From IMG/VR virus record IMGVR_UViG_3300025030_000080, positions 1-64,000 of that record: a stretch of DNA of 64,000 nt. One strand, written 5' to 3'. Every line of letters begins with the position of its first letter. The stretch's first letter is position 1. The notes below the pieces were generated by a model. That model saw nothing but the letters and a program-made list of their open reading frames with translations, made no database searches and had not been told where the DNA came from. The DNA comes from a virus. The translations under genes were made by a program, and so were the position numbers. Below, piece by piece: positions 1 through 64,000 of the stretch.

Positions 1-2
1 TG

Positions 3-377
3 CACTGATAAAAGCATAAGGTCTTTTTTTGAATTTCCTTTTCCAGTTACAAATTTTTTTAATACAGTTGGAGGAACGATGATAAAAGGATAATTCGCCA
101 TAAATAAATCTCGTTTTATTATTCCTGCAAGCTCTCCTAATTGAAATATACTGATTGTTTTGGTGATACCAAAAGCAGGACCTTCTATCATTATTAGATC
201 AGGTTTAATCTTACCAACGGATAATCCAATACTAATTGCTATTTTTGTTAATCTTGGTGTATTTTCCTCTTTGGAAGAAGATGTTATGAGTCGTTGTTCT
301 ACAATTTTTTCTTGGGAATCTACAGCTACCAATCCAGTTGCACATAACGATAAATCTAGTCCCATCACTATACTCAT
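3..377 (-). CDS. ruvC: RuvC-like Holliday junction resolvase (3' end runs off the window)
   Basis: Manual translation from ATG at 377 gives MSIVMGLDLSLCATGLV...IIIEGPAFG...LGELAGII...VPPTVLKKFVTGKGNSKKDLM, matching the RuvC motifs. Not in the ORF track because it is truncated. Confidence 0.85.
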   Translation of the reverse strand, partial: MSIVMGLDLSLCATGLVAVDSQEKIVEQRLITSSSKEENTPRLTKIAISIGLSVGKIKPDLIMIEGPAFGITKTISIFQLGELAGIIKRDLFMANYPFIIVPPTVLKKFVTGKGNSKKDLMLLSV

Positions 378-384
378 GGATTTT

Positions 385-849
385 TCATCCTCCTTGGTTC
401 CCAAAGAATTCAACCAAAACAACTTCACCATCCAATGATTTAGCCGTTAATTCTTTTCCGGGGAAATATTTCAATTTAATTATAGACCAAAATAATCCCC
501 GTATAGATTTCAAAGCCTCCGTCTTCCATCTTACTTCTTCTTCTCTTCTTTTTGATTCTACTACTGTATGACTAGTTATATCTAATTTCACTATATTAAT
601 TTGATCTACCATTATATCTGATATGGAAAACATCAGTTTTTTCCAACCAGATAATTGCAATAAAATTATTTCTTGAGGTTGAACGGGGGTTCCTTTATAT
701 TTCCAATTTGGTAATTGTAAAAGTATGGCCGATCCGAATAATTCTTTAGTCAAATGGGTTAAAAACAATTCCCATCGTTTTTCTTCAACGCTAGGACTTA
801 AATTGACTACATTATTTTCATTCATATTAATTCCTACTTTTTGGGACAC
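385..849 (-). CDS. hypothetical protein
   Basis: 154-aa ORF packed between recA and ruvC on the coding strand. Confidence 0.6.
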   Translation of the reverse strand: MSQKVGINMNENNVVNLSPSVEEKRWELFLTHLTKELFGSAILLQLPNWKYKGTPVQPQEIILLQLSGWKKLMFSISDIMVDQINIVKLDITSHTVVESKRREEEVRWKTEALKSIRGLFWSIIKLKYFPGKELTAKSLDGEVVLVEFFGNQGG

Positions 850-1861
850 GTTCAGTTTGAAATTTTTCGTCTATTTCTGTCCACATATTTATAGTTGCAT
901 CTTTAAGTTGTCCTTGTAAATTGTTTTGTTCAATATGGGCAATAGCTTTATCCAAACTTTGGAAACTCTCTGTAACCGCCCAGTAGGTAGTCATAGCAGA
1001 ATTTTCTTTGATATAGATTAAGTTAGCTCTAATATCGTCGATACCATAGTCGAAAATAATATAGATATCAGCTTCTCTATATGGAACATCAATAGAACTT
1101 TTAATAACTTTTACTTTAGAATGAACCCCTACGGCTCTTTTTAAATCTTTCCCTCCCAATTTTATTGTCTTTTCTACTTTTCCAATTTGGGTTACTGCTA
1201 ATCTTAAAGATGCTAAAAATGGTATAGCGTATCCTCCAGCTGTTTTTGTTTTTGCTTGACCAGGCATAGGATCTTGAACATCTTGTACCTGATTTGTAAA
1301 AACTATCAATTTAGTAGGATCTGATATAACTGCTACTGCTTTTCTACAAAGTTGGTGAAGCTCTTTGGCTCGGGCACTCCCTCGTTTATCTCCCTTTTCC
1401 TCTTCCAATTCTGATAATAAAACTGCTACGCTGTCTATGGCTACCAAATTAATACAACCGTTCTCAGATTCTGGAGAACTCATTATTAATTCTTGAGCTT
1501 CTTTGATAAGTCTAGGACGATGTAAATTATCGTCGGTGATTTTTATTCCCATATTTTTTATAAATTCTGGTTGCATTCTTCTTTCTGCATCTCCTATATC
1601 AGCACGTCCTCCTTTGGATTGGGCATCGGCGCACATTTCTCCTATAATGGTAGTCTTACCCCCCATGGGGAGTCCTGCTAATTCCATCAATATTCCTCCA
1701 GGTATACCCCCTCCCCTTCGTATACGACCACTTATAGCGAGGTCTACTAGGGTAGACCCAGTAGAAATTACTTTAGACATATTTAGTTTTTCTTCTTCAG
1801 GTTCTTTAGTAGCTACCAATCCTTTAGCAATATCTTGAATCTTACGTTTAATCAATGGCAT
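827..1861 (-). CDS. recA: RecA/UvsX-like recombinase
   Basis: ISTGSTLVDLAI, Walker A GLPMGGKTT, DAE, Walker B LVAIDSVA, FTNQ, TAGGYAIPF. Confidence 0.92.
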   Translation of the reverse strand: MPLIKRKIQDIAKGLVATKEPEEEKLNMSKVISTGSTLVDLAISGRIRRGGGIPGGILMELAGLPMGGKTTIIGEMCADAQSKGGRADIGDAERRMQPEFIKNMGIKITDDNLHRPRLIKEAQELIMSSPESENGCINLVAIDSVAVLLSELEEEKGDKRGSARAKELHQLCRKAVAVISDPTKLIVFTNQVQDVQDPMPGQAKTKTAGGYAIPFLASLRLAVTQIGKVEKTIKLGGKDLKRAVGVHSKVKVIKSSIDVPYREADIYIIFDYGIDDIRANLIYIKENSAMTTYWAVTESFQSLDKAIAHIEQNNLQGQLKDATINMWTEIDEKFQTERVPKSRN

Positions 1862-2714
1862 TCTGATCTCCTTTTAATAAAACTCTCCATTTGTTGTATA
1901 AATCCCTCTTTAAAAAACTAGAAAATCCATAATCCATGCATATTCCCTCAAATACATTGAAATCTAATTTATCTGGTACTAAATCTACGGGGGTTGATTT
2001 TTTATGGGGGAGTTTTACTAAGGAATAATTAAAAGTAGGGTCAAAAGCATGTATATCTTGATATTTTTTGGAAGAAACTCCTAATTCTGATTTTAGATAT
2101 TTTATAGCAGTTTTTTCACCAACTCCCACCACTCCCTTCACGGAGTCAGATGAACACCCTGCGACCGATTTAACGTAGTACCACATATTGGGATCTATTC
2201 CTTTTTCTTCTATGAAATCATCTTTAGAGTAAATTTTCTTTTCTCTTGGATTATAAATAGACACTTTTGAATTTAGCAATTGATATAAATCTTCGTCCGA
2301 AGTTACGATATAGGTATGATCAAATTCCCAAGCATGGTCATTAGCTATATGAGCAATAATATCGTCTGCTTCTAATCCTGTTTGAATAAAATTATTTTGA
2401 AATCCTAATTTAGGAAGAACTTTGGTACGAATCTCTGTAAATTGGGGTTTACCAGAACGAATTATATCTTCCATCTCGGGATCTTCAACTTGAGGGCGTT
2501 TTTTATAATCGGGGTAAACGTCTCTACGATATGATTTTCTAGAATCCCAAGCAAATGTAAATCGAGGTTGTTCAAAATCTTCGGATAACTTTAAAATCTC
2601 TCTCATGAAACCAAATATAACTCCAGTGGAGTGTTCCTCATAAGAAAGTCCCATCATTGATAACATGGCTCTATATGCTATGAAATTAGAATCAATTATT
2701 AAAAGGTTGCTCAA
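1848..2714 (-). CDS. 5'-3' exonuclease/flap endonuclease (PolI N-terminal / T4 RNase H-like)
   Basis: LIIDSNFIAYR, AWDS...YRRDVYPDYK, EADDII, TSDEDLYQL, GCSSDSVKGVVGVGEKTA. Confidence 0.92.
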   Translation of the reverse strand: MSNLLIIDSNFIAYRAMLSMMGLSYEEHSTGVIFGFMREILKLSEDFEQPRFTFAWDSRKSYRRDVYPDYKKRPQVEDPEMEDIIRSGKPQFTEIRTKVLPKLGFQNNFIQTGLEADDIIAHIANDHAWEFDHTYIVTSDEDLYQLLNSKVSIYNPREKKIYSKDDFIEEKGIDPNMWYYVKSVAGCSSDSVKGVVGVGEKTAIKYLKSELGVSSKKYQDIHAFDPTFNYSLVKLPHKKSTPVDLVPDKLDFNVFEGICMDYGFSSFLKRDLYNKWRVLLKGDQNAID

Positions 2715-2767
2715 ATTTTTTCCTTAATTTTTACGTTTGGTTTCAATTTTATCTCTTTCCATTAGTA

Positions 2768-2885
2768 TGGTGGTCGGGAGTGCCTTCACCCCAAGACATT
2801 TGCTTGGTCAGCACGTTTACCATCCGTGTCTCGCTATCGACGGGCGACAACAATCCCCGCTACTCAAGCAAGAACACTCCCAACC
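2768..2885 (-). ncRNA. putative 118-nt rod-shaped RNA with 3' ACCA end
   Basis: 5' GGUUGGGAGUGUU pairs with 3' GGCACUCCCGACC, followed by unpaired ACCA; inner stem UUGCUUG/CAAGCAA; GC-rich intergenic sequence in an AT-rich genome. Confidence 0.6.
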
Positions 2886-2887
2886 TA

Positions 2888-3009
2888 CGTACCAGTTTCA
2901 GCAGCCGACTCACTGCTTAACGCTCCCTGGTACGATTAAAATGGGGAAGCGGCCCGACCGTTAGTTGTAGTTGTCGCGCTACCACCACAGACCCTAGCCA
3001 CCTCCCCAT
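2888..3009 (-). ncRNA. two further GC-rich hairpins (2888-2934 and 2941-3009), putative ncRNA
   Basis: CGUACCAG/CUGGUACG with inner AGCAG/CUGCU; AUGGGGAGGUGGC/GCCGCUUCCCCAU. Confidence 0.45.
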
Positions 3010-3078
3010 CTCGTAGATGGCTATGGAAACTTTCTCTCCATATTTAATCCCCCTGAAAAGGACTAGGGAAAACCATCT

Positions 3079-3312
3079 TTAATCTTTTACTTCTCCAGTT
3101 ACTATTACCCAATCATTTCCTATCATATCTCCTTCAGATACCAAGAGCCTTGATATACTTCCATCTTTCTTTTTAATGGATAAAAATCCGTTGTAAAGAA
3201 AGATGAATACATTAGGATTATCCCACTCCAGTTTGGAAACTCTCCCCCCAAGAATGATATTTTGAATAGCTTGAGAAAAGTTCATCGTTTTTCTCAAAGG
3301 TGTTTGTTTCAT
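3079..3312 (-). CDS. DUF2829 / Tad2-like small protein (possible anti-defence nucleotide sponge)
   Basis: MNFSQAI...GGRVSKLEW...SEGDMIGNDWVIV resembles the DUF2829 pattern MxFxxAL..GxKVxRxxW...DxLAxDW. Confidence 0.55.
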   Translation of the reverse strand: MKQTPLRKTMNFSQAIQNIILGGRVSKLEWDNPNVFIFLYNGFLSIKKKDGSISRLLVSEGDMIGNDWVIVTGEVKD

Positions 3313-3316
3313 TACT

Positions 3317-4519
3317 TTATCCCCTGGGCCTTAGACCACGCCGAGGTCCTGTAGCAGGAGCCGGTGCCGGAGCCGCTGTTGCAGCCGGTCTAGGTGTAGG
3401 TCTAGGGGTTGCCGGGGCTGCTGGAGTAGGACGGGGAGTGGGTGCCGCAGGGGCTTCTGCCTTGGCTGCATCTAATTTATCTTTCTCAGCCGAGCAATCA
3501 TCCCAAATGGGACAAGCAGCACATTCGTTATACTTTTCACAATCCTCCCCAAATACTCCCCCTACGGGACAAGTTTGGGCACCAGCCGTACCCGGAGCCG
3601 CCGTTGTTTGGACTCGCGGAGTTGCACGGGGGGTAGGAGTTGGATTAACAGCCGGGGCAGGTGTCGGAGGTTCCGCAGCAGGAGCAGCTACCCTGCTTCT
3701 CAATCGAGATTCTGCCGGAGGGACTACTACAGGCTGAGGAGGGGGTAATTCCTCTGTGGGTGCTATATCCCCTCCCCCTGTTCCTTGAAAAGCCTGGTTA
3801 ATTTCATCATATGTAGCATAGTTAATGCATTCATCTAATACGAAAGCAGCGTCAAGAACTTCATCAGGAATGACATAATTCCTATCTACAAACTTATGGG
3901 CAAGAAACTCTGAATTCCGTTTGGTCCCCTTACGGGTAAATGAAATGGACTTTCCGGTATCTGGATCAGAGAAAGCTACGTACATATCGGTGGATTTTCC
4001 GGCCCCCCGAGTAGGAGTTTTAGCCAAAGGAGCAATATGCTTTTCCATAAACCAATGGGCGGCATCGAAGATTTGAACTCCCTTACCCTCTTCTTTTTCA
4101 CTATCATAGCAAAGGATGTTATAAATACTTCGACGCTTGGGGGTAAGTTCTTTCACCAATTCTTCATCGTAATCTTCCTGTCTGCGAACTTCTTCACGAT
4201 ATTCGCAGATAGGGCATTGCTTGTTGTAGTTACGGGCCTGGCAAACATATGCATCTTGGTTAACCCCCACTCCGTAATGAACCCAAAGAATTAAAACGTA
4301 GTTGGGTTCCCCCGGTTTGGTATTAGGATCATGGTTTCCTGCGGGAAAGGGAATAATATCAATGATGTGTTCCCCTTCTCCACATTTCCAAAGTTTACTA
4401 GCAAATTCATCTTTGAAAATGTTCTTAAACTGACCAGAATCATCTCTTTTCTCATACGATTCTTGAGTCTTTCTTGCAAGGGCTTCCTTCATCGCTGCCC
4501 TTCGATCAAGATTTGCCAT
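3317..4519 (-). CDS. gp32-like single-stranded DNA-binding protein with Pro/Ala-rich tail and Cys-rich motif
   Basis: IDIIPF, VHYGVG...CQARNYNKQCPICEY, SDPDTGKSISFTRKG; start placed at MANLDRR (4519) behind a GGAGGAGGG RBS. Confidence 0.75.
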   Translation of the reverse strand: MANLDRRAAMKEALARKTQESYEKRDDSGQFKNIFKDEFASKLWKCGEGEHIIDIIPFPAGNHDPNTKPGEPNYVLILWVHYGVGVNQDAYVCQARNYNKQCPICEYREEVRRQEDYDEELVKELTPKRRSIYNILCYDSEKEEGKGVQIFDAAHWFMEKHIAPLAKTPTRGAGKSTDMYVAFSDPDTGKSISFTRKGTKRNSEFLAHKFVDRNYVIPDEVLDAAFVLDECINYATYDEINQAFQGTGGGDIAPTEELPPPQPVVVPPAESRLRSRVAAPAAEPPTPAPAVNPTPTPRATPRVQTTAAPGTAGAQTCPVGGVFGEDCEKYNECAACPIWDDCSAEKDKLDAAKAEAPAAPTPRPTPAAPATPRPTPRPAATAAPAPAPATGPRRGLRPRG

Positions 4520-4715
4520 TTTTGCCCTCCTCCCCTTTCGGGGTGTTATCCTTGAACAAGTCAAGGAGTTTTTGGGTGTATTTAATCTTAGAGTCCCACC
4601 AACTGTTCAAACAAGCGGTTGATACCACTCTTGTAACAAGATAGATCATCATCATTGCTATTGGTATTCCTATTAAGAAACAAACTACTTGTAACCAAAT
4701 TGGTATATTGGTCAT
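4506..4715 (-). CDS. small membrane protein
   Basis: 69 aa with an N-terminal hydrophobic helix; overlaps neighbours as in an operon. Confidence 0.6.
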   Translation of the reverse strand: MTNIPIWLQVVCFLIGIPIAMMMIYLVTRVVSTACLNSWWDSKIKYTQKLLDLFKDNTPKGEEGKNGKS

Positions 4716-5209
4716 TCGACTCTCTTTCTGATCCGAAGGAGAGACTTTTGATGTTCCGTAGCATCATCGGCTAATTTTCCTATGCCTTCATTATTTAATT
4801 TAACTTCGGAAAAGTAGCCTGAAATATATAATGCTACCAGTTTCTCCAACATGGATCTACGTTGGTCTAGTGCTTCTTTCGCCGCACTATAAATATTGAC
4901 GGCGTATTGAGCATCTGAAACGGCCTTCTCTGCTTGATTTACCTCCTCATTGGATTCTAATGCAGCATTAATAGATCCTTCAGTAACTTTATCAATTCCG
5001 TATTCTCCAGGACGTGACCTGATGTCAATATTCGTATTAGCTTTAACGACTGAAGTTTTACGTTTGGCTTCATCTCTGACTCTGACAGCCTCAGCATATT
5101 CTACTGACCATTTCATAAAACGCCTTGGCTGGTCGAGGCAAGCGGTGGATAAATCATTTTTATCAATTTCTAAATCTTGTTCAATTTCGGTGATTTCTAT
5201 ATCAGCCAT
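4712..5209 (-). CDS. UvsY-like recombination mediator
   Basis: DLEIDKNDL...KVTEGSI helical pattern; lies next to SSB and near recA. Confidence 0.6.
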   Translation of the reverse strand: MADIEITEIEQDLEIDKNDLSTACLDQPRRFMKWSVEYAEAVRVRDEAKRKTSVVKANTNIDIRSRPGEYGIDKVTEGSINAALESNEEVNQAEKAVSDAQYAVNIYSAAKEALDQRRSMLEKLVALYISGYFSEVKLNNEGIGKLADDATEHQKSLLRIRKRVE

Positions 5210-5398
5210 TTTTTCCTCCCAACATATTGGTAAAAATATTTTTATACAATTCTTTCATACTTTCGGCAGCTAAAGTACTTTGTAATAAAGAAGCCGTGGA
5301 TTGAAGTACGGCTATCTTTTCTGCTATATCAAATTCATTCAAATCTTGAAGATTAATAAGGATTTTTGCCACTCCTTCATTTATTTTTATAATATTCA

Positions 5399-7372
5399 TT
5401 AAATTAAAGTTGATAAATATACGGAGCTTATAAGTCCAGCTTTTCCGCAATCATAATAATTATTTGAGAATTCTGATATAAGCTGAGCTACTCTCTTACC
5501 GTTATCATGATTTCCATTTATAAGAACAGAAGAAAGATAACCTAAGATTGCACGTCTAACACTTTCTGGCTCCTGTTCGATATTTTTAAGCATAATTGAT
5601 AATTCTTTCCAACGAGCCGGACCTGGCTCCTTAGCCATAATCTTACGACAAAGCTCTATGATGGTCGTTTCATCAGGAGTATTTTCATTAATAGCTTCAA
5701 GCTGTTTTTCTTCTTCTTTAATATCAATAATTTGGTCTAGAATAACTAGTGCTTTTCTAGCACATCCTTCTGCGGAAAATAAAATAGCATTTTTCACTTT
5801 TTCGGATAATTGAACCCCTTCGGATTCCAAAATCCAATTTACTAATGATATCATATCATGTTTACGAAGGGGGGATACGGTATATATGGTGGATCTAGTT
5901 TTTATTGTATTTAAAAGTTTTTCTGGCTCAGTTGTACAAAGAATAAAGTAAACCCCCTTTGGGGGTTCCTCTAAAATTTTTAGCATTGCATGTTGGAAAT
6001 CTTTGGTTGCTGTATGACAATTATGGGCCAGAATTCCATTTGCAAAATAAGATGGATGCCCGTCTATTTCTAAATCGTAGAATTCGACATACCCTTGATT
6101 TCTTTCTTTATTAGAAATAATACCTCGGAAAGATTCGTCATTATTTCCTGATTGGTAAATCTCAATACTTTCCACCCCAATTCTTTTAGTTTCTCCTCCT
6201 TCTTTTTGTCTCTCAATATAGGATCTCTCCCATTGTGCCCAGGCCCGTCCACTTCTATCGCTATTTTCAATTTGGTATTTCCTATATCCACTTTGTAGTT
6301 TGGAGGATATCCCAAATTGAGCTCCTTTTTTGAAGAATGTCCTGTAAGGATCACTACTTCTGTTTCCCATCCTAGAGATATTGATAACAAAGTTTGGGGT
6401 TCTGTTATTTTTCCATTCCCTCCCCTTTTCCCCTTCCAAATATGAAGGGTTCCGTTCAATCGTTTGGTAGACATAATTTTTTCCATTATTATTGGGTTTT
6501 GAGAAGGGTTGTTTTCTAACATTCTCAAGGAAGATTCTAATCTCATTCGATCCTTCGTTATTTGAGGAATTTTTTTCCATCCCTCTTTCATCTTTCGTAT
6601 TCTCTCTGGATCTGACTTCGCCTTTTTTATTTGGGGAAGAGACTCCCGGAATAGTGCCACACATCGACGAGAACAAAATCTCCTCGTCCTTTCGGAGAGG
6701 AATTTTATCAAAAAGGGAGCTTGGCACCATTCGCAAAGTTTCGTTTCTTCCATTTGGAAGACCCCCTTGTTTAAGGATGTTCCCCATTATACTACTATCG
6801 AGTCCGAAAGTAAAATATTTTTTAAGATTTTTGGCCGGAACCCACTCTCCAGAGGGGGTAAAAAATAAATGATCTTCGCTGCAAATAATATTACGGCCAT
6901 CATTAAAATTTATTTTTACCACTCTATTTATAGGAACTGTATTTTTGAAGGTATTTTTTACTTTACAAAATCCCCCCATACCTTGTACTTTGTCTCCTAT
7001 TTGAATATTTTCTATTGGTACTATTCCTTTATCGCTGCATATAGTGGTTCCTCTAGCGAAACATTCATCAAGAACTATAACTCTTACATCTCCATATAAA
7101 GGTTCAAACTGGCAACTTGCTATAATATCTCTAGCAGTATCAATCCCTCGCATATCAGAAATATTATGTTCGATATAATCCATATCGTTACAACCTAACA
7201 TTTTAGCGATTATTCTTGCAAGTGTGGTCTTTCCGTTTCCAGAGGGTCCTGAAAATAAAATCGTTTTTGGTTTATCCTCTCTTGCTAAAATTGACTTTAA
7301 ACTTTCTTTGATAGCTTCGTTACCAAAGAATTCCTCCAGTGAGGTGGGCCTGTACGATAGAGAAAGCGGCAA
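5399..7372 (-). CDS. dnaX: DnaX-like clamp loader AAA+ ATPase containing an intein
   Basis: YRPTSLEEFFGN, GPSGNGKTT, Walker B VIVLDE|CH split by the intein, LKILEEPP, TIKTRS. Confidence 0.9.
   Translation of the reverse strand: MPLSLSYRPTSLEEFFGNEAIKESLKSILAREDKPKTILFSGPSGNGKTTLARIIAKMLGCNDMDYIEHNISDMRGIDTARDIIASCQFEPLYGDVRVIVLDECFARGTTICSDKGIVPIENIQIGDKVQGMGGFCKVKNTFKNTVPINRVVKINFNDGRNIICSEDHLFFTPSGEWVPAKNLKKYFTFGLDSSIMGNILKQGGLPNGRNETLRMVPSSLFDKIPLRKDEEILFSSMCGTIPGVSSPNKKGEVRSRENTKDERGMEKNSSNNEGSNEIRIFLENVRKQPFSKPNNNGKNYVYQTIERNPSYLEGEKGREWKNNRTPNFVINISRMGNRSSDPYRTFFKKGAQFGISSKLQSGYRKYQIENSDRSGRAWAQWERSYIERQKEGGETKRIGVESIEIYQSGNNDESFRGIISNKERNQGYVEFYDLEIDGHPSYFANGILAHNCHTATKDFQHAMLKILEEPPKGVYFILCTTEPEKLLNTIKTRSTIYTVSPLRKHDMISLVNWILESEGVQLSEKVKNAILFSAEGCARKALVILDQIIDIKEEEKQLEAINENTPDETTIIELCRKIMAKEPGPARWKELSIMLKNIEQEPESVRRAILGYLSSVLINGNHDNGKRVAQLISEFSNNYYDCGKAGLISSVYLSTLI
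6070..6753 (-). CDS. DUF559/Vsr-like endonuclease nested out of frame inside the DnaX intein
   Basis: CEWC...FCSRRC zinc motif; YKVDIG...KIAIEVDGPGH...RDKKKEEKLKELGWKVLRFTN; AAGGGGG RBS upstream. Confidence 0.85.
   Translation of the reverse strand: MEETKLCEWCQAPFLIKFLSERTRRFCSRRCVALFRESLPQIKKAKSDPERIRKMKEGWKKIPQITKDRMRLESSLRMLENNPSQNPIIMEKIMSTKRLNGTLHIWKGKRGGNGKITEPQTLLSISLGWETEVVILTGHSSKKELNLGYPPNYKVDIGNTKLKIAIEVDGPGHNGRDPILRDKKKEEKLKELGWKVLRFTNQEIMTNLSEVLFLIKKEIKGMSNSTI
6786..6814 (-). promoter_or_regulatory. sigma70-like promoter inside the intein, upstream of the nested endonuclease
   Basis: TTTACT-17 nt-TATAAT, about 33 nt upstream of the ATG at 6753. Confidence 0.55.
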
Positions 7373-7389
7373 GGTATCTCCTCCTATCT

Positions 7390-7416
7390 ATTCTACAAGA
7401 AATTAGGGTAAATCAG
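7390..7416 (-). promoter_or_regulatory. phage promoter-like motif, copy 1 (upstream of dnaX)
   Basis: CTGATT-N15(ending TCTTG)-TAGAAT; same architecture at 24251, 28979 and 48404. Confidence 0.5.
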
Positions 7417-7419
7417 GTT

Positions 7420-10400
7420 TTACTCCTCTGAATAATCTTTTTTCGTATGCCATGGACCGTCTATCTCCGTTACACTTATCTCTGATATTAATGGAATACA
7501 TATCCATGGATTATTTTTCAATATGTCCTCAGTCATAACTCTTTTGGTAGTATTTGCTATATATTTTAATTCATCTGGATGAATATCTCCTAAAATTTCG
7601 TCGTGAATTTCTCCTATCCATTTAGATTTCCATTCTTCTTTTATACGAAGATCATTGAGTCTATTACAAGATTCCAATAGGCAGTGAAACGCTGTTCCCT
7701 GAATAACAGTATTTATGATCTCATTCTTCTTCAAGAATCCCCTTCTGCGGAATCCATGCATCATTTCTACATAACCATTTCTTTTGTATGAATTAATTAA
7801 TTCTTCTTGAAATTTCTTTACCCCTTTATACTTTTTCCAAAATTCTTGTTCTGCCTTTTGAACCCTCATCATAGGTAGATCATGGTATCCCCTACTAACT
7901 AAGTCAGCATGTATATTCTTGAAATATGATCCGTAAAATTCTGCAAATACAAAAGCATTTTTGGCATCAAATCTATGTGTTTTAGCGTCAAATCCAGATA
8001 GTTGTAAAAAATCTGACCACTCTTGGTGTATATCTGCTCCTTGTTCTCTCTCTTTCATTAAAACTTTATCTTTTGAATAGCATGCTATAATTCCTACTTC
8101 ATGACCTCCGTAATCCGCAGCCAATATGATATTTCCAGGAGAAGGAATCATTCCCCCTCTTACCATAATCATAGCTTCTTTATCTCTTTTGGGAATGTTC
8201 TGAAGATTAGGCGAATCAGAGTTATGAACGCATATTTCGTTAGCTATAAAATTTGAAAATTCCTCTACTTGGATATCATAAACTTCCGAAAATAAATTAA
8301 TATCTTCTATTTTGATTATAATATGATTTTTGGTAGTAAAAGAGCCAAATTGATTCCCCCATTTTCTTTGATAATATACCCCGTAAATTTTTGATAATCT
8401 TTGAGTTTTATAATAATTAAATCCTAATAATTCTATAGCTGCACTAGGTCCTTGTTTTAATATATTTATCAATTTATTTTTACTTATAAATTTCCCATTT
8501 CTATCCCACCTAGATTTTACCACAAATAAATCAATTTTTTCTAATTTAGAATGGTATTTAAAAGTACTAAAATCAAATTCTTTTCTACCCGTTACTACTC
8601 CTTTTCCTATGACCAGTAGTTTTAGTAATTGGTACCTACTTATTTTTTTATAATTATGATTTTCCTTTCCAATTTTATATGTTATTTTACCTTCTTTATG
8701 TAATTTTTTCATGGTAATAGTTCCACGCAAACGAAGGGTTTCCTTTGGTACTTTATTCATATGTAGTGCACAATGGGAATTTTTAGTGCGCTTTTCCAAG
8801 TTATTCGGAATATTGTTAAAATGATTTTCATCTTTATGATGAACAATATCTCCTAATTCTAACTTTTCTATTAATTGATCATATACTAGTACTTGATCTG
8901 CAATAGGAATATTTCCTGTAAAATAAACTCTATCGTCCCCTGTAGTTCTACCCATAGACAACACGCTAAATTTGGGAGATTTTTTAGATTGATTCGCTCC
9001 TCGTAAATCAAATTTTAATAAATTTTGGGCTTCTACATATTTTCCACTAACAGTTCTTACCAAATGCTCAGGGGTTAGATCTAAATACCCCCTTTTTTTC
9101 CATTTTTGACCCGATTGCCAATGAATTCTTATTACTTTTTTGACTCCAGTTTTCCCCGCCCAAAGAACTTTTCTTATGGCTGGTTTTAAATTATTATCAT
9201 AACAATAGACAAAATCTCCTTCTTTGATATCTTCTATAGGAATTCCTTTAGAAAATTTTGATACATCCCGAACTACTTCAATTATTGTTCCTTTAGCTAT
9301 GCAACTACTGCGGTAGGTCCTCACTAAATGTAAATTAAAATTAGAATGTAATTTTTTATCAACTTGTAATTCTAATATTCCGTCAATATATGTAGTTTTT
9401 AATTTATCTAATTGTCTCTTTTTAACCAAGTTTTTAGCAAAGGGAAGATCCAAACTTTCCAAAACATCCTTATCCACAGACTCATTATCTTTTTCAGTTC
9501 TTTTGACCGATTTAATTCCAAGGTAATCAAAAAATAATTTTTTCAAATCGTCTGGGGAACCTAAATTTATATCTCTCCCCATTTTTGATTTAAAGAGATT
9601 AGCCTCAGATGTACGAAGAAGTTGTTTTTCAAGAAAGGATAATCTCTTTTCCAATTTAACTTGAGTATCTTGGTAGTATTCCGTATTAACCGTAATTCCT
9701 GTCATTTCCATATCAGAGAAAGTTAAAATTCCTTTATGAAATAAATCGTAGGCTCTTGAAGCTGCTTCTGATTCTTTATTACCTTTATCTAAGAAATCCC
9801 ATTGCTTCTCAGCCAATCTCATAGTGAAATAGGCGTCCAGTCCGTTATATTTCAATAGTTCATTTAACGGACATTTTTGCATAGAATTAAATTTAGTTCC
9901 GGGGGCAGCTTTTTTATATTTTGATACTTCTCCTCCGTATTCATATCCCCAATTTATAAATGTTTGAAAGTCTAGCCCGGTAAATTGAGGACGTTCGTCA
10001 ACGATGTGGGAGAATACCATCGTATCCCAATACCATCCTTTTGGTTCTTCTCCGATTATTATTTTACTCCAAGGGTGCTCCATCTGAATATTTTGAGCTA
10101 CTTTTAAAATATCGGGGTCCGAAAGTACCCTGCGCCACGCCGTATTTACCCTATCTAACTGTCCTGATTCCCACGCTCCGGGGTAGTTACCGGGGAAGGA
10201 ATAGGCTAGATCCTCCCCGTAAATAGCGACAGCCGTAGACACAATAGAGTGTCCGGGGAAGTAGGGACGAATTCCCGTAGTTTCATAGTCAAAGGCTATC
10301 GTAGGTTTTTGATCTTTAATAGTTTTTAATAAATTTAAAACTTCATCTACGTTGGTCAAGCATTTTATTTTTTGGGAATAATCTATTTCTTCTATATCAG

Positions 10401-11031
10401 GAAGATTCGAGTTTATTTGTTCCATTGCCCATTTGAGATCTAGTTTAAAAATAGATTCTGCATCTGGATTTCTAATAACAAATGAAGGATGGTAAAGGGG
10501 AATAATCCAAGCCTTTATTTGAACGTCGGGAATACAAAGTTTTCTCCAACGTCCGATAGATAAATTGGTAGAAATTGGTTGAGTTCTATTCATGAAAAAC
10601 GCTTCTACTGCTTTTGCCCCAAAAAGTATGATGTATTTTGGTTGGTATTTCTGAATAGCGGAACGCCACATAAATTCACACGCTTTTAATTCCCTAGTGG
10701 TTGGAGTTCGATTGGTTCCCTTATCCGTAGCAGTACGACAAGCAACAGCATTAGTTTTCCAGAAATCTCTATCTAAATCGTACCCCATAGTCCGAAAACA
10801 TTTACGAAGAAAATGGCCAGTATCACCCACGAAAGCGTTATTTAACTTATCCTCTGTTTCACCAGGAGCCTCCCCTATTATTAAAGTTCTGAGTAACCCT
10901 TCCCCCGTGGGGGGAATCTTAGGGGATAAAACTTTTTTATGCAATCCGCACGCATCGCAGCCTATGGCACCTCGGATTGTTTTTGGTTGAACACTTTTAG
11001 ATTGTGTAGGTAGGTCGAAGAATCCGTTCAT
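7420..11031 (-). CDS. polA: family A DNA polymerase with N-terminal family-4 uracil-DNA glycosylase, 3'-5' exonuclease and intein
   Basis: UDG motifs CDAC, GEAPG, FVG, YHPS; exonuclease motifs FDYETTG, YNGLD; polymerase motifs PNLQNIP, AADY, FYGS, IQGTA, EIHDEI. Confidence 0.93.
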   Translation of the reverse strand: MNGFFDLPTQSKSVQPKTIRGAIGCDACGLHKKVLSPKIPPTGEGLLRTLIIGEAPGETEDKLNNAFVGDTGHFLRKCFRTMGYDLDRDFWKTNAVACRTATDKGTNRTPTTRELKACEFMWRSAIQKYQPKYIILFGAKAVEAFFMNRTQPISTNLSIGRWRKLCIPDVQIKAWIIPLYHPSFVIRNPDAESIFKLDLKWAMEQINSNLPDIEEIDYSQKIKCLTNVDEVLNLLKTIKDQKPTIAFDYETTGIRPYFPGHSIVSTAVAIYGEDLAYSFPGNYPGAWESGQLDRVNTAWRRVLSDPDILKVAQNIQMEHPWSKIIIGEEPKGWYWDTMVFSHIVDERPQFTGLDFQTFINWGYEYGGEVSKYKKAAPGTKFNSMQKCPLNELLKYNGLDAYFTMRLAEKQWDFLDKGNKESEAASRAYDLFHKGILTFSDMEMTGITVNTEYYQDTQVKLEKRLSFLEKQLLRTSEANLFKSKMGRDINLGSPDDLKKLFFDYLGIKSVKRTEKDNESVDKDVLESLDLPFAKNLVKKRQLDKLKTTYIDGILELQVDKKLHSNFNLHLVRTYRSSCIAKGTIIEVVRDVSKFSKGIPIEDIKEGDFVYCYDNNLKPAIRKVLWAGKTGVKKVIRIHWQSGQKWKKRGYLDLTPEHLVRTVSGKYVEAQNLLKFDLRGANQSKKSPKFSVLSMGRTTGDDRVYFTGNIPIADQVLVYDQLIEKLELGDIVHHKDENHFNNIPNNLEKRTKNSHCALHMNKVPKETLRLRGTITMKKLHKEGKITYKIGKENHNYKKISRYQLLKLLVIGKGVVTGRKEFDFSTFKYHSKLEKIDLFVVKSRWDRNGKFISKNKLINILKQGPSAAIELLGFNYYKTQRLSKIYGVYYQRKWGNQFGSFTTKNHIIIKIEDINLFSEVYDIQVEEFSNFIANEICVHNSDSPNLQNIPKRDKEAMIMVRGGMIPSPGNIILAADYGGHEVGIIACYSKDKVLMKEREQGADIHQEWSDFLQLSGFDAKTHRFDAKNAFVFAEFYGSYFKNIHADLVSRGYHDLPMMRVQKAEQEFWKKYKGVKKFQEELINSYKRNGYVEMMHGFRRRGFLKKNEIINTVIQGTAFHCLLESCNRLNDLRIKEEWKSKWIGEIHDEILGDIHPDELKYIANTTKRVMTEDILKNNPWICIPLISEISVTEIDGPWHTKKDYSEE
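8221..9303 (-). mobile_element. intein (361 aa) with in-frame HNH endonuclease in PolA
   Basis: CIAKGT...LTPEHLV...VHHKDENHFNNIPNNL...VYDIQVEEFSNFIANEICVHN|S; removal restores RSSSDSPNLQNIP. Confidence 0.92.
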
Positions 11032-11652
11032 TTATTTCCTCTTAGCTAAAAATGCTATTTGTCTGACAATATTTATTGGGGGCCACTCTAAAATCACCCC
11101 TGCTTTTTCCATAGTTTTGGTTACATCTATTCCCATGGCTTCTGGTATATAAATGGCTTCATATCCTTCATCTTTACGAGGAGGGAAACTTGAATATTCA
11201 TCAGTATAATTTAGAAAATAGTTAACTTTCATTTTTAATTGTTTTCTAGCGGAATTTTGCCAATAAAGAAGGTTTCTACATTGTCTGTCTGTCCAAGTAG
11301 GATGAAGATATTTCATTTTCTCCGTATGGGATTTAAGATTGAATTCATTTATTACCGCATATATTCTATTTTGTAAATTAAATATTTTATTAAATAATGG
11401 GGCAATTGGGGGACAATCTATTCTATTAGAATCAAAATTAGGGCATCCTTTTGGATGATCGGGATAGGGTAGTTTACAAAATACTCTAGTTTTTAAATCT
11501 ACAATTGGGATAATTACTATTAATTGAAATTTCCAATTATCATTAGCATTAGGATTTATATTGAAAAATCCTTGCATCCTATCTCCATTTTCTATTAGGT
11601 ATTGTATACACTGTTTTCTTTTTCCAATCAAATCCGTATACGGAATCGTCAT
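11032..11652 (-). CDS. DUF2284-like predicted metal-binding protein
   Basis: CKLPY...GCPNF...CPP and PEAMGIDVTKT motifs; start uncertain. Confidence 0.55.
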   Translation of the reverse strand: MTIPYTDLIGKRKQCIQYLIENGDRMQGFFNINPNANDNWKFQLIVIIPIVDLKTRVFCKLPYPDHPKGCPNFDSNRIDCPPIAPLFNKIFNLQNRIYAVINEFNLKSHTEKMKYLHPTWTDRQCRNLLYWQNSARKQLKMKVNYFLNYTDEYSSFPPRKDEGYEAIYIPEAMGIDVTKTMEKAGVILEWPPINIVRQIAFLAKRK

Positions 11653-12795
11653 GACTAAGTGAATCAGGTTTTTGTTTTATAATTAATTTAGGGAGTTCTT
11701 TACTATAAGTTGGTTCTCCTGTTTTAGCATCAAATTTTAATATCGTCCTTTGTAAATATACTTTCCATTCTAAAGGGGTTCCATAATCAGGATGATAATT
11801 TGGTAATTGTTCTTTTATTCTTTTAATAAAACTTTTGTATCTTATATATTTTTTAATATTTGATAGTAAAGACATTATATTCTCTCCAAATCTACATTAA
11901 CTTGTCCTATTGTAAATTTATTTTTGATATCCCCAAAAGTAGTGGTTTCTATCATATTTATAGTTATACTTTCAATTCTAACTCCTGTTACTAATGAAAA
12001 TTCATCTATATGATGCATAACTGCTTGTTGAATATTTTCTTCCATACGGGATTTTCTTCTTCTAATTTCTTCTAAATCCATTATTAATCCTCCTTCCAAG
12101 CTATAGGATCGTGCCCTTTTTCTTTGTATATTTCATTTGCCAAATATTCGAATTGAGGAAATTTTTTTATGAAAGGTTTTACCATTTCAGAAGTGCAATG
12201 GCCACAATCTCCCCCATGGGCTAACCAGAATAAATTTATTATGAATTTAGCGGTTTCTTCATCCATTTTTATTTCCCTTGATAAGGATCTTCAGAATGAA
12301 CTCCATGGCAAGTGGTCATGATAGTAAGAGGTTTTTTCCTTTTCCCTTCCAAAAATTCTGTATCTTTGAAATCCAAAATTGGAATTTTCCCAGCGTAGAA
12401 ACTTTTACATCTTGGGCATAATTCCCCTTCCCCTCGTTCAAGGGAGGGGGGATTTGCAATTGTTCCGTCTCCCATTTTTCCAGCCATAATTCTTCCTCCG
12501 TTTTCATGATATATGGAATTTCTGTAATTACCCCTTTATCTGCCCAATACCATTGTTCATCGAATTCTACCCAATTTGGATGTTTCCAACTACCTATTAT
12601 ATTCATCATATAAACACATGTAGGAGAGTTACATCCACATGTAGTATTCGGAACGTAAATGCTAACCATGGCATGTTTTTCTATCCGACCGCATCCAGGA
12701 CATTGATATAAAATGTACCCTGCTTGAATATCTGTCATATATACTCCCCATCCGTTGGGACCGGGGACTATTTCAATTATTCCAGGAAATCTCAT
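11579..12795 (-). other. cluster of small hypothetical genes (11579-11875, 11875-12099, 12084-12266, 12269-12487, 12316-12795)
   Basis: Abutting minus-strand ORFs, some with CxxC pairs; no family recognised. Confidence 0.5.
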
Positions 12796-12797
12796 AT

Positions 12798-13868
12798 TTA
12801 CTCTTGCTTGCTCATAGAAGCAACCATGATATGTTGAAACTTTTCAGAAGAAAATAAAAGGGACTTCTTAGTAGGAGATAAACGGAATTGACGAGTAATT
12901 CCAAGAATCTTTTTGAAAAAATCAGGTTGTACCTTAATTTGCATTCCTTCTTCGAAGAAATCCTTTTTCCATTCCACTCCATCAATAATCTCTCCAGCTT
13001 CCTTTCCTGCCCTAATTTCTAAATTCCCCTTTGAATAGGAAAGAAATACTCTGGACAAGGATTCCCAATTATCTCCTTCTCCACTAGCTAAAATTTTAGC
13101 TCTTTCCAACGGAGCTTCCATTCCTTTTGGAAACTCTAAAGGATCGGCTTTCATATCAAATTTCATAGATTCAAATAACCCCGTAATCTTCTTGAAGGGG
13201 TAATCCCCTGCTAAAATGCGAGAACTATATATAGGACCACCTTCATTTGAGAAATGAACCCAAGCTTTTGATAAAGCCATAATTTCAAATACTGGTTCTA
13301 ATTTTAAAAGTCCCTCCACTGTCTTGATAGGAAGAGTAAATGCGCTATTCACCGCTTCTAACATAGTATATACAGATACACGGTAGTTATCAGTAGAAAC
13401 AGCTTTATTTTCAAAGAAATGAACTCCTGCGAGAGGCCCTAAAGCTGGTCCTGTTCCAGCCCCGAAGGAGCACAATTCTAATCCCACTTGGAAATCTTTG
13501 GGGAGGTAAAACCATTCTAATCCGTCCGTTTGAACAGCCCAAGCCCTCTCAAGAGAACTAGTTATTTGTTCCTTTTGAAGAGGGTTCATTTTGAGAGTAG
13601 TTCTTCCCCCCTTAATTTGAAACTTTCCCTCTTCTGTCAATTTCATATCTATTTCTTCAGCGTCCATTTTGGATAAAACTTTGTATAATTCCTCTGCTCG
13701 TACTGCTGTTCGAATTTTTGTTTCTAATGGAAATGATACGCTGATATCTTCCTTGTACGAACGAACCCAATCTTCATCGAATAGGATAAAATCCGATCCA
13801 ATTGCACTAGACTTGTCAATTCCCATCATTACGGATTTAATGGCTAGTAATAATTCAGACTTTTTCAT
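12798..13868 (-). CDS. dnaN: beta-type sliding clamp (DnaN-like)
   Basis: 356 aa; GVHF...VSTDNYRVS and SRILAGDYP match DnaN motifs; close to PolA and DnaX. Confidence 0.75.
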   Translation of the reverse strand: MKKSELLLAIKSVMMGIDKSSAIGSDFILFDEDWVRSYKEDISVSFPLETKIRTAVRAEELYKVLSKMDAEEIDMKLTEEGKFQIKGGRTTLKMNPLQKEQITSSLERAWAVQTDGLEWFYLPKDFQVGLELCSFGAGTGPALGPLAGVHFFENKAVSTDNYRVSVYTMLEAVNSAFTLPIKTVEGLLKLEPVFEIMALSKAWVHFSNEGGPIYSSRILAGDYPFKKITGLFESMKFDMKADPLEFPKGMEAPLERAKILASGEGDNWESLSRVFLSYSKGNLEIRAGKEAGEIIDGVEWKKDFFEEGMQIKVQPDFFKKILGITRQFRLSPTKKSLLFSSEKFQHIMVASMSKQE

Positions 13869-14086
13869 TTTTTTGCCTCCATTGATTTAGATTCTTCATT
13901 TATAAGACGATTTAAATACCATTGGGCTTTCTTTAAATCCTCTAATTTTTTCCCTTTATGAGGAGCACGACATAAATATTTTACGACATTGCCTCCAAGA
14001 AAATCTAATTTTTGATCTAATATAAAATCAATAACTTCAATTTTCCCAGTAGTATAATGAGATGGATGATTAATTTGATCTTTCAT
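13865..14086 (-). CDS. DUF3310 family protein
   Basis: INHPSHYTTGKIEVIDFI...GNVVKYLCRA..K...EDLKKAQWYL. Confidence 0.9.
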   Translation of the reverse strand: MKDQINHPSHYTTGKIEVIDFILDQKLDFLGGNVVKYLCRAPHKGKKLEDLKKAQWYLNRLINEESKSMEAKK

Positions 14087-14838
14087 TCTCCTTCTCCTCC
14101 TACAAAAATATCGTCAAAAACAATAAGAAACGTTTTCTTAAATCTTTCTAGCATAGGAATAGTAATCTCTCTCATTTGAGGATGAGCTTTCGAAGAAGTT
14201 CTCAAACGAAAGAAATGCCGCCATTCACGAATATTAAAGGTGATTACAATTTCCGTTTTCAAACTATTAGGAAGCACCGATCGAGCTTCTTGGGGATTAG
14301 CATTATGTTGAAGCAACTCCATATAAGAATTTTCAGCAGTTTGGCACGCTGTATACCAATGATAAAAACGAGTTCCTGAATTTAATGGTAAATTTTCTGC
14401 ATGCATTTTTCCAATGGCAGCGTCCTTGGTATATCCTTTTAAAATAAGATCATTAAATGTTTCATAAGCTATTTGATACCAAATAGGCAGAATAACCGTT
14501 ATTTCTTTACTATTTCCATAGTTACAATATCGGGTAGATTCTTGACTATAGCTTGCTATTCTATGACGAACTATTTCATGAGATACACCACGATCACAAA
14601 TTACTCTAACTGTTATTTTTTCATGCTCAAGAACCGATTCGTGCCCGTTTTTTATAATCATTTGAACAAATTTAGCCGCAGAATCAATCGTTATTTTATC
14701 TTCTGATTTATAGCAAGTTCGTCCATACTTTTCTAATTTTGCGAGTAAATCATCTCCGTGATAATGATATTTTGTTTCATACCTTGGGCACTCTATTTCT
14801 TCATCTTCAAATTTCCACCAAGGAGAGATAATTTTCAT
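14083..14838 (-). CDS. thyX: FAD-dependent thymidylate synthase
   Basis: GHESVLEH, SHEIVRHRIASYSQESTRY, ARSVLPN, AHPQMR. Confidence 0.95.
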   Translation of the reverse strand: MKIISPWWKFEDEEIECPRYETKYHYHGDDLLAKLEKYGRTCYKSEDKITIDSAAKFVQMIIKNGHESVLEHEKITVRVICDRGVSHEIVRHRIASYSQESTRYCNYGNSKEITVILPIWYQIAYETFNDLILKGYTKDAAIGKMHAENLPLNSGTRFYHWYTACQTAENSYMELLQHNANPQEARSVLPNSLKTEIVITFNIREWRHFFRLRTSSKAHPQMREITIPMLERFKKTFLIVFDDIFVGGEGE

Positions 14839-14839
14839 T

Positions 14840-15652
14840 TCAATCTCCTATTTTAACATAAGAATAAATTTCTCTTTTTTCCACAGGACAAAGTTTATCT
14901 TTAAATATTCTCAAGCTTTCTATCCCCATAATTCCTCCATCATTAACTAATTTATTTTGATTCAAAATAACGGGGTCTGTATAAAATAAATATCTTTGGT
15001 ATTCATTCAAAAATTTAATATTTCTAGAAAATGAAAATCGGAAGTTAATATAAAAATAATTGGAATCCCAAATATTGATTCCAAGAATATATCCATTTTT
15101 ATCTACCAAAATTTTCCTATTATTTCCATTAAAAATATAATTAGTCATAACTTCATCATCATGAATTTCTTGATTTCCTTCTTTATTTTTTAACCATTCT
15201 ATGAATAAATCTTTTAGTTGATTTTCATGATTATCATTCGCTTCAATATACTGCAAAGGGGAATTCCCATACCGTCCAGGAAATTTACGGATATTCTTTC
15301 GGAAAACTTGAAATTTGTTTCCAGTTAGATCTAGGAAATGACGAGGGTTATAAATATGTTCTAATTCCAAAAATTCTTTTTTATAATTAGAAGGCATAGA
15401 CCAATTGGGAAAACTAGCCCATATATGAGTAGCCCAATTTTGGTAATCTCCGCTTATGCTATTTCCATTGGGGAGTAATTCCCCCGTATTCATATTTATT
15501 GGGGGGAATAAAATCCATTCGTTGTGTTTCCAATAAATAAAATCACCCGTAATTTCCTCTTTAATTTTAGCTCTTTGAAAATATTCTTCAGAGCAGGGAA
15601 AAGTAGGAATTATCTTATATTTTTTTAACAATTCCAAATATTGGTTTTTCAA
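14840..15652 (-). CDS. DUF2156 / MprF C-terminal-like GNAT-fold protein (aminoacyl transferase-like)
   Basis: HIYNPRHFLDLTGNKFQVFRKNIRKF and VNDGGIMGIESLRIFKDKLCP resemble the DUF2156 motifs YxY..L..LxGxK...KRN..N.F and IN...D.G..GLR..K..Y.P. Confidence 0.6.
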   Translation of the reverse strand: MKNQYLELLKKYKIIPTFPCSEEYFQRAKIKEEITGDFIYWKHNEWILFPPINMNTGELLPNGNSISGDYQNWATHIWASFPNWSMPSNYKKEFLELEHIYNPRHFLDLTGNKFQVFRKNIRKFPGRYGNSPLQYIEANDNHENQLKDLFIEWLKNKEGNQEIHDDEVMTNYIFNGNNRKILVDKNGYILGINIWDSNYFYINFRFSFSRNIKFLNEYQRYLFYTDPVILNQNKLVNDGGIMGIESLRIFKDKLCPVEKREIYSYVKIGD

Positions 15653-16330
15653 ATTCCCTCCATTTTTTCTGATCGAAGGATTTCTATATCAGTTCCTTCT
15701 TCAAGAATAAATACTTTTATTTTTCCTTTCATTTCAGCAGGTAAATTATCTTCCACCATCTTTTTGATTCTTTCTGATCGTTCCATGCTAATTTTTTGTT
15801 CAATTTTGATAACTATTAAATCATTTTCACGAACTTCTAATGTTTGGACACTTTTAACAAAATCAATTTCGTTCATTTTTTCCTCCATCATCTTTGTTGG
15901 TGAATTAGACCACCCACACCCAAACCAATGTTTACAGGGTCCATTTGTTTTACAGTAGGGGCAAGGACCATCTATATTATTCCAGGGTCGATTTATTTTT
16001 TTAATTATAGAATTCAGTTCCTCCGATTCGCAGATCCCGCATAGGGCAAATGGAGGTATTTCATGAATGCAATTAGAGAGTCTCATTTTTTTCCATAATT
16101 TTGATCGCGGCACGTAAGGAGCAATTGGTACATTCCAATGAGTCAAATGGTTCTTCTATATGTGAGTAAGAAATGATCTTCCATCCGTGCCCAACAAATG
16201 TGCATTTTATTCTTAAATAGAGCAACTTATACCACCACCATTGACGTTTCCACCAAATGCCCCCCACGTTGGATGGTACGGGATATACGAAACACCAAAG
16301 CCCCCTATCTTTACAAATAGTCCAACTCAT
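15649..16330 (-). other. hypothetical genes (15649-16146, 16073-16330)
   Basis: Overlapping minus-strand ORFs with Cys pairs. Confidence 0.45.
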
Positions 16331-16331
16331 C

Positions 16332-16733
16332 CTACTTTCCTTCTACCGCTTTCAACGCGGCTCTACAGATGGCGAGAGGAGCAGTATCGGCGTATCCCCA
16401 AAATTGCTCTCCGTGTCCCTTGTTATGGTCATCCAAACAACATTCCCATTCGCAATTTTCCCACATAATTGCTGGATGAAGATCTATGAGATGGTCCATG
16501 ATATCCCATGCGGCGGCTAGATTGGTGGAGTATGACTTTATAAGCCCATCGCCCGATTGGGCGTTGTGCATACCAGCGCACTTGCAAAACCATACGGTCC
16601 CAGAAAATCCATCAATGTCACCACCGGAAAGTTTCCATGAATAGTCTTTCCTCACCAATGCAGAACACCCCATGACCTTCTCAGCCACCAGCGCGTCCAT
16701 CTCCCGGCCAGCTTTCATCGTATCAATATTCAT
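16332..16733 (-). CDS. phage ABA-sandwich-like domain protein
   Basis: AGREMDALVAEKVMG...YSTNLAAAW...APLAICRAAL; paralog at 45376. Confidence 0.7.
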   Translation of the reverse strand: MNIDTMKAGREMDALVAEKVMGCSALVRKDYSWKLSGGDIDGFSGTVWFCKCAGMHNAQSGDGLIKSYSTNLAAAWDIMDHLIDLHPAIMWENCEWECCLDDHNKGHGEQFWGYADTAPLAICRAALKAVEGK

Positions 16734-16745
16734 TATTTTCCTTCT

Positions 16746-17225
16746 TTATAAAAGTGAATTTACTTTAGCATCTATAAATTTAATAGCTTGTTCTACAGTA
16801 AAAATTTCTTCGGCCTCATTAATAAAAATATCTATTTGAAATTCTACTTCTGCTTTTGTTATTAAACCAATAATATCTAAAGAATCTAATTTTAAATCTT
16901 CGATAAAATGATCTTTTCTATCTATTTTATCTAATGGCATACCAGATTGATCGGATATAATTTTAAAAAGACGATCTTCAACAGAAATAGGTTCTATTTT
17001 CTTTCTTTTTTTCAAAATAGGATGGAGGTTTTCCTTAACTTTTTTATTTATGGGTAATAGTCCATCTCCTTTACATTTACTACAAACTTTTGAATTTCCC
17101 CCATATATAAGGGACATCCAAGTTTTTTCTTTATTAGGCATTTTTCCAGAACCCTTACAAACTTTACAAAAGTCATATTCCGCTACTGGCATATAAATTT
17201 GGAAATGTTCCATAGTCATAGTCAT
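16746..17225 (-). CDS. acyl carrier protein fused to an N-terminal CxxCxGxG zinc finger
   Basis: CKVCKGSG and CSKCKGDG, then FIEDLKLDSLDIIGLITKAEVEFQIDI..EAEEIFTV (ACP with DSL serine). Confidence 0.8.
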   Translation of the reverse strand: MTMTMEHFQIYMPVAEYDFCKVCKGSGKMPNKEKTWMSLIYGGNSKVCSKCKGDGLLPINKKVKENLHPILKKRKKIEPISVEDRLFKIISDQSGMPLDKIDRKDHFIEDLKLDSLDIIGLITKAEVEFQIDIFINEAEEIFTVEQAIKFIDAKVNSLL

Positions 17226-17233
17226 TTATATTG

Positions 17234-17622
17234 TTATTTCCCTCTTCTTTCTACTGCATCTCGAATATTGCCTACTGCTTGTTTTTGCCCTTCTGTCGCA
17301 TGTTTTCTTTCTTCAACAGTTTCTGCTATGCCCAATAGAGTATCCTCTGCCCATTCGAAATCATCATCAGATATGCAATCATTTATTTCTTTTAACAAAT
17401 CCTCCCATTCACATTCTTTACACATTACTTGTCTCCCTCGGCCTCTCTCTTTTTCCTTTCTTCATCTCCAGGGAAATCCTTCGTCCAATCTAACCCCCCT
17501 TTATTCATAAGTCCTGAGGAAGAGCCAGATTTAGAGGATTTTCCTCCTTTTGATGATTGGCTCTGTAACCGTTCGACTAATTTGCGACTTATAGAACCAG
17601 TTTTTCTACTCTTGCCCCCCAT
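17234..17622 (-). other. two small hypothetical genes (17234-17425, 17425-17622)
   Basis: Translationally coupled small ORFs. Confidence 0.5.
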
Positions 17623-18574
17623 TTGATACCCCCTTTTTAAATTTTCTTCTCTCCCGGCCCTCTTTTACTTTAGCCCTAGATTTTGGATCAGACCAAAGTT
17701 GTTTCATAGTTTTAGATAATTTTGATTTTGATTCTTCACTATTTTGTTTTCCAGTATTAGACTCTATGTTTTTTCTTCTATATTCTGGATTATTCCATTT
17801 TTCTTTTATAGATTGAGATAAGGACTTTAACATATTTGATCTCATTTCTGGATCAGCCCATTGATTTGTAGCAGATTCTGATGCTTTTCTACTAAATTCA
17901 GGATCAGATGCTATAGTATTTGCTCTATTTAAAACTCTTTTTGATCGAATATCAGGGTCTTCCCATTCTTTTTTCCTCAGAATAGATCCAATTTGACGAG
18001 ATTCTGGTGATCTCATAATTTCTAATATTTTGTCCTTAAATTTAGGGTTTTCCCACCTATCTTTAGTACTTTTAGACATTATAGCTTTTACTTCTGGGTT
18101 ATCAAGTCCCTTTTTAATAGCATCTTTCATTCTATTTTTATATTCTGGATCTTCCCATAAATTTTTAACTGATTCAGATATTTGAGATATAATTTCAGGA
18201 TTATCTTTGTATCTATTTTTAGTTAATTCAGATAGCTTTACTTTAGATTCCTCCGACCATTTTATCCCCCTATTGGATTCTGCTATTTCCCGAATATTAT
18301 ACCCATTTTCTTGTTTATATGATTCATAGTAATCTAACCAAATTTGTTCTCTAGGAACTAATTGAGTTAAATCATAAACTAATTCTATTACCATAAATAC
18401 AAAAGATTCTTCCCCATATTTACAATAGGCAGATTGAATGTGTTGAGTATGTTCTCCTCTACGAAGTAACCATAAATGCCCCCTTTCCCATCTAATATAT
18501 ACATCTTCAGAAGATCCTATATACTTCTTCCCATTTATTCTATTAAGTATCATGTATACACCGGAAATTTTCAT
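17606..18574 (-). CDS. GIY-YIG homing endonuclease with NUMOD3-like repeats
   Basis: MKISGVYMILNRINGKKYIGSS..RW...REQ.WLD..GYN and repeated W.NPE units; start moved to MKISG (ATGA overlap with the upstream gene). Confidence 0.88.
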   Translation of the reverse strand: MKISGVYMILNRINGKKYIGSSEDVYIRWERGHLWLLRRGEHTQHIQSAYCKYGEESFVFMVIELVYDLTQLVPREQIWLDYYESYKQENGYNIREIAESNRGIKWSEESKVKLSELTKNRYKDNPEIISQISESVKNLWEDPEYKNRMKDAIKKGLDNPEVKAIMSKSTKDRWENPKFKDKILEIMRSPESRQIGSILRKKEWEDPDIRSKRVLNRANTIASDPEFSRKASESATNQWADPEMRSNMLKSLSQSIKEKWNNPEYRRKNIESNTGKQNSEESKSKLSKTMKQLWSDPKSRAKVKEGRERRKFKKGVSNGGQE

Positions 18575-19344
18575 TTTATTCTTCTCTTTAAAATAGGGGG
18601 GATTATTTTTTCTTTCTGTAAATCCAAAATCCCCCCGCAGTCGTCGAAAATACACCCCGCCACAACTGCTTGCATATTATTATGCAGTCCATCTATCATA
18701 AAATATTTACATCCTTCTGGAAAATAGATATTAATTTTATCATTGAAATTAAATAATGCTAAGAAATCTCCTGTTCTTATTCCAAGAGGAGAAATAGAAT
18801 CTGGAAGAACATCTTCTGGTTCTGTTAAGCCGAGGCCCTCCATTTCTATTTTTCTTTCGAGCAGTATCAGAGATCCGGCGTAGATATCTCGTTGAAGTAT
18901 TTTTATTTCTCCCCCTCTAGTTACAAATTCAATATGCGATAAATTCTCGTCCAAAAGGTCTAACGAGGATTTATGAAAAGGGATCTTCCACTTCATTTTT
19001 TCTGTATCATAAAATTTATAAAATAACTCTTCTACTTCTTGAAAAGTTTGAGTAGGTATTCTACATTTTTTCTTACGGAGAAATTCTTCTCCTTTTTGAA
19101 GGAAAGTTATGCTATTTCCGTCTGCAGTAAAATTTGGGGAATCATAATCGCTTAGAAAAAAACGAATTGGTTCTGGAAATTCATTCTTAGTTGCCTCGAA
19201 CCGAAGTATCATGGTTTTATCGCTGTTGAGAATATAAATAACATTTTCCCAACAGAATGCAGAGTTTTTTTGATTCCCTGATTGTTCCAAAGCAACTCCA
19301 TATGAAAATATTCTTTCTACTTCTAATTCTCTCAAAATTGTCAC
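18571..19344 (-). CDS. hypothetical protein (beta-rich, possibly clamp-like)
   Basis: 257-aa ORF; no firm motif. Confidence 0.55.
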   Translation of the reverse strand: MTILRELEVERIFSYGVALEQSGNQKNSAFCWENVIYILNSDKTMILRFEATKNEFPEPIRFFLSDYDSPNFTADGNSITFLQKGEEFLRKKKCRIPTQTFQEVEELFYKFYDTEKMKWKIPFHKSSLDLLDENLSHIEFVTRGGEIKILQRDIYAGSLILLERKIEMEGLGLTEPEDVLPDSISPLGIRTGDFLALFNFNDKINIYFPEGCKYFMIDGLHNNMQAVVAGCIFDDCGGILDLQKEKIIPPILKRRIK

Positions 19345-19688
19345 CTTATTCTCCTTATCATTATGGGTTTTTCTTTTTTCTCAGCGTTTAATTTTCTATT
19401 TTTATGCCCCTCTATCATTTTAGCCCTAAATTTTGGATTTTCCCATTGATTTTTAGTTCTTTCTGATGCTTTTCTTTTATATTCAGGGTCATTTAATTTT
19501 TTTCTGATTGAATCTATCATTCTATTTCTTATCTCTGGATTATTCCACCTATTTTTAATAATCTCTGACATTCTTATTTTTCCTTCGGGGGATACTTTTC
19601 TTCCTGTTTGCCCCATTATCATATTGGAACGGGCTATGGGATCTTTCCCCGTTTTAATATTAATAATTTTGTAAATAGATGAAATCAT
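19341..19688 (-). pseudogene. internally deleted GIY-YIG endonuclease retaining DNA-binding repeats
   Basis: MISSIYKIINIKTGK joins directly to W.NPE repeats; the YIG motif and catalytic core are absent. Confidence 0.65.
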
Positions 19689-19728
19689 TATAAATACTTT
19701 TCTTCTAATTCATTTCTGAGTCCCAAAT

Positions 19729-20627
19729 TTACTCCCCTTTCCGCAATAAAGATGGCAATGAAATAATATCTTCCGTGGTTACTTTATTTGTCCATTCAAA
19801 AAATAATTCTTTTCCTTTGGTAAATACCGTTATCCAAATAGTAAAGAATAATATACCAATTTGAACAATACATTGCAAGAAAGATATAATAGTTAATATT
19901 ACAGATTTAAATAACTTTCCACTCCTTTCATATAAATCTTTTCCTTCATCTTTAACCTTCATTTTATTTCCTCCATTAAATTGAAAATTCCGTTTGAATC
20001 TGACTGAAAATGCCCTCGCATAAAATGATTATCTTTTCGGAAAAATTCTAATCCCCGTCTCTTTACGGAGTTGGAGAAGGTATAAAAACATTCATCTGAT
20101 TTTTTATGTTTATTTAATAGACCGATGAAACAAAATTTATTTATGCTATGATTCGCCGTCGTTCTATCGAATTTAAATTCAATTTCTGAATGATCCCTTC
20201 CAACTTCTCCACGTATAAATTCTACAATATCCGGTACTTTTATTTTGATTAATTTATTTTCAGAATATACTTTTGTAAAGTACTGCCACATGCACCAACT
20301 AAGACGGTCATCAGGGTTTATTCCGTGGTTTTCTACGTATTCCAAATCAACTAATCCTTCTCCTTCCATTATAGTTTTCTTATATGATTCTATACAATTT
20401 TTAGAATATGCGGTAGAGTCAGGGTATTTTGGTTTTCTTACTCTTTTCTTTTTTTCAACTACCATATCAAACTCTGTATGAACTAATTTGATAGTTGCTT
20501 CTACTATTCCCTTTTTGGCATAAGCTGTTATTACAAAAGATTGGACATTATCAATACTTTCTCCAGTTTCTGCATTTATTACTTTAGTCCCTGGTATGGT
20601 ACCATCACTAATAATTTTCAGTTTCAT
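19729..20627 (-). other. hypothetical genes (19729-19962 membrane protein; 19959-20627)
   Basis: Coupled minus-strand ORFs. Confidence 0.5.
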
Positions 20628-20791
20628 TTGGTACCCTTCTTTTTCTTGATAATAACAATAGTAGATGGTTTATAATCATCTACCAAAGATTGTAAAGTTT
20701 CTTGAGGACAATTTCCACTATACTTACATTTACAAGTAGATGACCTTAAATAATTCTTGGCTGCGGTAACTAATTTCTCCGTGTAGTCCAT

Positions 20792-21202
20792 TTATTCCTC
20801 CTCCGTAAATACTTTATTCCAAGGAATTATTTTAGTTCTTTCCAAATTACGAACTTCAAATTGTTCCGGAAATCGGATAGCAAATTCTAACTCCTCTGAT
20901 TCTTTGACGAGTACAAATAAAATCATATCTGCTTCCGTTCCTCTATCGAAATGAAAACGTCCACGTCTTCTTGGGCCACTACTACCTTTTCCATTTTTTC
21001 CCTTAGACTTTATCCATTCTTCGCAAGATTTAATTTCAATTTTTGCATCTCCCACCGTAACATCATATCCTGCCTTATAATCCGGTTTAATCGGAGGATC
21101 TTTGAAAGTTTCCTCCAAAAATCGGAGAACTTGGGGTGAACCCTCCGTCCAGTGCCTAGAAAAGAATTTTTCATTTTTTCTCCCTTTATTGAAAAACTTC
21201 AA
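20792..21202 (-). CDS. PD-(D/E)XK nuclease-like protein
   Basis: GYDVTVGDAKIEIKS motif. Confidence 0.55.
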   Translation of the reverse strand: MKFFNKGRKNEKFFSRHWTEGSPQVLRFLEETFKDPPIKPDYKAGYDVTVGDAKIEIKSCEEWIKSKGKNGKGSSGPRRRGRFHFDRGTEADMILFVLVKESEELEFAIRFPEQFEVRNLERTKIIPWNKVFTEEE

Positions 21203-21211
21203 AATTGTTAT

Positions 21212-21916
21212 TTACAATGCTTCAAAATTTAAGTTTCTTTTATTTCTAGCTTTTGCTTTTCCTTCAACGGATTTGGCAATATGTTCCGGACTAAGATGTC
21301 TTCCAATAAGGGAAGCAGATAAATTGGCTAAATATTTTGGGTTATTGCTTCTCCTTATAAACCCTTCCGCCATTTTAGCTCTAAATTTTGGATCTGCCCA
21401 TTGTTTTTTAGCAACAACTGACTGATTTTTTCTAAAATTAGGATCTTTTCCCCTTTCTTGATTCATTTCTAATATTTTTATTTTATGTTCAGGACTTTTC
21501 TTTCTGCCTTTCAAAAGAGAAATTACTTTATTTCTATATTCTGGATCTAACCAATGATCTTTACTAGTTTGAGAAATTATTTTCTTAACTTCTTCTGAAT
21601 GTTTATTTCCTAAACAAGAATTAGCATATCTACAAACATTATACCCATATCTATCGTCATATGATTGGTAGTAATCTAACCAAGTTTGCTCTCTGAAAGA
21701 TAATTGAGACAAATCTTTTACTATTTCCATTATTATAAATTCAAAATTTTCTTCTCTATATTTATGATAAGCCCTTTGAAAATAAAGAGAATGGTGAGTT
21801 CCTTTACGAAGTTCGCATAAATGATTAGTCCACCTACTATATAAATTTACAGCAGATCCGACATATCTTTTTTCATTAATTTTATTAACTATCATATAAA
21901 TACCTGATACTTTCAT
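21212..21916 (-). CDS. GIY-YIG homing endonuclease (NUMOD3)
   Basis: SGIYMIVNKINEKRYVGSAVNLYSRW..H, REQ.WLD, GYN, GNKHSEE. Confidence 0.9.
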   Translation of the reverse strand: MKVSGIYMIVNKINEKRYVGSAVNLYSRWTNHLCELRKGTHHSLYFQRAYHKYREENFEFIIMEIVKDLSQLSFREQTWLDYYQSYDDRYGYNVCRYANSCLGNKHSEEVKKIISQTSKDHWLDPEYRNKVISLLKGRKKSPEHKIKILEMNQERGKDPNFRKNQSVVAKKQWADPKFRAKMAEGFIRRSNNPKYLANLSASLIGRHLSPEHIAKSVEGKAKARNKRNLNFEAL

Positions 21917-22564
21917 TCACCGTACCAAATTTTCCAACATTTCTAGACGGAAATCGGAACTTTCAATATATCTCCAAATTATGTTTTCCTCTCGATCTCT
22001 TCCATATGGTTCCATTCCTTGGGCCCAATCCGGAAAATAAGCCGGATTGCTCATTCTTAAATTCCACGAGTTCTTAACTTCTTTCATCAAAGTTTCTGAT
22101 AACCACCCTCCACGTTCCTCTACGAAAGTGTTATATTCTCCCCACGTTACGGGTCGGGGGGCGTTGTTTCGAACAAACCTAGCTGCAATCATATTGTTTC
22201 CGTAGGAGAATCCTCCACCTAAAGGAAGATAGATGTCAGATATAGAACAGCAAATATCGTCGTCATTGATAGGAGAGTTGCCAAAATCAAAAGTGGATGA
22301 AGAGAATCCCTGATTTTTCATTAATTTCATAAATTCCCCTAAGACTAGGGAACCTAGCCACTGACTATCTGACATTATAAGAAACATTCGATGGAAATCT
22401 ATCCCTAACATTTCCATTTGGCGCTTTACTCCGGGGGCGGAAGCGGAATAACTATATGTATCGAAAGTAATGTGCTTGATTCCAATTTCCTTTACTCTAC
22501 TGATCCATTCTTCCACTGCATCTTTTTCATCGTTTACGAAAATCATTAAGGGTTCGATCCTAGC

Positions 22565-22586
22565 CACCACCCTAACACCACCCTAA
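22565..22586. repeat. 11-bp tandem duplication (CACCACCCTAA x2)
   Basis: Directly visible; lies exactly at the frame break. Confidence 0.9.
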
Positions 22587-23058
22587 CCCCTGCATCTACA
22601 AGAGCTTTTGCAGCAAGTAAGCGTTGGGAGAAGGAAGGTGCCCCAGGCTCTAACTTTTTATTTAAAGCATCATCAGAAGATATCATAGTCATATGGACAG
22701 CAGAACCGGCCTTATTATCTGCCAAAGCTCTAACGTAGTCTTCTCTACCGATTAACGCTGATTTTGTGTTCACCATAATAGGATAAACTTGATCTGATAA
22801 ATAACGCATGAAATTCAAACTAATTCCTTTTTGCGCTTCGATAGGAAGAAAATCTTCAAATCGAATTCCTAGACGGATGGGAATTTGAAGACTTATTGCT
22901 TTTGGTAATTCTGGTCCATCAATCTTTTGGCCTCGAAATTTCATTAATTTATCCATCTCCGTTCGGAAGTATTCCGGTCGGCAATGGCGTATTCCAATTT
23001 CTTTGGGATTATCAAAAAATGATGTATATAATGATGATCGGAATGAATCTGCAAAACA

Positions 23059-23481
23059 ATTGTGAACTAAAATCCCCTCCGCGAAATAATTATTATTGGG
23101 CACGCATTCAAAATTATAAACTATTTTTTTATTGCTAGTTTTTGCTCTATATATAGATTCAATTCTTCTCCATGCCCATTTATTAGAATTATTGGGGGGA
23201 TAAAAAACAATCATATCATGAATACTTAATTGTCCAGCATCTATCCATCCTCTACTAGTAAATACAGGATGTTCTAAAGTAAGTTTTAAAATTTTTTCTT
23301 TTATTTTGATAACTATCAAATCTTCTGCGGTTCGACTCATTATTTTTGTAACTACTGACTTTTCTGATTCTAAGTGAGTTCTGTAAGTTTTTAATGAAAC
23401 TACCAAATCTCCTTCTTTGATATCCTTAATATTCTTTTTCTTTCCGCCCCACATTTGTATTTTAGTTAATGGCGGCAGACA
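23059..23481 (-). mobile_element. mini-intein (141 aa) in the radical SAM CxxxCxxC motif
   Basis: CLPPLT...LTLEHPVFT...VYNFECVPNNNYFAEGILVHN|C; no endonuclease domain. Confidence 0.9.
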
Positions 23482-23775
23482 ATATTTGCACTGGTAACTG
23501 CAAGATAGGGCATCGTAAGTATCTGAATTTAAAGGAAGTGGACAATGAGCGGCTCTTAATGAAACTTCAATAAATGAAGTAATTTCCTCTTTATTTAGCA
23601 TTCGCTGTTTAACTTCAAATTTTTCGCTATCGAATGAAAATTCGGAATAATTTACTTTACGGCCTTTCTCACGAACTAATCCTTTATGCTTCTCCATTGA
23701 TTCGAGTTGAGATCTACGAGGGATAATGGTTTTGACTATTTCGCGCAACTCCCAGTAATCTTTAAATATAGTCAT

Positions 23776-24233
23776 TTAATGATTTATCTCCATTTCTTCT
23801 TCTCTTTCGTCAAATTCTACCACTTCGTCAATTGCCCATAGTAAAGAAGTATAATCAGGCAGTAAATATTTCATTTCTGATACGAATACTAAGGCTTGAG
23901 CTAATTCTTCCCATTGATCTTCCGTTGCTGCTCCTGATTTAAATAATTCAATAGTTCTGTCCATATATTCCCGTTTGGTCAATTATCTTTCCTCCCTTGT
24001 CCAGTGGGAGGATTAATTGGCCTTGGAGTTATGGGAGGAGAGTTCCATCCTCCTTTACACATATTAGTAGGTGGATGGGTAGGAGCAATACCATTTGGTT
24101 TTTTAGTAGGAAGTTTTGGTTGGTAGCTATATCCACTACGTTTTGGCTCTCTCTCAGAATAACCCCAAATATAACATATTAATCCCCAAACTATAAATAA
24201 TATTAAAGATTCCCATCGTTCAAATCCCGTCAC
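23776..24233 (-). other. two small hypothetical genes (23776-23982; 23979-24233 membrane-anchored)
   Basis: Coupled ORFs with RBS. Confidence 0.5.
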
Positions 24234-24250
24234 GTTTTTCCTCCCTACTA

Positions 24251-24277
24251 GTTCTACAGAAAACGGAATAGTTTCAA
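24251..24277 (-). promoter_or_regulatory. phage promoter-like motif, copy 2
   Basis: TTGAAA-N15(ending TTCTG)-TAGAAC in an intergenic gap before an RBS. Confidence 0.5.
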
Positions 24278-24305
24278 TTTATTTTATATCATTTTATTTG
24301 TAATT

Positions 24306-24602
24306 TTAATTCAATGTAGGTATTATGACCTTTCGTCTAACTCTCTTTCCGTCCCAAGATTCTGGTAAAAAACAAGCTCCCATATCCTCTTTTGTTTTGA
24401 TATTCATTACAATCATAATTAATTTTTTAACTACTAAAAGGGGTCCTTTGTCATCTAATGTATATATTACTGTATATTTGGGTCCTAATGGAAGTCTTTT
24501 TACAAATTCCTTTACTTCCCATTTATCAATATATAATTTTGGATTATCAACTTCTAGAATATCATCATTTGCTAAAATAGTTTTAGTTATCGAAAGTTCC
24601 AT
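24306..24602 (-). CDS. hypothetical protein
   Basis: 98-aa ORF in the operon. Confidence 0.55.
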   Translation of the reverse strand: MELSITKTILANDDILEVDNPKLYIDKWEVKEFVKRLPLGPKYTVIYTLDDKGPLLVVKKLIMIVMNIKTKEDMGACFLPESWDGKRVRRKVIIPTLN

Positions 24603-24603
24603 T

Positions 24604-25539
24604 TCATCTCCCTAACCTATCTTTAAAATATTTTATAGTTTGTTCTAATCCGTCAGATAATGTAACTTTTGGTTCCCATTTTAATTTATCTTTAGCCATA
24701 GTTATATCAGGTCTACGTCGAATGGGGTCATCTCCAGGCAATGGTTTATAAATTATCTCTGATTTTGATTTTGTTAATTTTATTATTACTTGAGCCAACG
24801 TTTTTATATCTATTTCTATTGGATTACCTATATTTATAGGACCAGTAATATCATTGGTATTCATCATTTTTATAATACCTTCTATTGTATCATCTATAAA
24901 ACAAAAAGAACGAGTTTGCCTTCCATCCCCATATATTGTGATAGGATCATTTTTTAAAGCTTGTAAAATAAAGTTAGATACCACTCTTCCATCTCCAGTG
25001 GCTAAATTAGGTCCATAAGTATTGAAAATTCTTACCACTTTGATAAAAAGTTTATGTTGTCTATAATAATCAAAGAATAAAGTTTCTGCACATCTTTTTC
25101 CTTCATCATAGCAAGATCGAATCCCTATAGGATTTACATTTCCCCAATAATCTTCATATTGAGGATGCCTCAAAGGATCTCCGTAAACTTCCGATGTAGA
25201 TGCTTGAAGTATTTTAGCTTTTGTTCGTTTTGCTAATCCTAGCATATTTATTGCCCCATGAACTATTGTTTTAATAGTTTGAACAGGATCTTTTTGATAA
25301 TAAATAGGAGAAGCAGGGGCAGCAAGATTATAAATTTCATCTACTTCAACATATAATGGAAAAGTTATATCGTGCCTTAATAATTCAAAATTAGGATTTG
25401 ATAAAAGAGGAAGAATATTTTCTTTGGTGGATGAATAAAAATTATCTACACAAAGAACTTCATTTCCTTCATTTAATAATCTTTTACATAAATGAGAACC
25501 AAGAAATCCTGCTCCTCCAGTTACTAATATTTTTTTCAA
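24604..25539 (-). CDS. UDP-glucuronate decarboxylase (UDP-xylose synthase)-like SDR
   Basis: [69 protein letters not shown]. Confidence 0.92.
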
Positions 25540-26723
25540 AATAATAATCCTTTTTTTTCTTCAATAGCTCCTTCTTCTTTTCTTCCATAAATATTCATTC
25601 CATTTTTATCTTTATCCAAAATTATAATTTCTGGACTATCCTTCAAAGAAAAATATTGTCCTTTTCCATTCCAAATTTCTTTCATTCTATCGTAAGCCTC
25701 TGGTTGTCTAAATGTTATTTCCTCCATATCATCCCAACAAACCGAACCTTTTTCCATTATTATTTTACAAGCATGTTGAAAGGTGAATTCATAGGGAACG
25801 AATAACCCATCCACTCCGCAACAACTTTCACAAGAATTACTAAATGGAAAATTTACGAAATCAGGAGAAGAAGCGGGGACATTTTTACTTCTCAAAATAT
25901 CTCTAAATTGTTTTCCTACGGGGGTCCAATTTTCATCTAGATTCTTTTCCAAAAGTTTGACGTAATTGAATCCCCGGCTTTCAAATTCTTTTTGAGCTAT
26001 TTTGTAATTTGAAGTCCGATAATTAAAGAAACTAACATGTTTAGCTCCGGTACGGGATGCCATCTCGGCGTACCCTTCCAACATGTCTTCCTTCGAATTG
26101 ATTCCCACTAGGATTGGTTCCCAACGTACAGCGGTCCAAATCCCTAGGTTGTTTAAAGTCTTGACTAGGGACCATCTCATAGATGCAGGGGGATTCCCCG
26201 GTTCTAATTTGTAATTGAGGGTATCACTACCCCCCATAATAGATACAATAACAGCTACATTCATATCTTTTAATAAATCAAGGTACCTATGCATTCCAAT
26301 ATAATGACTTTTAGTTTCTATGATCATAGGAACTTTATATTCTTTGAATAATTTGAGAACGGGGACTACTACATTATCTCTCATATCCTCTAGGCAGAAT
26401 ACTTCTGATTTACTTCCCATATTGAAAGGGAGTCCTCTACGAAGGCATTGAACGTGCCAATCTGTATATTGTTTATCAGAACCATAGGCTTTATCAAAAA
26501 GTTTCTTAAAATCTTCTGGATTACAAGCTCTGACTAAATCTCTTGACCATCCTTCGTAGTACCGTGTGTAAAGTCCTTCTTCCATTTCTCTACAAAAACA
26601 AAAATGACATGGAAAACTGCAGCCAGCAAAAATATCACCTCCAAATGCTTGGGGGCATACGAGGGAATCATTTCTAAATCCAACTATAGACCCAAATTTT
26701 AGTTCTCTAATATCTTTTTTCAA
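25536..26723 (-). CDS. SplB-like radical SAM protein
   Basis: [32 protein letters not shown]. Confidence 0.8.
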
Positions 26724-27121
26724 GATGTCATCTTTTCTTTCAACTCAGGTAGATCCTTTCTTTCTTTTAGACTAAAATTTCCCAAAACTTTTTGTAGACA
26801 CCGTTTTTGATCTTCTGCTTCATCTACTGTCATTTCTGCGTTATAAATAGGAATAATTTTATCGCCCTTTAAATTAAATCCCACATTGTAAATCCAAATT
26901 TTATTGATATTGGGTGTTATATGAGAAGTTGGTTTTACTAGTGCCCCAGTCCCAACAAAACCATTAAGATATGTAATAACGTGGGCTATTTTTACACGAG
27001 AATAAAAATACTCTAATTCAATAAATAATGTATCTCTCTGTTTTTTAGTAATATTTTTATTCTTACAACTTTCGTTCCATATATTATAGGTGTCTAGACT
27101 AAATGGAAGTTTTCTATCCAT
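26720..27121 (-). CDS. hypothetical protein
   Basis: 133-aa ORF in the operon. Confidence 0.5.
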   Translation of the reverse strand: MDRKLPFSLDTYNIWNESCKNKNITKKQRDTLFIELEYFYSRVKIAHVITYLNGFVGTGALVKPTSHITPNINKIWIYNVGFNLKGDKIIPIYNAEMTVDEAEDQKRCLQKVLGNFSLKERKDLPELKEKMTS

Positions 27122-27156
27122 TTATTGATTCTCCTTAATCCTAGTATTTTCTTTCA

Positions 27157-28005
27157 TCAATACCCCACAGGAAGTTCAAATGGTGTAATTAAATCTTCGG
27201 GTATTTCAATATCATCGAATTGAGGAATATTGGCAGATGATTTTCGTATATATTCCAAATATCCCACTCTACTTGGATCAATATCTAATATTTTGGTAGC
27301 AGCTACGTCCATAACGTACATATCTTTTGTTGAAATTAAAATATTAGCTGGTTTAGGAATTCCGCATTGTTCCGAATATTCTGATCCTACGATACCATCT
27401 AAAACACAAGCAGCAACTCTATCTTTAATAAGAAAATATAAGTCATGAAGTCTTTTATGAAGAATATCACAACTTCCACGTGGGTGCATACTACCTTTTT
27501 GGGCCATCATGCCCATACAATTTTTGATAGATATCGTAGTTCCCGACATATTATGAACTTTCAATTTAGGAACATTTATGACGAAATCGCATTCCAACAT
27601 AGTATTAGAAAATTTGGCCCCGAATAAGGATAAATATCCATCCCTACGGTAAAGGGTAAACTCATGAAACCGGGGTCCTTCCTGAAGTCCTATTAATTGT
27701 ACTCCATATTTTTTAGATAATTGGTCATAACCAGACAATTTAATTGTATGCTCAAATTGGTCTTTAAATCCACAATCTCCTACTATTATATCATTAGCCC
27801 CTTCTCTTATCAAATATTCTATAACTAGAGAAACAACTTCAACTCTGGTAGTAGATGCTATATCCCATCGGGTGGGAGGACATACGAGGTTGGGTTTAAT
27901 GAAAACTTTTTTACCACTACAATCTGGAAAGTATTTCCAAAATTCTTGGGATATATTTTCTAATTTTAAATTTGCGTAATCAGATTCTCTATGAAATTGG
28001 ATCAA
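27157..28005 (-). CDS. DUF362 family (Fe-S associated) protein
   Basis: GKKVFIKPNLV, TTRVEV, INVPKLKVHN..TISIKNCMG, LDGIVG, MDVAA. Confidence 0.85.
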   Translation of the reverse strand: MIQFHRESDYANLKLENISQEFWKYFPDCSGKKVFIKPNLVCPPTRWDIASTTRVEVVSLVIEYLIREGANDIIVGDCGFKDQFEHTIKLSGYDQLSKKYGVQLIGLQEGPRFHEFTLYRRDGYLSLFGAKFSNTMLECDFVINVPKLKVHNMSGTTISIKNCMGMMAQKGSMHPRGSCDILHKRLHDLYFLIKDRVAACVLDGIVGSEYSEQCGIPKPANILISTKDMYVMDVAATKILDIDPSRVGYLEYIRKSSANIPQFDDIEIPEDLITPFELPVGY

Positions 28006-28027
28006 TTACTACTCCCTTTTAAAAATA

Positions 28028-28129
28028 TGGTGGTGGTGAGGGGATTACCACTTATTTCGGTCTTATCACCGAACACTGTTAAGTACCCCCGTCAAGGTTC
28101 CTCCGGGACATTCGTCCAAGAGCACCACC
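28028..28129 (-). ncRNA. putative 102-nt tRNA-like RNA (7-bp acceptor stem plus ACCA, non-cloverleaf)
   Basis: GGUGGUG/CACCACC then ACCA; arms GGAC-GAAU-GUCC and a long GGGG..ACUUA..UUCGGU/ACCGAA..UAAGU..CCCC hairpin; TATAAT 5 nt upstream. Confidence 0.6.
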
Positions 28130-28142
28130 CCAAGATTATATT

Positions 28143-28865
28143 TCAGTTAACGGTGAACGATCCATTTGCTACTGTAATAATTTCCATCTTGCTGAGCAAC
28201 GACACTCCGCATTTGGCTACTGCAGCGGATTCCTTAATATTACTTTTCCCTCCCTGATCTGCGTAAGACTGATCAGCAGCATTAACCAACTCCTCTAAAG
28301 TCCCCGTTTTCAACGAGAGAAGAGTATCCGCCAAAACTGTCCAACGACTAAATGACTTGGGAGCCGGGGGAACACGCTTGATTCTTTCTTTCTCCGGTTT
28401 TGGAGCTTTAGGAGCAGCCGGAGTTTTAGCGACAGTAGGAGCCGTGGGAGCAGGAGTTGCTGCTGTAGGAGTGGCAACGGGGGCTACGGGAGCGGCGGGG
28501 GCAGGGGTAGCTGCAGAACGCCCAACACGACGGGCTACGGGAGGGGGCGGGGGAGCAGGAGGTTCGGGTTCAGGTTCCGGTTCAGGTTCCGGCTCAGGAG
28601 TGATCGGAGCTTCCTCCACCGGAGTTTCCGGAGTTGATTCTTCCTGATCTAACCCCAACGTGGTAATAATATCGTTGTACATGTTGATAATATTTGCGTT
28701 CGATGACCCCGGAGCATCCCCTTCGGCCTTTTCCACTGCATCGAGATATGCCGGGATCAGCATCTCCTTTGAAATCTTGTCGGCGTTGTTAATCCCAATT
28801 TCAGTAGCACAAGCAATGAGCTTTGAATGTACGATTTTCTTCAAAAGTTTCGGATCGAATTTCAT
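28143..28865 (-). CDS. hypothetical protein with Pro/Ala/Glu-rich linker
   Basis: Start placed at MKFDPK behind a GGAGGGAG RBS; (EP)n and PA-rich central region. Confidence 0.65.
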   Translation of the reverse strand: MKFDPKLLKKIVHSKLIACATEIGINNADKISKEMLIPAYLDAVEKAEGDAPGSSNANIINMYNDIITTLGLDQEESTPETPVEEAPITPEPEPEPEPEPEPPAPPPPPVARRVGRSAATPAPAAPVAPVATPTAATPAPTAPTVAKTPAAPKAPKPEKERIKRVPPAPKSFSRWTVLADTLLSLKTGTLEELVNAADQSYADQGGKSNIKESAAVAKCGVSLLSKMEIITVANGSFTVN

Positions 28866-28978
28866 GTAGTTCTCCCTCCGTTCGGAATTTGTAAGACAAC
28901 TACAATCTTCTACAGGAATAGCCACTATCTGATACTTCATCTCACCCACCCCTTCTGGCTTGGTTTCCCGTGTACTTA

Positions 28979-29005
28979 TTACTACAGGAGCTAAGCCTAA
29001 ATCAA
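28979..29005 (-). promoter_or_regulatory. phage promoter-like motif, copy 3
   Basis: TTGATT-N15(ending TCCTG)-TAGTAA. Confidence 0.45.
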
Positions 29006-29084
29006 TATTATTTTTTATGAACAATTATTATACCTTTTGATTGATTATTTTAAATTTCTTCCTTTTCATTATCTGATGGGTAAA

Positions 29085-30461
29085 TCATAGTATATCTCCT
29101 CTGTCTGGTTGATACGGAGAATTTTCCTTAGTAATAATATCAGGGGTCCCCCTTCTGTCAATTCTTCCCTTACCTATCAAATAACGAGTTAATACTTCTG
29201 TGTAAGTATGGGAAGATCGTACATTTCCCGTAACAACTTTATCAATTCCCCATCTATTAATCAAAGAATCTATTACTTTTTCGCACCATTCTCTGGCCCC
29301 TATTGGCATATTTAAACGTGGATGAAGTTCTCTAATTCTATCGTGAAGTCTATTAGCCCCTATAATAAAATCATTTTCTTCTTTTTGGTTAAACTCTCCA
29401 CTCGCCCCTAATAAAATTTTATCACGATAAAATTCTTTTAACCATCTTGTATTTTCGGGGTTTTTCTCTTTTTCTTTTTTAACCATGAAAGTTACTGGTT
29501 CAGGTTCGTTTTCTAAACAATGTAAAAATTGACTTTTAATTGACGAGGCAAAACGATTGTAAAAGAAAGTACCTAACCCCAAATTTTTAAAAATTGATTT
29601 ATTTACTGGTCGGTAATTCAGATTTGTAGCTATTAATTTATATTTATCTATCACCGAAATTATTTCTTCTTTTGAATAATTTTTATTATTAGTTAAACCC
29701 TCTCCTATAAAAAGTTTTCCATCTAATACTTTTTCTATGATAGAAACTATATCTGTAAATGTTTTTGTTGGTTTGGCGTAGCCTTGATTATTCCATGCCG
29801 GCATATGATGATGGGGTAAACCCGGCGAGGAATTCCAATAATTGATAATATCGAGAGTGTCTTTCCTATACCGTTGACGAGGGGTAACTTCAAATTCTAT
29901 AGATATAGATTTATTTCTTTTAATTAAAGACTGGGTTGAATTTAAGCCTAAATTATGAACGTCGGTTTCACCTGCTTTTGGTGAAACCCCCGAATCTTTC
30001 GAGAGAAAAGATTCGTTAGAATCTTTTGGATCTAAAGATTCTGGTATAGGTTCAATAATTATAGGTTTACTTAAAGAGATTCCGCTTTGAACGGAATCCA
30101 GATTCCGCTTTGAACGGAATCCAGATTCCGCCCATTCTTGTATTTTATTACGATCAATTCTATACCAATTTTTGGCCGGTATCCCTTTTCGAGATACTTG
30201 AATAAAATTTAAATCTTGAAGTATTTTAGTGGAAGATGTTTGAACATCTTCGCTAAATCCAGTTCTATTTTTCAATAAACTTTGAAGCATATAAAAATAC
30301 TCTCCGGGTTGTATTAATTCTTGTTTAATTAAGTAATTTTCCCAATCTATTAAGTCTCCTAAAATTATAGTAACGAAAGGACCTAATTTTATTAATACGG
30401 AACGGTTACAAGCTATGAAATTTGCAAATGGAATTTGAGATATATTCCTATTATTTTCCAT
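29085..30461 (-). CDS. putative replication initiator (N-terminal winged-HTH)
   Basis: YFY...LKNRTGFS..Q......L....FI.V.RKGIPAKNWYRID pattern of phage initiators; contains internal repeats; lies next to dnaB. Confidence 0.65.
   Translation of the reverse strand: MENNRNISQIPFANFIACNRSVLIKLGPFVTIILGDLIDWENYLIKQELIQPGEYFYMLQSLLKNRTGFSEDVQTSSTKILQDLNFIQVSRKGIPAKNWYRIDRNKIQEWAESGFRSKRNLDSVQSGISLSKPIIIEPIPESLDPKDSNESFLSKDSGVSPKAGETDVHNLGLNSTQSLIKRNKSISIEFEVTPRQRYRKDTLDIINYWNSSPGLPHHHMPAWNNQGYAKPTKTFTDIVSIIEKVLDGKLFIGEGLTNNKNYSKEEIISVIDKYKLIATNLNYRPVNKSIFKNLGLGTFFYNRFASSIKSQFLHCLENEPEPVTFMVKKEKEKNPENTRWLKEFYRDKILLGASGEFNQKEENDFIIGANRLHDRIRELHPRLNMPIGAREWCEKVIDSLINRWGIDKVVTGNVRSSHTYTEVLTRYLIGKGRIDRRGTPDIITKENSPYQPDRGDIL
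30077..30131. repeat. iteron-like 23-bp tandem repeats (AGATTCCGCTTTGAACGGAATCC x2 plus a partial copy)
   Basis: Directly visible; each unit contains the inverted repeat GATTCCG/CGGAATC. Confidence 0.8.
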
Positions 30462-30984
30462 TTTTATTCTCCTTAGCTATTTCCTCTTCACATTTCGATT
30501 CTAATTCCATAAATCGTATAAGCATTTCGTTACACGCTTGAACATTTATTTTGTAATAAATTTTATCGGTTTTTTTATCCCATATGAATTTAAGTATATC
30601 AGAATTTTCTAATTCATTTAGTATTTCTACGAGTTTTTCTTTGCCTATGAAAAGTAACCTCCCCGTCGTTTCTAACGATATAAAAGGCAAATCCCCAAAT
30701 TTATTTGGGTAATGTCTTTTTATTTCGAACCAATAGTTATGATCTTGATTTAATAAACTAACAAAAGCTCCTTTTTCCAAACCGTAAAAATAAACAAAAC
30801 CCCTATCAATTGTTATAAGCCCCCCACCAGCTATTATATGATCGACATATAGCTTCGATTTTACAAATTTTTTACTTAATTCTCCCCCACCTTCACTCAT
30901 TATTTTATATAATCTAATAGATTTTGTATCACTCATCTTTCTTTCCCCCTTTATTTCCATCATAAAATACAAATTCTGTATCAA
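30451..30984 (-). CDS. hypothetical protein (possible HTH)
   Basis: Between dnaB and the initiator; true start probably MSDTK. Confidence 0.55.
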   Translation of the reverse strand: MIQNLYFMMEIKGERKMSDTKSIRLYKIMSEGGGELSKKFVKSKLYVDHIIAGGGLITIDRGFVYFYGLEKGAFVSLLNQDHNYWFEIKRHYPNKFGDLPFISLETTGRLLFIGKEKLVEILNELENSDILKFIWDKKTDKIYYKINVQACNEMLIRFMELESKCEEEIAKENKNGK

Positions 30985-32494
30985 TAATTGGCTGGCCCAA
31001 TTCTAATTGTTGAAGCATCATCACTTGCCTTCGTTTGTTAAATCTTTTCCATCTATGCTCCAACACTCCAGTTCTCCATACTCCTTTTTCTTTTTCTTCA
31101 GGAGTTTGATCTAGAGACATCATTATATCTACATGAGCCAAAATATAAGCATTTACTCCGATATCACTTTCATCTTGTAAATCTTTGGTAAGGGCGGATC
31201 TTCCAGATCCTAACGATTGTGCTCCGGTTACTACTAACGCAGATCTGGATTGAGCCAATCGTTTATGAGCTTTAAATACATCGTCAACATCATGACGAGG
31301 ATCATTAAATTTACGTTCTGATAAAATGATTGAAGCGTAGTCGGTGATTATAACGTCGGGTATAAATCCTTCAATTCTTTCTAATTCATCTAATTGATCT
31401 TCTACGTCCGACATTGTAGCGGAATAGGCAGGGAAGCTGATCATTCTGAGCAAGTCTTTACCGAACATTTTATTGAAACGTTTGATCTCTTTACGGGTAT
31501 TAGGTAGGCTTAATTTAGGCCGATCTGCCACGAAGAACCACGTTGTAGCTAAGAAATTACCCCCTCCGGGTATCTTCCTACAGGCCGTACACGGTCGATA
31601 CCTTCCGGGGGCTTTAGGGTCGAATTTAGGGGGGCGGGTTTCCCTATTCATACGTTCTAAATTATTGCAGGAATTATCTTGATTATTCAAACAATCAAAA
31701 CTAGGATAAATATAACCTTGGTTTTCGTCTCCTTCTCCCATAACTCCTAATTCTTTATACATTCTGGTAGCTTGGTGCTTATCTTTCATTTCGAAAGAAA
31801 GCATAGCTACCCTTTTTCTAGACATCATAGCATCGAATGCGAAATTTTCTAGAATCCAGGTTTTTCCACGTTTTGCAGGCCCCATTACAGTTATTAACCA
31901 TCCTCTATGAAGATCACCTAATAAATCTCCTAATTTACCTTTCATTCTAAATAGAGGAACTTCTTTTTCTTCAAAAACTGAATTTAAAAAATTAGGATCA
32001 TCTAGTGGTTTAGACCATTTATAAGTGACTTCGTCAACTATCTTTTTTTTACTTTCATAGAATTTTTCAGCTTCTTCAGTTTTACCTATATCTAATAGAG
32101 CAGTAATACCTTCTGCAGTCCTTCTTAAATGCTGAGTCTTTAAATATTCCTTGCCTTTATCGATAATAAAATCATCGTTTACTCCGTCGGGTCCTCCTTC
32201 TGATAAATATTCCTCTGATAACTTAGCCAGGAATAATTCAATTTCTTCGTCTAGTCCCTGTTTGAGTTTTCCTTTTTCTGTTTCGTACAAATCTTTAATA
32301 TGATTCTTTGGAGCAGATTTATATCGGTCAAAATAATCTAGAATCCATCGAACGATATTTTTGCTGACCTCTAGTTCGAATACGTTTGGATCAGCGAATG
32401 GAGCAAGATGTGTTATTACCTTGTCAGAAATGATCATTCCTGTAATGATACGTTTTTCTACTCCCTTATCAGAGCGGTGAATCCGTCTGAGCAT
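30929..32494 (-). CDS. dnaB: DnaB-like replicative helicase
   Basis: GPAKRGKT, LSFEM, PDVIITDYA, VVTGAQ. Confidence 0.85.
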   Translation of the reverse strand: MLRRIHRSDKGVEKRIITGMIISDKVITHLAPFADPNVFELEVSKNIVRWILDYFDRYKSAPKNHIKDLYETEKGKLKQGLDEEIELFLAKLSEEYLSEGGPDGVNDDFIIDKGKEYLKTQHLRRTAEGITALLDIGKTEEAEKFYESKKKIVDEVTYKWSKPLDDPNFLNSVFEEKEVPLFRMKGKLGDLLGDLHRGWLITVMGPAKRGKTWILENFAFDAMMSRKRVAMLSFEMKDKHQATRMYKELGVMGEGDENQGYIYPSFDCLNNQDNSCNNLERMNRETRPPKFDPKAPGRYRPCTACRKIPGGGNFLATTWFFVADRPKLSLPNTRKEIKRFNKMFGKDLLRMISFPAYSATMSDVEDQLDELERIEGFIPDVIITDYASIILSERKFNDPRHDVDDVFKAHKRLAQSRSALVVTGAQSLGSGRSALTKDLQDESDIGVNAYILAHVDIMMSLDQTPEEKEKGVWRTGVLEHRWKRFNKRRQVMMLQQLELGQPIIDTEFVFYDGNKGGKKDE

Positions 32495-32498
32495 AAAG

Positions 32499-32744
32499 CT
32501 ATTTCTTGACGGCGTTCAGATTTAAGGAAAATCCTTCAGCGCCAAGAATGGGAATAAATCCTCCAGTACTGGCGATTATGTTAGTTTTCCCCGATTGAGA
32601 TTTACCAAAATCTTGTTTTAAATCTACTTCAATGATGGGGATATTATCATTTTGTACTTCCATTATTATGTTTTTAATTTTAATTTTATTTTGATTCTCT
32701 AATTCTGCTATTCTTTCTTTAAGTTTCTGAATATCTTCGGTCAT
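32499..32744 (-). CDS. hypothetical protein
   Basis: EVDLKQDFGKSQSGKTNIIASTGG motif. Confidence 0.6.
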   Translation of the reverse strand: MTEDIQKLKERIAELENQNKIKIKNIIMEVQNDNIPIIEVDLKQDFGKSQSGKTNIIASTGGFIPILGAEGFSLNLNAVKK

Positions 32745-33439
32745 TTTTGATCTCCTTTTGGTTGGAAGGGTTGGATTAAACTAGGATCTCTTATGATATT
32801 CCAATGATTTCCTGCTCCCCAAAGTAATAGCTGAGGGGAGAATACTATACGCTCGGTCCTTTTCCAAGTAAACCACAAAATTGCTTGTAATTGATTCGGA
32901 AGTAATTTATGTTTTCTAGCTACTTTGAAAAATACTTCGGCCATTTCGTCGTATCTTTTTGGGGAAGATACTAATTTCAACTCTGCTACTTCTTTCATAC
33001 GGTATCGTCTACCAGAATAAATGGAACACATATGCCCATCAAGTGTAATATATTTAGGGTCTTTGGGCAGCAAAATATTTAAGTAAAAATTTCTAGTTTT
33101 TGGTCCTGAAGTTTCTGCTAGGAAATCCTTATTTCCGATTAGGAATTCAATTGCTCTACTTTTACATTGATTATAAGTAGAAACTATAATTTTATTTGGA
33201 GGGATTTTATTTTTAATACCGATCATAATACTGACGAGGGACCGGATATTACCCATATAATCATTGTTGGGGGATAATGCAACGAATGCGGCTACTGTTG
33301 GGCAGAATCCGAATCCATGATAATTTGCTACATTTTTTAACATTTCATTATATCTATGGTAGGCTACTTTTCCTTCTTCTTTGTCGATGGAATCTGATAA
33401 AGAGTAAACTTTTTCTATGTTGATTGTTTTAGATTTCAA
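32741..33439 (-). CDS. phage HhH DNA-glycosylase-like protein
   Basis: ALSPNN..N, GPKTRNFYLNI, ITLDGHM, QLQAILW. Confidence 0.55.
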   Translation of the reverse strand: MKSKTINIEKVYSLSDSIDKEEGKVAYHRYNEMLKNVANYHGFGFCPTVAAFVALSPNNDYMGNIRSLVSIMIGIKNKIPPNKIIVSTYNQCKSRAIEFLIGNKDFLAETSGPKTRNFYLNILLPKDPKYITLDGHMCSIYSGRRYRMKEVAELKLVSSPKRYDEMAEVFFKVARKHKLLPNQLQAILWFTWKRTERIVFSPQLLLWGAGNHWNIIRDPSLIQPFQPKGDQK

Positions 33440-34302
33440 AAGAAAAGCCCTGCTAATTCTTTCTTTATGTTTTTTTCTATCTTTAAAATTGCATTATTTT
33501 GTTTTATCAACGATTTGATAATAGCGGGTCTAGCCCAATTTCTTTGGAATTTGGACCATTCTTTGTTTTTATCTCCTTTTTCATTTTTATATAACATACC
33601 CATTGGTAAAAACCCTGCCTTGACCGTTTTAAATAGCCTATTTTCTGCTTTTTGTATAGTATCGTTAGGAAATCCTATTAAAACAAAACATCTGAGTTGA
33701 TTGAAAGTAAACCCTGCTTCTTTCAGCATGCTCCCCGCTTTGATTAAAGATTCATATTTTTCCTCCGTATCGTATGCAAAGAATATTTGAGAAGGATTGG
33801 CTTTTATGAGTAGATCTACTATCCATGGTTTTAATTTAGTTGCTTCTAATCCTCCAGTAAATTCTGGTCGATGATTTTGGCGTGAAAGCATTAAAAAGAC
33901 ATTTCTAATATGATTTTCTGAGCAAGCTAATAGGTTATCATCTAGTATATTCCAACCATCTTTTATTTCTAATTCCCTGATATTTCCTTCTCTTTTCCAA
34001 ACAGAACAAAACCAACATTTATTTGGGCATCCTCTAGATGTAATGACATATCCTAATTTTAAATATTTACCAGGGATAAATTCTTCCCCTTTATTTCCTA
34101 ATGCAGGACCACCAATATTTATAGGAGCAACATCTTTCCAACTTTTTTCTAAAATTTCTATTAATTTTAGGTCCCAAGTAAAAGTAAAGGATATCTCCAC
34201 TTTTTTTATTTCTGGTAATAGTAACCCAGGTGGTCCGAAGAATGCCAAGGAATCATCTGGGGATGCTTTAGTTTTTCTAGGGAATACTCTTGCTATAGTC
34301 AT
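33436..34302 (-). CDS. radical SAM protein
   Basis: IGGPA, TSRGCPNKCWFCSVWKREG, LDDNLLA, FAYD, FVLIGF. Confidence 0.85.
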   Translation of the reverse strand: MTIARVFPRKTKASPDDSLAFFGPPGLLLPEIKKVEISFTFTWDLKLIEILEKSWKDVAPINIGGPALGNKGEEFIPGKYLKLGYVITSRGCPNKCWFCSVWKREGNIRELEIKDGWNILDDNLLACSENHIRNVFLMLSRQNHRPEFTGGLEATKLKPWIVDLLIKANPSQIFFAYDTEEKYESLIKAGSMLKEAGFTFNQLRCFVLIGFPNDTIQKAENRLFKTVKAGFLPMGMLYKNEKGDKNKEWSKFQRNWARPAIIKSLIKQNNAILKIEKNIKKELAGLFF

Positions 34303-35228
34303 TGCAAGGATCTCATCAATTCTTTCCCTTGTTCAACAGTTAACTCTCCGGGGTCTTTAACTCCATTTAATTCAATTACTTCCGATTCAGTCCACCAAAT
34401 TTGTTCTGATAACTTCTTTGCAGATTTCTGAGCAATCTCCTCCGAATCGAACAAGATAAATATCTTACTACCGTTTAATTCTCTTAGTAGTTTCACTTGC
34501 GAAGCTGTCCATTGAGTTCCAAAAGTAGCTACAGATCCTGCTCCTAATCGGATCTGATCAAGAGGTCCCTCGACAACGACTATGTTTTTTCCAGGGGGAG
34601 TTTCATCGAATCCAAATAAAGTTTCTTTTGCTGGAAATATACTTTTTTCCTCTTCCAAATTTCGATATTTTATTTTTGATCTATTAGTTAGGTCTCTGCC
34701 GATCCAAGTTACTAATCGTCCTCTGAGAGTTATTGGTAGAATTAATCGAAACTTGAAATCCCCTACGTGTCCGCCATAATAAAGTTCTCTACTTCTTATT
34801 ACAGATTCTGGGTCGAATCCACGTTTAGCTAAAAATTTTATTACTATATCAGGAATAGTAGGCCAAGATAATTTAACGTAATTTTTTGGTATTTCTAATT
34901 TAGTAATTCCTGATTTACTTTCTTCTGAATATTCTATTAATGATAGTCTACTAGGATTTTGATATTTCTCCATTACCTCCAGAGTTTCCGGAAAAGTTAC
35001 ATGGTTTTCTAAAATTTTAATTAATTTGGATATGCTTCCTTTTGTAGAACATTTCCAGCAACTGATGAAATTTGAGGTAATATTAATGCCTAAATGCTCT
35101 CCAGTATCTGAGCAGAAAGGGCACGCTACGCCTAACCATCCACGTTCTTGTCGGGAAGAATTAAATGGTATTCCCCTATCATTTAAATAGGGAATAACAT
35201 CAAAAAGCATTATGGTTAAATTATTCAC
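34299..35228 (-). CDS. DNA primase (zinc finger plus TOPRIM)
   Basis: CPFC..H...CWKC, RLILPI..GR, VVEGPLD, LFDSE, KDPGE. Confidence 0.88.
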   Translation of the reverse strand: MNNLTIMLFDVIPYLNDRGIPFNSSRQERGWLGVACPFCSDTGEHLGINITSNFISCWKCSTKGSISKLIKILENHVTFPETLEVMEKYQNPSRLSLIEYSEESKSGITKLEIPKNYVKLSWPTIPDIVIKFLAKRGFDPESVIRSRELYYGGHVGDFKFRLILPITLRGRLVTWIGRDLTNRSKIKYRNLEEEKSIFPAKETLFGFDETPPGKNIVVVEGPLDQIRLGAGSVATFGTQWTASQVKLLRELNGSKIFILFDSEEIAQKSAKKLSEQIWWTESEVIELNGVKDPGELTVEQGKELMRSLQ

Positions 35229-35423
35229 TATTTTAAATCAAAAAGATTTTCAATTTCTTTTAGTACTTCATAAGGAGGACATTTAATTGATTTTATTAAT
35301 TTATCAGAATGGCCATGTTCAGATCCTCCGTAACGATGATATAATTCTAACCTGTAGTTTGTCTTCATTTTATCAATAGTAATTTCTATTACTTTTCTAC
35401 TTTTCATAGTTTTTTCCATTTGA

Positions 35424-36032
35424 TTATTCTTCCTTTCTTTTCATTATTCCTACAGATTCTAAATCAAATAAATAGATGGTTCTCTCTGGAAGGTATTTAA
35501 TTATTTTGAAGTTTTTTCCAAAACATTTAAATGAAATTAGTTTTCCATTTGGATCTCTTTTTATATTTATTGCTAAAGGTAAAAGTATTTCAGCATCTGT
35601 TGGATTTATTACTCCATCTTTCATATTTGGATAGGGTTCTGGGGGAATGTTTTTATTTATTTTCTCCCAAAGATCTGTAATATCTTTCATAGATAAATTA
35701 CCTATTGGCGGTGGTGTGCTATAGGTATTAGCAGTTAATTCTCCAAAAAGTTCATTTTCTATTTTATCCAATAAAATTTTTGTTCTTTCTTTTTTCATCC
35801 ATTCCTTAGTGGTTATTTCTATGGCTCCGTGCTCTACGGCTATTTTTCTTCTTTTTGGGGTAAGATCATAATGAGGATATTTTTCATCTTGAAACCATTC
35901 TCTTTTCATTTCTATTCTATTTGCGAATCTATGTAATTCTTCCAAATATCCGTCAGTAAACATATGACAATTTAGGGTAACTCTCCCTCGTAGACGCCAA
36001 CCATGGTTTTTTAATTCATCGACGTAGATCAT
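35424..36032 (-). CDS. DUF4031-domain protein
   Basis: IYVD...CHMFTD..EELHRFA.RI.MKREWFQ...PHYDLT. Confidence 0.75.
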   Translation of the reverse strand: MIYVDELKNHGWRLRGRVTLNCHMFTDGYLEELHRFANRIEMKREWFQDEKYPHYDLTPKRRKIAVEHGAIEITTKEWMKKERTKILLDKIENELFGELTANTYSTPPPIGNLSMKDITDLWEKINKNIPPEPYPNMKDGVINPTDAEILLPLAINIKRDPNGKLISFKCFGKNFKIIKYLPERTIYLFDLESVGIMKRKEE

Positions 36033-37317
36033 ATAGCATTTAATTTTTCTTTGAATTCTTTTAATATTTTTTCAAATTCTTCTTTACTCGATTTATATTT
36101 TCCTTCACCTAAGAAGTAATCTGCATCTCCATTTACTAAACTATTCTCTATTTCTAATTCATATGAAATTTCATTATTTCTACATCTAATATCTTTATGG
36201 AGACTAATATGATTTCTTTCTGATAATCTTTTGGTATAAATATTTGCCTCATAATCATCTCCGCTACAATCATGTCTCATATAAATGGGAAATTCTATAT
36301 CTACCTCTATTTCTTTTTCAATTTTAGTTTTTAATTTAATTTTCATTTTTTCCTTCTTTAATTTATTTTTTCCCACTTATTGCATATTGCATCATAACTT
36401 GAATCTTTATAAGTTTTTTCGCACATACCAATAAGAGGGGTTCTATCAAGATTAATTCTCCAGTGTTTACAACAAATGCAAGAAGTAACGGGGATAATTT
36501 TTGATATAAGTTCTTTGCTTTGTTGAATTGGAGAAATTCCCCATATTATTTCCTTGTCCACTTGTTTAAAAAATAATTCAGTTACTTTATTTTTCATCCA
36601 TTCTATATATTTTAATACTTCTTCTTCAGTGCAATTAGGAATATTAAAAGTTTGGAATGTGCTAATTATTGTTTCATCTCCATCCTTATCTCCTTTATCA
36701 AAGTATTTAAATTCATCAGAATCTTTCATTTTTGTTATTCTTACCTTCACATAATCTGCAGTATCTGTAAAGTTTTTCAGCTTCTTTTCTAGTTATAATT
36801 TTTTTGTAATCTGGATGTGCTCTTCTAAATGAAGGGCAATCAGCATTTGTATGAAATTTTACATCTTTTATATATGTTAGAGGGTGTCGGGCTATAAATA
36901 CTTTTTCAGATTCCATTACTCTTCTCCTATCGGGGTTCGACATGAGGGAGGCAATCCAGAACAATTACATTTATAAGTTAATAAACATTCCCCATCATCA
37001 GAATGGTATCCTTCATGATGGCCGCATGGACACATCTTTGGTCCATTTTTATAGCACCATGATGGAACATAGGGAGTATCGTTTGACGGACCACGACTAC
37101 TTTGACTTACTGGACCAGGCATTTTATTCCCTCCAATCTACTCACCGCCAAAAATTATCAACGATGCTCCTCCATATATTATTGCCAACACCCCTATTGT
37201 TATATACGTTGCCGCTGCACCAGTTTCATTTCCTGATATTGGCATACGAGATACCAATAATATTACTCCAAGAAGTATAATGGCGAGTCCTTGGCATCTA
37301 ATTAGCATTTCCCTTCC

Positions 37318-37995
37318 TCCTTCACCGAGGGCGGGGTTATTGCTTCGTAGTTGTCATCGGAATCTTCCCGCGAACAATCCCCCCGGCGTAGGTGATCTTC
37401 ACAGAATCGGCGGTACGCGATCCCATAGAGATCATCCTTGTCGAGTTTATGCCCTCGGTCAGAAAACTCTTGCTTGATCGCGTAGGTGATTAAGGCGGGC
37501 TTGCCACATGAGGGCTGGTCGCATAAATCTTTTTCAAGGGCGATAACTTTATCTGGAATAGGTTCCTGCGCCAACATCCACTCGTTCCCTAAGAATAGGA
37601 TAGCCGTATTCATATCCCTAGTCGTGTAATCATGAACTAAGTGTCCCTTGAACCAAAATTCGACGCGGACACTCTGCCGCCATTCGTCTCCCGATAGGCC
37701 ACTCGTTTTGTAGCGTGGAACAATTTGCATAGTAATGTGGTCGAATGCTTCCCATCCTGACAACCTCTTATGGTACGAATTGTTAATCATCCTCACTCCC
37801 TCCCCTCCCCATTCAGTCTCCCCGCCAGCCACTCCGCGTACCGTAACCGCTCGGCCCTGTTCCTGAAATCCCCGTTCACGGTGAGCGCAACATCGTGGTG
37901 GAAGTCGCCGGACTCCACGTACACTCCCCGCGTTTCTTCATCGTAGCGGAAGGTCCAGGGGCCGATGTCCATCATCCTTCACCGAGGGCGGGGTT
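37318..37995. repeat. 21-bp direct repeats (37318-37338 and 37975-37995) flanking a GC-richer two-gene cassette
   Basis: TCCTTCACCGAGGGCGGGGTT occurs twice. Confidence 0.8.
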
Positions 37996-39189
37996 CTATT
38001 TGCGTACAGCCAGGTACCTTTTAATGGCCCGGTCCTGATTATCCATTACGGATTCTAATTTATATATAACGGCCATACTCCTTGCAATGGTGTAACTTTG
38101 ATTCTTTATTACATTATCCTGAAAGACAATGGTCTTGGTTTGTATAGTTATCGTCTCGCGCAATTCCCTGATGGATAACTGTTGAAAAACAATTGATATT
38201 ATCATCAAAACGACAATCCCTACCAAGTATATCCTGATTGTCAATTCTCCCCCTCCTTCAGCGAGCGTAGGGCGGCTAGTTCATCAATATGTTTTTGAAC
38301 TATATTCCGTTGCCATTCATTACGAACGGCGGCAGAAGGATACTCTTCTGCGTCTCCCTCCCAAAATATATATATCCCTTTTGTTTTTGCCTCAAGTATG
38401 AAGCATTCCATGCAAAGTAAATTTTTCTTTGTGACTTTATCCCATAGTTCATCTGTTACGCGATAAACATCGTCATATCCTTCACCGCATATTTGGCAAT
38501 GTTCCCTCTCTAGATTCGTATCCAAGTTCATTTTCCTCCCGTGGTCCCCACGATATAGAATTGCTTCTTTCCCATTGCTATTTTTTCTTTTTTATTTGGA
38601 TCGTTATATCTTATTTGTACAATAATTCCGTTTCCATTTTTATCTGCATTGGGAATGTAAATTCCAATAGATCTATCGGGATTGGGTATTTCATAGATAG
38701 GCTTCATCCCTGCTTTTTTCATTAAAGCAGCAAGGGGGCATTTCTTATGGTGGCCTATTGTATCCGTCCACCAATCCATATTTGGCTTATGGCCATGGCA
38801 TAGTTCACATTGCCCGTTGCCCATACTCCACTCGAAATCTTCAATGGTCTTATGATCAATCTCGTCTTTACTAAGCCAGTTTAATCTGTTTTTATTTTTA
38901 CGTATCATCTTTTATTTCTCCTTTCTTTTCACCCATCGTTTTTGTTTCATTATTTTCCTAGTTTTCAAATTGATTCTATCGAAACGTATTCCAAGTAAAT
39001 TACAAACCCCTATTCCTATTGGACCCCCAAATATTCCTTCTGTTCCCTTGGTATCTTTCTCACAATCATAGCACCAGATATGATCTATGTATTCGCTCCA
39101 AGTTGTATTAGTTCCCTGGCATAGATCGCAAGTAATTTCATATATAATTGGTTTTTGGGCATAGCACCAAGTTCGTTTTCTCATATATT

Positions 39190-40611
39190 TTAGAATTCCT
39201 CGCTTCCAAACCATTTTTCAGAAAAATAAAGTACCAATCTTTCTGAAAAATGGTCTTTGATGTACCGATGCGATGGATCCCAAATATCAACTAAAATAAC
39301 ATCTTCTTTGATACCTTCCACTGTACGAAGTCCTCGCCCGATACTTTGTAAAGTTAAAATTTCACTTTTTCCTCCAGCTGCGTTTATGATTGCTCCCAAG
39401 GTAGGAATATCTACTCCTTCTTTCCATACTGCATCAGCAATTACTACATCTACTTTTTTACTATTCAAATCCTCTTTGATAATTTTACGGGCGGTTCCTG
39501 GTATTTTACTCCATACAAATTCAATTTTTAAATGAGGAAATAATCTACGGGCCATATCAAGAATATTATTACCATGCTGAACAATAGTTACCAATATCAG
39601 TACCGTTCTACCCGCTTTCACTAAATTATCAGCTGTTTGTAAAACTAATTTATGTCTACGACTATTGAAAGTAACGGCAAATTTATATACTTCTTGGTAT
39701 GATTTTGCTTCTCTAGCGGCTAGTGTTATAGGCAACTTTTTTAAAATAATTTTTATTTTAGCCAATCTATCTACCTCAGAAATCTTTTTTCTTGATATAA
39801 CTGGTCCTATGTAACCTTCCAAAGCAAATTTCGCTTCCTCTATATATGGTAGTGTAGCGGTAAACCCCAGTCTAATGGGGGCATTGATAACTGAAAGTAC
39901 TCTTGCGTATGTTCCTCCTTTTCCAGTATCGAACGGAGGAGCAAGGGAACTCAGGTGGTGTGATTCGTCCGTGATTACAATATCTATCGAATTAAACCAC
40001 TCCTTCTCTATTTCTACAGATTTTACTAGAGATTGCACCGTAGCGACAGTTATACGTTTTGGGTTATCTATTCCGGCTCCGATTATTCCCACTTCTCCGG
40101 GGAAAAATTCTTTTGCTTTATCAGAAGTTTGAAAAAGTAAATCTTGAGAGTTTACAATTATTAACGCTCGGGATTTTGGAAATAAGGATAGAAATGATAG
40201 GAATATAATTGTCTTCCCACTGCCGGTAGGATACGCGATAACCCCCCTAGTATAGTACACAGCATTCTGTACGGCTTCCACTTGTATTTGATCTAAATTG
40301 TATCCCCTAGGTAAGGGGGTGTTCTTAATTTTTTCGTCCGTGATATCGTAATATTCTTTTGGTAGGGAGGGGGGAGGATGTACTATTTCAAGAGGAATAT
40401 TTCTTGATTTGCAGTATTCTTCTATACGAGTGATAAATCCAGTAAGGAACTGACCCTTTTTAACTAACGGCTTAACATATGATTTTTCAATTTTTCTGTA
40501 TGCAGTTTGTTTGAAATAAACTTGTTTATAACATAAGAAACTGGCAAGTATTTCAGCATCTTCTTTAGTGGTAACTTTACTAAAAATATTATTGATAATT
40601 ATTATTTTCAA
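39190..40611 (-). CDS. UvsW-like SF2 helicase
   Basis: PTGSGKT, DESHH, GFTAT, EGVDIP, QSIGRGLR. Confidence 0.88.
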   Translation of the reverse strand: MKIIIINNIFSKVTTKEDAEILASFLCYKQVYFKQTAYRKIEKSYVKPLVKKGQFLTGFITRIEEYCKSRNIPLEIVHPPPSLPKEYYDITDEKIKNTPLPRGYNLDQIQVEAVQNAVYYTRGVIAYPTGSGKTIIFLSFLSLFPKSRALIIVNSQDLLFQTSDKAKEFFPGEVGIIGAGIDNPKRITVATVQSLVKSVEIEKEWFNSIDIVITDESHHLSSLAPPFDTGKGGTYARVLSVINAPIRLGFTATLPYIEEAKFALEGYIGPVISRKKISEVDRLAKIKIILKKLPITLAAREAKSYQEVYKFAVTFNSRRHKLVLQTADNLVKAGRTVLILVTIVQHGNNILDMARRLFPHLKIEFVWSKIPGTARKIIKEDLNSKKVDVVIADAVWKEGVDIPTLGAIINAAGGKSEILTLQSIGRGLRTVEGIKEDVILVDIWDPSHRYIKDHFSERLVLYFSEKWFGSEEF

Positions 40612-43600
40612 GTTATATTTTTCCTTCTAGGTATAAATTCAGGTAGTGCTTTTTTAATTTCAGTATCAATCGCCAAGGGATCTTTCTGAATTCCTTCTAG
40701 AAAATTGTTTATTTTCAAAGCGGCATTTTCAATACTTTTAACAAGCGAGACTAAAAATTCTTCACGTTCCTTAGTATATGGAACTACGGCGGAATGGGAT
40801 TCCCTATCAGAAGAAAGTTCTCCACGTATATAATGATTATCTTCGTCAAATAGTCTTTCACCAATTTTATAACAAATTTCATAATTTATTCCAAGTGTAG
40901 GACTAACATCACAAAATGAAATATTATCTCTACTTAAAATACAATATCCATCATCTCCTTTTAGGAATACTTTCATAGATACATTTATTAAAATAACTTT
41001 TTCCCTAGTAGTAGTTTTAATGAAATCTAGGCATCGTATTATTAAATTTCCCCAATTAGTATTGGCTTCTTCTAATGTTTTGGCATAAATTCTGTTATTT
41101 CTATCATCGTAAGGAATAGGACGATGGTGTTCTCCCCATTGTCTATATACAGATTTAGCGATCTCCTTTAAATGTTCTGGAAATGTTAAATAAAACTCCC
41201 CTGATGAATTATTAACACTAGTGGTACGAGTATATTTGATGTATTTAATTCCATCTATATCGGGAACTTCTTTTATATTTTTGCTAATAATGGGCATTAT
41301 TTAAATTCTTTATCGTACATAATACACCATTTTCCACTTTCATTAACAAAGTTTACCAATCCATGTCTAAATAAAGAGCAATAGAATATTTTATATATCC
41401 ATTTAGATATTTTCATTTGTAGTCCAAAATATTATTTACTTTTCGTATCACTAATAATGCAATATCACAAGGTCCATCTCCACAGGGTTCTTCTGAATGA
41501 AAACAAGTACTTCTTATTTTTTCTACTTTGGATTTTATGTTTTCTTTTCCTTTTTGATATCCCCAATACCATACTAAGTTTAGCAGTAACAATAATAAAA
41601 TTCCGAAAATTGCTATTTCTATAGAATTATTCATTTTACGATCCCACTATTTCGTTAGTTCCTTCCCATACAAATTCATTTACTGGGAGATGTTTTCCAC
41701 ATCCGCAACAGAAAGTACCGCCATAAAATTTGGTGTCTCTTGCATAGGTTTCAGCAATGGCTTGGCCCATAGTTGTAACCGTATTACAACCCCCATTCAA
41801 TTGTTCTTTTGTATAAAAACGTCCGGTGACGGGAGATTCACTATCTGGATATATTTCAAATGCAACATAATTCCATTGTTTATGACGTTCCTTTTCTTCC
41901 TCGGTTAAATCTCGTATGGGGTATTTGGGCGGATTGCCTACATGTCGATAGCTACGGCGTACTGGCCTAACAAATCCCTTTGCACGTTCCTCTTCAGAAA
42001 GAACTATATATCCTTTCTGTTGGCCGGTATTGGGATTGATTTCTTTATGGTTAGAGGTAACAGGACTTCCATCAGATAGAGTTACTTTTGGTTCATCGTT
42101 CATGATTTTTTCCTCATTTCAAATTTAAATACTTTATTTATAATGCTAAAAGCTACCATATCATTCCCAGTATCATCCATTTCTTCCATAGGGATATTAA
42201 CGGTTCCTGATAATTTTTCTAATCTTTTCAACATAACTATGATAAGTTGGTCTTTAAAATCATCTAATATCTCGGCGTGTTCTGGCGCGTCCCCTCTGGC
42301 TAAATCAATCCCTTTTCCCACGGTATTCTCCTTTATTGAATATCTTTTTTGAAGGACTCTTCGTACATTATTTTTGTATCTCTTGCGGCAAATTCAATCC
42401 AATTATCAGCTTTTAGAAAGCAGATGGGGCATCTCTCTGTTCCATCCTCGTTGTCTATTAAAACTTCTAATCCTGCTATTTCCATAGCATTACCTAAAAT
42501 CATATTATGAGCAGTCATAAGGGGATCAAAGTTTTCTAATGATGGATTTTCCATTGATTTTATTGTTTTTTCCACAGCTTCCTTACCAGAAGTCGGTACA
42601 AGATCATATAGTCCAATTTCTTTGATTTTATCTTTCAATAAATCCCAATGCGGTATACAAAATTTCATTTATATTTCCTTTCTAGTTGAAAATTTGCATT
42701 TAAGTTACAATTGTCTACAAGATCGAAGAAATTTTTCAAGTAATGCGATGTCATCATATATTTCATTATCTCCTATAGCTGCTGCACGGAAACGTATCTT
42801 AATTGCTAATTGTACGACTTCCACGGGAATTTTCGCATATCCGAACCATCCCATAATAAATTGAATTGGGGAAATAAGTTTAATTTTCATTTCTACTCCT
42901 TTTGGTAACGGCTATCAATCTATCAGAAATATGTTTACCGCAACAAGGACAGGTCATCGGACAGGGAGTTCTGGTCAAATATTCTTTTGAGCAATTCTCT
43001 TTAGTTTCTTCCATTAATTTTTTTACTAACCTATATCCCTCCGATCTACTTTTAGCGTGAGCGTGAATGTAAATAAAATATCGTAAATTTTTGTGCGCTT
43101 GGTTCATTTTTCTTCCTCTTTTTTGGTGAGAGTAGCACGATCATATTTAATCCCACATTTTGGGCAGAAAAGTTCACTTAATCTTTTCCCCCAATTATCT
43201 CTTTCTCCAGGGCCATATATAATTGGTCCTGCTCCTGATAATCTAAACCCTTCTTCTCTTTCTTCAAGAGGTTCCTTACAAACTACGCAATGATATTTTG
43301 TTATCAACTTTTCCTCCATTTTTGTACTACGTATTTTACATAAATTATTTTTAATATTTTCTGATTGTTCTTTGGTAATACAAGAATGAAGTTGTTCTGT
43401 GTAGTCTAATGGCCATCCACAACGTATGCAATGAGTGGGCATTACTTTTCCTCACTTTTTTTATTAATCATATCTATTAATTTTTCACAAGTTTCTTTAT
43501 TAAATCGGGAAATGTGAGCTTCTTCTTTAGGCAATGATAAAGCATCTTGCATCCATTGGTAAGCCTCTTTCCTAGTCATGCCATTATTTTTCCATAGAGT

Positions 43601-45374
43601 ATCAAATGCTTCATGAGCTTTAATTCTAACTTTTTTAGTCTCCGCGTTAGCAGGAATTCCCATAGGCTTACCTGTCTTTTGATGGGCACCATGGGTTCCG
43701 TTACATTCCGGCCATTTGATACACCCATAGAATTTTCCATACATTCTAGATTCAAGGAGTCGCATAGGAGCGCCACATTCTCCGCATTTAACCTCTTCCT
43801 TCAAATTTTTTTCCTTTCTTAATTTTCACCGTTCCATCCCAAAAAGGAGCTATGAAATTACTCCAGTAGAATTCAGTTACAACCCCCATCCTAGATTCCC
43901 ACCCACTTCCCAAATATCCGGTATACTCTACTATGAATGGCCAACAAGGAATATATCCTTTTGTACCAATTTTAATATCTTCAGTATTATTTGTATTTGG
44001 AGTATTCATCATTCACCTAAAGAAAAATCTATATATTCCTTTGTTATTTTTTCATTTATTTTTCTTTCCAAAATTCCTTTTAAATGGTTGAAATTTGTTA
44101 TTATTCCTAAACAGTAATGTTGAATATCTATAGGTTGGTATATTCTAAATTCATGCCCCAAGTCCTCGCTTCGATACCTATATTCTGTTGGGACATGTTT
44201 AAAATATGTCGTAGAACTGCTACCAACTCCTTTGGAAAGAACTTTTTTTTGGAATAAATAAATATATTCTCCAAAAAAGGATACAAATTGATTAAGACTA
44301 AAACATATACAAGGTTTATCCCATTCAGAAATTTTATTTGGTTTTAATATATCAACTTTTTTATCAGAAGTATGTATTAATAAATCTTCCATCATATGGA
44401 TTTTTTCCTCATTTTTATGATTACAGTTCTTTTCAACATTTTAGGAGGTTCTGGAGAATACGTATTACTTCCAAATGCTACTCTTTCTAAGAACCTAGCA
44501 TCTTCAATACGATTGGCTAGGTATAGTTTATCAATAGCCATTCTTATCTCTGGACGCGGAATAGAATTCAATTTGTAGGTACAAGTAGAACAAATATAGG
44601 TAGCATACCTATCGGCCCCTTTTTCCTTCTTAGTGCATAGGCAGCAACTCACTTAGTTTCCTTGGGAACACGTGCTGCTTTCTTCATACTTTCTATCCAA
44701 AAAGTATTCCCCTCATTGGCTTTATTGAAAGTGTTTACCGCTTCTTCAAATTCTGCTGTTCCATTTAAATTATCATAGGCATCTTCATAAAGGTCTTCGC
44801 AAAATCTTTCTAATATATCTTCTGCATCAAGCGTGGGAATATTTTCTGTTTCGGCAATATAAACAAATTCTGGTAATTTTTCTATTTTATTACAATCTAT
44901 TAAATCTTCCAAAGTAGCATAATAAGAATCATTGAATACTACAGGACCGTCCCAATTTTCTAACTTTTCAGCTTTATCCATTTGATCTTTATCCCTGCAA
45001 TCATAACATTTCTCATTGAATATAAAGATGGTTTCTCCCCCACATTGTTTACAAACTCCCTTTTTGCAACAATTCTCTGCTACGTCATGGATATTTGGTT
45101 TTAAACAGATATTGCAATAGGATATATTCGTGGGATGACCATTTTTGGTAAATAATGGAATAGCGTTCATTTATTCCTCCATTATTTCTATTTTATTTAA
45201 TTTTTGTCCATACCAATAATTAACGGTGGGATAATTGGGTTCTTCTTTTTGATGCTTTAATAATGATTCTGAAATTATTCCTAATATCTTGCCAATTTCT
45301 TTATAGCCCCTATATTCATATTTATTTATAGGAAGTATTCCTTTCTCATCTACATATATGGTCATTTTAAGCAT
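40608..45374 (-). other. array of hypothetical accessory genes
   Basis: Coupled minus-strand ORFs such as 40608-41297, 41636-42103, 42333-42668 and 44649-45170. Confidence 0.55.
43442..43804 (-). CDS. zinc-finger protein (DUF3268-like)
   Basis: CGECGAPM...FYGCIKWPEC..HGAH...G.PAN...R..AH.AFD.LWK. Confidence 0.7.
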   Translation of the reverse strand: MKEEVKCGECGAPMRLLESRMYGKFYGCIKWPECNGTHGAHQKTGKPMGIPANAETKKVRIKAHEAFDTLWKNNGMTRKEAYQWMQDALSLPKEEAHISRFNKETCEKLIDMINKKSEEK

Positions 45375-45375
45375 G

Positions 45376-45738
45376 CTATCCCTCTACCATTTGTAATATA
45401 ACCCTACAAACGGCTAATGAAAAAGTGGGGGCTTCTGCGGAAAATTTCCAAAAATCTTCGGGATCTAATCCCCCAGTCCCTGCAAAGAAATGCCCATCAG
45501 GGTATTTGATGATTTCTATATGGGGTACTTTATTGATTACATCTAAAGTATCTCTTATATCGGTTGAGGGAGACCAAAACTTAAAATGGGTACTACCTTG
45601 GGATGGCTCACATTTTCTTACGTCATATTCTTCTTTATTAACCATAAAGAAGGAGTCATATGTTCTTTCCCACCCCATTATTTTTTCTGCTATAAGTATG
45701 TCTAAATCTTTACCTGCAGGTATTTTATCATAGTCCAT
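45376..45738 (-). CDS. phage ABA-sandwich-like domain protein (paralog of 16332)
   Basis: AGKDLDILIAEKIMGW...PSTDI...LAVCR. Confidence 0.65.
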   Translation of the reverse strand: MDYDKIPAGKDLDILIAEKIMGWERTYDSFFMVNKEEYDVRKCEPSQGSTHFKFWSPSTDIRDTLDVINKVPHIEIIKYPDGHFFAGTGGLDPEDFWKFSAEAPTFSLAVCRVILQMVEG

Positions 45739-45754
45739 TTAATCCTCCATTATT

Positions 45755-45841
45755 TGGTGGGCGAGGAGGGAGTCGAACCCTCATGGTTTTTCAACCACTG
45801 GATTTTAAGTCCAGCGTGCATACCAATTCCACCACCCGCCC
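45755..45841 (-). tRNA. tRNA-Leu(TAA)
   Basis: GGGCGGG acceptor, anticodon arm CTGGA-CTTAAAA-TCCAG, long variable arm, GGTTCGACTCC T-arm, encoded CCA. Confidence 0.93.
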
Positions 45842-45853
45842 ATTTTATCGGTG

Positions 45854-45934
45854 TCCCCGGACCCAGATCAGCCCCTTCAAGGTGACTAACCCGAAGGTTG
45901 GTTGTCATCCGGCTTAACCTACTGGGTCCGGGGA
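45854..45934 (-). ncRNA. GC-rich rod hairpin with cUUCGg loop upstream of tRNA-Leu
   Basis: Perfect 13-bp stem TCCCCGGACCCAG/CTGGGTCCGGGGA; apical AACC-TTCG-GGTT. Confidence 0.5.
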
Positions 45935-45952
45935 ATCAAATTTTGTTTACCC

Positions 45953-46339
45953 CTACAAAGCCTCCGCCAATTTCTGAAGGTCTTCAATAGAAGACGCAGC
46001 CAGCTGCTCATTTTGTTTGCTAGCGATGATAGCAAGAATCTGCTGTTTCCGTTCCTTGTTGGCCCTAGCCGTTGCAGCAGCTTCGTTCTCGGCCAGTCGA
46101 ATTTCAATGATATGTTTTACGATATCAAATTTTATCAGAGTAGCTTCATTGGCTTTTGCAGGTTTTACTACAAAGGATTCCGTTTCGGCTTCTTTTACCT
46201 GTTTGGAAAGTCCTCTGGCAATATCATCCAGATTGGCTCTATTCGTACTGGTTAATGGAAGATCCCATAAATCTTCTACATCGAGTTGTCCCATGGAGGT
46301 ATCAAACCGAAGCTTGAGGCGAGACGCTTTTTCAAACAT
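45953..46339 (-). CDS. conserved phage hypothetical protein
   Basis: MFEKASRLKLRF...VEDLWDLPL; coiled C-terminus. Confidence 0.75.
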   Translation of the reverse strand: MFEKASRLKLRFDTSMGQLDVEDLWDLPLTSTNRANLDDIARGLSKQVKEAETESFVVKPAKANEATLIKFDIVKHIIEIRLAENEAAATARANKERKQQILAIIASKQNEQLAASSIEDLQKLAEAL

Positions 46340-46356
46340 TTTGTTTCTCCTTTCTT

Positions 46357-48375
46357 TCAGAAGTTAATTTTGATGGTACGAGAAAAACTCCCTTTGACTC
46401 GACAGAGCACACTATTACGTTGTGTACTAGAAAAACCAATACCACTAAGTTGGTTATTAGATTCCTCCGTTTTCATCTTGGAACCTACAATTTCGAATAC
46501 TTTTCTATTAGTATCAAATTCACTTTTGAGAAATTCATTGAAAAACCCACGGGCCTTTCCTTCATTTAAGCATCCATCTATCATAAAGAAGAAGTGTTTA
46601 TTACCTACTGTTTTATCATCCCAATAATTAGGAGATAACATTAGAATGTTGACATTATGGAAAGTTTGAGTAGGAATTCCCCATACCTCCCTAACTGATT
46701 GGGAAGATGGCAGGGATTTGATTATTTCGATACCCTTGACATGTGAGTATTTAATTTCTGCAACTGTAATTGTTTCATTATGCTTGACTGGTTTATCATA
46801 AGTAAATCTATAAATAGTTCCTAACCAGTCCATTTCAACTTCAAATCCTACATTGGTTGATTCTCTCCTGTTATAGTTATGAACTAGTAAATAATAACTA
46901 CCTTCGCACATTTTTCTCTTATCTGGATAAAATATATTCTCGACAGGTTCACGAGTAAATCCGCTTCCAGCATTCATATCTACATCAAGTTGTCCACCGC
47001 CTAGGGGGGAAGGTCCCTTATTACCAAAATATATTTCATTGCCTTTAGGCTCTTTCATATGGAGGTCTAAATCATCGTGGTTATGCCATGCTAATCGGTT
47101 GCACCAATCTCCAGAAACATTTCCCCCTGCCTTCTTTACTCTTTCTTTGATAGAGTCGGCCAATTCTCCGTTATAAGACCAACTAAAATTATTGGACCAT
47201 TTAAATAGTCTTCCAGCAGTCGGATCTACTGGAGCTACCAAACTTACCAAATTCCCTGCATGACGATTTTCAAACATAACTTCGATTGAATTAACTTTAG
47301 GAATGATATCTGATATAAATTTATCAATGGTGACTTCCTCTATCTTATCAAGATTCTTCGTTTTCTCAGAAACTCCCCCGGAGATTTCATCAAATACATT
47401 ATTAGTCATTTTCTTTCGTGATTCTCTATTAGCAAATATAATGTTATTTACTGTGATATCATTGATTGTTGCATACCTACGTTCAAGGGCCGAAGTGAGT
47501 CCCATTTCTTCAATCTTATTTTTGGCTTGTTCTATCATGGCCTTAGTAACGATGGCCGTGGGTCGTTTGTAATTCGTTGGGGCAACTTTTGATTCAAAGG
47601 AAGCCACAGCTATATCCATATCTTTTCCTTCGGAAAGATCTACCAAAAGAGTTCCAATAACGGTACTGCGTATGCGAGATATAGATGGTTGAATTTTTTT
47701 GATTTGAGACCATACGAAAGAATCTTTATCTTCGTGGGGTTTTAATTTATTGGTTCTTTTCTTTAACGTCATAAAACTTTCAACTACAAATTTATGTTCC
47801 TCTCCACGATACAGAGAATTCTGCGCTATCAACTCCAAGACGGTATCAAGAGATTCGTCGGTGATTTCTTCCAGACTACGAAGTAATACATCATGGGTTG
47901 CTCTGGAATCCGACAATTTAGGACCAATATCTATCTTTTTGCATACGTATTCCTCGGGGATATTGATAAAAAAGTGCTCCCAAGTTTTTACTTGATCCAT
48001 TAATTGCTGGAAATTTTTATCTGTTCCAGCAGTACGCTCTGTATGAAAAAATACATTTTCGATAGGGAAAGTTTTAACCAAATTAGCCATAGCATCAGCA
48101 ACAACTTGGTAATGTTCAACTCCTACCTGAACATCCCAAATACTTTCTATTTTTCCGTTGATAATGGCAACGGTATTACCTACAGCCCTAATAAATTGTT
48201 TACAACATTGGCAATCATGCTCTGTTCTCTCTCGATAGATGGGATTAGATCCATCAGGAAAACTCCCCAGATAGGTACTCCAGAGTAAATCCTTATCAAC
48301 TTGTACACGAAATAAATCATGCTTTCTCATTTTATCAAATTGTTTGCTCACTGCTACTTTAAAATGGTTGAACAT
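46357..48375 (-). CDS. conserved large-phage protein with C-terminal YfaP/DUF2135-like region
   Basis: HDCQCCKQFIR; DDLDLH...LDVDMNAG...PVENI. Confidence 0.65.
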   Translation of the reverse strand: MFNHFKVAVSKQFDKMRKHDLFRVQVDKDLLWSTYLGSFPDGSNPIYRERTEHDCQCCKQFIRAVGNTVAIINGKIESIWDVQVGVEHYQVVADAMANLVKTFPIENVFFHTERTAGTDKNFQQLMDQVKTWEHFFINIPEEYVCKKIDIGPKLSDSRATHDVLLRSLEEITDESLDTVLELIAQNSLYRGEEHKFVVESFMTLKKRTNKLKPHEDKDSFVWSQIKKIQPSISRIRSTVIGTLLVDLSEGKDMDIAVASFESKVAPTNYKRPTAIVTKAMIEQAKNKIEEMGLTSALERRYATINDITVNNIIFANRESRKKMTNNVFDEISGGVSEKTKNLDKIEEVTIDKFISDIIPKVNSIEVMFENRHAGNLVSLVAPVDPTAGRLFKWSNNFSWSYNGELADSIKERVKKAGGNVSGDWCNRLAWHNHDDLDLHMKEPKGNEIYFGNKGPSPLGGGQLDVDMNAGSGFTREPVENIFYPDKRKMCEGSYYLLVHNYNRRESTNVGFEVEMDWLGTIYRFTYDKPVKHNETITVAEIKYSHVKGIEIIKSLPSSQSVREVWGIPTQTFHNVNILMLSPNYWDDKTVGNKHFFFMIDGCLNEGKARGFFNEFLKSEFDTNRKVFEIVGSKMKTEESNNQLSGIGFSSTQRNSVLCRVKGSFSRTIKINF

Positions 48376-48403
48376 GCGCCCTCCTTTTAAAATCTTCTAC
48401 TTA

Positions 48404-48430
48404 ATACTACAGAAGTTTCATCGTTTTCAC
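48404..48430 (-). promoter_or_regulatory. phage promoter-like motif, copy 4
   Basis: GTGAAA-N15(ending TTCTG)-TAGTAT before an AAGGAGG RBS. Confidence 0.5.
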
Positions 48431-48951
48431 CCCTCTTCGGACTCCTTCTCCTTGAACTCCGTCCAAAATTTCTTTACGTCTGAAGTAGACCACCCTTTGT
48501 ACTTTCGAAGGTATTTGGAAAGTCCTATCTTAAAATCATTATGACGAATTAAATCAATAAATTCATTTGGTGCGGATAAAATTACATCTACTACTTCTTT
48601 CATTTCTTTTGATAAACTAACATATTTTTCTAACATTTTTCTCGGATCTCTACCTAGCATTTCTTCCATCTCCGCAAAAGATAATTCCTCCCCAGTTCTT
48701 TTCAATGCTTTTTTCTTTTCAATCATATTAAGAAAATGTTGTCTAATATGATTTGATAATGCCGCTTCAAATGGACAACAAAGCCCATATTTCTTTTCTT
48801 CCTCAATTACTTCCATAAAACATACGAATCCTTCCCCCACTAAGTCTTCCATTTCTTGTTTGTTTGGTGAGAATTTAAAAGCCATTCCAAATATTATTCC
48901 TTTGTAATTAGTCCAGTCTCTCATTTTTTGCCCTCCTTTATATCTATCCAA
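48427..48951 (-). CDS. sigma70 region-2-like factor
   Basis: YKGIIFGMAFKF...EMEDLVGEGFVCFME...F...L...IR pattern. Confidence 0.55.
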   Translation of the reverse strand: MDRYKGGQKMRDWTNYKGIIFGMAFKFSPNKQEMEDLVGEGFVCFMEVIEEEKKYGLCCPFEAALSNHIRQHFLNMIEKKKALKRTGEELSFAEMEEMLGRDPRKMLEKYVSLSKEMKEVVDVILSAPNEFIDLIRHNDFKIGLSKYLRKYKGWSTSDVKKFWTEFKEKESEEG

Positions 48952-49659
48952 AGTTTCATTAATCCTATGGTTTGTTTGGGGACTTTTGCCCCTGAGAAAT
49001 CTATTTTGGTTCCGGTAAGAAAATCTGATAATAAACTAAGTGCTTTCATTTCATTTAGTAAAATATCTGAATCCTCTTGAGAAGATGACGCATCTATGGC
49101 CCCAGCAATTGCTGCTTTAAATCTTAAATCTTCGTCTGTAAGCATCCAATGATTTTTAGTTACCTCCATCGCTGCCTTAACTTTTGCTACCAAAGTAAAT
49201 TTTTCTTTCGCCGCTTCTGATGCTTCTGTAACTGCAATCATAAATTTAACGTCCATTTTTGCCCCCCTTACTTTTGTATTCCTCCACTTCAATCATAATA
49301 TGAGATAATATCTTTCCCCCAACTACTGATTTAATTTTGAGTGGCGTTTCTCCCAACCAAATTTCTAACTCTCCGTATTTGGCTGGAGGTGCTTTTTCTC
49401 CGCCAAATTCTTTTATTCTTTCTGAAAGAATATCTCTGAATTTAATTATTTTTAATTTCATTTATTTATCTTTTTGCTTCTTACTTCTAAAATTACAGAA
49501 TGTACATTATAAAATATTTCATCTTTTTCCCATCTAATGGTTAGTCTATTTCCTTGTAAGGTCACTCCAAACATAGTTGCTATTTTGGATCTAAGCATTT
49601 CTAAAATAGGTTGAGCAAATTGCAATGTTTCATCGTCGTAAATATCTATGGATAATTCT

Positions 49660-50196
49660 TTATCTCTTTTCATTTTCCCTCCATTTAATTTCTTTTCTAA
49701 TCCATTCCATTGATACGGGGGTATAGCCCGTCACCTCTACTGATACACAAATATGAATTCCTGCTTCAGGTACCTCCCCTCTATGAGTATTTCCGTGAGT
49801 ATGCCCATGAATATTAATAATTCCTGGTTCATCTATGGGTTCATGGGATAGTGTCCAAAATTCTTCTTCAATAGTATTTTTAGAAACATCAAATAGTACA
49901 GGGCTTTTATATGCTTCAACCCCTCGTTTTTTCCAAAATGTAACTGTTCTTCTCCTATCATGATTTCCCATAATTAAAATAATTTTACCATTAAGAGCAT
50001 CAATATATTCTTGATACTTTTCAGAACGGGATAGGGAAAAATCTCCTAAATGACAAACTGTATCCTCTGGTTTTACTATTTGATTCCAATTTCTTATGAT
50101 AGTTTCGTCCATCTCATCTGAATTCTTAAAGGGGCGACCACAATATAAAACTATTGCAGAATGTCCGAAATGGCTGTCGCTAATAAACCAAATCAT
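49660..50196 (-). CDS. calcineurin-like metallophosphoesterase
   Basis: SDSHFGH, HLGDF, GNHD, HEP, HGHTH. Confidence 0.9.
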   Translation of the reverse strand: MIWFISDSHFGHSAIVLYCGRPFKNSDEMDETIIRNWNQIVKPEDTVCHLGDFSLSRSEKYQEYIDALNGKIILIMGNHDRRRTVTFWKKRGVEAYKSPVLFDVSKNTIEEEFWTLSHEPIDEPGIINIHGHTHGNTHRGEVPEAGIHICVSVEVTGYTPVSMEWIRKEIKWRENEKR

Positions 50197-50217
50197 TATT
50201 TGCCCTCCATAGTAATT

Positions 50218-50292
50218 TGGTGGGTCCTCCCAGATTTGAACTGGGATAGCAGCGGTTATGAGCCGCTTTCTCTACCATTGAGATAAGGACCC
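50218..50292 (-). tRNA. tRNA with CAT anticodon (elongator Met or lysidine-type Ile2)
   Basis: GGGTCCT/AGGACCC acceptor, AGCGG-CTCATAA-CCGCT, GTTCAAATC T-arm, encoded CCA; paired 1-72 so not an initiator. Confidence 0.9.
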
Positions 50293-50301
50293 TTTTCAAA
50301 A

Positions 50302-50315
50302 CAGGGGCGTCGCAC
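50302..50315. repeat. 14-bp GC-rich motif CAGGGGCGTCGCAC (also at 52567-52580 and 62637-62650)
   Basis: Three exact copies in the same orientation. Confidence 0.75.
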
Positions 50316-50389
50316 TCTATGATCTCTACTGTTAGATGGTGTTCGAAGGTTTTCTATTCTAACGTATTCTATATATCTTTTCTTTAGAA

Positions 50390-53215
50390 TCATTTCCCCT
50401 CCGCTAACATTATTTTACGGGCGTCATTTTGTATCTTTTTTACAAATGTAGGAACGAACATCGTTTTCAAAACTTCGGTTTTCTCTATAACGTCTTGTAA
50501 AGATTTGATTCCTTTTTCATAGAGTTTCCGCGCTTTAACACCACCGATCCCTGGAATTTTTACGAGGGGGATCATTTCCTCCGGTATTCCGTATTGAATT
50601 CTGATCGGGAGGATCTTCCAAAACTCCCCACGATCCCATCTACCATGTCGAGAATCTATCAAGGATAGAGCTTGAACAAGACGATGGATATCATATTTAA
50701 TTGTTCGGGCGTTCGCTTTCAAAACTCCTTCTAACTCGTTCCCTTGAAGAAGTCCGTAAGCTGCAAGAGAAAAATGAACGGCATCAGAGGCCATTAATCC
50801 CCGGTTACGGAGTTTCCACTTCATTTCGTCGGCTTCACTTTGAATTTCTCTAGGGATATATCCCCAGTCATTGTTTGGAGAATCCGTAAGTGCCCAAGAA
50901 ATAGATAGATCGTCTATTATCGGTTTCGTATAAGACCATCCACAATATCCACAACATATTTTGGGCTCTGTTATAATATTTGGTAATTTACAAGCTGGAC
51001 AAATATCGTTCGTCTTGGGAGTTCCAAATAATTGATTCCAATTTTTGTACCATGCATATATGGTATAGGGATCGTAGTATAACCATCCAGATACTTGCCC
51101 CAACCCCGTCAGAGTATAGTGAGTGCCTTTGTTGATTACCATTTCCATTTGTTCTAAATCATCTAGTAGACCTTTGGCATCGTGAATAGTAAATTCTTCT
51201 CCTTGAAAATAAGCAAGGGATCTTGAATACCAAATAAGTAAACTTTTTGGATCGGTTATTACTCTATTTTGAATTTCCGCCAAAACGTGAAATGCTAGAA
51301 CTTGGTGGGTTTTCAAAACAGATAAAGTTGGACGGGGGTTTCTAAAAACCTCTTTCCACGTTTCTGTAGTTCCTTCTGGAATTATTAGATATACAAATCC
51401 TGAATCATCAATTCCGAAACGACCGGCGCGACCGGATTCCTGCAAAATATCTAATTCGTCCACTTCGGAAAGGCCCCTATGAACTCCCACTATAATTACG
51501 TTTCTGGCTGGTAAATTCCTCCCGTATGCCAAAGTGCTTGTTGAAATCAATACTCTTAATCCTCCTGATCTATTAGAAAAAGATGATTCTATACCGGACC
51601 TTTCTGTACTATCTAAATCTGCATTATGAAATATAGATTCTATGCCTTCATCTTTGAGTTTACTAACAATGTTCCTACCAGTTCCTTTATCATGAACGAA
51701 TACGAGAAACTTTTCATTTGGTTTACTTTTAATTATATCAATAGTTAATTTTCTTTTTGCTTCTTGAGATGATTGGTAACTTTCTCCTCCAAATCTATTT
51801 CTTTCTATTTTGTATTCTACATAATGCATTTGTAATTGTACTGGTCTCCAAGTAGAAAATATAACTTTGGTTTCTTTTTGATTCAATTTTATTAGCCAAG
51901 CCCCTAATTGGTCTACATTAGGCATTGTAGCAGAAAGTAGTATCAATCTTGCTTTTTTGTTAATTGAGGTAAATCGCATAAGTCCTGTTTCGATTGCATG
52001 TCCACGAGTGGCCAGCCCAATAACATGAGATTCGTCCGTTACTACTAATCCAATATCTAATATCCAATCGTATTTTTCTGTTTCTGCTCTTCTAGTAACG
52101 GAGTCTAATAATTCAGAGGTACAGATTATTATATTTGCTGTTCTGGCTTCTAACATTTGTTTTTCTCTTTCGTTAGGACTCCAAAGTGTATCCCCAGTTA
52201 ACATTAATATTTTTTTGTCAGGAAAACGAATTTTCCAATCCTCGAATTTTTCTGCAGAAAGGGATTTTAACGGTGAGGTGTATAAAACTTTCATATTTCC
52301 TAGTAAACATTCTTCCATAATTATCTCCGCAAGAATCGTCTTTCCGCTACTAGTATTTGCACCTACTGATATGTTGCAATCATCCCCTCTAAACGGGTAC
52401 ACTAAACTTTGAACGGGATTAAACTTTTCAAACTTGTAAGGGTATCCAGTAGTCGGGATTAATTCCATCCCCGGAGTGTCGGATACTACTGTTATGTTAT
52501 CGTATTTACTGGGTTGATTTTGACGATCTCCTATAACCGTGAGTTCCCCTCCGTTTCCGTTTTCTACAGGGGCGTCGCACACTTTGATCGGGGTTTCGTC
52601 TTCATTTTCGTCAGCCCCCGGTTCTCTGATTTCTTCTTCGACTTCAATAAAAGTGGGATCATAGACCCAACCTTTTGATAGGATTTTCGCCTCCATCGTT
52701 TGATACCCTTTTGGAGATATTTCTCCCAAGACGTAGGCAAGTTGCCCGTCTGTTAAACTTTTGTACTTTTCCAATCCCGTGAGAAGATTTTCTGCAAACG
52801 TAGGGTTAGATGAAATCCTGACTGTTTCTTTTAATACGGATTTAACATATCCCCAGTCAATTATGGAAACGTTTGGGGCATCGTTCATGAAAAGTAAAAT
52901 TCCTGCCATAATACGTTGGGCGACGGATTCCTTACTGGTGACTCTGTAAACTCTTTTCCCTTTGCCTAACGGTCTATCATCCCGACTGTTCCAGAGGACA
53001 AGTCGGATGGCATCTTCGCCAACTCCTCTTGTTTTATTTGTTCGTTTATCAACGCTAGAGTATACCATAATTTTAATTATTGGATGAGAAGTTTTCAATA
53101 AATATTGATACTCTTGGGATCTGGAGTTTTCGTATGGTTCTGCCCCTAAATCATATTTTTTGAATATTCCTTCTTCGAAATCTTCTTTGGATAACTCAAT
53201 GTATTCAGTGGCCAT
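50390..53215 (-). CDS. Ski2/Hel308-like SF2 helicase with N-terminal extension and C-terminal HhH
   Basis: FNPVQ, TSSGKT, PLKSLSAEK, DESH, LSAT, STSTLAYGRNLPA, GRAGR, IPGIGGVKARKL. Confidence 0.85.
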   Translation of the reverse strand: MATEYIELSKEDFEEGIFKKYDLGAEPYENSRSQEYQYLLKTSHPIIKIMVYSSVDKRTNKTRGVGEDAIRLVLWNSRDDRPLGKGKRVYRVTSKESVAQRIMAGILLFMNDAPNVSIIDWGYVKSVLKETVRISSNPTFAENLLTGLEKYKSLTDGQLAYVLGEISPKGYQTMEAKILSKGWVYDPTFIEVEEEIREPGADENEDETPIKVCDAPVENGNGGELTVIGDRQNQPSKYDNITVVSDTPGMELIPTTGYPYKFEKFNPVQSLVYPFRGDDCNISVGANTSSGKTILAEIIMEECLLGNMKVLYTSPLKSLSAEKFEDWKIRFPDKKILMLTGDTLWSPNEREKQMLEARTANIIICTSELLDSVTRRAETEKYDWILDIGLVVTDESHVIGLATRGHAIETGLMRFTSINKKARLILLSATMPNVDQLGAWLIKLNQKETKVIFSTWRPVQLQMHYVEYKIERNRFGGESYQSSQEAKRKLTIDIIKSKPNEKFLVFVHDKGTGRNIVSKLKDEGIESIFHNADLDSTERSGIESSFSNRSGGLRVLISTSTLAYGRNLPARNVIIVGVHRGLSEVDELDILQESGRAGRFGIDDSGFVYLIIPEGTTETWKEVFRNPRPTLSVLKTHQVLAFHVLAEIQNRVITDPKSLLIWYSRSLAYFQGEEFTIHDAKGLLDDLEQMEMVINKGTHYTLTGLGQVSGWLYYDPYTIYAWYKNWNQLFGTPKTNDICPACKLPNIITEPKICCGYCGWSYTKPIIDDLSISWALTDSPNNDWGYIPREIQSEADEMKWKLRNRGLMASDAVHFSLAAYGLLQGNELEGVLKANARTIKYDIHRLVQALSLIDSRHGRWDRGEFWKILPIRIQYGIPEEMIPLVKIPGIGGVKARKLYEKGIKSLQDVIEKTEVLKTMFVPTFVKKIQNDARKIMLAEGK

Positions 53216-55282
53216 TCTGGCCCTCCTTTAATTTCCCTAATATCTTTTGGTATTAGTATTATCAAATACTATACAAGCATCTGCTATGGAATCTAAAACA
53301 GTTATTTTTACTACCAATGTTCTGTTTATTTGTATTCTAGCCCATTTAATGGCTTCTTTTTTGGAAATTAAGAATTTTAATTTATTTATGCAAACATAAT
53401 ATTTCTTTTTTCTTTCCCCCACTTGAGAATATACTAAATATTCTATCATTTTTTCCTCCTTGTACTTTTAATAATTTCCACCTTTCGGTTGAATCGGGTT
53501 CCTACTGGCCAAATATCGCATTTTAATAAGCAATTTAAAAAATAATCTTCAACTTCTTCTTTTTCTTCAGGTTTTGTCAAAAACCCTTTTTCATTTACGG
53601 GATAGAAAAATAGACGATCATCTCCAATAAAATGTCTGGATATAAATTTCCCTGTTTTTGAAGGAATATAGGTTATCTTGAGAGTCCCATATTTTTTGGG
53701 GTAACGTTCTATTTCATTTATATCTTGATAATCATATGGAACTTGACTTATAGTACCTTCTACTTCAGATTGCCATGAAGGATCTTTTCTTTTTTTGTGC
53801 ACTATAAACGAAGGTCTTTTCATATTCCCTCCTTTAACACTCCGTTGGAAACCAACTTTTTACTTTTTGAATCACATATGTTTCTTTTCTATTTGTAAAT
53901 GTTTTTTCATACCATTCTTGTTTCTCCTTTGCTTCTTTTTCAGTTGAGAAAGCAGACATGACTATAAATTCTTTTCCTCTTCCTTTTATTTTCCACCATC
54001 CCACCAACCATATATCTCTTCTTTCTAATTTCATATTCTTCTTACTTAACGTCTGATCTTCTCAAAATTTCTTTAACCACTAATCCTAAAGCCAAAGTAT
54101 TTCCTGCTAAATTTTCTATTGCACTTTCTAATCCTTCTAAGGATCTATCATATCCTCCCATTCCTTGAATAGCATCTACATCAGAAATAATTTCATCCGT
54201 CATGGCAATTAGTCCATTTTTACTTAAAGATTTAAGTATATTATTATTCATATTTATCTTAACCAAAGACATACGAATGAGGGATTATCATAAAACTTAG
54301 AACTGGTAGATGCTAATATTTTTCCAGTTTTATTATTACATCCAATAGACCAAATCCAATTTTCTGTATCAGCATCGCAATAATCTGCTCCTTCAGTAAA
54401 TTGAGTAAGGATATAATCCCCCTCTTTTGTCTTCTTACAATGGGATAAATCAATACATTCTCCAGAGGTTAATTTTTCCGCCATTCTGAGATTACTTAGT
54501 CTACTCCACCTTGGGGCTATAGTTCTGTTCATAGGATTTTTTTTCATTTTACCCTCCTATAGTGGGGAACTCCATTTTTTATGATCAATTCTACTTTTTC
54601 CTTATTTACCAACTTTCCCATTACTGCTCCCCAAATAGATTTACTGAAAGTTCGAGGAGTTTTAACTCCTTTTCTAATACTTTCCATGGTAATACCCGGT
54701 CCTGAGTCGGGGAGGTTTTCCAAAATAGCATTTCCTAATGGGAATTTTTCCGATCTTTTTGCATACTTCTTTTTAGGTTTTTCTTCTTGAGATGGTTCGA
54801 ATAATATTGCTACCCGGAGTAAAACGTCACTCAATTTTTCATAATGGTATTTATTTAATCCTACCATTAGTAAATAAATTGGAACTTTTATAATAGGATC
54901 AGATTTCTTTTCAATTGATATTTTCATGGTAAAAGTTCCTTTTCTAATTTCGCAATTGCTTGGTGAGCCTCTGTTTCTCTCTCCGCATAATTGGCTTTTC
55001 CCACATAAGATATGCTACCATGAGCAGTATGAACCAATTTGTTTATATCATCTTTATATTTTTGTAGAGAAATAAATTTTTCCTTTCTTTCTTCTTGGAT
55101 TTCCCCTTTATCTTTTATTGCTCCTATTAATTCATTTGGCTGGATATAATACATTTTGCTATTATGTATTAATCGGACATTTCTCCATTCTGTAGTTGCT
55201 AAAATGAGAGCTTCTTGGAAACAATCTCCTACAGATACTCCAGGTTTAGCAGATAATTGAATATAAACTAATTCTGTATTTT

Positions 55283-55651
55283 TCATTTAACTCCCCCTAT
55301 CATTTCTCTACTTTGAGCAAACTTAATAAGATTTTCAACTTCGTCTTTAGTCCAACGTTTCTTTGCACGATCTCCTAAATCAGTAGGATTTCCATGAAGC
55401 CATTTCTCCGCGAAGTATGAAGCGCAAGTGGATCCAAATCCTTTCTTGATAGAATCTTCATTTTTTAACGTTCTTCCGCAATTTCTACATTTCGGAGTTC
55501 TGTACAAAAGAAAGTCTTTAATATATTGTTTATCTGGTAAAGAACTTTGAACTTTCAATTTGGTAGACCCGCAATACATACAACGAATGTCTAATGGATT
55601 AGAACCAGATTTAAAATCTTTTCCGCACTTTTGACAAGAATATCTTTTCAT
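55283..55651 (-). CDS. zinc-finger / DUF6011-like protein
   Basis: CRNCGRTLKNEDSIKKGFGSTC. Confidence 0.65.
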   Translation of the reverse strand: MKRYSCQKCGKDFKSGSNPLDIRCMYCGSTKLKVQSSLPDKQYIKDFLLYRTPKCRNCGRTLKNEDSIKKGFGSTCASYFAEKWLHGNPTDLGDRAKKRWTKDEVENLIKFAQSREMIGGVK

Positions 55652-56123
55652 AATATTTTTACCTCCTTGGAATTAAGTAGTTTACCCCATAAGTTCTTCC
55701 AACAATCTGAACAAACTTTCACTTTATTTAGTATTCCATCTTCTACCTCCATTTGAGCGTCTATTAATTTGACTTTATCAATTCCACATATGACGCATTT
55801 ATTTTTTGTTGGATTTGCCATGCTAACCTCCTATTTCATCTCCTCCTGAATAGAATGTCTAGGAGAGAAGAAATCTTTCAATTTTCCAGTATTACGATCA
55901 AGATGTACTCTAATGCCAAATACATCGTGGGCAAAATCAAAATCCTCCGCATCTAAAAGATTAGATAGATGCATAGGGTTTCCATTACAATGGCAAGCAG
56001 CTATATCCATTTGAGCGTCCTTTTCGTCATACTGCCATCCTGCATTATCTGCCATTTTGACTGCTCGATGAGCTATCTTTTCAATGGTGGTTAAATCCTT
56101 TTTAGTAACTTTAAATGTAACGC

Positions 56124-56438
56124 TCATATTCCCCTCCTTTTAATTTGAGATAATGGAACGGGTTTGAAATACCTATCCCTTTCAATACCTAATCCAAACC
56201 TCCCTCTAAATTTGGTTAACTCTTTGAGGGAAAACATTCCTAATTCATCTTCAAACCCTTGAACTAACCCAAAAAAGTAAAAATCCTCCCCCTCTGCAGA
56301 ACCCTCCGTTGCATACCAAGTCCAACTTCCTGTAGGATCGAAGAACTTTACCCAAACGGTGGGATCAGGATTATTTTCCTGACTGTATAATGGGGGCAAC
56401 TTACTCAAAATTTCTTTTGTTAATAGTTTCATGGCCAT
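56124..56438 (-). CDS. DUF2958 family protein
   Basis: LPPLYSQE...VKFFDPTGSWTWYATE...FFGLVQGFEDELGMFSLKEL...IERDRYF. Confidence 0.85.
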   Translation of the reverse strand: MAMKLLTKEILSKLPPLYSQENNPDPTVWVKFFDPTGSWTWYATEGSAEGEDFYFFGLVQGFEDELGMFSLKELTKFRGRFGLGIERDRYFKPVPLSQIKRRGI

Positions 56439-58721
56439 TTTATTCCTCCTTTACGAATGATTATCTAACAATTCATAGCCATCATCTAAATACATACCTC
56501 GGTGCTCTCCGCATAGGTAGGCACGACGATGAATTTTCTTTGTTATCGGATCTCTTACAATCATGAGATGAACGTCATCGTCATAGTTTTCATGCTCTCC
56601 ATTTCGGCAATCGGCACATCGTTTTTCTTTCATTTTCGTTACTCCACGTCGAACCATTTAAAGCAAGTTTGAAGTACGTGATCGTAATCCCCCGACGTAG
56701 CATCATCTTGAAATTCTTTAATTTGTTCTGGAGTTGCTCCTTCTCTTCGGAGTACTCTAATACATCTTCCGATGATACTGAAAGCGTTTCCATCTTCTCC
56801 GGTCAATTTGATCGTCGGTTTTGGCTCAAGCATTTTTCTCTCCTTTCTTCTTTTTAAATTCTTCTTTCAATTCATTTATTCTTTCTCTACTGGTTGCAAG
56901 TATGGGTTGTAAATCATTTACTAATTTCCATGCTTCTAACGTTTTTATATGGTATCTGTGATCTCCTATTATCAAAGTAATCCAATACTTTCTTTTTCTA
57001 TCCTTTTTGTAGGCTTTGGCAGCTATCATGTCCTCTCCTTCACCACTAACCATATATCATGGGGTCCTTGGCCTATCCAAATTAAACATCCTTGTTCTCT
57101 TTTGCCTTTACGAATTGCTTCTTTTTTATGCTCAAAAGCCCCCAAAAATATTAAATTTTCCTGCCTCAATTCTTCTCTAACGAAAGGACAAGCGATCATG
57201 GATCCATCAATATAATGGTTCCCCGTTATATCCATTGGAATACTTTGGTTGCATCCTATGCAGGAATTTACCGGAATTCTCATTTTCCCTCCTCCTCCAT
57301 CAGAAATATTCTCTTCTTCAACTCTTGATCACCATGATCCCCCACTACGTCTGGCGGTACGGAGAATGCTAGGAAGTCCCCAGGGGTATCTCCATCCCCC
57401 TGTCCCGGATAGCAAGGGGAACAGAGAGCACAACGAATTCCCCATTTTGATTGAACAACTTGAACAACATTACTATCCCACCGGACGATAGCGGAGTATT
57501 CTGATTCTTTATCAGGATTGAAAAATCCTTTATCATCTTTTTTGAATCCTATAAGATGAGTATCTGCGTCTATATCTCCACAATCGCATTCCCCTTTTGC
57601 TTGGTAATCTTTACAATTTGCTAAATGTTCTTCTAATGCCATATCAATTCCTGCCCATGCATCATCATCAATGAATTCTAAATTATTTAGTTGAAACACC
57701 CCTGTCGTTGCTACATTTGGGTCTACGTGAATTCCGTAATGATTCATTTTTACCTCCTTTACTTGTTATCAAATTTTGCCCATCCTATCGAGTTTCCATT
57801 ATCATCCCAAAGAATGATAGTCTTTGGAAGTTTTATTCCTTCCTCTTCTATCTCATTGGCTTTGTTTTGAATCTGTAATAATACTTGGTTTAATGCCTTC
57901 GAATAGTTATCAACGAATGATGAATTTCCCGTCTGAATCTTAATTGTTATCATTTTTCTCCTCCCTTAAAGGTCCGTACCCCAATGGATTAAAATCTTTT
58001 GCCTTCCCTTTATCACATCTTGGACAAGGAAGTTCTAAATCATTAGGGAGGAATCCCACTATATATTTACAATGGGGACACTCCCAACGAAAGCAGAAAA
58101 CGTTACTTGATGGTTTATTTGACATTATTTTCTTCTCTTTGGTTGAATAGCATCTGCCACTAAATCAGATGGAGCATAAATCCATTTTCTTCCCCCAGTG
58201 TCGATTCTGTTAAAGGGAATACCTTTACATTCCCTTATAGTTTCGGCACATCTGTTTTCTACCGCGTGAATGAGAGCAGTAATTCCGTTCCGAAGTTTTT
58301 TTTCCATCGCAGGAGTAATGCGAATATCTTTGCGAATAAAATCTACTAATTCTTTTTCTTCCTTTAATTTTATCATTTATAGAACCTCCGTTAGAATACG
58401 CCAGGATTTGAGAGTGCGTTCTTCATTGAATATAGCCTCAATTGGAATACCAATTAGTTTCTGCGTTTTATTCACTTTGGCTTCGAAAAGGGTCCTGTCG
58501 ATAAATCGCATTACCTTATCAAATGATTTACTTCTGTCGTCCTCTGTCCACTTTGTATGCTCAGTCCACTTTATCAGGGAAGGACTCCAGGTACATTCAC
58601 TAGTACAAACCCCCCATCCTTGCCCACTTAGAGTTATATGAACCCCAAGCATTGCATCTTGGTACCCCCCAATACCTACGTCAAACTGACCAATTTTTCC
58701 CAATTCCTTGTACTCTGTCAT

Positions 58722-59576
58722 TTACGCTACCTCCTCTTTTGCTTTTTCTTCTGGTTTAATAATATGATCAAACGCTTTCTGCGCTTTACTTGCGGCAGAA
58801 ATGACCAAGTTGGGTTCTTCCTTCAACCTTTTCATCCAACTTTGGATATAAGCAATTGAATTTTCAAACGGAGATTTAATTCCTACCTTGCTATATAGAA
58901 ATACAGATCCTATTTCTGCTATTAATTCCTCCTTGCTATAGTCAGGAGAACCAAACGGAGGAAAAGTATCTCGATCAAATCCATCTCTATCGGCTCTATT
59001 TGGGTGTCCCGTAGAATGTACCATTTCATGAAAAAGAACTTCATAATAATATTCAGAAGATTCAAACGTTTTCATATCAGGCATATAGATTACATCTGTA
59101 CGAGGGGCATATGCAGCCCGATCCGATTGAAATATTTTGGGTTTATCAGAGTATCCTTCCACCACTTTTTCACATTCTTCAATAGGGTTAATAATCCTGG
59201 ATAATGTTGGAGGAATCTTACTTTCAATTCCCTCGCAATCTTCTACATTAAATACCTTGTAATATCTAAGCATAGGGACCGTTTTCAATCCATCCTTACT
59301 ATTTTCATCTAAGTATTCCAAACTTTTGAAATAGACTACCATTGCTCCTTGCGTTCCCTTTTTTACATTTCCTCCTAAATTTGACACTTGTGTATACGTT
59401 GCCCAATATGGACTACTTTTTCCTTCTAATGTTAGAAGAATCACGTTGATACCTCTATAATCCTTTTTACTAATCAAATTCTTGGGAGAGGAAATGGCCC
59501 AAGGCTTATGCCAGGGGACAACTCCCTTTTCAAGTTGATCTATAATTTTTTGGGCGATAATTTCATTCACATGCAT
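58722..59576 (-). CDS. ardC: ArdC-like antirestriction/ssDNA-binding protein with zincin domain
   Basis: GVVPWHKPW, YRGIN, WATYTQ, VFNVE, FHEMVHSTGH, YSKEELIAE. Confidence 0.88.
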   Translation of the reverse strand: MHVNEIIAQKIIDQLEKGVVPWHKPWAISSPKNLISKKDYRGINVILLTLEGKSSPYWATYTQVSNLGGNVKKGTQGAMVVYFKSLEYLDENSKDGLKTVPMLRYYKVFNVEDCEGIESKIPPTLSRIINPIEECEKVVEGYSDKPKIFQSDRAAYAPRTDVIYMPDMKTFESSEYYYEVLFHEMVHSTGHPNRADRDGFDRDTFPPFGSPDYSKEELIAEIGSVFLYSKVGIKSPFENSIAYIQSWMKRLKEEPNLVISAASKAQKAFDHIIKPEEKAKEEVA

Positions 59577-59980
59577 TATCGTACCTCCTTTAATGGAAGG
59601 ATAGAATCACACCAAGCGGTATCTTTAGGAAATGTATGTTCATAATATTTGATGTTACCCTTTTTTACATCTTTCCAATATTGTTCATATCTTTTCGCAG
59701 TATCAAAGTAAGAATTCCCTGGAGGATGTGTTTTAAATAATGGTTCTGTAACTCCCATAGCAGAACATTTTAATATTTTCAAATCTATTGAGGGTCTTTC
59801 TAACTGAAATTTAATTGCCTTTTCTAAATTAAAAAAAGCAATCAATTTTGACCTTCTATCTTTAGAAATTCTCCCAATTCGATAAATCTTTTTCCAACCT
59901 CTTGGAGCATAGCAAGAAGTTAATCTACCTCCTTCAACCCGAACAACTTTGTATACTATTCTGGATTCTCCTTCAGCCAT
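59576..59980 (-). CDS. hypothetical protein
   Basis: 134-aa coupled ORF. Confidence 0.55.
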   Translation of the reverse strand: MAEGESRIVYKVVRVEGGRLTSCYAPRGWKKIYRIGRISKDRRSKLIAFFNLEKAIKFQLERPSIDLKILKCSAMGVTEPLFKTHPPGNSYFDTAKRYEQYWKDVKKGNIKYYEHTFPKDTAWCDSILPLKEVR

Positions 59981-60316
59981 TTTCTTCTCCTTTCATCTCT
60001 TTGTAGGTTAACCCAATCTCTTGGCAAGCCTTCTTTTCCTTTTCATAATGCCCTTCTCCTCCAAGAAGTTTGTCGAATAAGTTATCCCACATCCTACCAG
60101 TCGCCTCCAACACTTCAATATCAGTTTCTTCGATTTCCATTTATGTCCCCTTCCTTTTCAAAACATACCCCATCCATCCTGCTTGCCAAAATAAATACTT
60201 CCCCGTTCCTAAAAGGAAATTGACGGCTTCCAAATTATGGAAATATCCTATTAATCCATCCATATCAATAAATTTATTAGAAGTTGCTAATGCTTCTTCT
60301 TCAGTATTTATTTTTT

Positions 60317-60997
60317 TCATCTAAATTCCTCCACTTTTTTGGATGATGTATTAAAATACTCTAATCTTTCATTATCACATCCTAATGCCCATAAATCATA
60401 ATTTACATTTTTAATTCTATTCCCTAGTACTTTGGAGTGACCAAATATTTGAGGAATGTCATAAAATTTTTCATCTCTGTAATCCGCCCAAAATATTCCT
60501 CCAAAAGGATCTCTTCCACCACGGCAACGCGGAATATTGAATATAACGCTTCCTTTCTTCCTACTTTTTAAAAACTCATTCCATTCCGCTATCAATATTT
60601 CAGATACGGAATTTTCTTTCATTGCTCCTTTTATAAAACGTTGAGAAAGCCCCTCAGAAATTCCACCATGGGTAATTACAAATCCATCTACTTCTGTTAC
60701 AGGAACAAATCGGTCAATAAACTCCTCATAAATTTCATTTAATCCTTTAGTCATATGATAATTATATCCAGAACACATAAACGGAGAATTGGTGAGATAG
60801 TGAATATCATGATTTCCCAAAAGTAATATGGCATCTGATTCTATTACTTTTTTCAAGGTATACAATATTTCTTCGTCTGAAGCATTAAAAGAATCCACAT
60901 AATCCCCGGTGAAAATATGAGTTTCCTCAGGTTTATATTTCAAAAACTTTTCTACTTTTGATAGCCTTCCGTGAACATCGCCAATTACTAATGCCAT
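60317..60997 (-). CDS. metallophosphoesterase
   Basis: IGDVHG, GDYVD, GNHD, THGG, GHS. Confidence 0.88.
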   Translation of the reverse strand: MALVIGDVHGRLSKVEKFLKYKPEETHIFTGDYVDSFNASDEEILYTLKKVIESDAILLLGNHDIHYLTNSPFMCSGYNYHMTKGLNEIYEEFIDRFVPVTEVDGFVITHGGISEGLSQRFIKGAMKENSVSEILIAEWNEFLKSRKKGSVIFNIPRCRGGRDPFGGIFWADYRDEKFYDIPQIFGHSKVLGNRIKNVNYDLWALGCDNERLEYFNTSSKKVEEFR

Positions 60998-61479
60998 TAT
61001 TTCCTCCTTGTTTCTCGGAATAATTCAATTAGAAATGCATATGCTTCCCTATAGATTCCAGGATGTTTATCTTCACTGGGACCGGCTACGTTCAAAATAT
61101 AAATCCCTTGGGCAAGAATCCAATCTTTAGCGGAGGTAAAGGGAAGGGGCATTCCATTAGGAAACGCTTCATTGTAAGGGACCATTATATAAGGTTTTTC
61201 CCAAGTTTTAAGAATTGTTAAGGTCAACTCCGTTCCTCTTGAATACTTTCCATCGGTATAAATTAATGTTCCGTCAGAATCCTCAACGTTTAATCTTGTT
61301 CGTGGAGGATAAGTAGCAGAAATAGTTTCCATCAATTTATACTTAGCAGGAATAACTCCATCTTTCGCTGTCCTCCCCTTTGGGCACCAACCTCCGTGGG
61401 GTATACCTAGTTCTATGGCGGCATCGAGTGCTGCCCTATCGACGCCCACTTGTCCACCACTGATCACTTTTTCAAGCAT
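60997..61479 (-). CDS. SLOG-family 'molybdenum carrier'-like protein
   Basis: ISGGQVGVDRAALD, GGWCPKGR, RTRLNV.DSDGTL, LNVAGP. Confidence 0.85.
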   Translation of the reverse strand: MLEKVISGGQVGVDRAALDAAIELGIPHGGWCPKGRTAKDGVIPAKYKLMETISATYPPRTRLNVEDSDGTLIYTDGKYSRGTELTLTILKTWEKPYIMVPYNEAFPNGMPLPFTSAKDWILAQGIYILNVAGPSEDKHPGIYREAYAFLIELFRETRRK

Positions 61480-63520
61480 TATTTTTCTCCTTCATAAACT
61501 GGTAAATAGTTACTCCACTTTTTTCTTTCCACCCTAATCGTCGGGCGTGGGATCTTACACACCCCTGGGTACAGTATCCAGCAATCTCCGTACTGGAATC
61601 CCTAAAGTTATATTGAAATCCACAACCTTTACAAGTATTCGTTGGATGTTCAAGCATGGCTACCTCCCCTCTTCATCGGTTTCTGATTTCCAATCTTATG
61701 TAAACCACATCTAAATACGGGATCCAGTGTAGTGGTATACCATTCCCCTCGGTACTTGAATGCCCACTGATCAGCCCCCGGAGACACTGGCCTACCTGTA
61801 CGAGTTACAACCTCCTTCAGTTCCCCATTCTCACCGTAAATGGCGATGGGCATATTTTCTAATCTTGTTGGTTCATTCCATTCCCCCTTGGTAACCAAAC
61901 GGGATTTTGGTAGGGAAACTTTGAATTTCTTTTCCGGTTGGCCGTAAATCTTAGGAACAGCGATTTCTGGCATGAAGGCCCCCTTTATTAAGATTTGAAT
62001 TCATATACTTCTACAATTTCAGAACTATTGTATTCTACTTCACTAAAAGGAAAACCATTGTTTTCAAATTTTTCTCTCGCTTCTATTTCAGAATTTGCTT
62101 CTACCTCAACGCTTTTCCTTTCATCCCAAACAATGGTAAATTTCATTATTTTTCTCCTTTGATAATATTTTTCATATCCTTAGCATAATCAGGCATTTCC
62201 TTTTCCAATTCTGCAGTAGCGTCCCTATACCTACATTTATGGCCATCTGACCATGGTAGTCCCGTTGGATACTCTATGGACATAACTTCCATTCCACAAT
62301 TGGGGTCGGTACATTTCCACCATTTATATTCTTTTGTCATATATTCCCTTCTTTGCGTCAGATATGGTATCTTTGATAGATTCTATTAATTCTTTATCTT
62401 GGTTTGGGTACACGTCCGTCTCTATACGATGCAAAGCATCTTCAAGTAATTTCAACATCGTTGGAGCCTCTTTAATCAAATTGGAATACTTATCAAAAAG
62501 TGGATTTCTCTTGTTTCCCTCTTCATAGGGTTGAAAACTAACTTTAGCAATTCTTTCTCCCTTGTTATCATTAATTCCATGTCCGTCAAATCTCCAAGGG
62601 GCATTATATTCATTACTCATTTTTTCTCTCCCTTTTCAGGGGCGTCGCACCCCTTGGCCGATTCCTCATCAGCAGAATACTTTCTGAATTGACTCATTTT
62701 GAACGTAGTTATTTCAACTTTATACCAAATAAATATAGAGAATGCTTCATCGCATCCACCAATTTCATTATCACAACGAACTATTTTTGTTTCCCCGTGG
62801 TCTCCCCCTACCCTTTGTTCTACCCCACAATATGGGCATTCTATTTTTTTGTATAAAATAGTCATGATTTTTCCTCCACATTACAGGCTGAACAAGGGCA
62901 ATCGGATGTTAGAATGATTGTTCCATCCTTTACAAAACCTTCCCAACATTCCGGGCAAAGAGTTTGGTCAGCCCTAGTTTCACTTTGATATTTTTCAACG
63001 TAATGCATATAATTATAATCTTGAGTTTTCTTCCCACACTCATCACATTCAAATTCTGGAATTCCTGGATCATTCAAATTAGTAGGCATTTATTTATCCT
63101 CCTTGTTTTTAATTGGGCAACATAATGCTATTGCTTCTCCGCTTACAAACATTTCATTTTGTTGGGGGTCAGTTTTTACTTCCATTTCCATTCTACATAT
63201 AACGCAAACAGAAATTTGCCAAGTAATTCTACCTTGGAATCTATCCATTATATGCCCCCGAAACTTTGCGGCTTCTCTTGCATAAGTTCGGAGGGTAGAT
63301 ATTTTCATTTATTCTCCTTTTGAATATGATGGTCAGGAGCAACCCTATCTCCCAAAAAGTTGTTATCCATTCTGTTGATAATATCTTCATTACTTTCTTG
63401 AACGAAAGGAACATTATCAGTAACCCATACTCCTTGCATAGTTTGTTCCTCTTTGGATTCCTCATATTCCCCACATCCTAACAACATAGGTATGACGATT
63501 AACAATGTTAATTTTTTCAT
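61472..63520 (-). other. array of small hypothetical genes
   Basis: Coupled minus-strand ORFs, many with CxxC; 63305-63520 has a lipoprotein-like signal (LLGC). Confidence 0.5.
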
Positions 63521-64000
63521 ATTCCCTCCCCCTTGAAATTCTTTTGTTCATGATAATGATCTATCACTGATTTGGCTTCCCCTAAAGCATTCTTTTCAGG
63601 ATCTCCGTAGAATCCCCAGCAAGAATCTACGTGTTCCCCATCTTTTTCAATTACATACCCATAAATATTTCCTGTTAGATAGTTATCATATTCTTCTACT
63701 TCTGCTTTCAATTGTTTAAGTACTTCATTAATTAATTTTTTGGTAATACGTTTAGCATTAAAATTCTTTTTAATATCTTCATATCTAACAAAGATATATC
63801 CTACTTGGCCAGAATCCCATGGGCAACTAAATCCGGTAGTATTCATAGTAATTCCAGAATGATCGTACAAGTAGAGTGGTAGGGAAAGTACGTCTTTTCT
63901 CTTGATCAAATCTTCTATTTCTTGAATACAATATCCGTGTCGATCTCCCAACTGATACTTACGATGCCAACAATACATGGCACCAAGATTGTCCCATTCC
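63517..64000 (-). CDS. conserved hypothetical protein (5' end outside the window)
   Basis: LPLYLYDHSGITM...WDSGQVG...DSCWGFYG; frame stays open to the window edge. Confidence 0.7.
   Translation of the reverse strand, partial: EWDNLGAMYCWHRKYQLGDRHGYCIQEIEDLIKRKDVLSLPLYLYDHSGITMNTTGFSCPWDSGQVGYIFVRYEDIKKNFNAKRITKKLINEVLKQLKAEVEEYDNYLTGNIYGYVIEKDGEHVDSCWGFYGDPEKNALGEAKSVIDHYHEQKNFKGEGI

Follow-up and report, generated by a model that had tools for sequence, protein, structure and literature searches.

A conserved CCA-ended RNA on a four-way-junction body in uncultured T4-like phages

Phages are known to carry tRNAs. The MALAT1 mascRNA and the tRNA-like RNAs of murid herpesvirus 68 are uncharged, non-decoding tRNA mimics that bear a CCA end and are excised by RNase P, and in these systems structures lying upstream stabilise what remains of the transcript. 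Two RNAs encoded by bacteriophage T4, rnaC and rnaD, are annotated only as 'small, stable RNA', and rnaC has tRNA-like parts (a T arm). RNase P also processes phage RNAs that are not tRNAs, namely the M3 RNA of phi80, the C4 RNA of P1/P7 and the T4 gene 32 mRNA (PMC11143913). The locus described here is that of a real, conserved RNA gene outside the known families, a mimic of the tRNA acceptor carried on a four-way-junction body, which we call module C.

The window, that is, the whole stretch of DNA analysed (64,000 nucleotides), comprises positions 1-64,000 of the IMG/VR record IMGVR_UViG_3300025030_000080, which is 76 kb long in full. It belongs to an uncultured, T4-like phage of ~33% GC with nearly all of its genes on the minus strand, and the sequencing runs listed as containing the stretch are all DNA runs, from groundwater, soil or sediment. 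Read along the minus strand, the gene for gp32 (3317-4564) is followed by a Tad2-like gene (3079-3312), a GC-rich gap of 364 nt, rnh (1848-2714), whose product is a 5'-3' exonuclease of the RNase H type, and a RecA/UvsX homologue. Within the gap lie three structured modules, A, B and C, the last of which runs on the minus strand from its 5' end at 2885 (GGUUGGGAGUGUU) to its 3' end at 2768 (GGCACUCCCGACC, then ACCA). The features are:

2938..3013, minus strand: module A, a long GC-rich hairpin, then UUUU (counterparts in contigs L003, L032 and L033)
2888..2934, minus strand: module B, a hairpin with an asymmetric internal loop, GGAGCGUUAA / UGAAA, 2 nt upstream of module C
2768..2885, minus strand: module C, a 118-nt four-way-junction RNA with an encoded ACCA 3' end (folding, covariance-model scores of 115-122 bits, five homologues)
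2874..2885, minus strand: 5' strand of the terminal helix P1, GGUUGGGAGUGU (12 pairs, 100% paired in the five sequences)
2829..2873, minus strand: P2, the variable arm (5 of 7 base pairs changed on both sides)
2812..2828, minus strand: P3, the hairpin CACG-GAUGGUAAA-CGUG (alignment, and motif comparison with the T-box apical loop; PMC11404447)
2808..2811, minus strand: linker J3/4, CUGA, or CGGA in one variant (alignment)
2791..2807, minus strand: P4, the 5-bp hairpin CCAAG-CAAAUGU-CUUGG (covariation)
2784..2790, minus strand: linker J4/1, GGUGAAG, consensus G-N-GA-N-G, 6-7 nt (alignment)
2772..2783, minus strand: 3' strand of P1, GCACUCCCGACC (alignment)
2768..2771, minus strand: unpaired discriminator and CCA, ACCA in the window (CCA in all five variants)
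2715..2767, minus strand: A/U-rich spacer with the ribosome-binding site of rnh, the 5'-3' exonuclease gene downstream

The terminal helix of module C, GGUUGGGAGUGU(U)/(G)GCACUCCCGACC, consists of 13 uninterrupted pairs, of which three are U-G, and leads into the unpaired ACCA, just as a preliminary description of this DNA had it (a 13-bp stem with G-U pairs, then a free ACCA). Since the thirteenth pair, U13-G102, competes with the invariant pair U13-A57 at the base of P2, the length of P1 is best given as 12-13 bp. Further inner stems, which the same description had noticed, are present as P2, P3 and P4, but its 'rod RNA' was mistaken: both folding and alignment give a four-way junction, built of the terminal helix P1, the hypervariable arm P2, the invariant hairpin P3 and the covarying 5-bp hairpin P4, with no linker between P1 and P2 and none between P2 and P3. 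P3 and P4 are hairpins of 4-5 bp with loops of 7-9 nt. The minimum free energy of module C is -50.3 kcal/mol (z = -3.8), a value that none of 200 shuffled sequences equalled. In all five variants of the RNA the sense fold surpasses the antisense fold by 7-18 kcal/mol, an advantage due to the G-U pairs, and this strand specificity means that the constraint bears on RNA and not on DNA. In a stem scan of the 64-kb window, module C was the only place where NCCA comes after a GC-rich 13-pair stem.

Relatives were sought with protein-anchored (rnh, gp32) and pattern-based searches over IMG/VR, the JGI metagenomes and the GTDB genomes, and two covariance models of module C were built and used. Five distinct variants are now at hand, all in related uncultured phage contigs: that of the window, the L003 type (seven near-identical contigs), L010/L106, L101/L104 and L033. 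The junction is kept in every one of them. In the model-fitted alignment of the five, standard pairs occupy 97.1% of the pair cells, 8 of the 28 pairs have changed on both sides (one in P1, five in P2, two in P4), and the covariation score is 0.40, compared with 0.07-0.13 when the partners are slid and with no score as high in 500 shuffles; these figures overstate independence, the alignment having been fitted to the structure and the sequences being related, with few independent events, all within one clade. A separate MAFFT/RNAalifold run returned the same helices. Covariation in related phage contigs, one of the checks originally proposed for this RNA, is thus present. P1 shows one G-C to A-U double change and four pairs that vary through G-U, and P4 shows double changes in two pairs (A-U to C-G and A-U to G-C). 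P2 has a 7-bp base that is kept as pairing only, around an interior of 30-45 nt that is wholly different among the variants. P3, with the consensus CACG-GAUGGNAAM-CGUG, varies only at N (U, C or A) and at one flanking base. NCCA stands directly 3' of P1 in all five variants (ACCA in two, UCCA in three), while the discriminator (A or U) and everything beyond the CCA diverge, so the CCA-ended phage RNA that had been supposed here is indeed a conserved and strand-specific one.

It is very improbable that module C is a product of chance or a non-functional relic, such as a decayed tRNA gene or a DNA-level repeat. The small size of the family and the silence of the Rfam tRNA model would suit such an origin, but compensatory changes have accumulated in three helices, the loops are invariant across variants whose P2 interiors cannot be aligned, the fold is strand-specific and the RNA has been retained in two genomic slots.

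As far as the searches reach, module C is confined to one clade of groundwater T4-like phages. A scan with the P3-core pattern returned the same clade and one chance coding match in IMG/VR, added L101 and L104, along with chance matches, in the JGI metagenomes, and gave only chance coding matches in the GTDB genomes. A covariance-model search of 80 gp32 loci brought in one new member, L033. Run with filters off, the model detected no paralogue of module C in the whole window, and it detected no module C in the whole records of two relatives, G003 and G004. Among GenBank phages, blastn with positions 2500-3400 found no match and tblastn with the rnh protein gave matches of at most 34% identity; the phage therefore has no cultured relatives. 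Nothing in the whole window reached the gathering score of any Rfam 15 model, searches of positions 2300-3500 and of the homologous L033 and L032 regions at E<=10 returned noise only, and ARAGORN made no call at the module C locus; the comparison with Rfam that had been recommended thus turned up no known family. A sister phage, G001 (IMGVR_UViG_3300025289_000025; 90 kb, CheckV 97% complete), carries a module C of the L003 type. Its rnh is 97% identical to that of the window in protein and its adjacent RNA 73% identical in nucleotides, from which it follows that the region around rnh is mosaic.

The phage has tRNAs of its own, tRNA-Leu(UAA) and tRNA-Met, whose encoded ACCA is followed by AAUAAU or AAUUA and then by a ribosome-binding site; the 3' context of module C is A/U-rich, as theirs is. 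A filter for CCA-ended RNAs of 50-200 nt, which required G as the first nucleotide, a GC-rich stem of 7 bp or more with a limit on G-U pairs, and NCCA after the stem, was applied to the coding strand of the 76-kb record and returned only the two tRNAs, a second ACCA-ended RNA and the module C locus; in 1.3 Mb of loci from other phages it gave ~9 distinct hits. Module C is picked up through a different 7-bp pairing with the same ACCA at its end, the three G-U pairs of the 13-bp stem being above the G-U limit. The second RNA runs from 28129 to 28028 on the minus strand, starts with G and has a 7-bp stem, GGUGGUG/CACCACC (z = -3.8). It shares G1-C, G2-C, U3-A and the discriminator A with module C on a different body, both of which had been pointed out earlier and hold: the covariance model finds no match in it at E<=10, and the two RNAs are not homologous. 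A TATAAT lies 5 nt upstream of this second RNA, which also contains UGGUAA, as does P3 of module C. In a sister lineage its slot (L109:1690-1810) is occupied by a different element, GC-rich and pseudoknot-capable. A long GC-rich hairpin, CCCCGGACCCAG...CUGGGUCCGGGG (window 45842-45952, minus strand), ends 12 nt before tRNA-Leu(UAA), a layout of hairpin and then CCA-ended RNA that resembles modules A and B followed by C. Two other candidates were set aside: a tRNA-Leu(CAA) called by ARAGORN at 30071-30150 (minus strand) lies inside a 458-aa open reading frame, is unseen by Rfam and is probably false, and a 'GAGAGGGG...GCCA' candidate in G001 lies inside a 147-aa open reading frame. ARAGORN finds no tRNA genes in G001, yet this phage keeps module C, which excludes a role tied to the phage's own tRNAs.

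Module C is situated between gp32 and rnh in the window, in G001 and in L010. In L033 it again lies downstream of gp32, and the contig stops before any rnh. In L101 an orf293 homologue comes first, then the gene of a GIY-YIG homing endonuclease, then modules B and C, a pair of small open reading frames, a DUF362 gene and a gene of the radical-SAM type, and the slot of module C is the one that holds the second ACCA-ended RNA in the window. The same slot thus houses two unrelated CCA-ended RNAs in different phages, module C itself occupies two slots, and the genes adjoining it differ in every variant. Given these two slots and the varying neighbours, module C is a free-standing RNA cassette and not the leader of one gene. 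No sigma-70-like promoter was found next to it on the minus strand.

One alternative is that module C acts in cis, as a processing signal of the 'tRNA punctuation' kind for which MALAT1/mascRNA and the punctuation of mitochondrial transcripts by tRNAs offer analogues. Its fold would attract RNase P and cause a polycistronic message to be cut, the upstream mRNA keeping the protective hairpins A and B, the downstream mRNA gaining a fresh 5' end and the excised RNA being a by-product. Module C is always found between co-directional genes and always has a hairpin on its 5' side, a ribosome-binding site comes 10-20 nt after the CCA in four of the five variants, and a hairpin precedes a tRNA at tRNA-Leu as well; moreover, RNase P is known to cut the gene 32 mRNA of T4, and module C is downstream of gp32 in four of the five variants. 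We nevertheless regard punctuation as an unlikely function. A helix resembling the acceptor and T stems would suffice for it, whereas the constancy of the P3 loop and J3/4 points to an additional, specific partner; module C also moves between unrelated gene slots, and it is absent from L028, L029 and L032, which are equally related and have the same gene order.

The neighbourhood contains several other structured elements. Module B precedes module C in four of the five variants (counterparts at L003:2160-2209, L101:8081-8135 on the minus strand and L033:3860-3918), and both of its stems covary about the loop GGWGCRUU.. / U(U)GAAA. It matches no ribozyme or riboswitch model, and on this ground it was rejected as a known self-cleaving ribozyme. 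Module A may serve the Tad2-like/gp32 message upstream of it as a leaky terminator or by stabilising its 3' end. L003 has a GC-rich structured intergenic element at 2590-2716 (-54.3 kcal/mol, z = -5.2), between two small open reading frames upstream of rnh, and the window lacks it. L033 (3575-3860) and L032 (3905-4170) have ~300 nt of GC-rich structured RNA separating the Tad2-like gene from module A; this interval differs between the two contigs and has no Rfam match. GGUAAGGAAAGUAAA-GGAG is a motif common to L033 and L034. As for the genes themselves, the one resembling Tad2 (Thoeris anti-defence 2; 3079-3312, minus strand) encodes 77 aa and comes directly after gp32; it is present in L028, L032 and L033 and absent from L003 and L010. 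The C-terminus of gp32 (window 3317-3800, minus strand) forms a long tail rich in Pro and Ala, GC-rich in its coding sequence (58%), around a Cys-rich block, CPVGG..G.DCE...ECNGC..WD.CS, conserved across 19 homologues and unusual for gp32.

Within module C, the invariant GUGUU of inner P1 has two possible pairing partners, both invariant, GGCAC in P1 itself and GACAC where P2 meets P3 (window 2873-2885 versus 2825-2830, minus strand), and this alternative pairing hints at a possible conformational switch. Together with the GC-rich intergenic modules that have no CCA end (A, B, L003:2590-2716, the L032/L033 upstream intervals and L109:1690-1810), it would be compatible with a structured RNA of an unrelated role on which the CCA is incidental, for instance a ribozyme, a ligand sensor, a regulatory element that binds protein, or a fold that stabilises the mRNA. 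This, too, appears unlikely to us: the CCA comes right after P1 in five variants out of five although the flanking bases vary, module C matches no known ribozyme or riboswitch model even at E<=10, and the gene downstream is a different one in each variant, which argues against a gene-specific leader.

The reading that we prefer, and to which we give a probability of about 0.5, is that module C is a free-standing mimic of the tRNA acceptor, freed by processing of the tRNA type and acting through its acceptor and elbow-like features. It would be cotranscribed with the upstream genes; host RNase P would cut before G1, 2-7 nt past the preceding hairpin, so that G1 is the proposed +1 nucleotide of RNase P cleavage, and trimming from the 3' side would halt at the encoded NCCA. 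The product would be a helix of 12-13 bp ending in a single-stranded NCCA, with the junction and the T-loop-like P3 at the far end of the helix, where a tRNA has its elbow. We infer that this mature, non-decoding RNA is stable and works in trans, occupying a factor that reads acceptor ends or elbows, whether as a decoy, a sponge or an adaptor.

A length of 12-13 bp is that of the stack formed by the acceptor and T stems of a tRNA, which RNase P and the CCA-adding enzymes measure. The traits of a minihelix-type RNase P substrate, a P1 of this length, an invariant G1 and an NCCA tail, occur together in all five variants. Counting against release by RNase P, in four variants a hairpin ends only 2-4 nt before G1, and the RNase P protein normally contacts a single-stranded leader; the tRNA dimers of T4 have spacers as short as this gap. 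The P3 loop, which reads G-N-U-G-G-N-A and so contains the T-loop-like pentanucleotide UGGNA, may form an elbow-like knob at the junction, although the T-loop reading, drawn from a 7-nt motif with four fixed positions, is a lead, and a search for a partner T-loop of the AG-bulge type found none. With regard to the preliminary description, the statement that there is no tRNA body stands, ARAGORN and Rfam both being silent, and the statement that there is no T-loop has become doubtful on account of P3. A far less probable reading is that the UGGN of this loop captures the NCCA ends or the elbows of host tRNAs, in the manner of a trans-acting, T-box-like sponge. Pairing of this UGGN with the NCCA of module C itself was considered and rejected, the two being complementary in only three of the five variants and geometrically remote.

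An acceptor-like RNA might also be charged, and the phage very probably encodes, to judge from structural modelling, a transferase of the aminoacyl-tRNA type:

14840-15652, minus strand: DUF2156/Fem/MprF-like tandem-GNAT open reading frame (Pfam, AlphaFold, structural matches)

The match of this reading frame to Pfam LPG_synthase_C is weak (25.3 bits, below the cut-off of 27.5), its AlphaFold model has a pLDDT of 93 (44-sequence alignment), and its best PDB matches are 2hqy (DUF2156), MprF/L-PGS/A-PGS, FemX and aminoacyl-tRNA-dependent peptide synthases; Sbb17 is also among the best matches. Enzymes of the Fem/MprF type read mainly the acceptor arm, and G000, like the sister phage G001, carries this gene as well as the RNA. 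Module C might accordingly be imagined as a dedicated amino-acid carrier, charged by a host synthetase and serving the phage enzyme as donor; it would then be a viral amino-acid donor RNA uncoupled from the ribosome, its chemistry separate from translation. This dedicated role is possible but not favoured, and in our estimation quite improbable. The discriminator, which is a main identity element for most synthetases, alternates between A and U among close variants, and neither G3-U70 nor any other known minihelix identity set is present. The transferase family is widespread (at least 195 proteins, 92 viral loci), and its 75 loci outside the close kin of this phage have no module C (covariance model, +/-10 kb, 1.27 Mb) and hardly any tRNAs or CCA-ended RNAs over the same +/-10 kb. 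In the window the RNA and the transferase gene lie 12 kb apart. In viral contigs this gene usually adjoins thyX.

Module C offers a clean, minimal case of a conserved tRNA acceptor end placed on an unrelated four-way-junction body and moving as a cassette. If it is processed and stable, it would be a natural probe of the features of tRNA that are needed by bacterial RNase P, by CCA-handling enzymes and by tRNA-targeting defence and counter-defence, and it could act as a decoy where a defence targets the ends of tRNAs. The presence of a Fem/MprF-like transferase in the same phage makes the carrier idea cheap to test. Even on a modest reading, module C adds to Rfam a new family of phage RNAs, ~110 bases long, for which a consensus is defined.

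How, then, does module C compare with the described RNAs? In several respects it resembles tRNA (RF00005): it starts with G1, has a GC-rich terminal helix, a discriminator followed by an encoded CCA and an A/U-rich 3' flank, and arranges four helices in cloverleaf order with a 4-nt linker at the position of the variable loop. An acceptor of tRNA type can be written for it, GGUUGGG/CCCGACC and then ACCA. It departs from tRNA in a terminal helix of 12-13 bp, compared with 7, and in the linker of 6-7 nt before the 3' strand, and RF00005 does not match it even at E<=10. Neither a D arm nor a T arm is recognisable: there is no UUCRA T loop, P2 is hypervariable and the loop of P4 reads CAAAUGU or AAAUGA. 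There is no anticodon arm either; P3 can be drawn as A-U-GGN-A-A in L003, but among close variants the third 'anticodon' base may be U, C or A, and in the variants other than L003 the stem is 4 bp plus a G-A mismatch.

Among non-tRNA families, SRP/4.5S, 6S, tmRNA, Y RNA/YrlA and all other families of Rfam 15 give no match to module C at the gathering threshold, and tmRNA (whole or in two pieces), a 5S rRNA-like RNA and SRP RNA were rejected as its identity. With the T-box it shares a detail of P3, whose loop matches G68, U70, G71 and A74, the four highly conserved positions in the apical T-loop of Stem I (PMC11404447); the UGGN with which a T-box pairs with the NCCA of tRNA is also carried by P3. 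Unlike a T-box, module C has no AG-bulge partner, no specifier loop, no antiterminator and no match to the T-box model of Rfam.

The T4 RNAs species 1 (rnaC, 139 nt) and species 2 (rnaD, 119 nt) are likewise phage-encoded, non-decoding and somewhat larger than a tRNA. There is no homology between them and module C, the best covariance-model score on the T4 tRNA region being 8.5 bits (E = 0.31); they lie inside the tRNA cluster, whereas module C is 43-47 kb away from the tRNAs of its phage, and rnaD in its annotated form lacks the long terminal helix and the CCA that module C has. To the non-tRNA substrates of RNase P (pre-4.5S RNA, phi80 M3, P1/P7 C4 and the T4 gene 32 mRNA), module C is similar in having a helix near an RCC(A/C)-like tail (PMC11143913), again without homology, the SRP and other Rfam models being silent on it. 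The mascRNA and the RNAs of murid herpesvirus 68 are eukaryotic and real cloverleaves, whereas module C is bacterial-viral and has a different body; what it has in common with them is a likeness of concept.

Follow-up and report, generated by a model that had tools for sequence, protein, structure and literature searches.

A putative homing endonuclease gene nested in the +1 frame of a phage clamp-loader intein

INTRODUCTION

What does the middle of a phage clamp-loader intein encode, and what keeps two reading frames open across it? The question is raised by a window of 64,000 nucleotides (IMG/VR virus record IMGVR_UViG_3300025030_000080, positions 1 to 64,000), the whole stretch of DNA analyzed here, in which a clamp-loader gene is interrupted by an intein and the center of the intein contains a second gene on the same strand in another frame. 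An earlier note, made from the sequence alone, had read the second gene as a separately expressed nuclease and had contrasted the arrangement with the in-frame domains that intein endonucleases normally are. Inteins with an out-of-frame endonuclease are already known: later papers credit an intein of this kind to Gorbalenya 1998 (PMC147447), and two preprints describe others (Gosselin 2025, Phillips 2026). What is new here is a variant, a sense-strand +1 gene for a zinc-ribbon DUF559/EDxHD nuclease in the Walker-B inteins of phage clamp loaders and helicases. We consider it very probable that the locus is a composite selfish element, in which a class-1 intein in the clamp-loader Walker B motif carries the gene of a homing EDxHD endonuclease in the +1 frame.

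RESULTS

The host gene encodes a clamp-loader (DnaX/RFC-like AAA+) precursor of 657 aa plus a stop codon (5399..7372); like every feature described below, it lies on the minus strand. The precursor matched the profiles DNA_pol3_delta2 (E 5e-17), phrog_5846 (E 1e-56), and Intein_splicing, and it matched TIGR02397 dnaX_nterm at E 1e-43, which is below the cutoff of that model. A blastn search of the gene against a phage collection gave no match. The N-extein (103 aa; 7064..7372) extends from the P-loop through Walker B and ends in ...RVIVLDE, the intein (348 aa; 6020..7063) follows, and the C-extein (206 aa plus stop; 5399..6019) starts CHTATKDFQHAM..., such that the insertion point is the Walker-B site VLDE|C...HN|CH. 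Subtraction of the intein leaves a protein of 309 aa, and intein-less homologs have a 309-aa ORF when read from the matching methionine. The surrounding genes form a recombination/replication module that includes UvsY-like and gp32-like genes.

The intein has the hallmarks of class 1. The Pfam model Intein_splicing matched it at E 7e-10, and its N-terminal splicing (Hint) half (residues 1-98; 6770..7063) and its C-terminal half (residues 291-348; 6020..6193) were both modeled with a pLDDT of 95-98, which in the N-terminal half holds over residues 1-80 and falls after about residue 88. The nucleophile Cys1 (TGT, 7063..7061) is invariant among 67 aligned inteins. In block B, the window reads C-S-E-D-H where the consensus is CTxxH, with serine in place of threonine, and His65 is nearly invariant in the same alignment. 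The C terminus reads ...GILAHN|CH, in which His347 and the terminal Asn348 (N348, invariant in the 67 inteins) precede Cys+1; a few relatives instead have VSN or a +1 serine. The C-terminal half is the most conserved part of the intein (identity 0.59). When the AF2 models of the splicing domains were searched with Foldseek, they matched the gp41-1, DnaB, RecA, and DnaE inteins (E 3e-8 to 1e-3), and the best structural match of the Hint halves was the split intein gp41-1 (E 3e-8, 30-32% identity). Thus, a nucleophile, a block B histidine, a C-terminal HN followed by Cys+1, a Hint fold, and intein-less homologs are all found. Position and content agree with the earlier note, which had placed an intein of 348 aa with its splicing blocks and a nested ORF of 227 aa at these coordinates.

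Between the two splicing halves, the host frame is open but encodes a "linker" (residues ~99-290; 6194..6769) that is unconserved as a protein and is modeled as disordered. The nested gene (227 aa plus stop; 6070..6753) overlaps this region. It begins 619 nt after the host start on the same strand and is therefore in the +1 frame. The predicted product consists of a zinc ribbon, a helical region, and a DUF559/Vsr-like nuclease of the EDxHD type; the Pfam DUF559 model scored 46.9 bits, where its cutoff is 20.6 (E 2.8e-12). The zinc ribbon (Cys7, Cys10, Cys27, and Cys31; 6661..6735) is indicated by the alignment, in which C7 and C10 are invariant and C27 and C31 are at least 90% conserved, by weak profile matches to YacG, MYM-type, and L24e zinc ribbons, and by strands 3-6 and 13-16 of the predicted model. 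The N-terminal region thus combines a ribbon with helices, relatives have one to four such ribbons, and the module may bind DNA.

The catalytic core (residues ~118-227; 6073..6402) contains the composite EDxHD residues as defined in PMC3239194. Among 56 sequences, there is no variation at E167, D169, H173, or D182, nor at D156 or K185, and an RGGNG loop is also invariant. A profile of the nuclease matched PDB entries 3hrl (E 4e-13) and 3r3p, the homing enzyme I-Bth0305I (E 6e-5). The AlphaFold model (pLDDT 92.2) gave 3r3p_B, 3hrl, and the Vsr structures 1cw0/1vsr as its top Foldseek matches, with probabilities of 0.91-1.00 and E values of 3.6e-3 to 0.2. The E values are modest, 3.6e-3 at best, because the C-terminal half alone matches. 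With its Pfam score and invariant catalytic residues, the nested product bears out the reading of the +1 frame as a zinc finger joined to a DUF559/Vsr-like nuclease, and we regard the protein as a putative homing endonuclease.

How might the nuclease be made? A Shine-Dalgarno-like AAGGGGG (6762..6768) precedes the nested ATG (6753..6751) by 8 nt, where a ribosome-binding site had been proposed. Among 12 loci of the family, 11 have GGAG, GAGG, or GGGG located 5-14 nt 5' of the nested ATG, compared to 7.4% of all ATGs, a difference whose significance is inflated, as the start codons of the 12 loci were picked by us. The nested gene is thus predicted to have its own translation start, composed of a Shine-Dalgarno sequence and an ATG, and from the conservation of the motif we infer that the nuclease is expressed separately from the host protein. 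Alternatively, programmed ribosomal frameshifting from the host frame could make the nuclease, either as a fusion of N-extein, N-intein, and nuclease or as an in-frame domain after two shifts. The +1 frame is indeed open for tens of codons 5' of the chosen ATG in several loci, and one of the 12 (L008) lacks a recognizable Shine-Dalgarno motif. An in-frame domain, however, would require two precisely placed shifts, and a fusion could not read through because the nuclease ORF stops inside the C-terminal splicing half. Moreover, in the 11 loci with the motif, the Shine-Dalgarno sequence and ATG sit only a few codons before the first CxxC, and we find frameshifting very unlikely.

The proposed promoter sequence, TTTACT-17-TATAAT, is present (6786..6814) and matches at 10 of 12 positions, which is not evidence of a promoter: the region contains five promoter-like sites, compared to 7.0 +/- 2.3 in shuffled sequences, and there is no excess. 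The sequence stands as described, but its reading as a promoter is no better than chance. A hairpin around the nested ATG (UCUUCC-AAAU-GGAAGA) was likewise not significant (z -1.84), with 14 of 200 shuffles folding equally well.

Both frames had been described as free of stops, and how unusual this is can be read from the codons. The third frame is interrupted by 27 stops within the 681-nt overlap, the host frame by none. When the nuclease frame was shuffled synonymously 20,000 times, the host frame acquired a mean of 12.0 stops and a minimum of 3, never 0. The means of avoidance is apparent: a codon ending in T precedes none of the 78 nuclease codons that start with AA, AG, or GA but precedes 45 of the 148 other codons (Fisher P 6e-10), and four ordinary genes of this phage have T-ending codons in the preceding position at a rate of 33-36%. 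We conclude that the open host frame is not due to chance and is kept by selection against host-frame stops.

Selection for amino acid sequence is a separate matter. Across relatives, amino acid identity is 0.455 in the nuclease frame, 0.256 in the host frame, and 0.270 in the noncoding third frame; homologs conserve the +1 frame and not the intein-frame middle. Codon-position entropy in the nuclease frame (1.12/0.94/1.52 bits) has the pattern of a normal coding sequence, whereas a host-frame reading of the overlap would put the least variation at position 3. Within the clamp-loader group, nuclease identity (0.55) exceeds that of the exteins (0.36-0.41). AF2 gave the in-frame middle a pLDDT of 43-58 and almost no secondary structure, and modeled it as disordered, even with 67 sequences. 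The suspicion that the intein middle reads like off-frame sequence is well founded, and the comparisons indicate that amino acid selection acts on the nuclease frame only. The sole very close pair of loci (L048/L049; 15 differences in the overlap) did not separate the frames, with 4 synonymous and 11 nonsynonymous changes in one versus 5 and 10 in the other.

Perhaps the linker (~99-290) is itself functional, for example as a disordered regulator of splicing, in which case both frames would have a role over the whole overlap. Compared with synonymous shuffles, the host-frame peptide is slightly lower in hydrophobicity (0.217 versus 0.232 +/- 0.007), a marginal difference (P 0.015), and a few host-frame motifs recur (LQSGYR and RSG[RW]). 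The recurring motifs, however, are the frame-shifted shadow of nuclease motifs, as YKVDIGN becomes LQSGYR when read one base earlier. Moreover, the linker varies in length among relatives, its identity does not exceed that of the noncoding frame, and its pLDDT is low (~45-54) despite the depth of the alignment. A functional linker seems to us highly improbable, and selection on the nuclease frame combined with avoidance of stops in the host frame remains the preferred reading.

The same two-frame layout occurs in more than 100 related loci. All of the 80 best IMG/VR relatives have the +1 nesting, in hosts that are clamp loaders and SF2 helicases; none has a host-frame stop across the match, and the nuclease ORF is open over the match in each, which disposes of the concern that homologs might accumulate stops in the +1 frame. 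The nesting is also found in 12 of the first 13 loci, with the host frame fully open in 11 and interrupted by a single in-frame TAG in one (L009), in 36 of 39 full-length relatives in bacterial and archaeal assemblies, and in isolate phage genomes (L001-L003); culturable carriers include Vibrio phage 1.088.O, which grows on V. lentus, and Pseudomonas phage MR14. The nuclease is free-standing in four other relatives (L013, L137, L139, and L140). Inteins of the family range from 277 to 440 residues in length. Standard gene callers and GenBank records mark the host gene only, as the earlier note had anticipated.

Could the layout be an artifact, either an ordinary in-frame endonuclease whose frame was shifted by errors in sequencing or assembly or a nested ORF that is a decaying remnant? 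Nothing speaks for this except that the window is a metagenome assembly. The isolate phages and the 80 metagenomic loci share the +1 relation, several runs give identical contigs, and the nuclease frame is without a stop, with invariant catalytic residues and a model pLDDT of 92. Positions 4800-8000 of the window were found whole and without differences in contigs from three runs (X2, X6, and X8), and the longest piece from a fourth (X1; 4800-7454) spans the whole gene and is identical. The identity of contigs across runs argues against an assembly frameshift, with the limit that the runs may be the source of the record. Neither an intein-skipping joint nor an intein variant was seen in the contigs of four groundwater/soil runs, which are possibly the source samples. 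We rejected both an assembly frameshift and a decayed endonuclease on the grounds of family-wide nesting, codon-position variability, and frame identities, and give an artifact almost no credence.

The element appears to be mobile. Junctions are always at Walker B or motif II (DE|C...HN|CH, DEAH|C, or HN|SS), and the host genes are clamp loaders in 42 of 67 cases and mostly SF2 helicases in the remainder. The nearest relatives, whose exteins are 80% identical in amino acids and 73% in nucleotides, carry an uninterrupted ...ILNE|CHKST... allele, and the intein-less alleles of L095-L103 encode proteins of 309 aa and about 305 aa. The nuclease tree contains at least three well-supported changes of host type. 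Two phage genomes each carry two near-sister copies, one in a clamp loader and one in a helicase (L034/L044 and L029/L081). Ectopic spread between clamp loaders and SF2 helicases may occur even within one phage genome, and the nuclease might recognize DNA that encodes the Walker-B DE|CH motif common to both. The scattered occurrence of the element and its switches between host genes are indirect signs of homing.

An intact and selected nuclease need not be a homing enzyme. It might have been co-opted to keep out rival phages, to break down host DNA, or to serve as a phage repair or recombination nuclease, for instance, and the intein might now do no more than give it a fixed address in the genome. 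Most DUF559 proteins are not homing enzymes, and many are free-standing bacterial copies, but the solved homing enzyme I-Bth0305I is both a profile match and a fold match. The conservation of the nuclease core above that of the exteins in the clamp-loader group (0.55 versus 0.36-0.41) and the position of the element amid UvsY-like and gp32-like genes would also suit co-option. Against a fixed address, the nearest relatives hold intein-less alleles, the element has repeatedly changed its host gene among genes with a common DE|CH motif, and the nuclease is linked to a self-splicing element in all of the 80 best relatives. We consider co-option unlikely and favor homing.

DISCUSSION

How might the composite element work? 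Ribosomes would read straight through the host frame, the Hint halves would associate while an unstructured linker of ~190 residues is looped out, and protein splicing would restore VLDE-CH and release a clamp loader of 309 aa. Internal initiation at the nested Shine-Dalgarno sequence and ATG would yield the nuclease as a separate product, probably at a low level because the start site sits within a translated ORF. During coinfection, the nuclease would cut intein-less clamp-loader alleles near the DE|CH codons, and recombinational repair would copy the intein and the nuclease gene into the cut allele. Now and then, the element might enter an SF2 helicase gene at its similar DE|CH motif. The loci have their +1 relation by inheritance and not by convergence; an indel or a stop would break an essential gene. 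As to origin, it is plausible that a free-standing endonuclease gene invaded a mini-intein.

Among the closest parallels are cyanobacterial DnaX-type inteins described in a preprint. There too, the host is a clamp loader, an endonuclease ORF on the same strand lies over the intein center in another frame, the in-frame middle is predicted to be disordered, and only the endonuclease frame is under purifying selection. Alleles with and without the intein occur side by side, and as the origin of the arrangement the authors propose that a mini-intein was secondarily invaded. Their nuclease, however, is LAGLIDADG-like and in a +2 ORF, whereas the one described here is a zinc ribbon with DUF559/EDxHD in the +1 frame. 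Moreover, the cyanobacterial inteins are cellular and those described here are phage-borne; the insertion site is not stated in the preprint.

Phage-borne parallels are the actinobacteriophage inteins (Gosselin, Arsenault, Gogarten, 10.1101/2025.01.02.630785), which also have an endonuclease outside the intein frame and an unstructured center, and which as noncanonical inteins are missed by annotation pipelines. They differ in that a VSR-like endonuclease is antisense and an endonuclease VII-like one is in frame 3, and they sit in genes for DNA polymerase, minor capsid, terminase, and thymidylate synthase. The types of that study do not include a sense-strand +1 VSR-like/DUF559 gene in clamp-loader or helicase Walker-B inteins. 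The "ShiLan domain" (Arsenault et al. 2025, PMC11855218) similarly hides an endonuclease out of frame in an insertion that leaves the host frame open, but there the insertion is in a phage methylase, lacks splicing domains, and encodes an HNH nuclease.

The enzyme itself resembles I-Bth0305I (Taylor et al. 2011, PMC3239194; 3r3p), which shares the Vsr-like catalytic fold and the E-D-x-H-D residues, has a multidomain organization with an N-terminal DNA-binding region, and is phage-borne and tied to a self-splicing element. I-Bth0305I, however, is encoded by a recA group I intron and carries NUMOD-like motifs in its N-terminal part, whereas the window nuclease lies inside an intein, has zinc ribbons and the RGGNG loop, and is closer to DUF559 (3hrl).

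"Fractured genes" suggest a further connection. In these, a free-standing Vsr-like or GIY-YIG endonuclease gene lies between the halves of a split intein, gp41-1 included (Dassa et al. 2009, PMC2677866). The Vsr-like nuclease superfamily and the setting in environmental phage replication genes are common to both, and the endonuclease 3' end overlaps the C-terminal intein part in both, by 6-69 bp there and by about 120 bp here. Fractured genes differ in that the host is split into two ORFs and splices in trans, whereas the host frame here is continuous over 657 codons. The locus with a single in-frame TAG, L009, may be an intermediate form. We raise only as a tentative and rather doubtful proposal that the family as a whole is the contiguous counterpart, possibly the source or sink, of the fractured-gene split inteins and spreads ectopically between unrelated P-loop NTPase genes. 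Were this so, only selection against stops in a meaningless linker of 190 codons would keep the host gene in one piece, and one nonsense mutation of the L009 kind would suffice to make a cis-splicing intein splice in trans as a pair.

As the general design is already published, the value of the family lies in its scale, mechanism, and evolutionary links and not in a new principle. It connects contiguous inteins with free-standing endonuclease genes and with split inteins that are of interest to biotechnology, such as gp41-1, and it offers a tractable case of a mobile element that appears to change its host gene via a motif common to protein families. Because annotation marks the host gene alone, an abundant class of putative phage homing endonucleases is largely invisible in databases, and such inteins may get misread as decaying inteins or mini-inteins.

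The locus is also a clean natural case of long (~680 nt) same-strand dual coding that lays its selective logic open: one frame encodes an enzyme and the other only avoids stops, with the result that T is banned at the third position before AA, AG, and GA codons. At the 3' end of the nuclease gene, ~40 codons (6073..6193) encode two folded proteins simultaneously: the nuclease draws its last strand and helix from them, and the C-terminal intein half its first strands. There, the last 30 columns of the alignment are less variable at all codon positions (1.03/0.83/1.31 versus 1.14/0.98/1.57 bits).

RESULTS

The clamp-loader gene of the window is interrupted by an intein that itself contains a second gene. 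The window belongs to an IMG/VR virus record (76 kb; groundwater metagenomes), and a replication/recombination module on its minus strand encodes a gp32-like protein, a UvsY-like protein, a clamp loader (657 aa; 7372..5399), and a UDG-fused family-A DNA polymerase. Each clamp-loader match (DNA_pol3_delta2, dnaX_nterm, and phrog_5846) is divided in two by a match to Intein_splicing. The 348-aa intein (7063..6020, minus strand) begins with Cys1 after VLDE, carries the block B residue His65, and ends in His-Asn before Cys-His, and it is therefore placed within the Walker-B DE|CH motif. Inside it, on the same strand as the host gene, an ORF of 227 aa (6753..6070, minus strand) starts 619 nt after the host start and thus occupies the +1 frame. 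The ORF matches Pfam DUF559 above threshold (46.9 bits; cutoff, 20.6), and AAGGGGG lies 8 nt upstream of its ATG. An earlier note had proposed this layout, a DnaX-type intein with a same-strand, +1-frame nuclease ORF behind AAGGGGG, and the coordinates, intein blocks, and DUF559 match agree with it. A hairpin with a T-rich tail (GAACCCCCAAAGGGGGTTT; window 5950-5968, minus strand) resembles a terminator and lies in the C-extein, about 50 nt past the intein end; because it overlies the codons for the conserved motif EEPPKGV, the resemblance is probably coincidental. The polymerase (1203 aa; window 7420-11031, minus strand) adjoins the clamp loader and has a second intein (Intein_splicing match, residues 599-937), the in-frame middle of which has an HNH-like His/Asn-rich stretch; no nested ORF of at least 50 aa was seen on that gene's strand.

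The double open frame is not due to chance. Within the nested ORF, the host frame has no stops and the third frame has 27. When the nuclease protein and its codon usage were held constant, 20,000 shuffles gave a mean of 12 host-frame stops and a minimum of 3, and never reached 0. A nuclease codon that begins with AA, AG, or GA creates a host-frame stop if the codon before it ends in T, and none of the 78 such codons is preceded by a T. T-ending codons make up 30% of the codons before other codons and 33 to 36% of the equivalent codons in four ordinary genes from the same phage (P 6e-10). The region was identical across contigs of several runs.

Selection acts on the nuclease protein. In the clamp-loader group, mean identity is 55% for the nuclease core, 35% for its DNA in the host-frame reading, and 36 to 41% for the exteins. 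The earlier note had named conservation of the intein-frame middle among homologs, together with stops in the +1 frame, as an observation that would count against a nested gene. Over the same aligned nucleotides of 69 loci, amino acid identity was 0.455 for the nuclease frame, compared with 0.256 for the host frame and 0.270 for the third frame, which is full of stops. As the host frame fares no better than the third, it shows no amino acid constraint. Nucleotide variability by codon position in the nuclease frame (1.12, 0.94, and 1.52 bits) follows the pattern of the exteins, and a host-frame reading of the same DNA would make its "third" position the least variable one. Motifs that recur in the host frame, LQSGYR for example, are shifted shadows of motifs in the nuclease, in this case YKVDIGN. 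Where the nuclease overlaps the C-terminal splicing half (the final 30 columns), all three codon positions are more constrained, consistent with the use of about 40 codons (6073-6193) by two folded proteins.

Structures were predicted for both frames. The nested protein was modeled with a mean pLDDT of 92.2 (56-sequence alignment) as a zinc ribbon, a helical region, and an alpha/beta core, and the top Foldseek matches were the I-Bth0305I catalytic domain (3r3p), the DUF559 protein 3hrl, and Vsr. Its sequence profile matched 3hrl (E 4e-13) and 3r3p (E 6e-5), and the residues that define the EDxHD family (PMC3239194), here E167, D169, H173, and D182, are invariant in nuclease homologs. Directly before the catalytic core, an RGGNG loop (residues 110-114; window 6412-6426, minus strand) has G111, N113, and G114 invariant or nearly so in 56 homologs; model confidence is lowest there (pLDDT about 70), and the published EDxHD motif does not include this loop. 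The intein in its own frame (67 sequences) was confidently predicted at residues 1-88 and 291-348 (pLDDT 95 to 98), and between them pLDDT fell to 43 to 58 with secondary structure nearly absent. The Hint halves match solved inteins, best of all the gp41-1 split intein (E 3e-8; 30 to 32% identity).

Separate translation of the nuclease is a well-founded inference from sequence signals. GGAG, GAGG, or GGGG occurs 5 to 14 nt before the nested ATG in 11 of 12 loci, compared with 7.4% of all ATGs in these loci, and the nominal P of 4e-12 is optimistic because the analyst picked the start codons. The ribosome-binding site claimed for the window ORF is of a kind seen across these loci. The claimed promoter fared less well: TTTACT-17-TATAAT is present, yet promoter-like sites in the region are no commoner than in shuffles. 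The nested ATG also sits within a small hairpin, UCUUCC-AAAU-GGAAGA (window 6740-6775, minus strand). Similar hairpins sequester the ribosome-binding sites of free-standing phage endonuclease genes; relative to shuffles, however, this fold is not significant (z -1.84).

Nesting in +1 is a family trait rather than a one-off. The nested protein matched 40 isolate phage records by tblastn, and in all three examined (Vibrio phages 1.088.O and 159E43-1b and Pseudomonas phage MR14) the match lies, unannotated, in the +1 frame of an annotated helicase CDS. Nesting was alike in 12 of the first 13 IMG/VR loci, including one (L009) with a single host-frame stop, and in the best 80 of 311 relatives from a profile-based scan, which had zero host-frame stops and 3 to 31 third-frame stops; synonymous shuffles predicted 5 to 20 host-frame stops per locus. 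Among the 39 full-length relatives in bacterial and archaeal assemblies, 36 were nested, and the other 3, like more distant domain-only matches, were ordinary free-standing DUF559 genes. HMMs of the splicing halves placed the junctions of all loci scanned at Walker B/helicase motif II, in the form DE|CF...HN|CH or sometimes DEAH|C or HN|SS. Of 67 nonredundant hosts, 42 are clamp loaders and the rest mostly SF2 helicases (SNF2, XPB-like, and other types). Elsewhere, a free-standing relative of the nuclease (184 aa, without the zinc ribbon; L013:2770-3324) overlaps the end of an intein-less SNF2-like helicase gene, beginning 22 nt upstream of its stop.

The whole intein-plus-nuclease unit appears to have moved repeatedly between genes sharing the DE|CH motif. 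Well-supported branches of a maximum-likelihood tree of the nuclease core, in which host types cluster, force at least three host-type changes. Moreover, two phage genomes carry two copies each on one contig, in a clamp loader and an SNF2-like or XPB-like SF2 helicase (L034/L044, IMGVR_UViG_3300044800_000040; L029/L081, IMGVR_UViG_3300033144_006696), and the paired nucleases are near-sisters, with 54 to 60% identity versus 27 to 32% for the exteins. Intein-less alleles also exist. The nearest clamp-loader relatives of the window, on seven IMG/VR contigs (L095-L100 and L103; exteins 80% identical in amino acids and 73% in nucleotides), have a gene of 309 aa with no interruption, in which the site reads ...ILNE|CHKST..., and more distant relatives have DEVH. 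The ILNECH Walker B of these seven identical loci (L096:2671-3618, for example) has Asn in place of the Asp found in the window and in most relatives (LDE|CH), which is unusual for a catalytic clamp-loader subunit and could in principle be an altered endonuclease target.

DISCUSSION

How the element might operate can be proposed in outline. Our analysis established its anatomy, anti-stop selection in the host frame, selection for the nuclease protein, the foldability of the parts, family-wide conservation, and intein-less alleles. In the model, the precursor would be translated through the linker, and the Hint halves would dock and splice to restore the Walker-B motif. The nuclease, made at a low level from its internal start, would cut intein-less alleles of coinfecting relatives near the DE|CH codons, and repair would then copy the element into the cut allele. 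Descent from a single ancestral arrangement best explains why the relation is always +1, given that the host gene is essential and that an indel or a stop in it is lethal.

The general design, an endonuclease outside the intein frame or hidden in an insertion, has already been published several times. An out-of-frame endonuclease design was described for the Synechocystis DnaX intein (Gorbalenya 1998, as cited in later papers), antisense VSR-like and frame-3 endonuclease VII-like endonucleases for actinophage inteins (Gosselin et al. 2025), a hidden HNH for a non-intein insertion (Arsenault et al. 2025), and a +2 LAGLIDADG endonuclease for cyanobacterial dnaX inteins (Phillips et al. 2026), the last with evidence of the same kinds as ours. 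In a full-text literature search, none of the papers found described Walker-B inteins of clamp loaders and helicases with a DUF559/EDxHD gene in the +1 frame of the sense strand.

One locus may bridge contiguous and split inteins. Vsr-like endonuclease genes lie between split-intein halves with a 6- to 69-bp overlap with the downstream half (Dassa et al. 2009). L009:1980-4121 (IMGVR_UViG_3300007537_000440) shares its clamp loader, intein, and nested nuclease with the family, and a single in-frame TAG in the linker (2937-2939) divides the gene, leaving an N-terminal part (1980-2939) and a C-terminal part whose frame is open from 2940. Neither downstream in-frame start (ATG 3177 or TTG 3360) is preceded by a clear Shine-Dalgarno motif. 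The TAG may reflect a sequencing error, a recently formed pseudogene, a codon that is read through or recoded, or a natural cis-to-trans transition, with the locus as a "fractured gene" intermediate.

Follow-up and report, generated by a model that had tools for sequence, protein, structure and literature searches.

The window analyzed here is the whole stretch of 64,000 nucleotides, positions 1 to 64,000 of the virus record IMGVR_UViG_3300025030_000080, which belongs to a phage from groundwater and soil metagenomes. The gene under study encodes a putative transferase and lies in a block of DNA-replication genes. The protein-coding features to which we refer below are as follows:

14840..15652, minus strand: DUF2156-like tandem-GNAT transferase gene, an intact open reading frame of 270 aa with a TTG start
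14083..14838, minus strand: ThyX (PF02511, E 3e-47), immediately downstream of the transferase gene
12798..13868, minus strand: beta-clamp-like DNA polymerase processivity factor (phrog_947, E 1.7e-24; weak match to DNA_pol3_beta_2)
7420..11031, minus strand: UDG-fused family A DNA polymerase with an intein (Pfam DNA_pol_A, UDG, exonuclease and Intein_splicing)
16746..17225, minus strand: fusion of a Zn-ribbon and an acyl carrier protein (PP-binding, E 4.5e-6; phrog_5934)
18571..19344, minus strand: PCNA-fold two-domain clamp-like protein 'X' of 257 aa, the conserved upstream partner
21917..23775, minus strand: SPL/COG1533-type (Rv2578c/PA0069-like) radical SAM enzyme with an intein (Pfam Radical_SAM and Hint/intein)

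When the transferase was compared with Pfam, PF09924 (LPG_synthase_C, formerly DUF2156) was the sole family found at E<=1, and FemAB (PF02388) was not matched. The match covered residues 98-162 with an E value of 9.7e-6 and 25.3 bits (20.9 bits in the genome-wide scan). Because this score falls below the gathering cut-off of PF09924, which is 27.5 bits, the sequence places the phage protein as a distant relative outside the curated boundary of that family. Among 44 aligned members of the transferase family, 21 matched PF09924 at E<0.01. Two conserved blocks were evident, ...G..W.VFRKN.RKF at about residues 96-127 and VNDGG...FK.KL.P at residues 236-256. Both were aligned by hhalign (probability 55%, E 1.2e-4) with DUF2156 proteins of the 2hqy type, in which the counterparts read DY.Y..L.G.K..KRNH.N.F and INREED.G.EGLRKAKLSY.P, respectively. 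In this alignment, R118-K119-N120 of the transferase was paired with K-R-N 151-153, and K251 and P256 were paired with the invariant K288 and P293; the N-terminal GNAT half gave no sequence alignment to the 2hqy-type proteins. Twenty residues are invariant in the 44-member alignment, including R118, K119, N120, F250 and K251. The maximal Kyte-Doolittle mean over 19 residues was 0.5, indicating that the protein has no membrane domain. The two DUF2156-like motif blocks and the lack of a membrane domain, both noted in the first-pass annotation, were thereby confirmed, and no longer homologues with fused aminoacyl-tRNA synthetase or membrane parts were found, which is weak evidence in the same direction.

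The transferase family comprises 378 sequence clusters at E<=1e-3 (about 300-380). Relatives are mostly about 250-300 aa long, with a range of 164-321 aa among the 150 matches listed. The family is restricted to phages and has no cultured representative: among 185,579 species genomes, only four MAG contigs carried it, and neither the transferase nor the neighboring clamp found a match by tblastn in 50,697 GenBank phage records. PHROGs and NCBIfam hold no family for it. Literature searches on DUF2156 in phages, on aminoacyl-tRNA together with hypermodification or radical SAM enzymes, and on SPL together with phages or clamps returned nothing on this family.

The fold was assessed with an AF2 model of high predicted quality (pLDDT 93.5, pTM 0.90). 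Foldseek matched the model to 2hqy with an E value of 5.6e-10 and a TM score of 0.70, and VIA-align likewise ranked 2hqy first (Z 23.0 over 257 residues, 3.0 A, 19% identity). The same entry was the sole match when the PDB sequences were searched with the transferase family profile (E 0.024). The synthase domains of MprF (4v36, 4v35 and 7duw) followed with Z scores of about 15-16.6, spanning residues 1-270, and the aminoacyl-tRNA-dependent enzymes Sbb17/Sba18 and FemX gave Z scores of 11.7-13.9 at a sequence identity of about 11%. Tandem GNATs that depend on CoA reached Z scores of 12.6 or below, and human ATE1 reached 10.4. The model thus points to a soluble tandem GNAT of the DUF2156/MprF-C/Fem type, in agreement with the GNAT/DUF2156 fold that had been proposed from the letters alone, and the protein is almost certainly an enzyme of the DUF2156 (MprF synthase domain/Fem-like) superfamily. 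Because the function of 2hqy is unknown, its match names no substrate for the transferase.

Features that reviews associate with aminoacyl-tRNA transferases were nevertheless recognizable. A positively charged helix is described as an acceptor-stem-binding feature common to these enzymes (PMC6103681). In the AF2 model of the transferase, a basic helix, H112-128, is situated between the GNAT halves; the median net charge of residues 108-130 is +6 in the 44 members, whereas the whole protein has a net charge of -4. Judged by its sequence, this helix is a candidate for binding of the tRNA acceptor stem. Charge was also considered as a hint of DNA binding, and this was rejected, since the family, with a median pI of 5.7, is acidic as a whole and shows no general DNA-binding charge. 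An invariant VNDGG loop precedes the last helix, which holds the invariant pair F250-K251 near the C terminus. In FemX, Lys305 is a key active-site residue, and the equivalent in DhpH-C is Phe328-Lys329 (PMC6103681, PMC12945691); aaPGS has an Arg in the active site where FemX has the Lys (PMC6103681). K251 is likened here to Lys305 of FemX, which is inferred from the profile alignment to 2hqy-type proteins and from analogy. The premise that the fold is one that uses aminoacyl-tRNA gains support: the basic helix is retained, as is a Lys towards the C terminus that probably lies where the reviews place the mark of such enzymes. Donor and acceptor are unreadable from the sequence, and both are inferred; for Mom, the co-substrate and substrate have likewise been described as unpredictable from the structure (PMC13219725).

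Comparison of 80 related viral loci revealed a conserved gene order: SPL-type radical SAM enzyme, PCNA-fold protein, transferase, beta-clamp and PolA. A clamp loader is also part of this strictly conserved string, which lies in the replication operon, and successive genes of the string overlap by 4 nt. The beta-clamp, the conserved downstream neighbor of the transferase, was present in 69 of the 80 loci and the UDG-fused family A DNA polymerase in 72. In the reverse test, loci were chosen by alignment of the radical SAM gene, and both the PCNA-fold gene and the transferase were present in all 67 informative loci. The annotated conserved neighbors were replication genes and the radical SAM and PCNA-like genes, plus a PALP-type PLP enzyme in 35 of the 80 loci. 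Some relatives carry DNA methylase and TET-associated glycosyltransferase genes as insertions at the same place. The general annotation, which covered 10 kb on either side in the 80 loci and selected open reading frames of the window, showed no thymidine-hypermodification genes. The transferase thus belongs to the core of the replication operon in a large clade of uncultured phages. Common ancestry, and not a joint pathway, may explain the co-occurrence of radical SAM enzyme, PCNA-like protein and transferase, because the three are found alongside the entire replication module within a single clade.

The PCNA-fold open reading frame matched a profile built from 72 related loci with an E value of 2e-88. 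Its AF2 model (pLDDT 88) was most similar, according to Foldseek, to yeast and archaeal PCNA (E 2e-9), and Pfam and NCBIfam gave no match. The protein carries unusual invariant Lys, Cys, His and Glu residues. By-eye inspection of the transferase termini for a PIP-box or other clamp-binding motif yielded nothing convincing. None of the three proteins (radical SAM enzyme, PCNA-like protein, transferase) has a PHROG function or a representative in a cultured phage. The conserved partners, i.e. the radical SAM enzyme and the PCNA-fold protein, are not those singled out in the first-pass annotation.

Other neighbors of the transferase proved to be particular to this phage. The transferase gene ends at 14840 and thyX begins at 14838, so that the placement directly upstream of thyX, to which attention had been drawn before, is true here. 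It is not conserved, however: thyX was found within 10 kb of the transferase in only one of the 80 related loci, and there at another position, so the adjacency occurs only in this genome. A DUF3310 neighbor was likewise not conserved in the 80 loci, and tblastn found the acyl carrier protein fusion in none of them. ThyX, the acyl carrier protein fusion and two structured RNAs ending in ACCA are peculiarities of this genome and stand outside the conserved system. The two RNAs are:

28028..28129, minus strand: ACCA RNA 1, structured, with a 7-bp terminal stem followed by ACCA; fold z-score -3.3
2768..2885, minus strand: ACCA RNA 2, a structured rod ending in ACCA; fold z-score -3.8

It had been proposed earlier that these RNAs are partners of the transferase, which would use both non-cloverleaf molecules as dedicated aminoacyl carriers. 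The idea has some appeal. Both RNAs fold better than their shuffles and present a terminal stem of 7 bp or longer followed by ACCA, and AlaPGS accepts a 7-bp microhelix (PMC6103681). RNA 2 is moreover conserved in the nearest relatives: its 3' half is 87% identical in genomes G001-G003, and its stem is maintained there through wobble changes. Against this stands the distribution of the RNAs. The covariance model of RNA 1 matched only its own genome among 31 records, and the nearest relative, which is 97% complete, is without this RNA; that of RNA 2 matched three of 31, namely this genome and the nearest relatives G001 and G002. Only one or two distinct sequences went into these models, which limits their reach. 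Neither matched in seven genomes of ≥90% completeness that carry the transferase, and neither RNA was detected with significance by blastn or nhmmer within 10 kb of the transferase in the 80 loci. A scan for a 7-bp stem plus ACCA returned 19 intergenic matches versus 7-18 for control tetramers, so that the two are not distinguishable, and Rfam contained no family at E<=1 for either RNA. Aminoacylation of the two RNAs is purely conjectural. The observation named beforehand as refuting the proposal, no co-occurrence with the RNAs, was thereby made, whereas the radical SAM gene was accompanied by the transferase in all 67 informative loci. Use of the RNAs by the transferase is thus highly improbable, and as a general mechanism the carrier idea is close to refuted. 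This removes a tempting but unsupported link and leaves the RNAs as a separate unexplained item.

The best reading of the data, to which we give about an even chance, is that the enzyme is an aminoacyl-tRNA-dependent transferase that uses ordinary tRNAs and acts on a replication-linked target, possibly DNA. Its donor is probably aminoacyl-tRNA. The aminoacyl group would be taken from an ordinary aminoacyl-tRNA of host or phage, the acceptor stem of which would be held by the basic helix; Lys251 would activate the ester, a role ascribed to Lys305 in FemX, and the group would be passed to a soluble acceptor linked to replication. The earlier annotation had offered DNA, a nucleotide, a sugar or the acyl carrier protein as acceptors. 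A replication-linked acceptor other than a lipid is plausible, since the transferase gene lies within the replication operon. Newly made phage DNA is our best guess for the acceptor, albeit a tentative and somewhat doubtful one. Cooperation of the transferase with the radical SAM and PCNA-like proteins is about as likely as not. In such a partnership, it would carry out one step of a hypermodification alongside a DNA-type radical SAM enzyme, and the PCNA-like ring would serve as a tether. Taken to its full extent, the scheme becomes a clade-wide, clamp-coupled DNA hypermodification machine in which radical SAM enzyme and transferase ride on the PCNA-like ring behind the replisome and use ordinary charged tRNA; it would install an amino-acid-derived base modification on nascent phage DNA. 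We consider this extended scheme rather unlikely.

Three further explanations compete with the use of an ordinary charged tRNA for a soluble, possibly DNA, acceptor. The enzyme might be a tandem-GNAT N-acyltransferase that employs acyl-CoA or acyl-ACP, without any tRNA, and has a small molecule, protein or DNA as its target. Mycothiol synthase, VipF and glucosamine N-acetyltransferase indeed match the model with Z scores of 11-12.6, and an acyl carrier protein fusion is encoded 1.1 kb upstream in this genome. In the GNAT topology, the loop before the last helix is the binding place of the CoA pyrophosphate, and it is there that the invariant VNDGG loop of the transferase is located. Yet the Z scores of the tRNA-dependent relatives are much higher (23 and 15-17 versus 12.6 or below), all Pfam or hhalign signals lead to DUF2156, the family retains both the basic helix and the Lys, and the acyl carrier protein is absent from all 80 related loci, so that CoA dependence appears unlikely. 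Envelope remodeling during infection, by MprF- or Fem-like action on a lipid or peptidoglycan precursor, is scarcely credible. It would fit the fact that the characterized enzymes nearest in fold aminoacylate phosphatidylglycerol or UDP-MurNAc-pentapeptide, but the transferase has no membrane or flippase domain, is translationally coupled in a replication operon between two clamp genes in the 80 loci, and has no envelope genes among its annotated neighbors.

A protein rather than DNA might be the target. The enzyme would then resemble L/F-transferase or Ate1 in passing an aminoacyl group from aminoacyl-tRNA to a protein of the replisome or of the host, such as the neighboring clamp-like protein or an N-degron substrate. 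The two clamp-fold genes that flank the transferase and the unusual invariant Lys, Cys, His and Glu of the PCNA-like protein are consistent with this. Human ATE1 is among the fold matches (Z 10.4), and a review counts Arg- and Leu/Phe-transferases among the GNAT-fold aminoacyl-tRNA transferases (PMC6103681). The match to ATE1 is, however, far weaker than those to DUF2156 or MprF, Pfam detected no sequence signal of the L/F-transferase or Ate1 families, and the strict link with the SPL-type radical SAM enzyme would be left unexplained. We therefore regard a protein target of this kind as quite unlikely.

Among known proteins, the closest in architecture to our candidate aminoacyl-tRNA transferase is 2hqy, a stand-alone DUF2156 protein of Bacteroides thetaiotaomicron with relatives named 'phosphatidylglycerol lysyltransferase domain-containing protein'. 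It is likewise a soluble single-architecture tandem GNAT of about 300 aa, and proteins of its type share with the phage transferase the G..K..KRN helix motif and the C-terminal ..K....P motif. They are cellular, however, and their scores against PF09924 lie well beyond the cut-off (181 bits for one of them in a MAG genome), as opposed to 25 bits or less for the phage family. The synthase domain of MprF/aaPGS (PF09924) has the tandem-GNAT fold and a basic helix of the kind described as tRNA-binding in common with the phage transferase, and perhaps also a basic residue at the proposed active-site position; MprF additionally possesses an N-terminal integral-membrane flippase domain, which is lacking in the phage protein of the replication operon. 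At the proposed active-site position, aaPGS has Arg, whereas the phage family and FemX have Lys (PMC6103681). FemX/FemABX and Sbb17/Sba18, DhpH-C, PacB and VlmA are soluble tandem GNATs that transfer from aminoacyl-tRNA to a soluble acceptor, and F328-K329 of DhpH-C resembles F250-K251 in that Phe precedes Lys (PMC12945691). The Fem and natural-product transferases reside in cell-wall or antibiotic gene clusters and the phage transferase in a replisome operon. A functional precedent is Mom of phage Mu, a phage-encoded GNAT that moves glycine from Gly-tRNA to adenine in double-stranded DNA and thus uses a charged tRNA for DNA hypermodification (PMC13219725). The Mom protomer has a GNAT fold into which an HTH-like element is inserted; Mom dimerizes tightly and works on its own (PMC13219725). 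By description, the phage transferase differs in being a tandem GNAT of the DUF2156 kind, and it invariably occurs together with a radical SAM enzyme and a PCNA-fold protein.

Enzymes that employ charged tRNA for purposes other than translation fall into only a few known kinds, and Mu Mom, the first found to write on DNA, is a recent addition. Here, a different aminoacyl-tRNA-transferase fold is encoded by a core replication-operon gene in a large clade of uncultured phages that spans hundreds of sequence clusters. Should the trio modify DNA, this would be a new route of phage DNA hypermodification, with a bearing on restriction evasion and metagenome sequencing artefacts and possibly new enzymatic tools. 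The clamp-coupled machine, if true, would rank as the second system to modify DNA with the help of tRNA; it would be unrelated to Mom in structure and the first of its kind tied to radical chemistry and a sliding clamp. If the target is instead a protein or a metabolite, the enzyme would still represent an unrecognized use of charged tRNA during phage replication.

The radical SAM enzyme matched rSAM_Rv2578c and rSAM_PA0069 in NCBIfam. For the C-terminal part of the protein, the ESM Atlas gave leads below 0.9 only, DUF1848 and SPL, and a tblastn search with the fusion in the 50,697 GenBank phage records returned merely two weak partial matches. In this record the gene is split into two open reading frames by an 11-nt tandem duplication near 22566, which is visible in the sequence. 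The duplication is missing from contigs of four runs from four studies, and in the relatives the gene is single and encodes about 470 aa.

The gene under study encodes a DUF2156-like tandem-GNAT protein, hereafter the transferase:

14840-15652, minus strand, transferase ORF, 270 aa, TTG start

There is a 4-nt overlap between its start and the stop of the ORF upstream, and a single base separates its end from thyX, the next gene downstream. PF09924 (LPG_synthase_C, formerly DUF2156) was the sole Pfam match (E 9.7e-6, residues 98-162), with a score of 25.3 bits that falls short of the 27.5-bit cut-off; no family was found in PHROGs or NCBIfam. In a 44-member alignment of the transferase family (A1), which contains 20 invariant columns, 21 of the 44 members matched PF09924 at E<0.01. 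A word-indexed search returned 195 homologues of 35-68% identity, all metagenomic. An exhaustive profile search gave 378 clusters (50% identity) at E<=1e-3 and 263 at E<=1e-30, and the protein length was 164-321 aa in all 150 clusters among the matches listed. Within 185,579 prokaryotic species genomes, the gene occurred on only four contigs, all MAG and from four different phyla, for which mis-binned phage DNA is a fitting account. GenBank phage records yielded neither the gene nor its neighbouring clamp. The family is phage-restricted; within a known superfamily, the transferase forms a new branch specific to phages.

An AlphaFold2 model was built on A1 (pLDDT 93.5, pTM 0.90). Its top Foldseek match was the stand-alone DUF2156 protein 2hqy (E 5.6e-10, TM 0.70), followed by MprF synthase domains, FemX, and the aminoacyl-tRNA-dependent peptide synthases Sbb17 and Sba18. 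VIA-align likewise placed 2hqy highest (Z 23.0, 257 residues, 3.0 A), with MprF/aaPGS synthase domains at Z 14.9-16.6 and Sbb17, Sba18, and FemX at Z 11.7-13.9. The DUF2156/GNAT-type fold suggested by the first-pass annotation is thus borne out for the predicted structure. In a profile-profile comparison of the family with 2hqy-type proteins (A5, a 36-member alignment that matches 2hqy itself at E 6e-82), columns 89-258 were matched at E 1.2e-4 with a probability of 55%, and the two DUF2156-like motif blocks noticed earlier were aligned. The reported absence of a membrane domain was also confirmed, as neither a hydrophobic segment in the transferase nor a longer fused homologue was found. Fold, conserved motifs, and solubility of the transferase are accordingly established at this computational level.

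Characterised MprF- and Fem-family enzymes use aminoacyl-tRNA as substrate (PMC6103681). Aminoacyl-tRNA transferases share a positively charged helix holding the tRNA acceptor stem and a basic residue activating the aminoacyl ester, i.e. Lys305 in FemX, Phe328-Lys329 in DhpH-C, and an Arg in aaPGS (PMC6103681, PMC12945691). In the transferase family, helix H112-128, with the sequence GNKFQVFRKNIRKFPGR here, is the only region that Pfam recognises. The median net charge of residues 108-130 is +6 and that of the whole proteins -4 (median pI 5.7). R118, K119, and N120 are invariant, as are F250-K251 in the last helix, and K251 was aligned with an invariant Lys of the 2hqy-type proteins. This likeness to aminoacyl-tRNA transferases is a computed resemblance, and it points to aminoacyl-tRNA as the probable donor. 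Acyl-CoA is the main alternative, given that the same overall fold occurs in CoA-dependent tandem GNATs; these were aligned with the model at Z 12.6 or below.

An IMG/VR scan with the transferase provided 80 loci (83 confirmed relatives, 29-63% identity). Neighbours within 10 kb of the transferase gene were counted by tblastn of the window proteins against these loci.

Conservation of neighbouring genes among the 80 loci
UDG-fused PolA: 72
DnaX-like clamp loader: 69
Beta-clamp-like processivity factor: 69
Radical SAM protein and its C-terminal part: 69-72
gp32: 60
DnaB: 51
UvsY: 41
RecA: 36
thyX: 1
ACP fusion: 0

The placement directly upstream of thyX, to which the first-pass annotation had drawn attention, holds in the window with its 1-base gap but not among relatives, where thyX lay within 10 kb in a single locus of 80. 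The order was near-invariant: primase and DnaB, then, further along, radical SAM, X (a PCNA-fold protein), transferase, clamp, PolA, DnaX, UvsY, gp32, RecA, and FEN, with 4-nt overlaps between consecutive genes in typical loci. In a reverse test, 80 loci were picked via the radical SAM protein. Downstream sequence of 2.5 kb or more was available for 67 of them, and all 67 carried both X and the transferase gene. The transferase is a core gene of the replication operon and strictly co-occurs with an SPL-type radical SAM enzyme and the PCNA-fold protein. No description of this placement or of these fixed partners was found in the searched literature or phage databases.

X is a two-domain clamp-like protein of ~260 aa found in 72 of the 80 loci:

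18571-19344, minus strand, window copy of X, profile E 2e-88

Its AF2 model (pLDDT 88) adopts a PCNA fold, with yeast and archaeal PCNA as best Foldseek matches (E 2e-9). PCNA-fold rings encircle DNA and tether enzymes. X is the second clamp-like gene in the window besides the beta-clamp-like gene. It carries invariant polar residues unusual for a clamp (K92, H137, E139, Q151, and C231, and almost without exception C94 and D234) as well as a basic tail that is disordered, and its 3' end lies inside a GIY-YIG homing endonuclease ORF (17606-18655).

The radical SAM protein (~470 aa, 61% mean column identity) contains a CxxxCxxC motif and further invariant Cys. It matched NCBIfam Rv2578c and PA0069 and, weakly, Pfam SPL and DUF1848; it belongs to the SPL/COG1533 group. 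SPL, the characterised member, repairs a thymine lesion in DNA. In IMGVR_UViG_3300025030_000080 the gene is divided into two ORFs (22546-23775 and 21917-22570), at whose junction (window 22546-22590) an 11-nt tandem duplication, TTAGGGTGGTG, causes a frameshift. Without the duplication, the frame runs on as the family consensus AGVRVVARIEP... Four sequencing runs on groundwater or soil, drawn from four studies and perhaps including the record's own source sample, gave contigs that all lacked the 11 letters and carried C>T at 22565. In the natural population the gene is therefore intact, and the split is a variant or error of this record.

The two ACCA RNAs, raised earlier as possible carriers, are structured elements, each with a terminal stem and ACCA directly after it:

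28028-28129, minus strand, RNA1
2768-2885, minus strand, RNA2
L085 1501-1607, minus strand, RNA2 counterpart in a related locus

Neither belonged to an Rfam family even at E<=1. RNA1 has the form GGUGGUG...CACCACC-ACCA with TATAAT just upstream. In the three nearest relatives, RNA2 shares 87% identity over its 3' half and has another element in place of the first hairpin, and wobble changes (U-G/U-A and G-C/G-U) preserve the terminal stem; no terminator-like T run follows RNA2. Covariance models were searched in 31 transferase-carrying records, eight of them at least 90% complete. The RNA2 model matched only its own genome and two nearest-relative records (G001, G002). The RNA1 model matched only its own genome. 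None of the 30 related records held a match, not even the nearest relative at 97% completeness, and RNA1 looks to be either newly acquired or quick to evolve. In the 80 loci, neither sequence searches nor a generic structural scan rose above background. Aminoacyl carriage by these RNAs had been tied to their co-occurrence with the transferase, which failed to appear (RNA1 in 1/31 records, RNA2 in 3/31), with the proviso that the models rest on one or two distinct sequences and very divergent analogues could escape them. Clearly, the transferase gene is found, and conserved, in genomes where neither RNA has a recognisable copy.

Instead, we propose that the amino acid would come from ordinary charged tRNA. 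With the PCNA-like ring as its tether, the transferase might act alongside the radical SAM enzyme to modify newly replicated DNA, and a PLP enzyme might tailor the product further in ~40% of relatives. Mom, a phage GNAT, aminoacylates DNA adenine from Gly-tRNA, and its authors stress that substrates of such GNATs are not readable from structure (PMC13219725). DNA is a possible but rather doubtful acceptor for the transferase, with protein and the cell envelope as rivals. The chances are about even that the transferase, the radical SAM enzyme, and the PCNA-like protein form a three-protein module; their co-occurrence within one clade could be simple shared descent. A clamp-coupled, tRNA- and radical-SAM-dependent DNA hypermodification machine is unlikely on the present evidence.

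A gene for a PALP-type PLP-dependent enzyme (~270 aa, weakly threonine-dehydratase-like) closely precedes the radical SAM gene in 35 of the 80 loci (e.g. L045 6473-7291, L015 6947-7744, L028 5193-6026) and is absent from the window. In some relatives, N6/N4 DNA methylase genes or a gene with a TET-associated glycosyltransferase domain are inserted after the transferase/clamp genes and before PolA (L028 11733-12443, L017 12057-12980, L069 11365-11799), a spot that seems to collect DNA-modification genes; an aldo-keto reductase also occurs at the transferase region in some. A tRNA-Gly directly follows the clamp gene, ~1 kb downstream of the transferase, at L051 11794-11869 and L080 1477-1552. 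Any tRNA within 10 kb was seen in only 4/80 loci, i.e. there is no general pattern.

An accessory cluster in the window (24604-28005, minus strand) comprises an SDR sugar-nucleotide dehydratase-like gene (24604-25539), a second radical SAM paralogue (25536-26723), and an Npun_F2552-family gene (27157-28005). The SDR gene lay within 10 kb of the transferase in 3/80 loci and the Npun_F2552 gene in 6/80; the paralogue cross-matches the conserved radical SAM gene, which makes its own count inseparable. Selfish elements are dense in the replication module (window 5399-11031, 17606-18655, and 21212-23775): PolA, the DnaX-like protein, and the radical SAM gene contain inteins, and the ORFs 21212-21916 and 17606-18655 encode GIY-YIG homing endonucleases. 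The elements separate the genes for the radical SAM protein, X, and the transferase; in typical relatives these three genes sit next to each other or within a few tens of nt.

Follow-up and report, generated by a model that had tools for sequence, protein, structure and literature searches.

Twin radical SAM genes with a DUF362 gene form a conserved cassette in the replication operon of uncultured phages from groundwater and sediment

What reaction would bring a DUF362 protein, two radical SAM enzymes and a nucleotide-sugar decarboxylase together among the replication genes of a phage? The initial annotation of this locus proposed a single anaerobic Fe-S-dependent pathway of DNA modification, possibly adding a pentose. 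The window is a stretch of 64,000 nucleotides, positions 1 to 64,000 of a 76-kb virus record (IMGVR_UViG_3300025030_000080, ~76% complete). Comparison with related phages places DUF362 and the twin radical SAM proteins (RS1 and RS2), which the phage probably uses to alter its own DNA chemically, in a conserved unit among the replication genes, with the UDP-glucuronate decarboxylase (UXS) outside it. All four named genes were confirmed on the minus strand in the order first described, DUF362, RS1, UXS and RS2, along with several further features.

27157..28005, minus strand: DUF362 protein, 282 aa (PF04015, 122.6 bits against a cut-off of 24)
26720..27121, minus strand: 133-aa ORF without a family assignment (unmatched in Pfam, PHROG and NCBIfam)
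25536..26723, minus strand: radical SAM protein RS1, 395 aa (motif CSFPCHFC and modelled radical-SAM fold)
25539..25550, minus strand: C-terminal GLLF tail of RS1, candidate sliding-clamp docking peptide (flexible, low-confidence end of the model)
24604..25539, minus strand: UDP-glucuronate decarboxylase (UDP-xylose synthase, UXS), 311 aa (E=1.4e-110 against human UXS1)
23776..24602, minus strand: three small ORFs of 98, 84 and 68 aa, no known family (no family matches)
22546..23775, minus strand: N-terminal part of RS2 including an intein, 409-aa ORF (motif CSYQCKYC, Hint/intein matches)
23059..23481, minus strand: mini-intein in RS2, 141 aa (PT-HINT and intein C-terminal models)
22565..22586, minus strand: 11-bp tandem duplication, TTAGGGTGGTG twice, that frameshifts RS2 (read directly from the sequence)
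21917..22570, minus strand: C-terminal part of RS2, 217-aa ORF with the CC motif of the family (aligns to the RS1 C-terminal domain)
21212..21916, minus strand: GIY-YIG homing endonuclease gene, directly after RS2 (PF01541, PHROG)
18571..19344, minus strand: PCNA-like two-domain sliding clamp (model and Foldseek)
14840..15652, minus strand: DUF2156/MprF-C-like protein, a member of the wider block outside 21917-28005 (25.3 bits)
33436..34302, minus strand: third radical SAM protein, 288 aa, accessory (motif CPNKCWFC, ends LAGLFF)

The 133-aa ORF and the three small ORFs within the cluster had been overlooked. All are specific to the clade of the window. The 133-aa ORF and the first two of the small ORFs are matched only in L001-3, and in relatives outside this clade DUF362 abuts RS1 without the 133-aa ORF.

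What is conserved is DUF362, RS1 and RS2, lying between a DnaB-type helicase and the PCNA-like clamp, rather than all four genes. A gene-neighbourhood comparison of the kind proposed at the outset was carried out over 35 RS1-bearing lineage clusters, with counts taken only where the presence of a gene can be judged. RS2 is adjacent to RS1 in 26 clusters and not in one, and DUF362 lies upstream of RS1 in 24 of 28. These three genes co-occur, but no more than 2 of 20 clusters contain UXS. The clamp adjoins RS2 in 18 of 20, as its direct neighbour in relatives without inserts, and the DUF2156-like protein is present in 14 of 17. The RS1-RS2 pair is retained at 25-38% identity in L015, L065, L072 and L076. 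The claimed position within the replication region extends beyond this phage, as RS1 and RS2 lie inside replisome genes in every relative examined. The carriers, uncultured phages of one family from groundwater and sediment, have the cassette in their replication operon. Because every instance of co-occurrence is from a single broad group of phages with a wholly syntenic replication module, adjacency may reflect descent more than function.

DUF362 is the usual, not obligatory, upstream partner of RS1, and is missing from G004, a genome with terminal repeats. Its orthologues share the motifs KPNLV, GDCGFKDQW, PKLKVH and QKGSMHP. They contain one nearly invariant cysteine and no cluster motif, which limits the suggested Fe-S dependence to the radical SAM proteins. 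DUF362 shares its clan with LarA, an enzyme that acts on small molecules (PMC11770544).

Both RS1 and RS2 carry the SAM-cluster motif and have a radical-SAM fold nearest to spore photoproduct lyase (SPL). RS1 matches the Pfam Radical_SAM model at 19.3 bits, below the cut-off, and its predicted model (pLDDT 91.8) shows the radical-SAM fold. The Radical_SAM and PA0069 matches of the RS2 N-terminal ORF begin after the intein, and intact RS2 orthologues are 461-492 aa long. That the two are paralogues, as annotated, is clear from profile comparison (probability 100%, E=8e-42, 361 columns, 25% identity). Three further cysteines that are invariant in the family occur in both, a single one ahead of the cluster motif and a CC pair ~265 residues after it, and neither protein has a SPASM-type Cys-rich domain. 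Both fall in a large branch of the COG1533 clan that is mainly viral; the label 'SplB-like' is apt at the level of fold and clan, but neither belongs to the SPL, PA0069 or Rv2578c families. The expected kinship to DNA-acting enzymes is present at a distance, in that the nearest studied phage relative is M6 gp53, the sole phage radical SAM shown to modify DNA. The similarity is marginal (profile probability 71-80%, E about 1e-5), and intermediate family members reach 73 bits against gp53 in BLASTP. The M6 enzyme is an isomerase whose substrate is a glycine adduct carried by thymidine in DNA (PMC8989533).

A possible connection to the replisome is seen at the C-terminus of RS1. A hydrophobic tail following a flexible, variable, basic linker occurs in nearly all of the 27 lineages inspected; 35 of 67 close RS1 orthologues end in glycine, two hydrophobic residues and a hydrophobic or aromatic one, and most others end in short hydrophobic tails. 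Within the record only two of 150 ORFs end in this way, RS1 and the third radical SAM (GLFF). PolA begins MNGFFDL. By eye the tail resembles a clamp-binding motif and is a candidate for one. The putative clamp itself is modelled at pLDDT 81, with a Foldseek match to PCNA of 9e-10.

The reading preferred here, whose chances appear about even, is that RS1 and RS2 perform replication-coupled radical chemistry on phage DNA with DUF362 as a helper and UXS outside the cassette. RS1 would dock on a phage sliding clamp through its tail and, with RS2, either as a complex or in successive steps, would use a 5'-deoxyadenosyl radical to act on phage DNA that has just been replicated. Base modification, as by M6 gp53, would be a more likely reaction than repair, and the helper role of DUF362 would be one dispensable in some lineages. 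The source of the record is groundwater, dark and largely anoxic; these conditions fit radical SAM chemistry well and speak against a UV photoproduct as substrate. Points against this reading include the place of UXS exactly between RS1 and RS2, and the gp53 comparison, in which kinship is slight and the partner genes of gp53 (aGPT-Pplase amino acid:DNA transferase, PLP decarboxylase, 5-hmdU kinase and dUMP hydroxymethylase) have no match in three genomes.

DNA repair is an unlikely alternative, in which RS1 and RS2 would be clamp-recruited lyases reversing a lesion such as a thymine adduct or crosslink and adding no modification. The best fold match is to SPL, and bacterial COG1533 genes are reported to be SOS-regulated (PMC8565304). 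Genes around the cassette encode UvsX/RecA, UvsY, a flap nuclease and a UDG-polymerase fusion; in L071, where DUF362 overlaps RS1 in a different genomic context, the cassette is followed by a UvsW helicase. However, the SPL family model is not matched, the habitat is dark groundwater, and the long retention of two diverged paralogues together with DUF362 is more in keeping with a synthesis in several steps than with reversal in one. The spore photoproduct also requires spore-type DNA.

It is similarly improbable that the target lies outside DNA, whether in RNA (for example the tRNA-like ACCA RNAs of the phage or its tRNAs), in proteins and peptides, or among small molecules and cofactors, with the operon position reflecting only the timing of expression. 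RlmN, SuiB, SkfB, PFL-AE and lipoyl synthase all score within 2-3.5 Z units of SPL in the fold comparison, and the clan of DUF362 also points towards small molecules. As described initially, a structured RNA ending in ACCA (28026-28132, fold z=-3.3) lies directly upstream of DUF362, and DUF2156-like and ACP-like (16746-17225) proteins are nearby. The other reported neighbours include DUF3310 (13865-14086, 75 bits) and the third radical SAM, which is unrelated to RS1 and RS2 and has no counterpart in G001. Some are less secure: DUF2156 scores just below its cut-off (the same-position protein of L015 reaches 40.6 bits), DUF2284 (11032-11652) is a weak match at 22.7 against a cut-off of 25, and the HhH protein is present as a helicase but 22 kb away. 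Against a non-DNA target, a strict pattern search found no ACCA RNA in relatives, ACP and ThyX have no counterpart in G001, RS1 and RS2 are without a SPASM-type domain, and the clamp-binding-like tail and adjacent PCNA-like clamp point to DNA.

The pathway first envisaged, in which DUF362, RS1, UXS and RS2 jointly attach a pentose, xylose donated by UDP-xylose, to a base of DNA by an anaerobic Fe-S-dependent route, is quite unlikely. UXS is a genuine UDP-xylose synthase, as claimed, matching the human enzyme over the full length with the GxxGxxG, STSEVYG and YDEGKR motifs kept, and no terminator-like site interrupts that strand between RS1 and RS2. However, UXS is missing from 18 of 20 lineage clusters and from the complete 96.8-kb relative G003, which retains DUF362-RS1-RS2. 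UDP-glucose dehydrogenase was looked for and not found. The absence of a glycosyltransferase and of a ThyA-type hydroxymethylase, noted at first for the window, holds across the 76-kb record, which is only ~76% complete. The only near-complete UXS-bearing relative, G001, encodes GT4/GT2 glycosyltransferases and methyltransferases, and the UXS-free relatives have none of these. Most of the G001 glycosyltransferase genes lie with methyltransferase genes beside portal and capsid genes, which suits glycosylation of virion proteins or polysaccharide, although sugar transfer would in principle be open to a 991-aa GT4-methyltransferase-GT2 fusion, encoded on the strand that holds the replication genes. 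Since UXS is rare, absent from G003 and accompanied by glycosyltransferases only in G001, a four-gene pentose pathway is unsupported. In L001-3 the UXS gene is itself interrupted by a LAGLIDADG intein and has homing endonuclease genes on either side, which marks the region as one where mobile DNA lands. Of cellular type and specific to its lineage, UXS was inserted recently between RS1 and RS2, and its product most likely feeds glycosyltransferases carried elsewhere in the same clade rather than the RS cassette.

At RS2, the intein, the duplication and the GIY-YIG gene (PF01541, 45.7 bits; PHROG homing endonuclease, E=2.7e-25) had all been overlooked. The mini-intein, without an endonuclease domain, sits at the third cysteine of the CxxxCxxC motif. 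It starts CLPP and ends VHN followed by Cys, with PT-HINT (29.6 bits) and intein C-terminal (18.4 bits) matches above their cut-offs, within residues 91-240 of the N-terminal ORF. One contig of run X15 omits 423 nt at this site, consistent with an intein-free allele, and distant relatives lack the intein. The 11-bp duplication divides RS2 into two ORFs in this record. Contigs of both runs covering the site (X1 and X15) are without the 11 bases, alignments with L001, L004 and L013 show an 11-column gap there, and the two parts are continuous and in frame in all relatives. RS2 is intact in the population, and the frameshift is peculiar to this record. Several relatives have inteins in RS1 or RS2 at the Fe-S motif, and this phage has others in its polymerase and clamp loader; such insertions mark conserved sites of important genes. 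The intein and homing endonuclease genes are selfish elements aimed at conserved genes. That the cluster consists of decaying or unlinked passengers, with RS2 a pseudogene among accessory cargo of no joint function, is very improbable despite the frameshift and the density of such elements, as the duplication is confined to this record, RS1-RS2 are conserved down to 25% identity with invariant cysteines, and inteins typically reside in functional, conserved genes.

Among known systems, human UXS1 (PDB 2B69, 4GLL) resembles the window enzyme over its full length (E=1e-110) with shared catalytic motifs, but the latter is phage-encoded and its counterpart in close relatives is interrupted by the LAGLIDADG intein. 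'Fractured genes' consist of split inteins with a free-standing endonuclease gene, and inteins are also known in COG1533 radical SAM genes. The RS1 of L001-3 is similar to the former, being encoded as N-extein and IntN, then a zinc-ribbon ORF, then IntC and C-extein. RS2 of the window, whose intein is contiguous, small and without an endonuclease, is similar to the latter in its insertion at the Fe-S motif.

The only family models matching RS1 and RS2 are PA0069 and Rv2578c (NF033668, NF038135 and the intein-bearing NF038136; E about 1e-11), but their 43 bits fall far below the cut-offs of 360-430, which excludes membership. Proteins of those families are cellular and occur as single copies, in contrast to the phage-borne pair. 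In the mycobacterial form NF038136 the intein apparently occupies the same point of the Fe-S motif as in RS2, as indicated by an ungapped extein-intein match of residues 91-177 of the RS2 N-terminal ORF to model positions 68-154. SPL (PDB 4FHC, 4RH0; TIGR04070) is the closest solved fold, yet identity is 12-13%, its family model gives no match, and a sequence search of the PDB finds none even by profile. RS1 differs from it by an extra C-terminal domain with the CC motif, and RS1 and RS2 are paired paralogues of a phage from a dark habitat. Pseudomonas phage M6 gp53, of the 5-(2-aminoethyl)-deoxyuridine pathway (PMC8989533), is a single gene without the CC motif, has a different Cys-rich C-terminus, and comes from a phage that lacks DUF362. 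Like RS1 and RS2 it is phage-encoded and of the SPL-like (COG1533) clan, and it is annotated as a 'DNA repair photolyase'. At ~480 aa, with an N-terminal extension before the cluster motif, it has the length of intact RS2; it likewise sits among replication and nucleotide genes, and it acts on DNA after replication.

The phage record is a single contig of 76,087 bp, ~76% complete, with essentially all of its genes on the minus strand; the window covers its first 64 kb. The cluster consists of DUF362, two radical SAM genes (RS1 and RS2) and, between these, a gene for a UDP-glucuronate decarboxylase, or UDP-xylose synthase (UXS). The order proposed in the initial annotation is borne out by the gene calls, and the two radical SAM proteins are indeed full-length paralogues (profile comparison probability 100%, E=8e-42, identity 25%).

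Genes of the cluster and its immediate flank
27157-28005, minus strand: DUF362 (PF04015, 122.6 bits against a cut-off of 24, profile positions 1-199 of 200)
26720-27121, minus strand: 133-aa ORF of no known family
25536-26723, minus strand: RS1, 395 aa, with CSFPCHFC
24604-25539, minus strand: UXS, short-chain dehydrogenase type (E=1.4e-110 to human UXS1)
23776-24602, minus strand: three small ORFs
22546-23775 plus 21917-22570, minus strand: RS2, two ORFs
21212-21916, minus strand: GIY-YIG homing endonuclease gene

A complete replication module encloses the cluster. It is preceded by genes for a primase, a third radical SAM protein, DUF7178 and a DnaB-type helicase, and followed by those for a 257-aa protein, a second GIY-YIG endonuclease, an ACP-like fusion protein, a DUF2156-like protein, ThyX, DUF3310 and a beta-clamp-like protein. 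Next come a UDG-exonuclease-PolA fusion and a clamp loader, each with an intein, then UvsY, a gp32-like SSB, a flap nuclease and RecA/UvsX. A modification enzyme was one candidate identity for the 257-aa protein (18571-19344, minus strand), but its structure model (pLDDT 81) and Foldseek matches show a PCNA-like two-domain clamp instead. The phage thus encodes two clamp-like proteins, the other being the beta-clamp-like protein of 356 aa (12798-13868, minus strand; the Pfam match is weak). Between the two clamp genes, also on the minus strand, are the zinc-ribbon/ACP fusion (16746-17225), the DUF2156 (MprF C-terminal)-like protein (14840-15652) and ThyX (14083-14838); a near-complete relative that carries UXS (G001) has no counterpart of the ACP or of ThyX. 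A ThyA-type enzyme (PF00303) has no match in the three phage records searched whole (G000, G001 and G003), despite a full replisome. The third radical SAM protein (33436-34302, minus strand; CPNKCWFC) is unrelated to RS1 and RS2 and has no counterpart in G001, in which DUF7178 directly adjoins the gene for the primase.

Directly upstream of DUF362 is a 107-nt structured RNA candidate (28026-28132, minus strand), in which a terminal stem, GGUGGUG/CACCACC, is followed by ACCA (MFE -44.2 kcal/mol, z=-3.3 against shuffles). Neither ARAGORN nor Rfam calls it, and its strict pattern has no match in the loci of relatives. Further upstream, a 293-aa protein (28143-29024, minus strand) has a long Pro/Ala/Glu-rich centre of low complexity, with a local GC content of 0.40 against about 0.34, and is conserved in relatives in its C-terminal part only. 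ARAGORN also calls a tRNA-Leu(CAA) at 30071-30150 (minus strand) inside a 458-aa ORF (29085-30461); with no Rfam support at the gathering threshold, this call is probably false. An Rfam scan of the window returns one tRNA and nothing else. Promoter and terminator sites are no more numerous in the cluster than in shuffled sequence, and this stretch is not listed for any RNA sequencing run.

Both RS1 and RS2 contain CxxxCxxC, the motif of the SAM-cleaving 4Fe-4S cluster, and it is invariant among orthologues. The PF04055 model does not reach a family this diverged: RS1 scores 19.3 bits and RS2 21.0 bits, both below the gathering cut-off of 29.5. The partial TIM-barrel fold of radical SAM enzymes is present; the structure model of RS1 is confident (pLDDT 91.8), and its Foldseek matches are radical SAM enzymes in general. 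Matches to the NCBIfam models PA0069 (43.5 bits, cut-off 430) and Rv2578c (42.8 bits, cut-off 360) are weak and place the proteins below membership. The SplB family model TIGR04070 matches neither protein at E<=0.01. Searches of PDB sequences with RS1 and its profile return no spore photoproduct lyase (SPL) and nothing meaningful, and DUF362 has no match there. Catalysis in SPL depends on an H-atom donor cysteine and a tyrosine relay (Cys140, Tyr96 and Tyr98 in the G. thermodenitrificans enzyme). RS1 has further invariant cysteines outside its cluster motif (C23, C301 and C302). The family is marked by a cysteine 12 residues ahead of the cluster motif and, about 265 residues downstream of it, by a CC pair; RS1 and RS2 share these residues, which do not vary even between sequences of 20-30% identity.

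Searching 1.84 billion representatives with a profile yields 1734 sequence clusters (50% identity) at E<=1e-3; in the ESM Atlas, the clusters closest to RS1 are 86-100% viral. Among metagenome proteins there are 88 close homologues of RS1, none named beyond 'DNA repair photolyase'. RS1 has no tblastn match among GenBank phages, its profile finds no relative in 185,579 species genomes, and two distant family members (P0091 and P0139) have no match among viral contigs. The broad family alignment is too divergent to serve a locus search.

RS2 is interrupted in two ways in this record. A 141-aa insert (nt 23059-23481) breaks the Fe-S motif at its third cysteine (CSYQCKY-[intein]-C). It starts with CLPP, finishes with VHN and is followed by the +1 Cys, as is typical of inteins, and Hint-domain models match it (PT-HINT 29.6 against a cut-off of 27.7; intein C-terminal model 18.4 against 15.6). 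On these sequence features the insert is a mini-intein of the Hint superfamily. Further on, an 11-bp tandem duplication (TTAGGGTGGTG twice, 22565-22586) splits the gene into two ORFs. At this site three relatives (L001, L004 and L013) have an 11-column gap and RS2 reads through in frame. The assemblies of four groundwater sequencing runs were compared with the region; the duplication site is covered by two of them, X1 and X15, from different studies, and both have contigs without the 11 extra bases. RS2 is therefore taken to be functional in the population, the frameshift being peculiar to this record. In one X15 contig 423 nt are also missing at the intein position (with an ambiguity within 5 nt), which suggests that the population includes an allele free of the intein.

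Selfish elements are concentrated in this region. Inteins are also found in the UDG-exonuclease-PolA fusion (7420-11031, minus strand; about residues 577-937) and in the clamp loader (5399-7372, minus strand; about residues 104-451). Both are missing from relatives, and that of the clamp loader overlaps an ORF of 227 aa (6070-6753) in a different reading frame. At three related loci (L001-3) UXS contains a LAGLIDADG intein, RS2 is interrupted too, and RS1 is a split-intein 'fractured gene'. In L001 the RS1 pieces are an N-extein with the N-half of the intein (135 aa), a double-zinc-ribbon ORF (326 aa) and the C-half of the intein with the C-extein (393 aa). In this locus, among the closest relatives, RS2 is cut into three ORFs and the Fe-S motif region occurs twice. 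The stretches with fractured RS1, intein-bearing UXS and cut RS2 are L001 8528-11071, 11068-13335 and 15072-18458.

For the genomic context, 15 viral-contig and 51 metagenome loci were collected, scanned with profiles built from our own alignments, and collapsed at 90% RS1 identity into 35 lineage clusters.

Conservation of the cluster among lineage clusters
RS2 adjoining RS1: 26 present, 1 absent
DUF362 upstream of RS1: 24 present, 4 absent
PCNA-like clamp after RS2: 18 present, 2 absent
DUF2156-like: 14 present, 3 absent
UXS: 2 present, 18 absent

The radical SAM pair is kept even in lineages at just 25-38% identity (L015/L063, L064-66, L072 and L076). One clade (L015), which includes a 57-kb record with terminal repeats, is without DUF362; the protein that occupies its position there was tried and is not a DUF362. 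On a 118-kb contig with different neighbours (L071), DUF362 overlaps RS1, a UvsW helicase follows the two, and RS2 is absent within 7 kb. Based on these counts and the overlap in L071, the conserved unit is DUF362, RS1 and RS2, with RS1-RS2 as the tightest pair and DUF362-RS1 as the second recurrent one. Adjacency counts for less as evidence of joint function than it would among unrelated genomes, because nearly all loci come from one broad phage group with a replication module that is syntenic throughout. A small conserved peptide was also sought in the block, and only off-frame echoes of RS1 were found.

UXS lies outside this unit. By sequence it is a genuine UDP-glucuronate decarboxylase, aligning to human UXS1 over its full length (residues 2-309) and keeping both the NAD-binding GxxGxxG and the catalytic S/T...YxxxK (YDEGKR). 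It is confined to the clade of the window, amid clade-specific small ORFs and homing endonuclease genes, and is absent from G003, a relative with the cassette that is rated 100% complete. G001 and the window share a collinear layout, offset by about 43.7 kb. Beside its portal and capsid genes G001 encodes a GT4, a sub-threshold GT2-like glycosyltransferase and two methyltransferases. It also encodes a 991-aa GT4-methyltransferase-GT2 protein. These genes (L016 11023-19291 and L017 14939-17914) suggest glycosylation of virion proteins or polysaccharide. They lie in the part of the genome missing from the record of the window; the initial annotation was correct in seeing no glycosyltransferase in the window, though the relevant part is not in the record. 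GT1 and GT2 have no match in the six UXS-free relatives searched, and a UDP-glucose dehydrogenase was not found. The simplest reading, suggestive and drawn from one informative UXS-bearing genome, is that UXS feeds the glycosyltransferases of its clade. A nucleotide-sugar gene may sit inside a cassette without being a member of it.

In 27 lineages, RS1 orthologues have a variable basic linker that is followed, in nearly all of them, by a short hydrophobic peptide at the C-terminus (e.g. KKGLLF, KKGLFW, GFGL, LPTLF, DLLAHL, SLAEVFG). Confidence of the RS1 model is low at this end, which suggests that it is flexible. Among the 150 ORFs of the record, the pattern is found only in RS1 (KKGLLF) and in the unrelated third radical SAM protein (LAGLFF); the N-terminus of PolA is MNGFFDL. 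Terminal clamp-binding motifs are of the QL[SD]LF or QLxLxL type, and the RS1 tail resembles them. Together with the adjacent gene for a PCNA-like clamp, the tail suggests that a sliding clamp brings RS1 to DNA.

The proposal of replication-coupled radical chemistry on phage DNA, to which we give about an even chance, builds on the cluster motif, the fold, the paralogy of RS1 and RS2, their extra cysteines and the adjacency and tail, the last three all conserved. RS1 would dock on the clamp, DNA would be the substrate, and the outcome would be modification rather than repair. The phage is from groundwater, across seven studies, a habitat that is dark and commonly anoxic; oxygen-sensitive enzymes would be suited to it. 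The interpretation in the initial annotation is supported in part: the two radical SAM proteins are paralogues, are encoded among replication genes and are probably distant kin of phage M6 gp53.

A more elaborate possibility, which we consider doubtful, is that the cassette forms the centre of a DNA hypermodification route not yet described, one that dispenses with hydroxymethylase, kinase and pyrophosphoryl-type transferase. A clamp-docked RS1/RS2 pair would activate a base of nascent DNA by radical chemistry. The DUF2156-like transferase might then supply a group derived from an amino acid, with charged tRNA or the ACCA-ending RNAs of the phage as a possible source, DUF362 would be a further tailoring enzyme, and clade-specific inserts such as UXS could decorate the adduct further. 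DNA repair is improbable; in dark groundwater a UV photoproduct is an unlikely substrate. A substrate other than DNA seems similarly improbable. No ribonucleotide reductase of class I, II or III was found in G000, G001 or G003 (57 kb or more each), which leaves an activase role for these radical SAM proteins without a visible client. The pentose route of the initial annotation has a genuine UXS in its favour and is equally hard to sustain, as the neighbourhoods in relatives uphold the radical SAM pair and DUF362 but not UXS.

The favoured reading, replication-coupled chemistry on DNA, would concern a large radical SAM family that lies inside replisome operons and appears to carry a clamp-docking tail. 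If its members modify DNA, they would represent new DNA chemistry, a new phage route to evade restriction and a new class of clamp-recruited DNA-modifying enzymes. Spore photoproduct lyase and M6 gp53 are the only two radical SAM enzymes known to act on DNA. The latter is an SPL-like enzyme that isomerises N-alpha-glycinyl-thymidine in DNA and is described as the first radical SAM enzyme with a part in installing a DNA modification (PMC8989533). RS1 and RS2 have no direct tblastn match to gp53. Their profiles match it with hhalign probabilities of 80% and 71%, respectively (E about 1e-5), over a part that takes in the cluster motif and an upstream cysteine, and more distant members of the family score 73 bits against it by BLASTP; gp53 itself is without the CC motif. 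On these matches RS1, RS2 and gp53 are probably kin at the level of the clan. The accompanying M6 enzymes, gp51 (amino acid:DNA transferase), gp52 (PLP decarboxylase), gp54 (5-hmdU DNA kinase) and gp58 (dUMP hydroxymethylase), have no match in G000, G001 or G003 at BLAST-level sensitivity (tblastn, E<=1). By this search the cassette is not an M6-type pathway. It is genuine, conserved and uncharacterised, and probably a variant of the DNA-directed radical SAM systems that SPL and gp53 exemplify.
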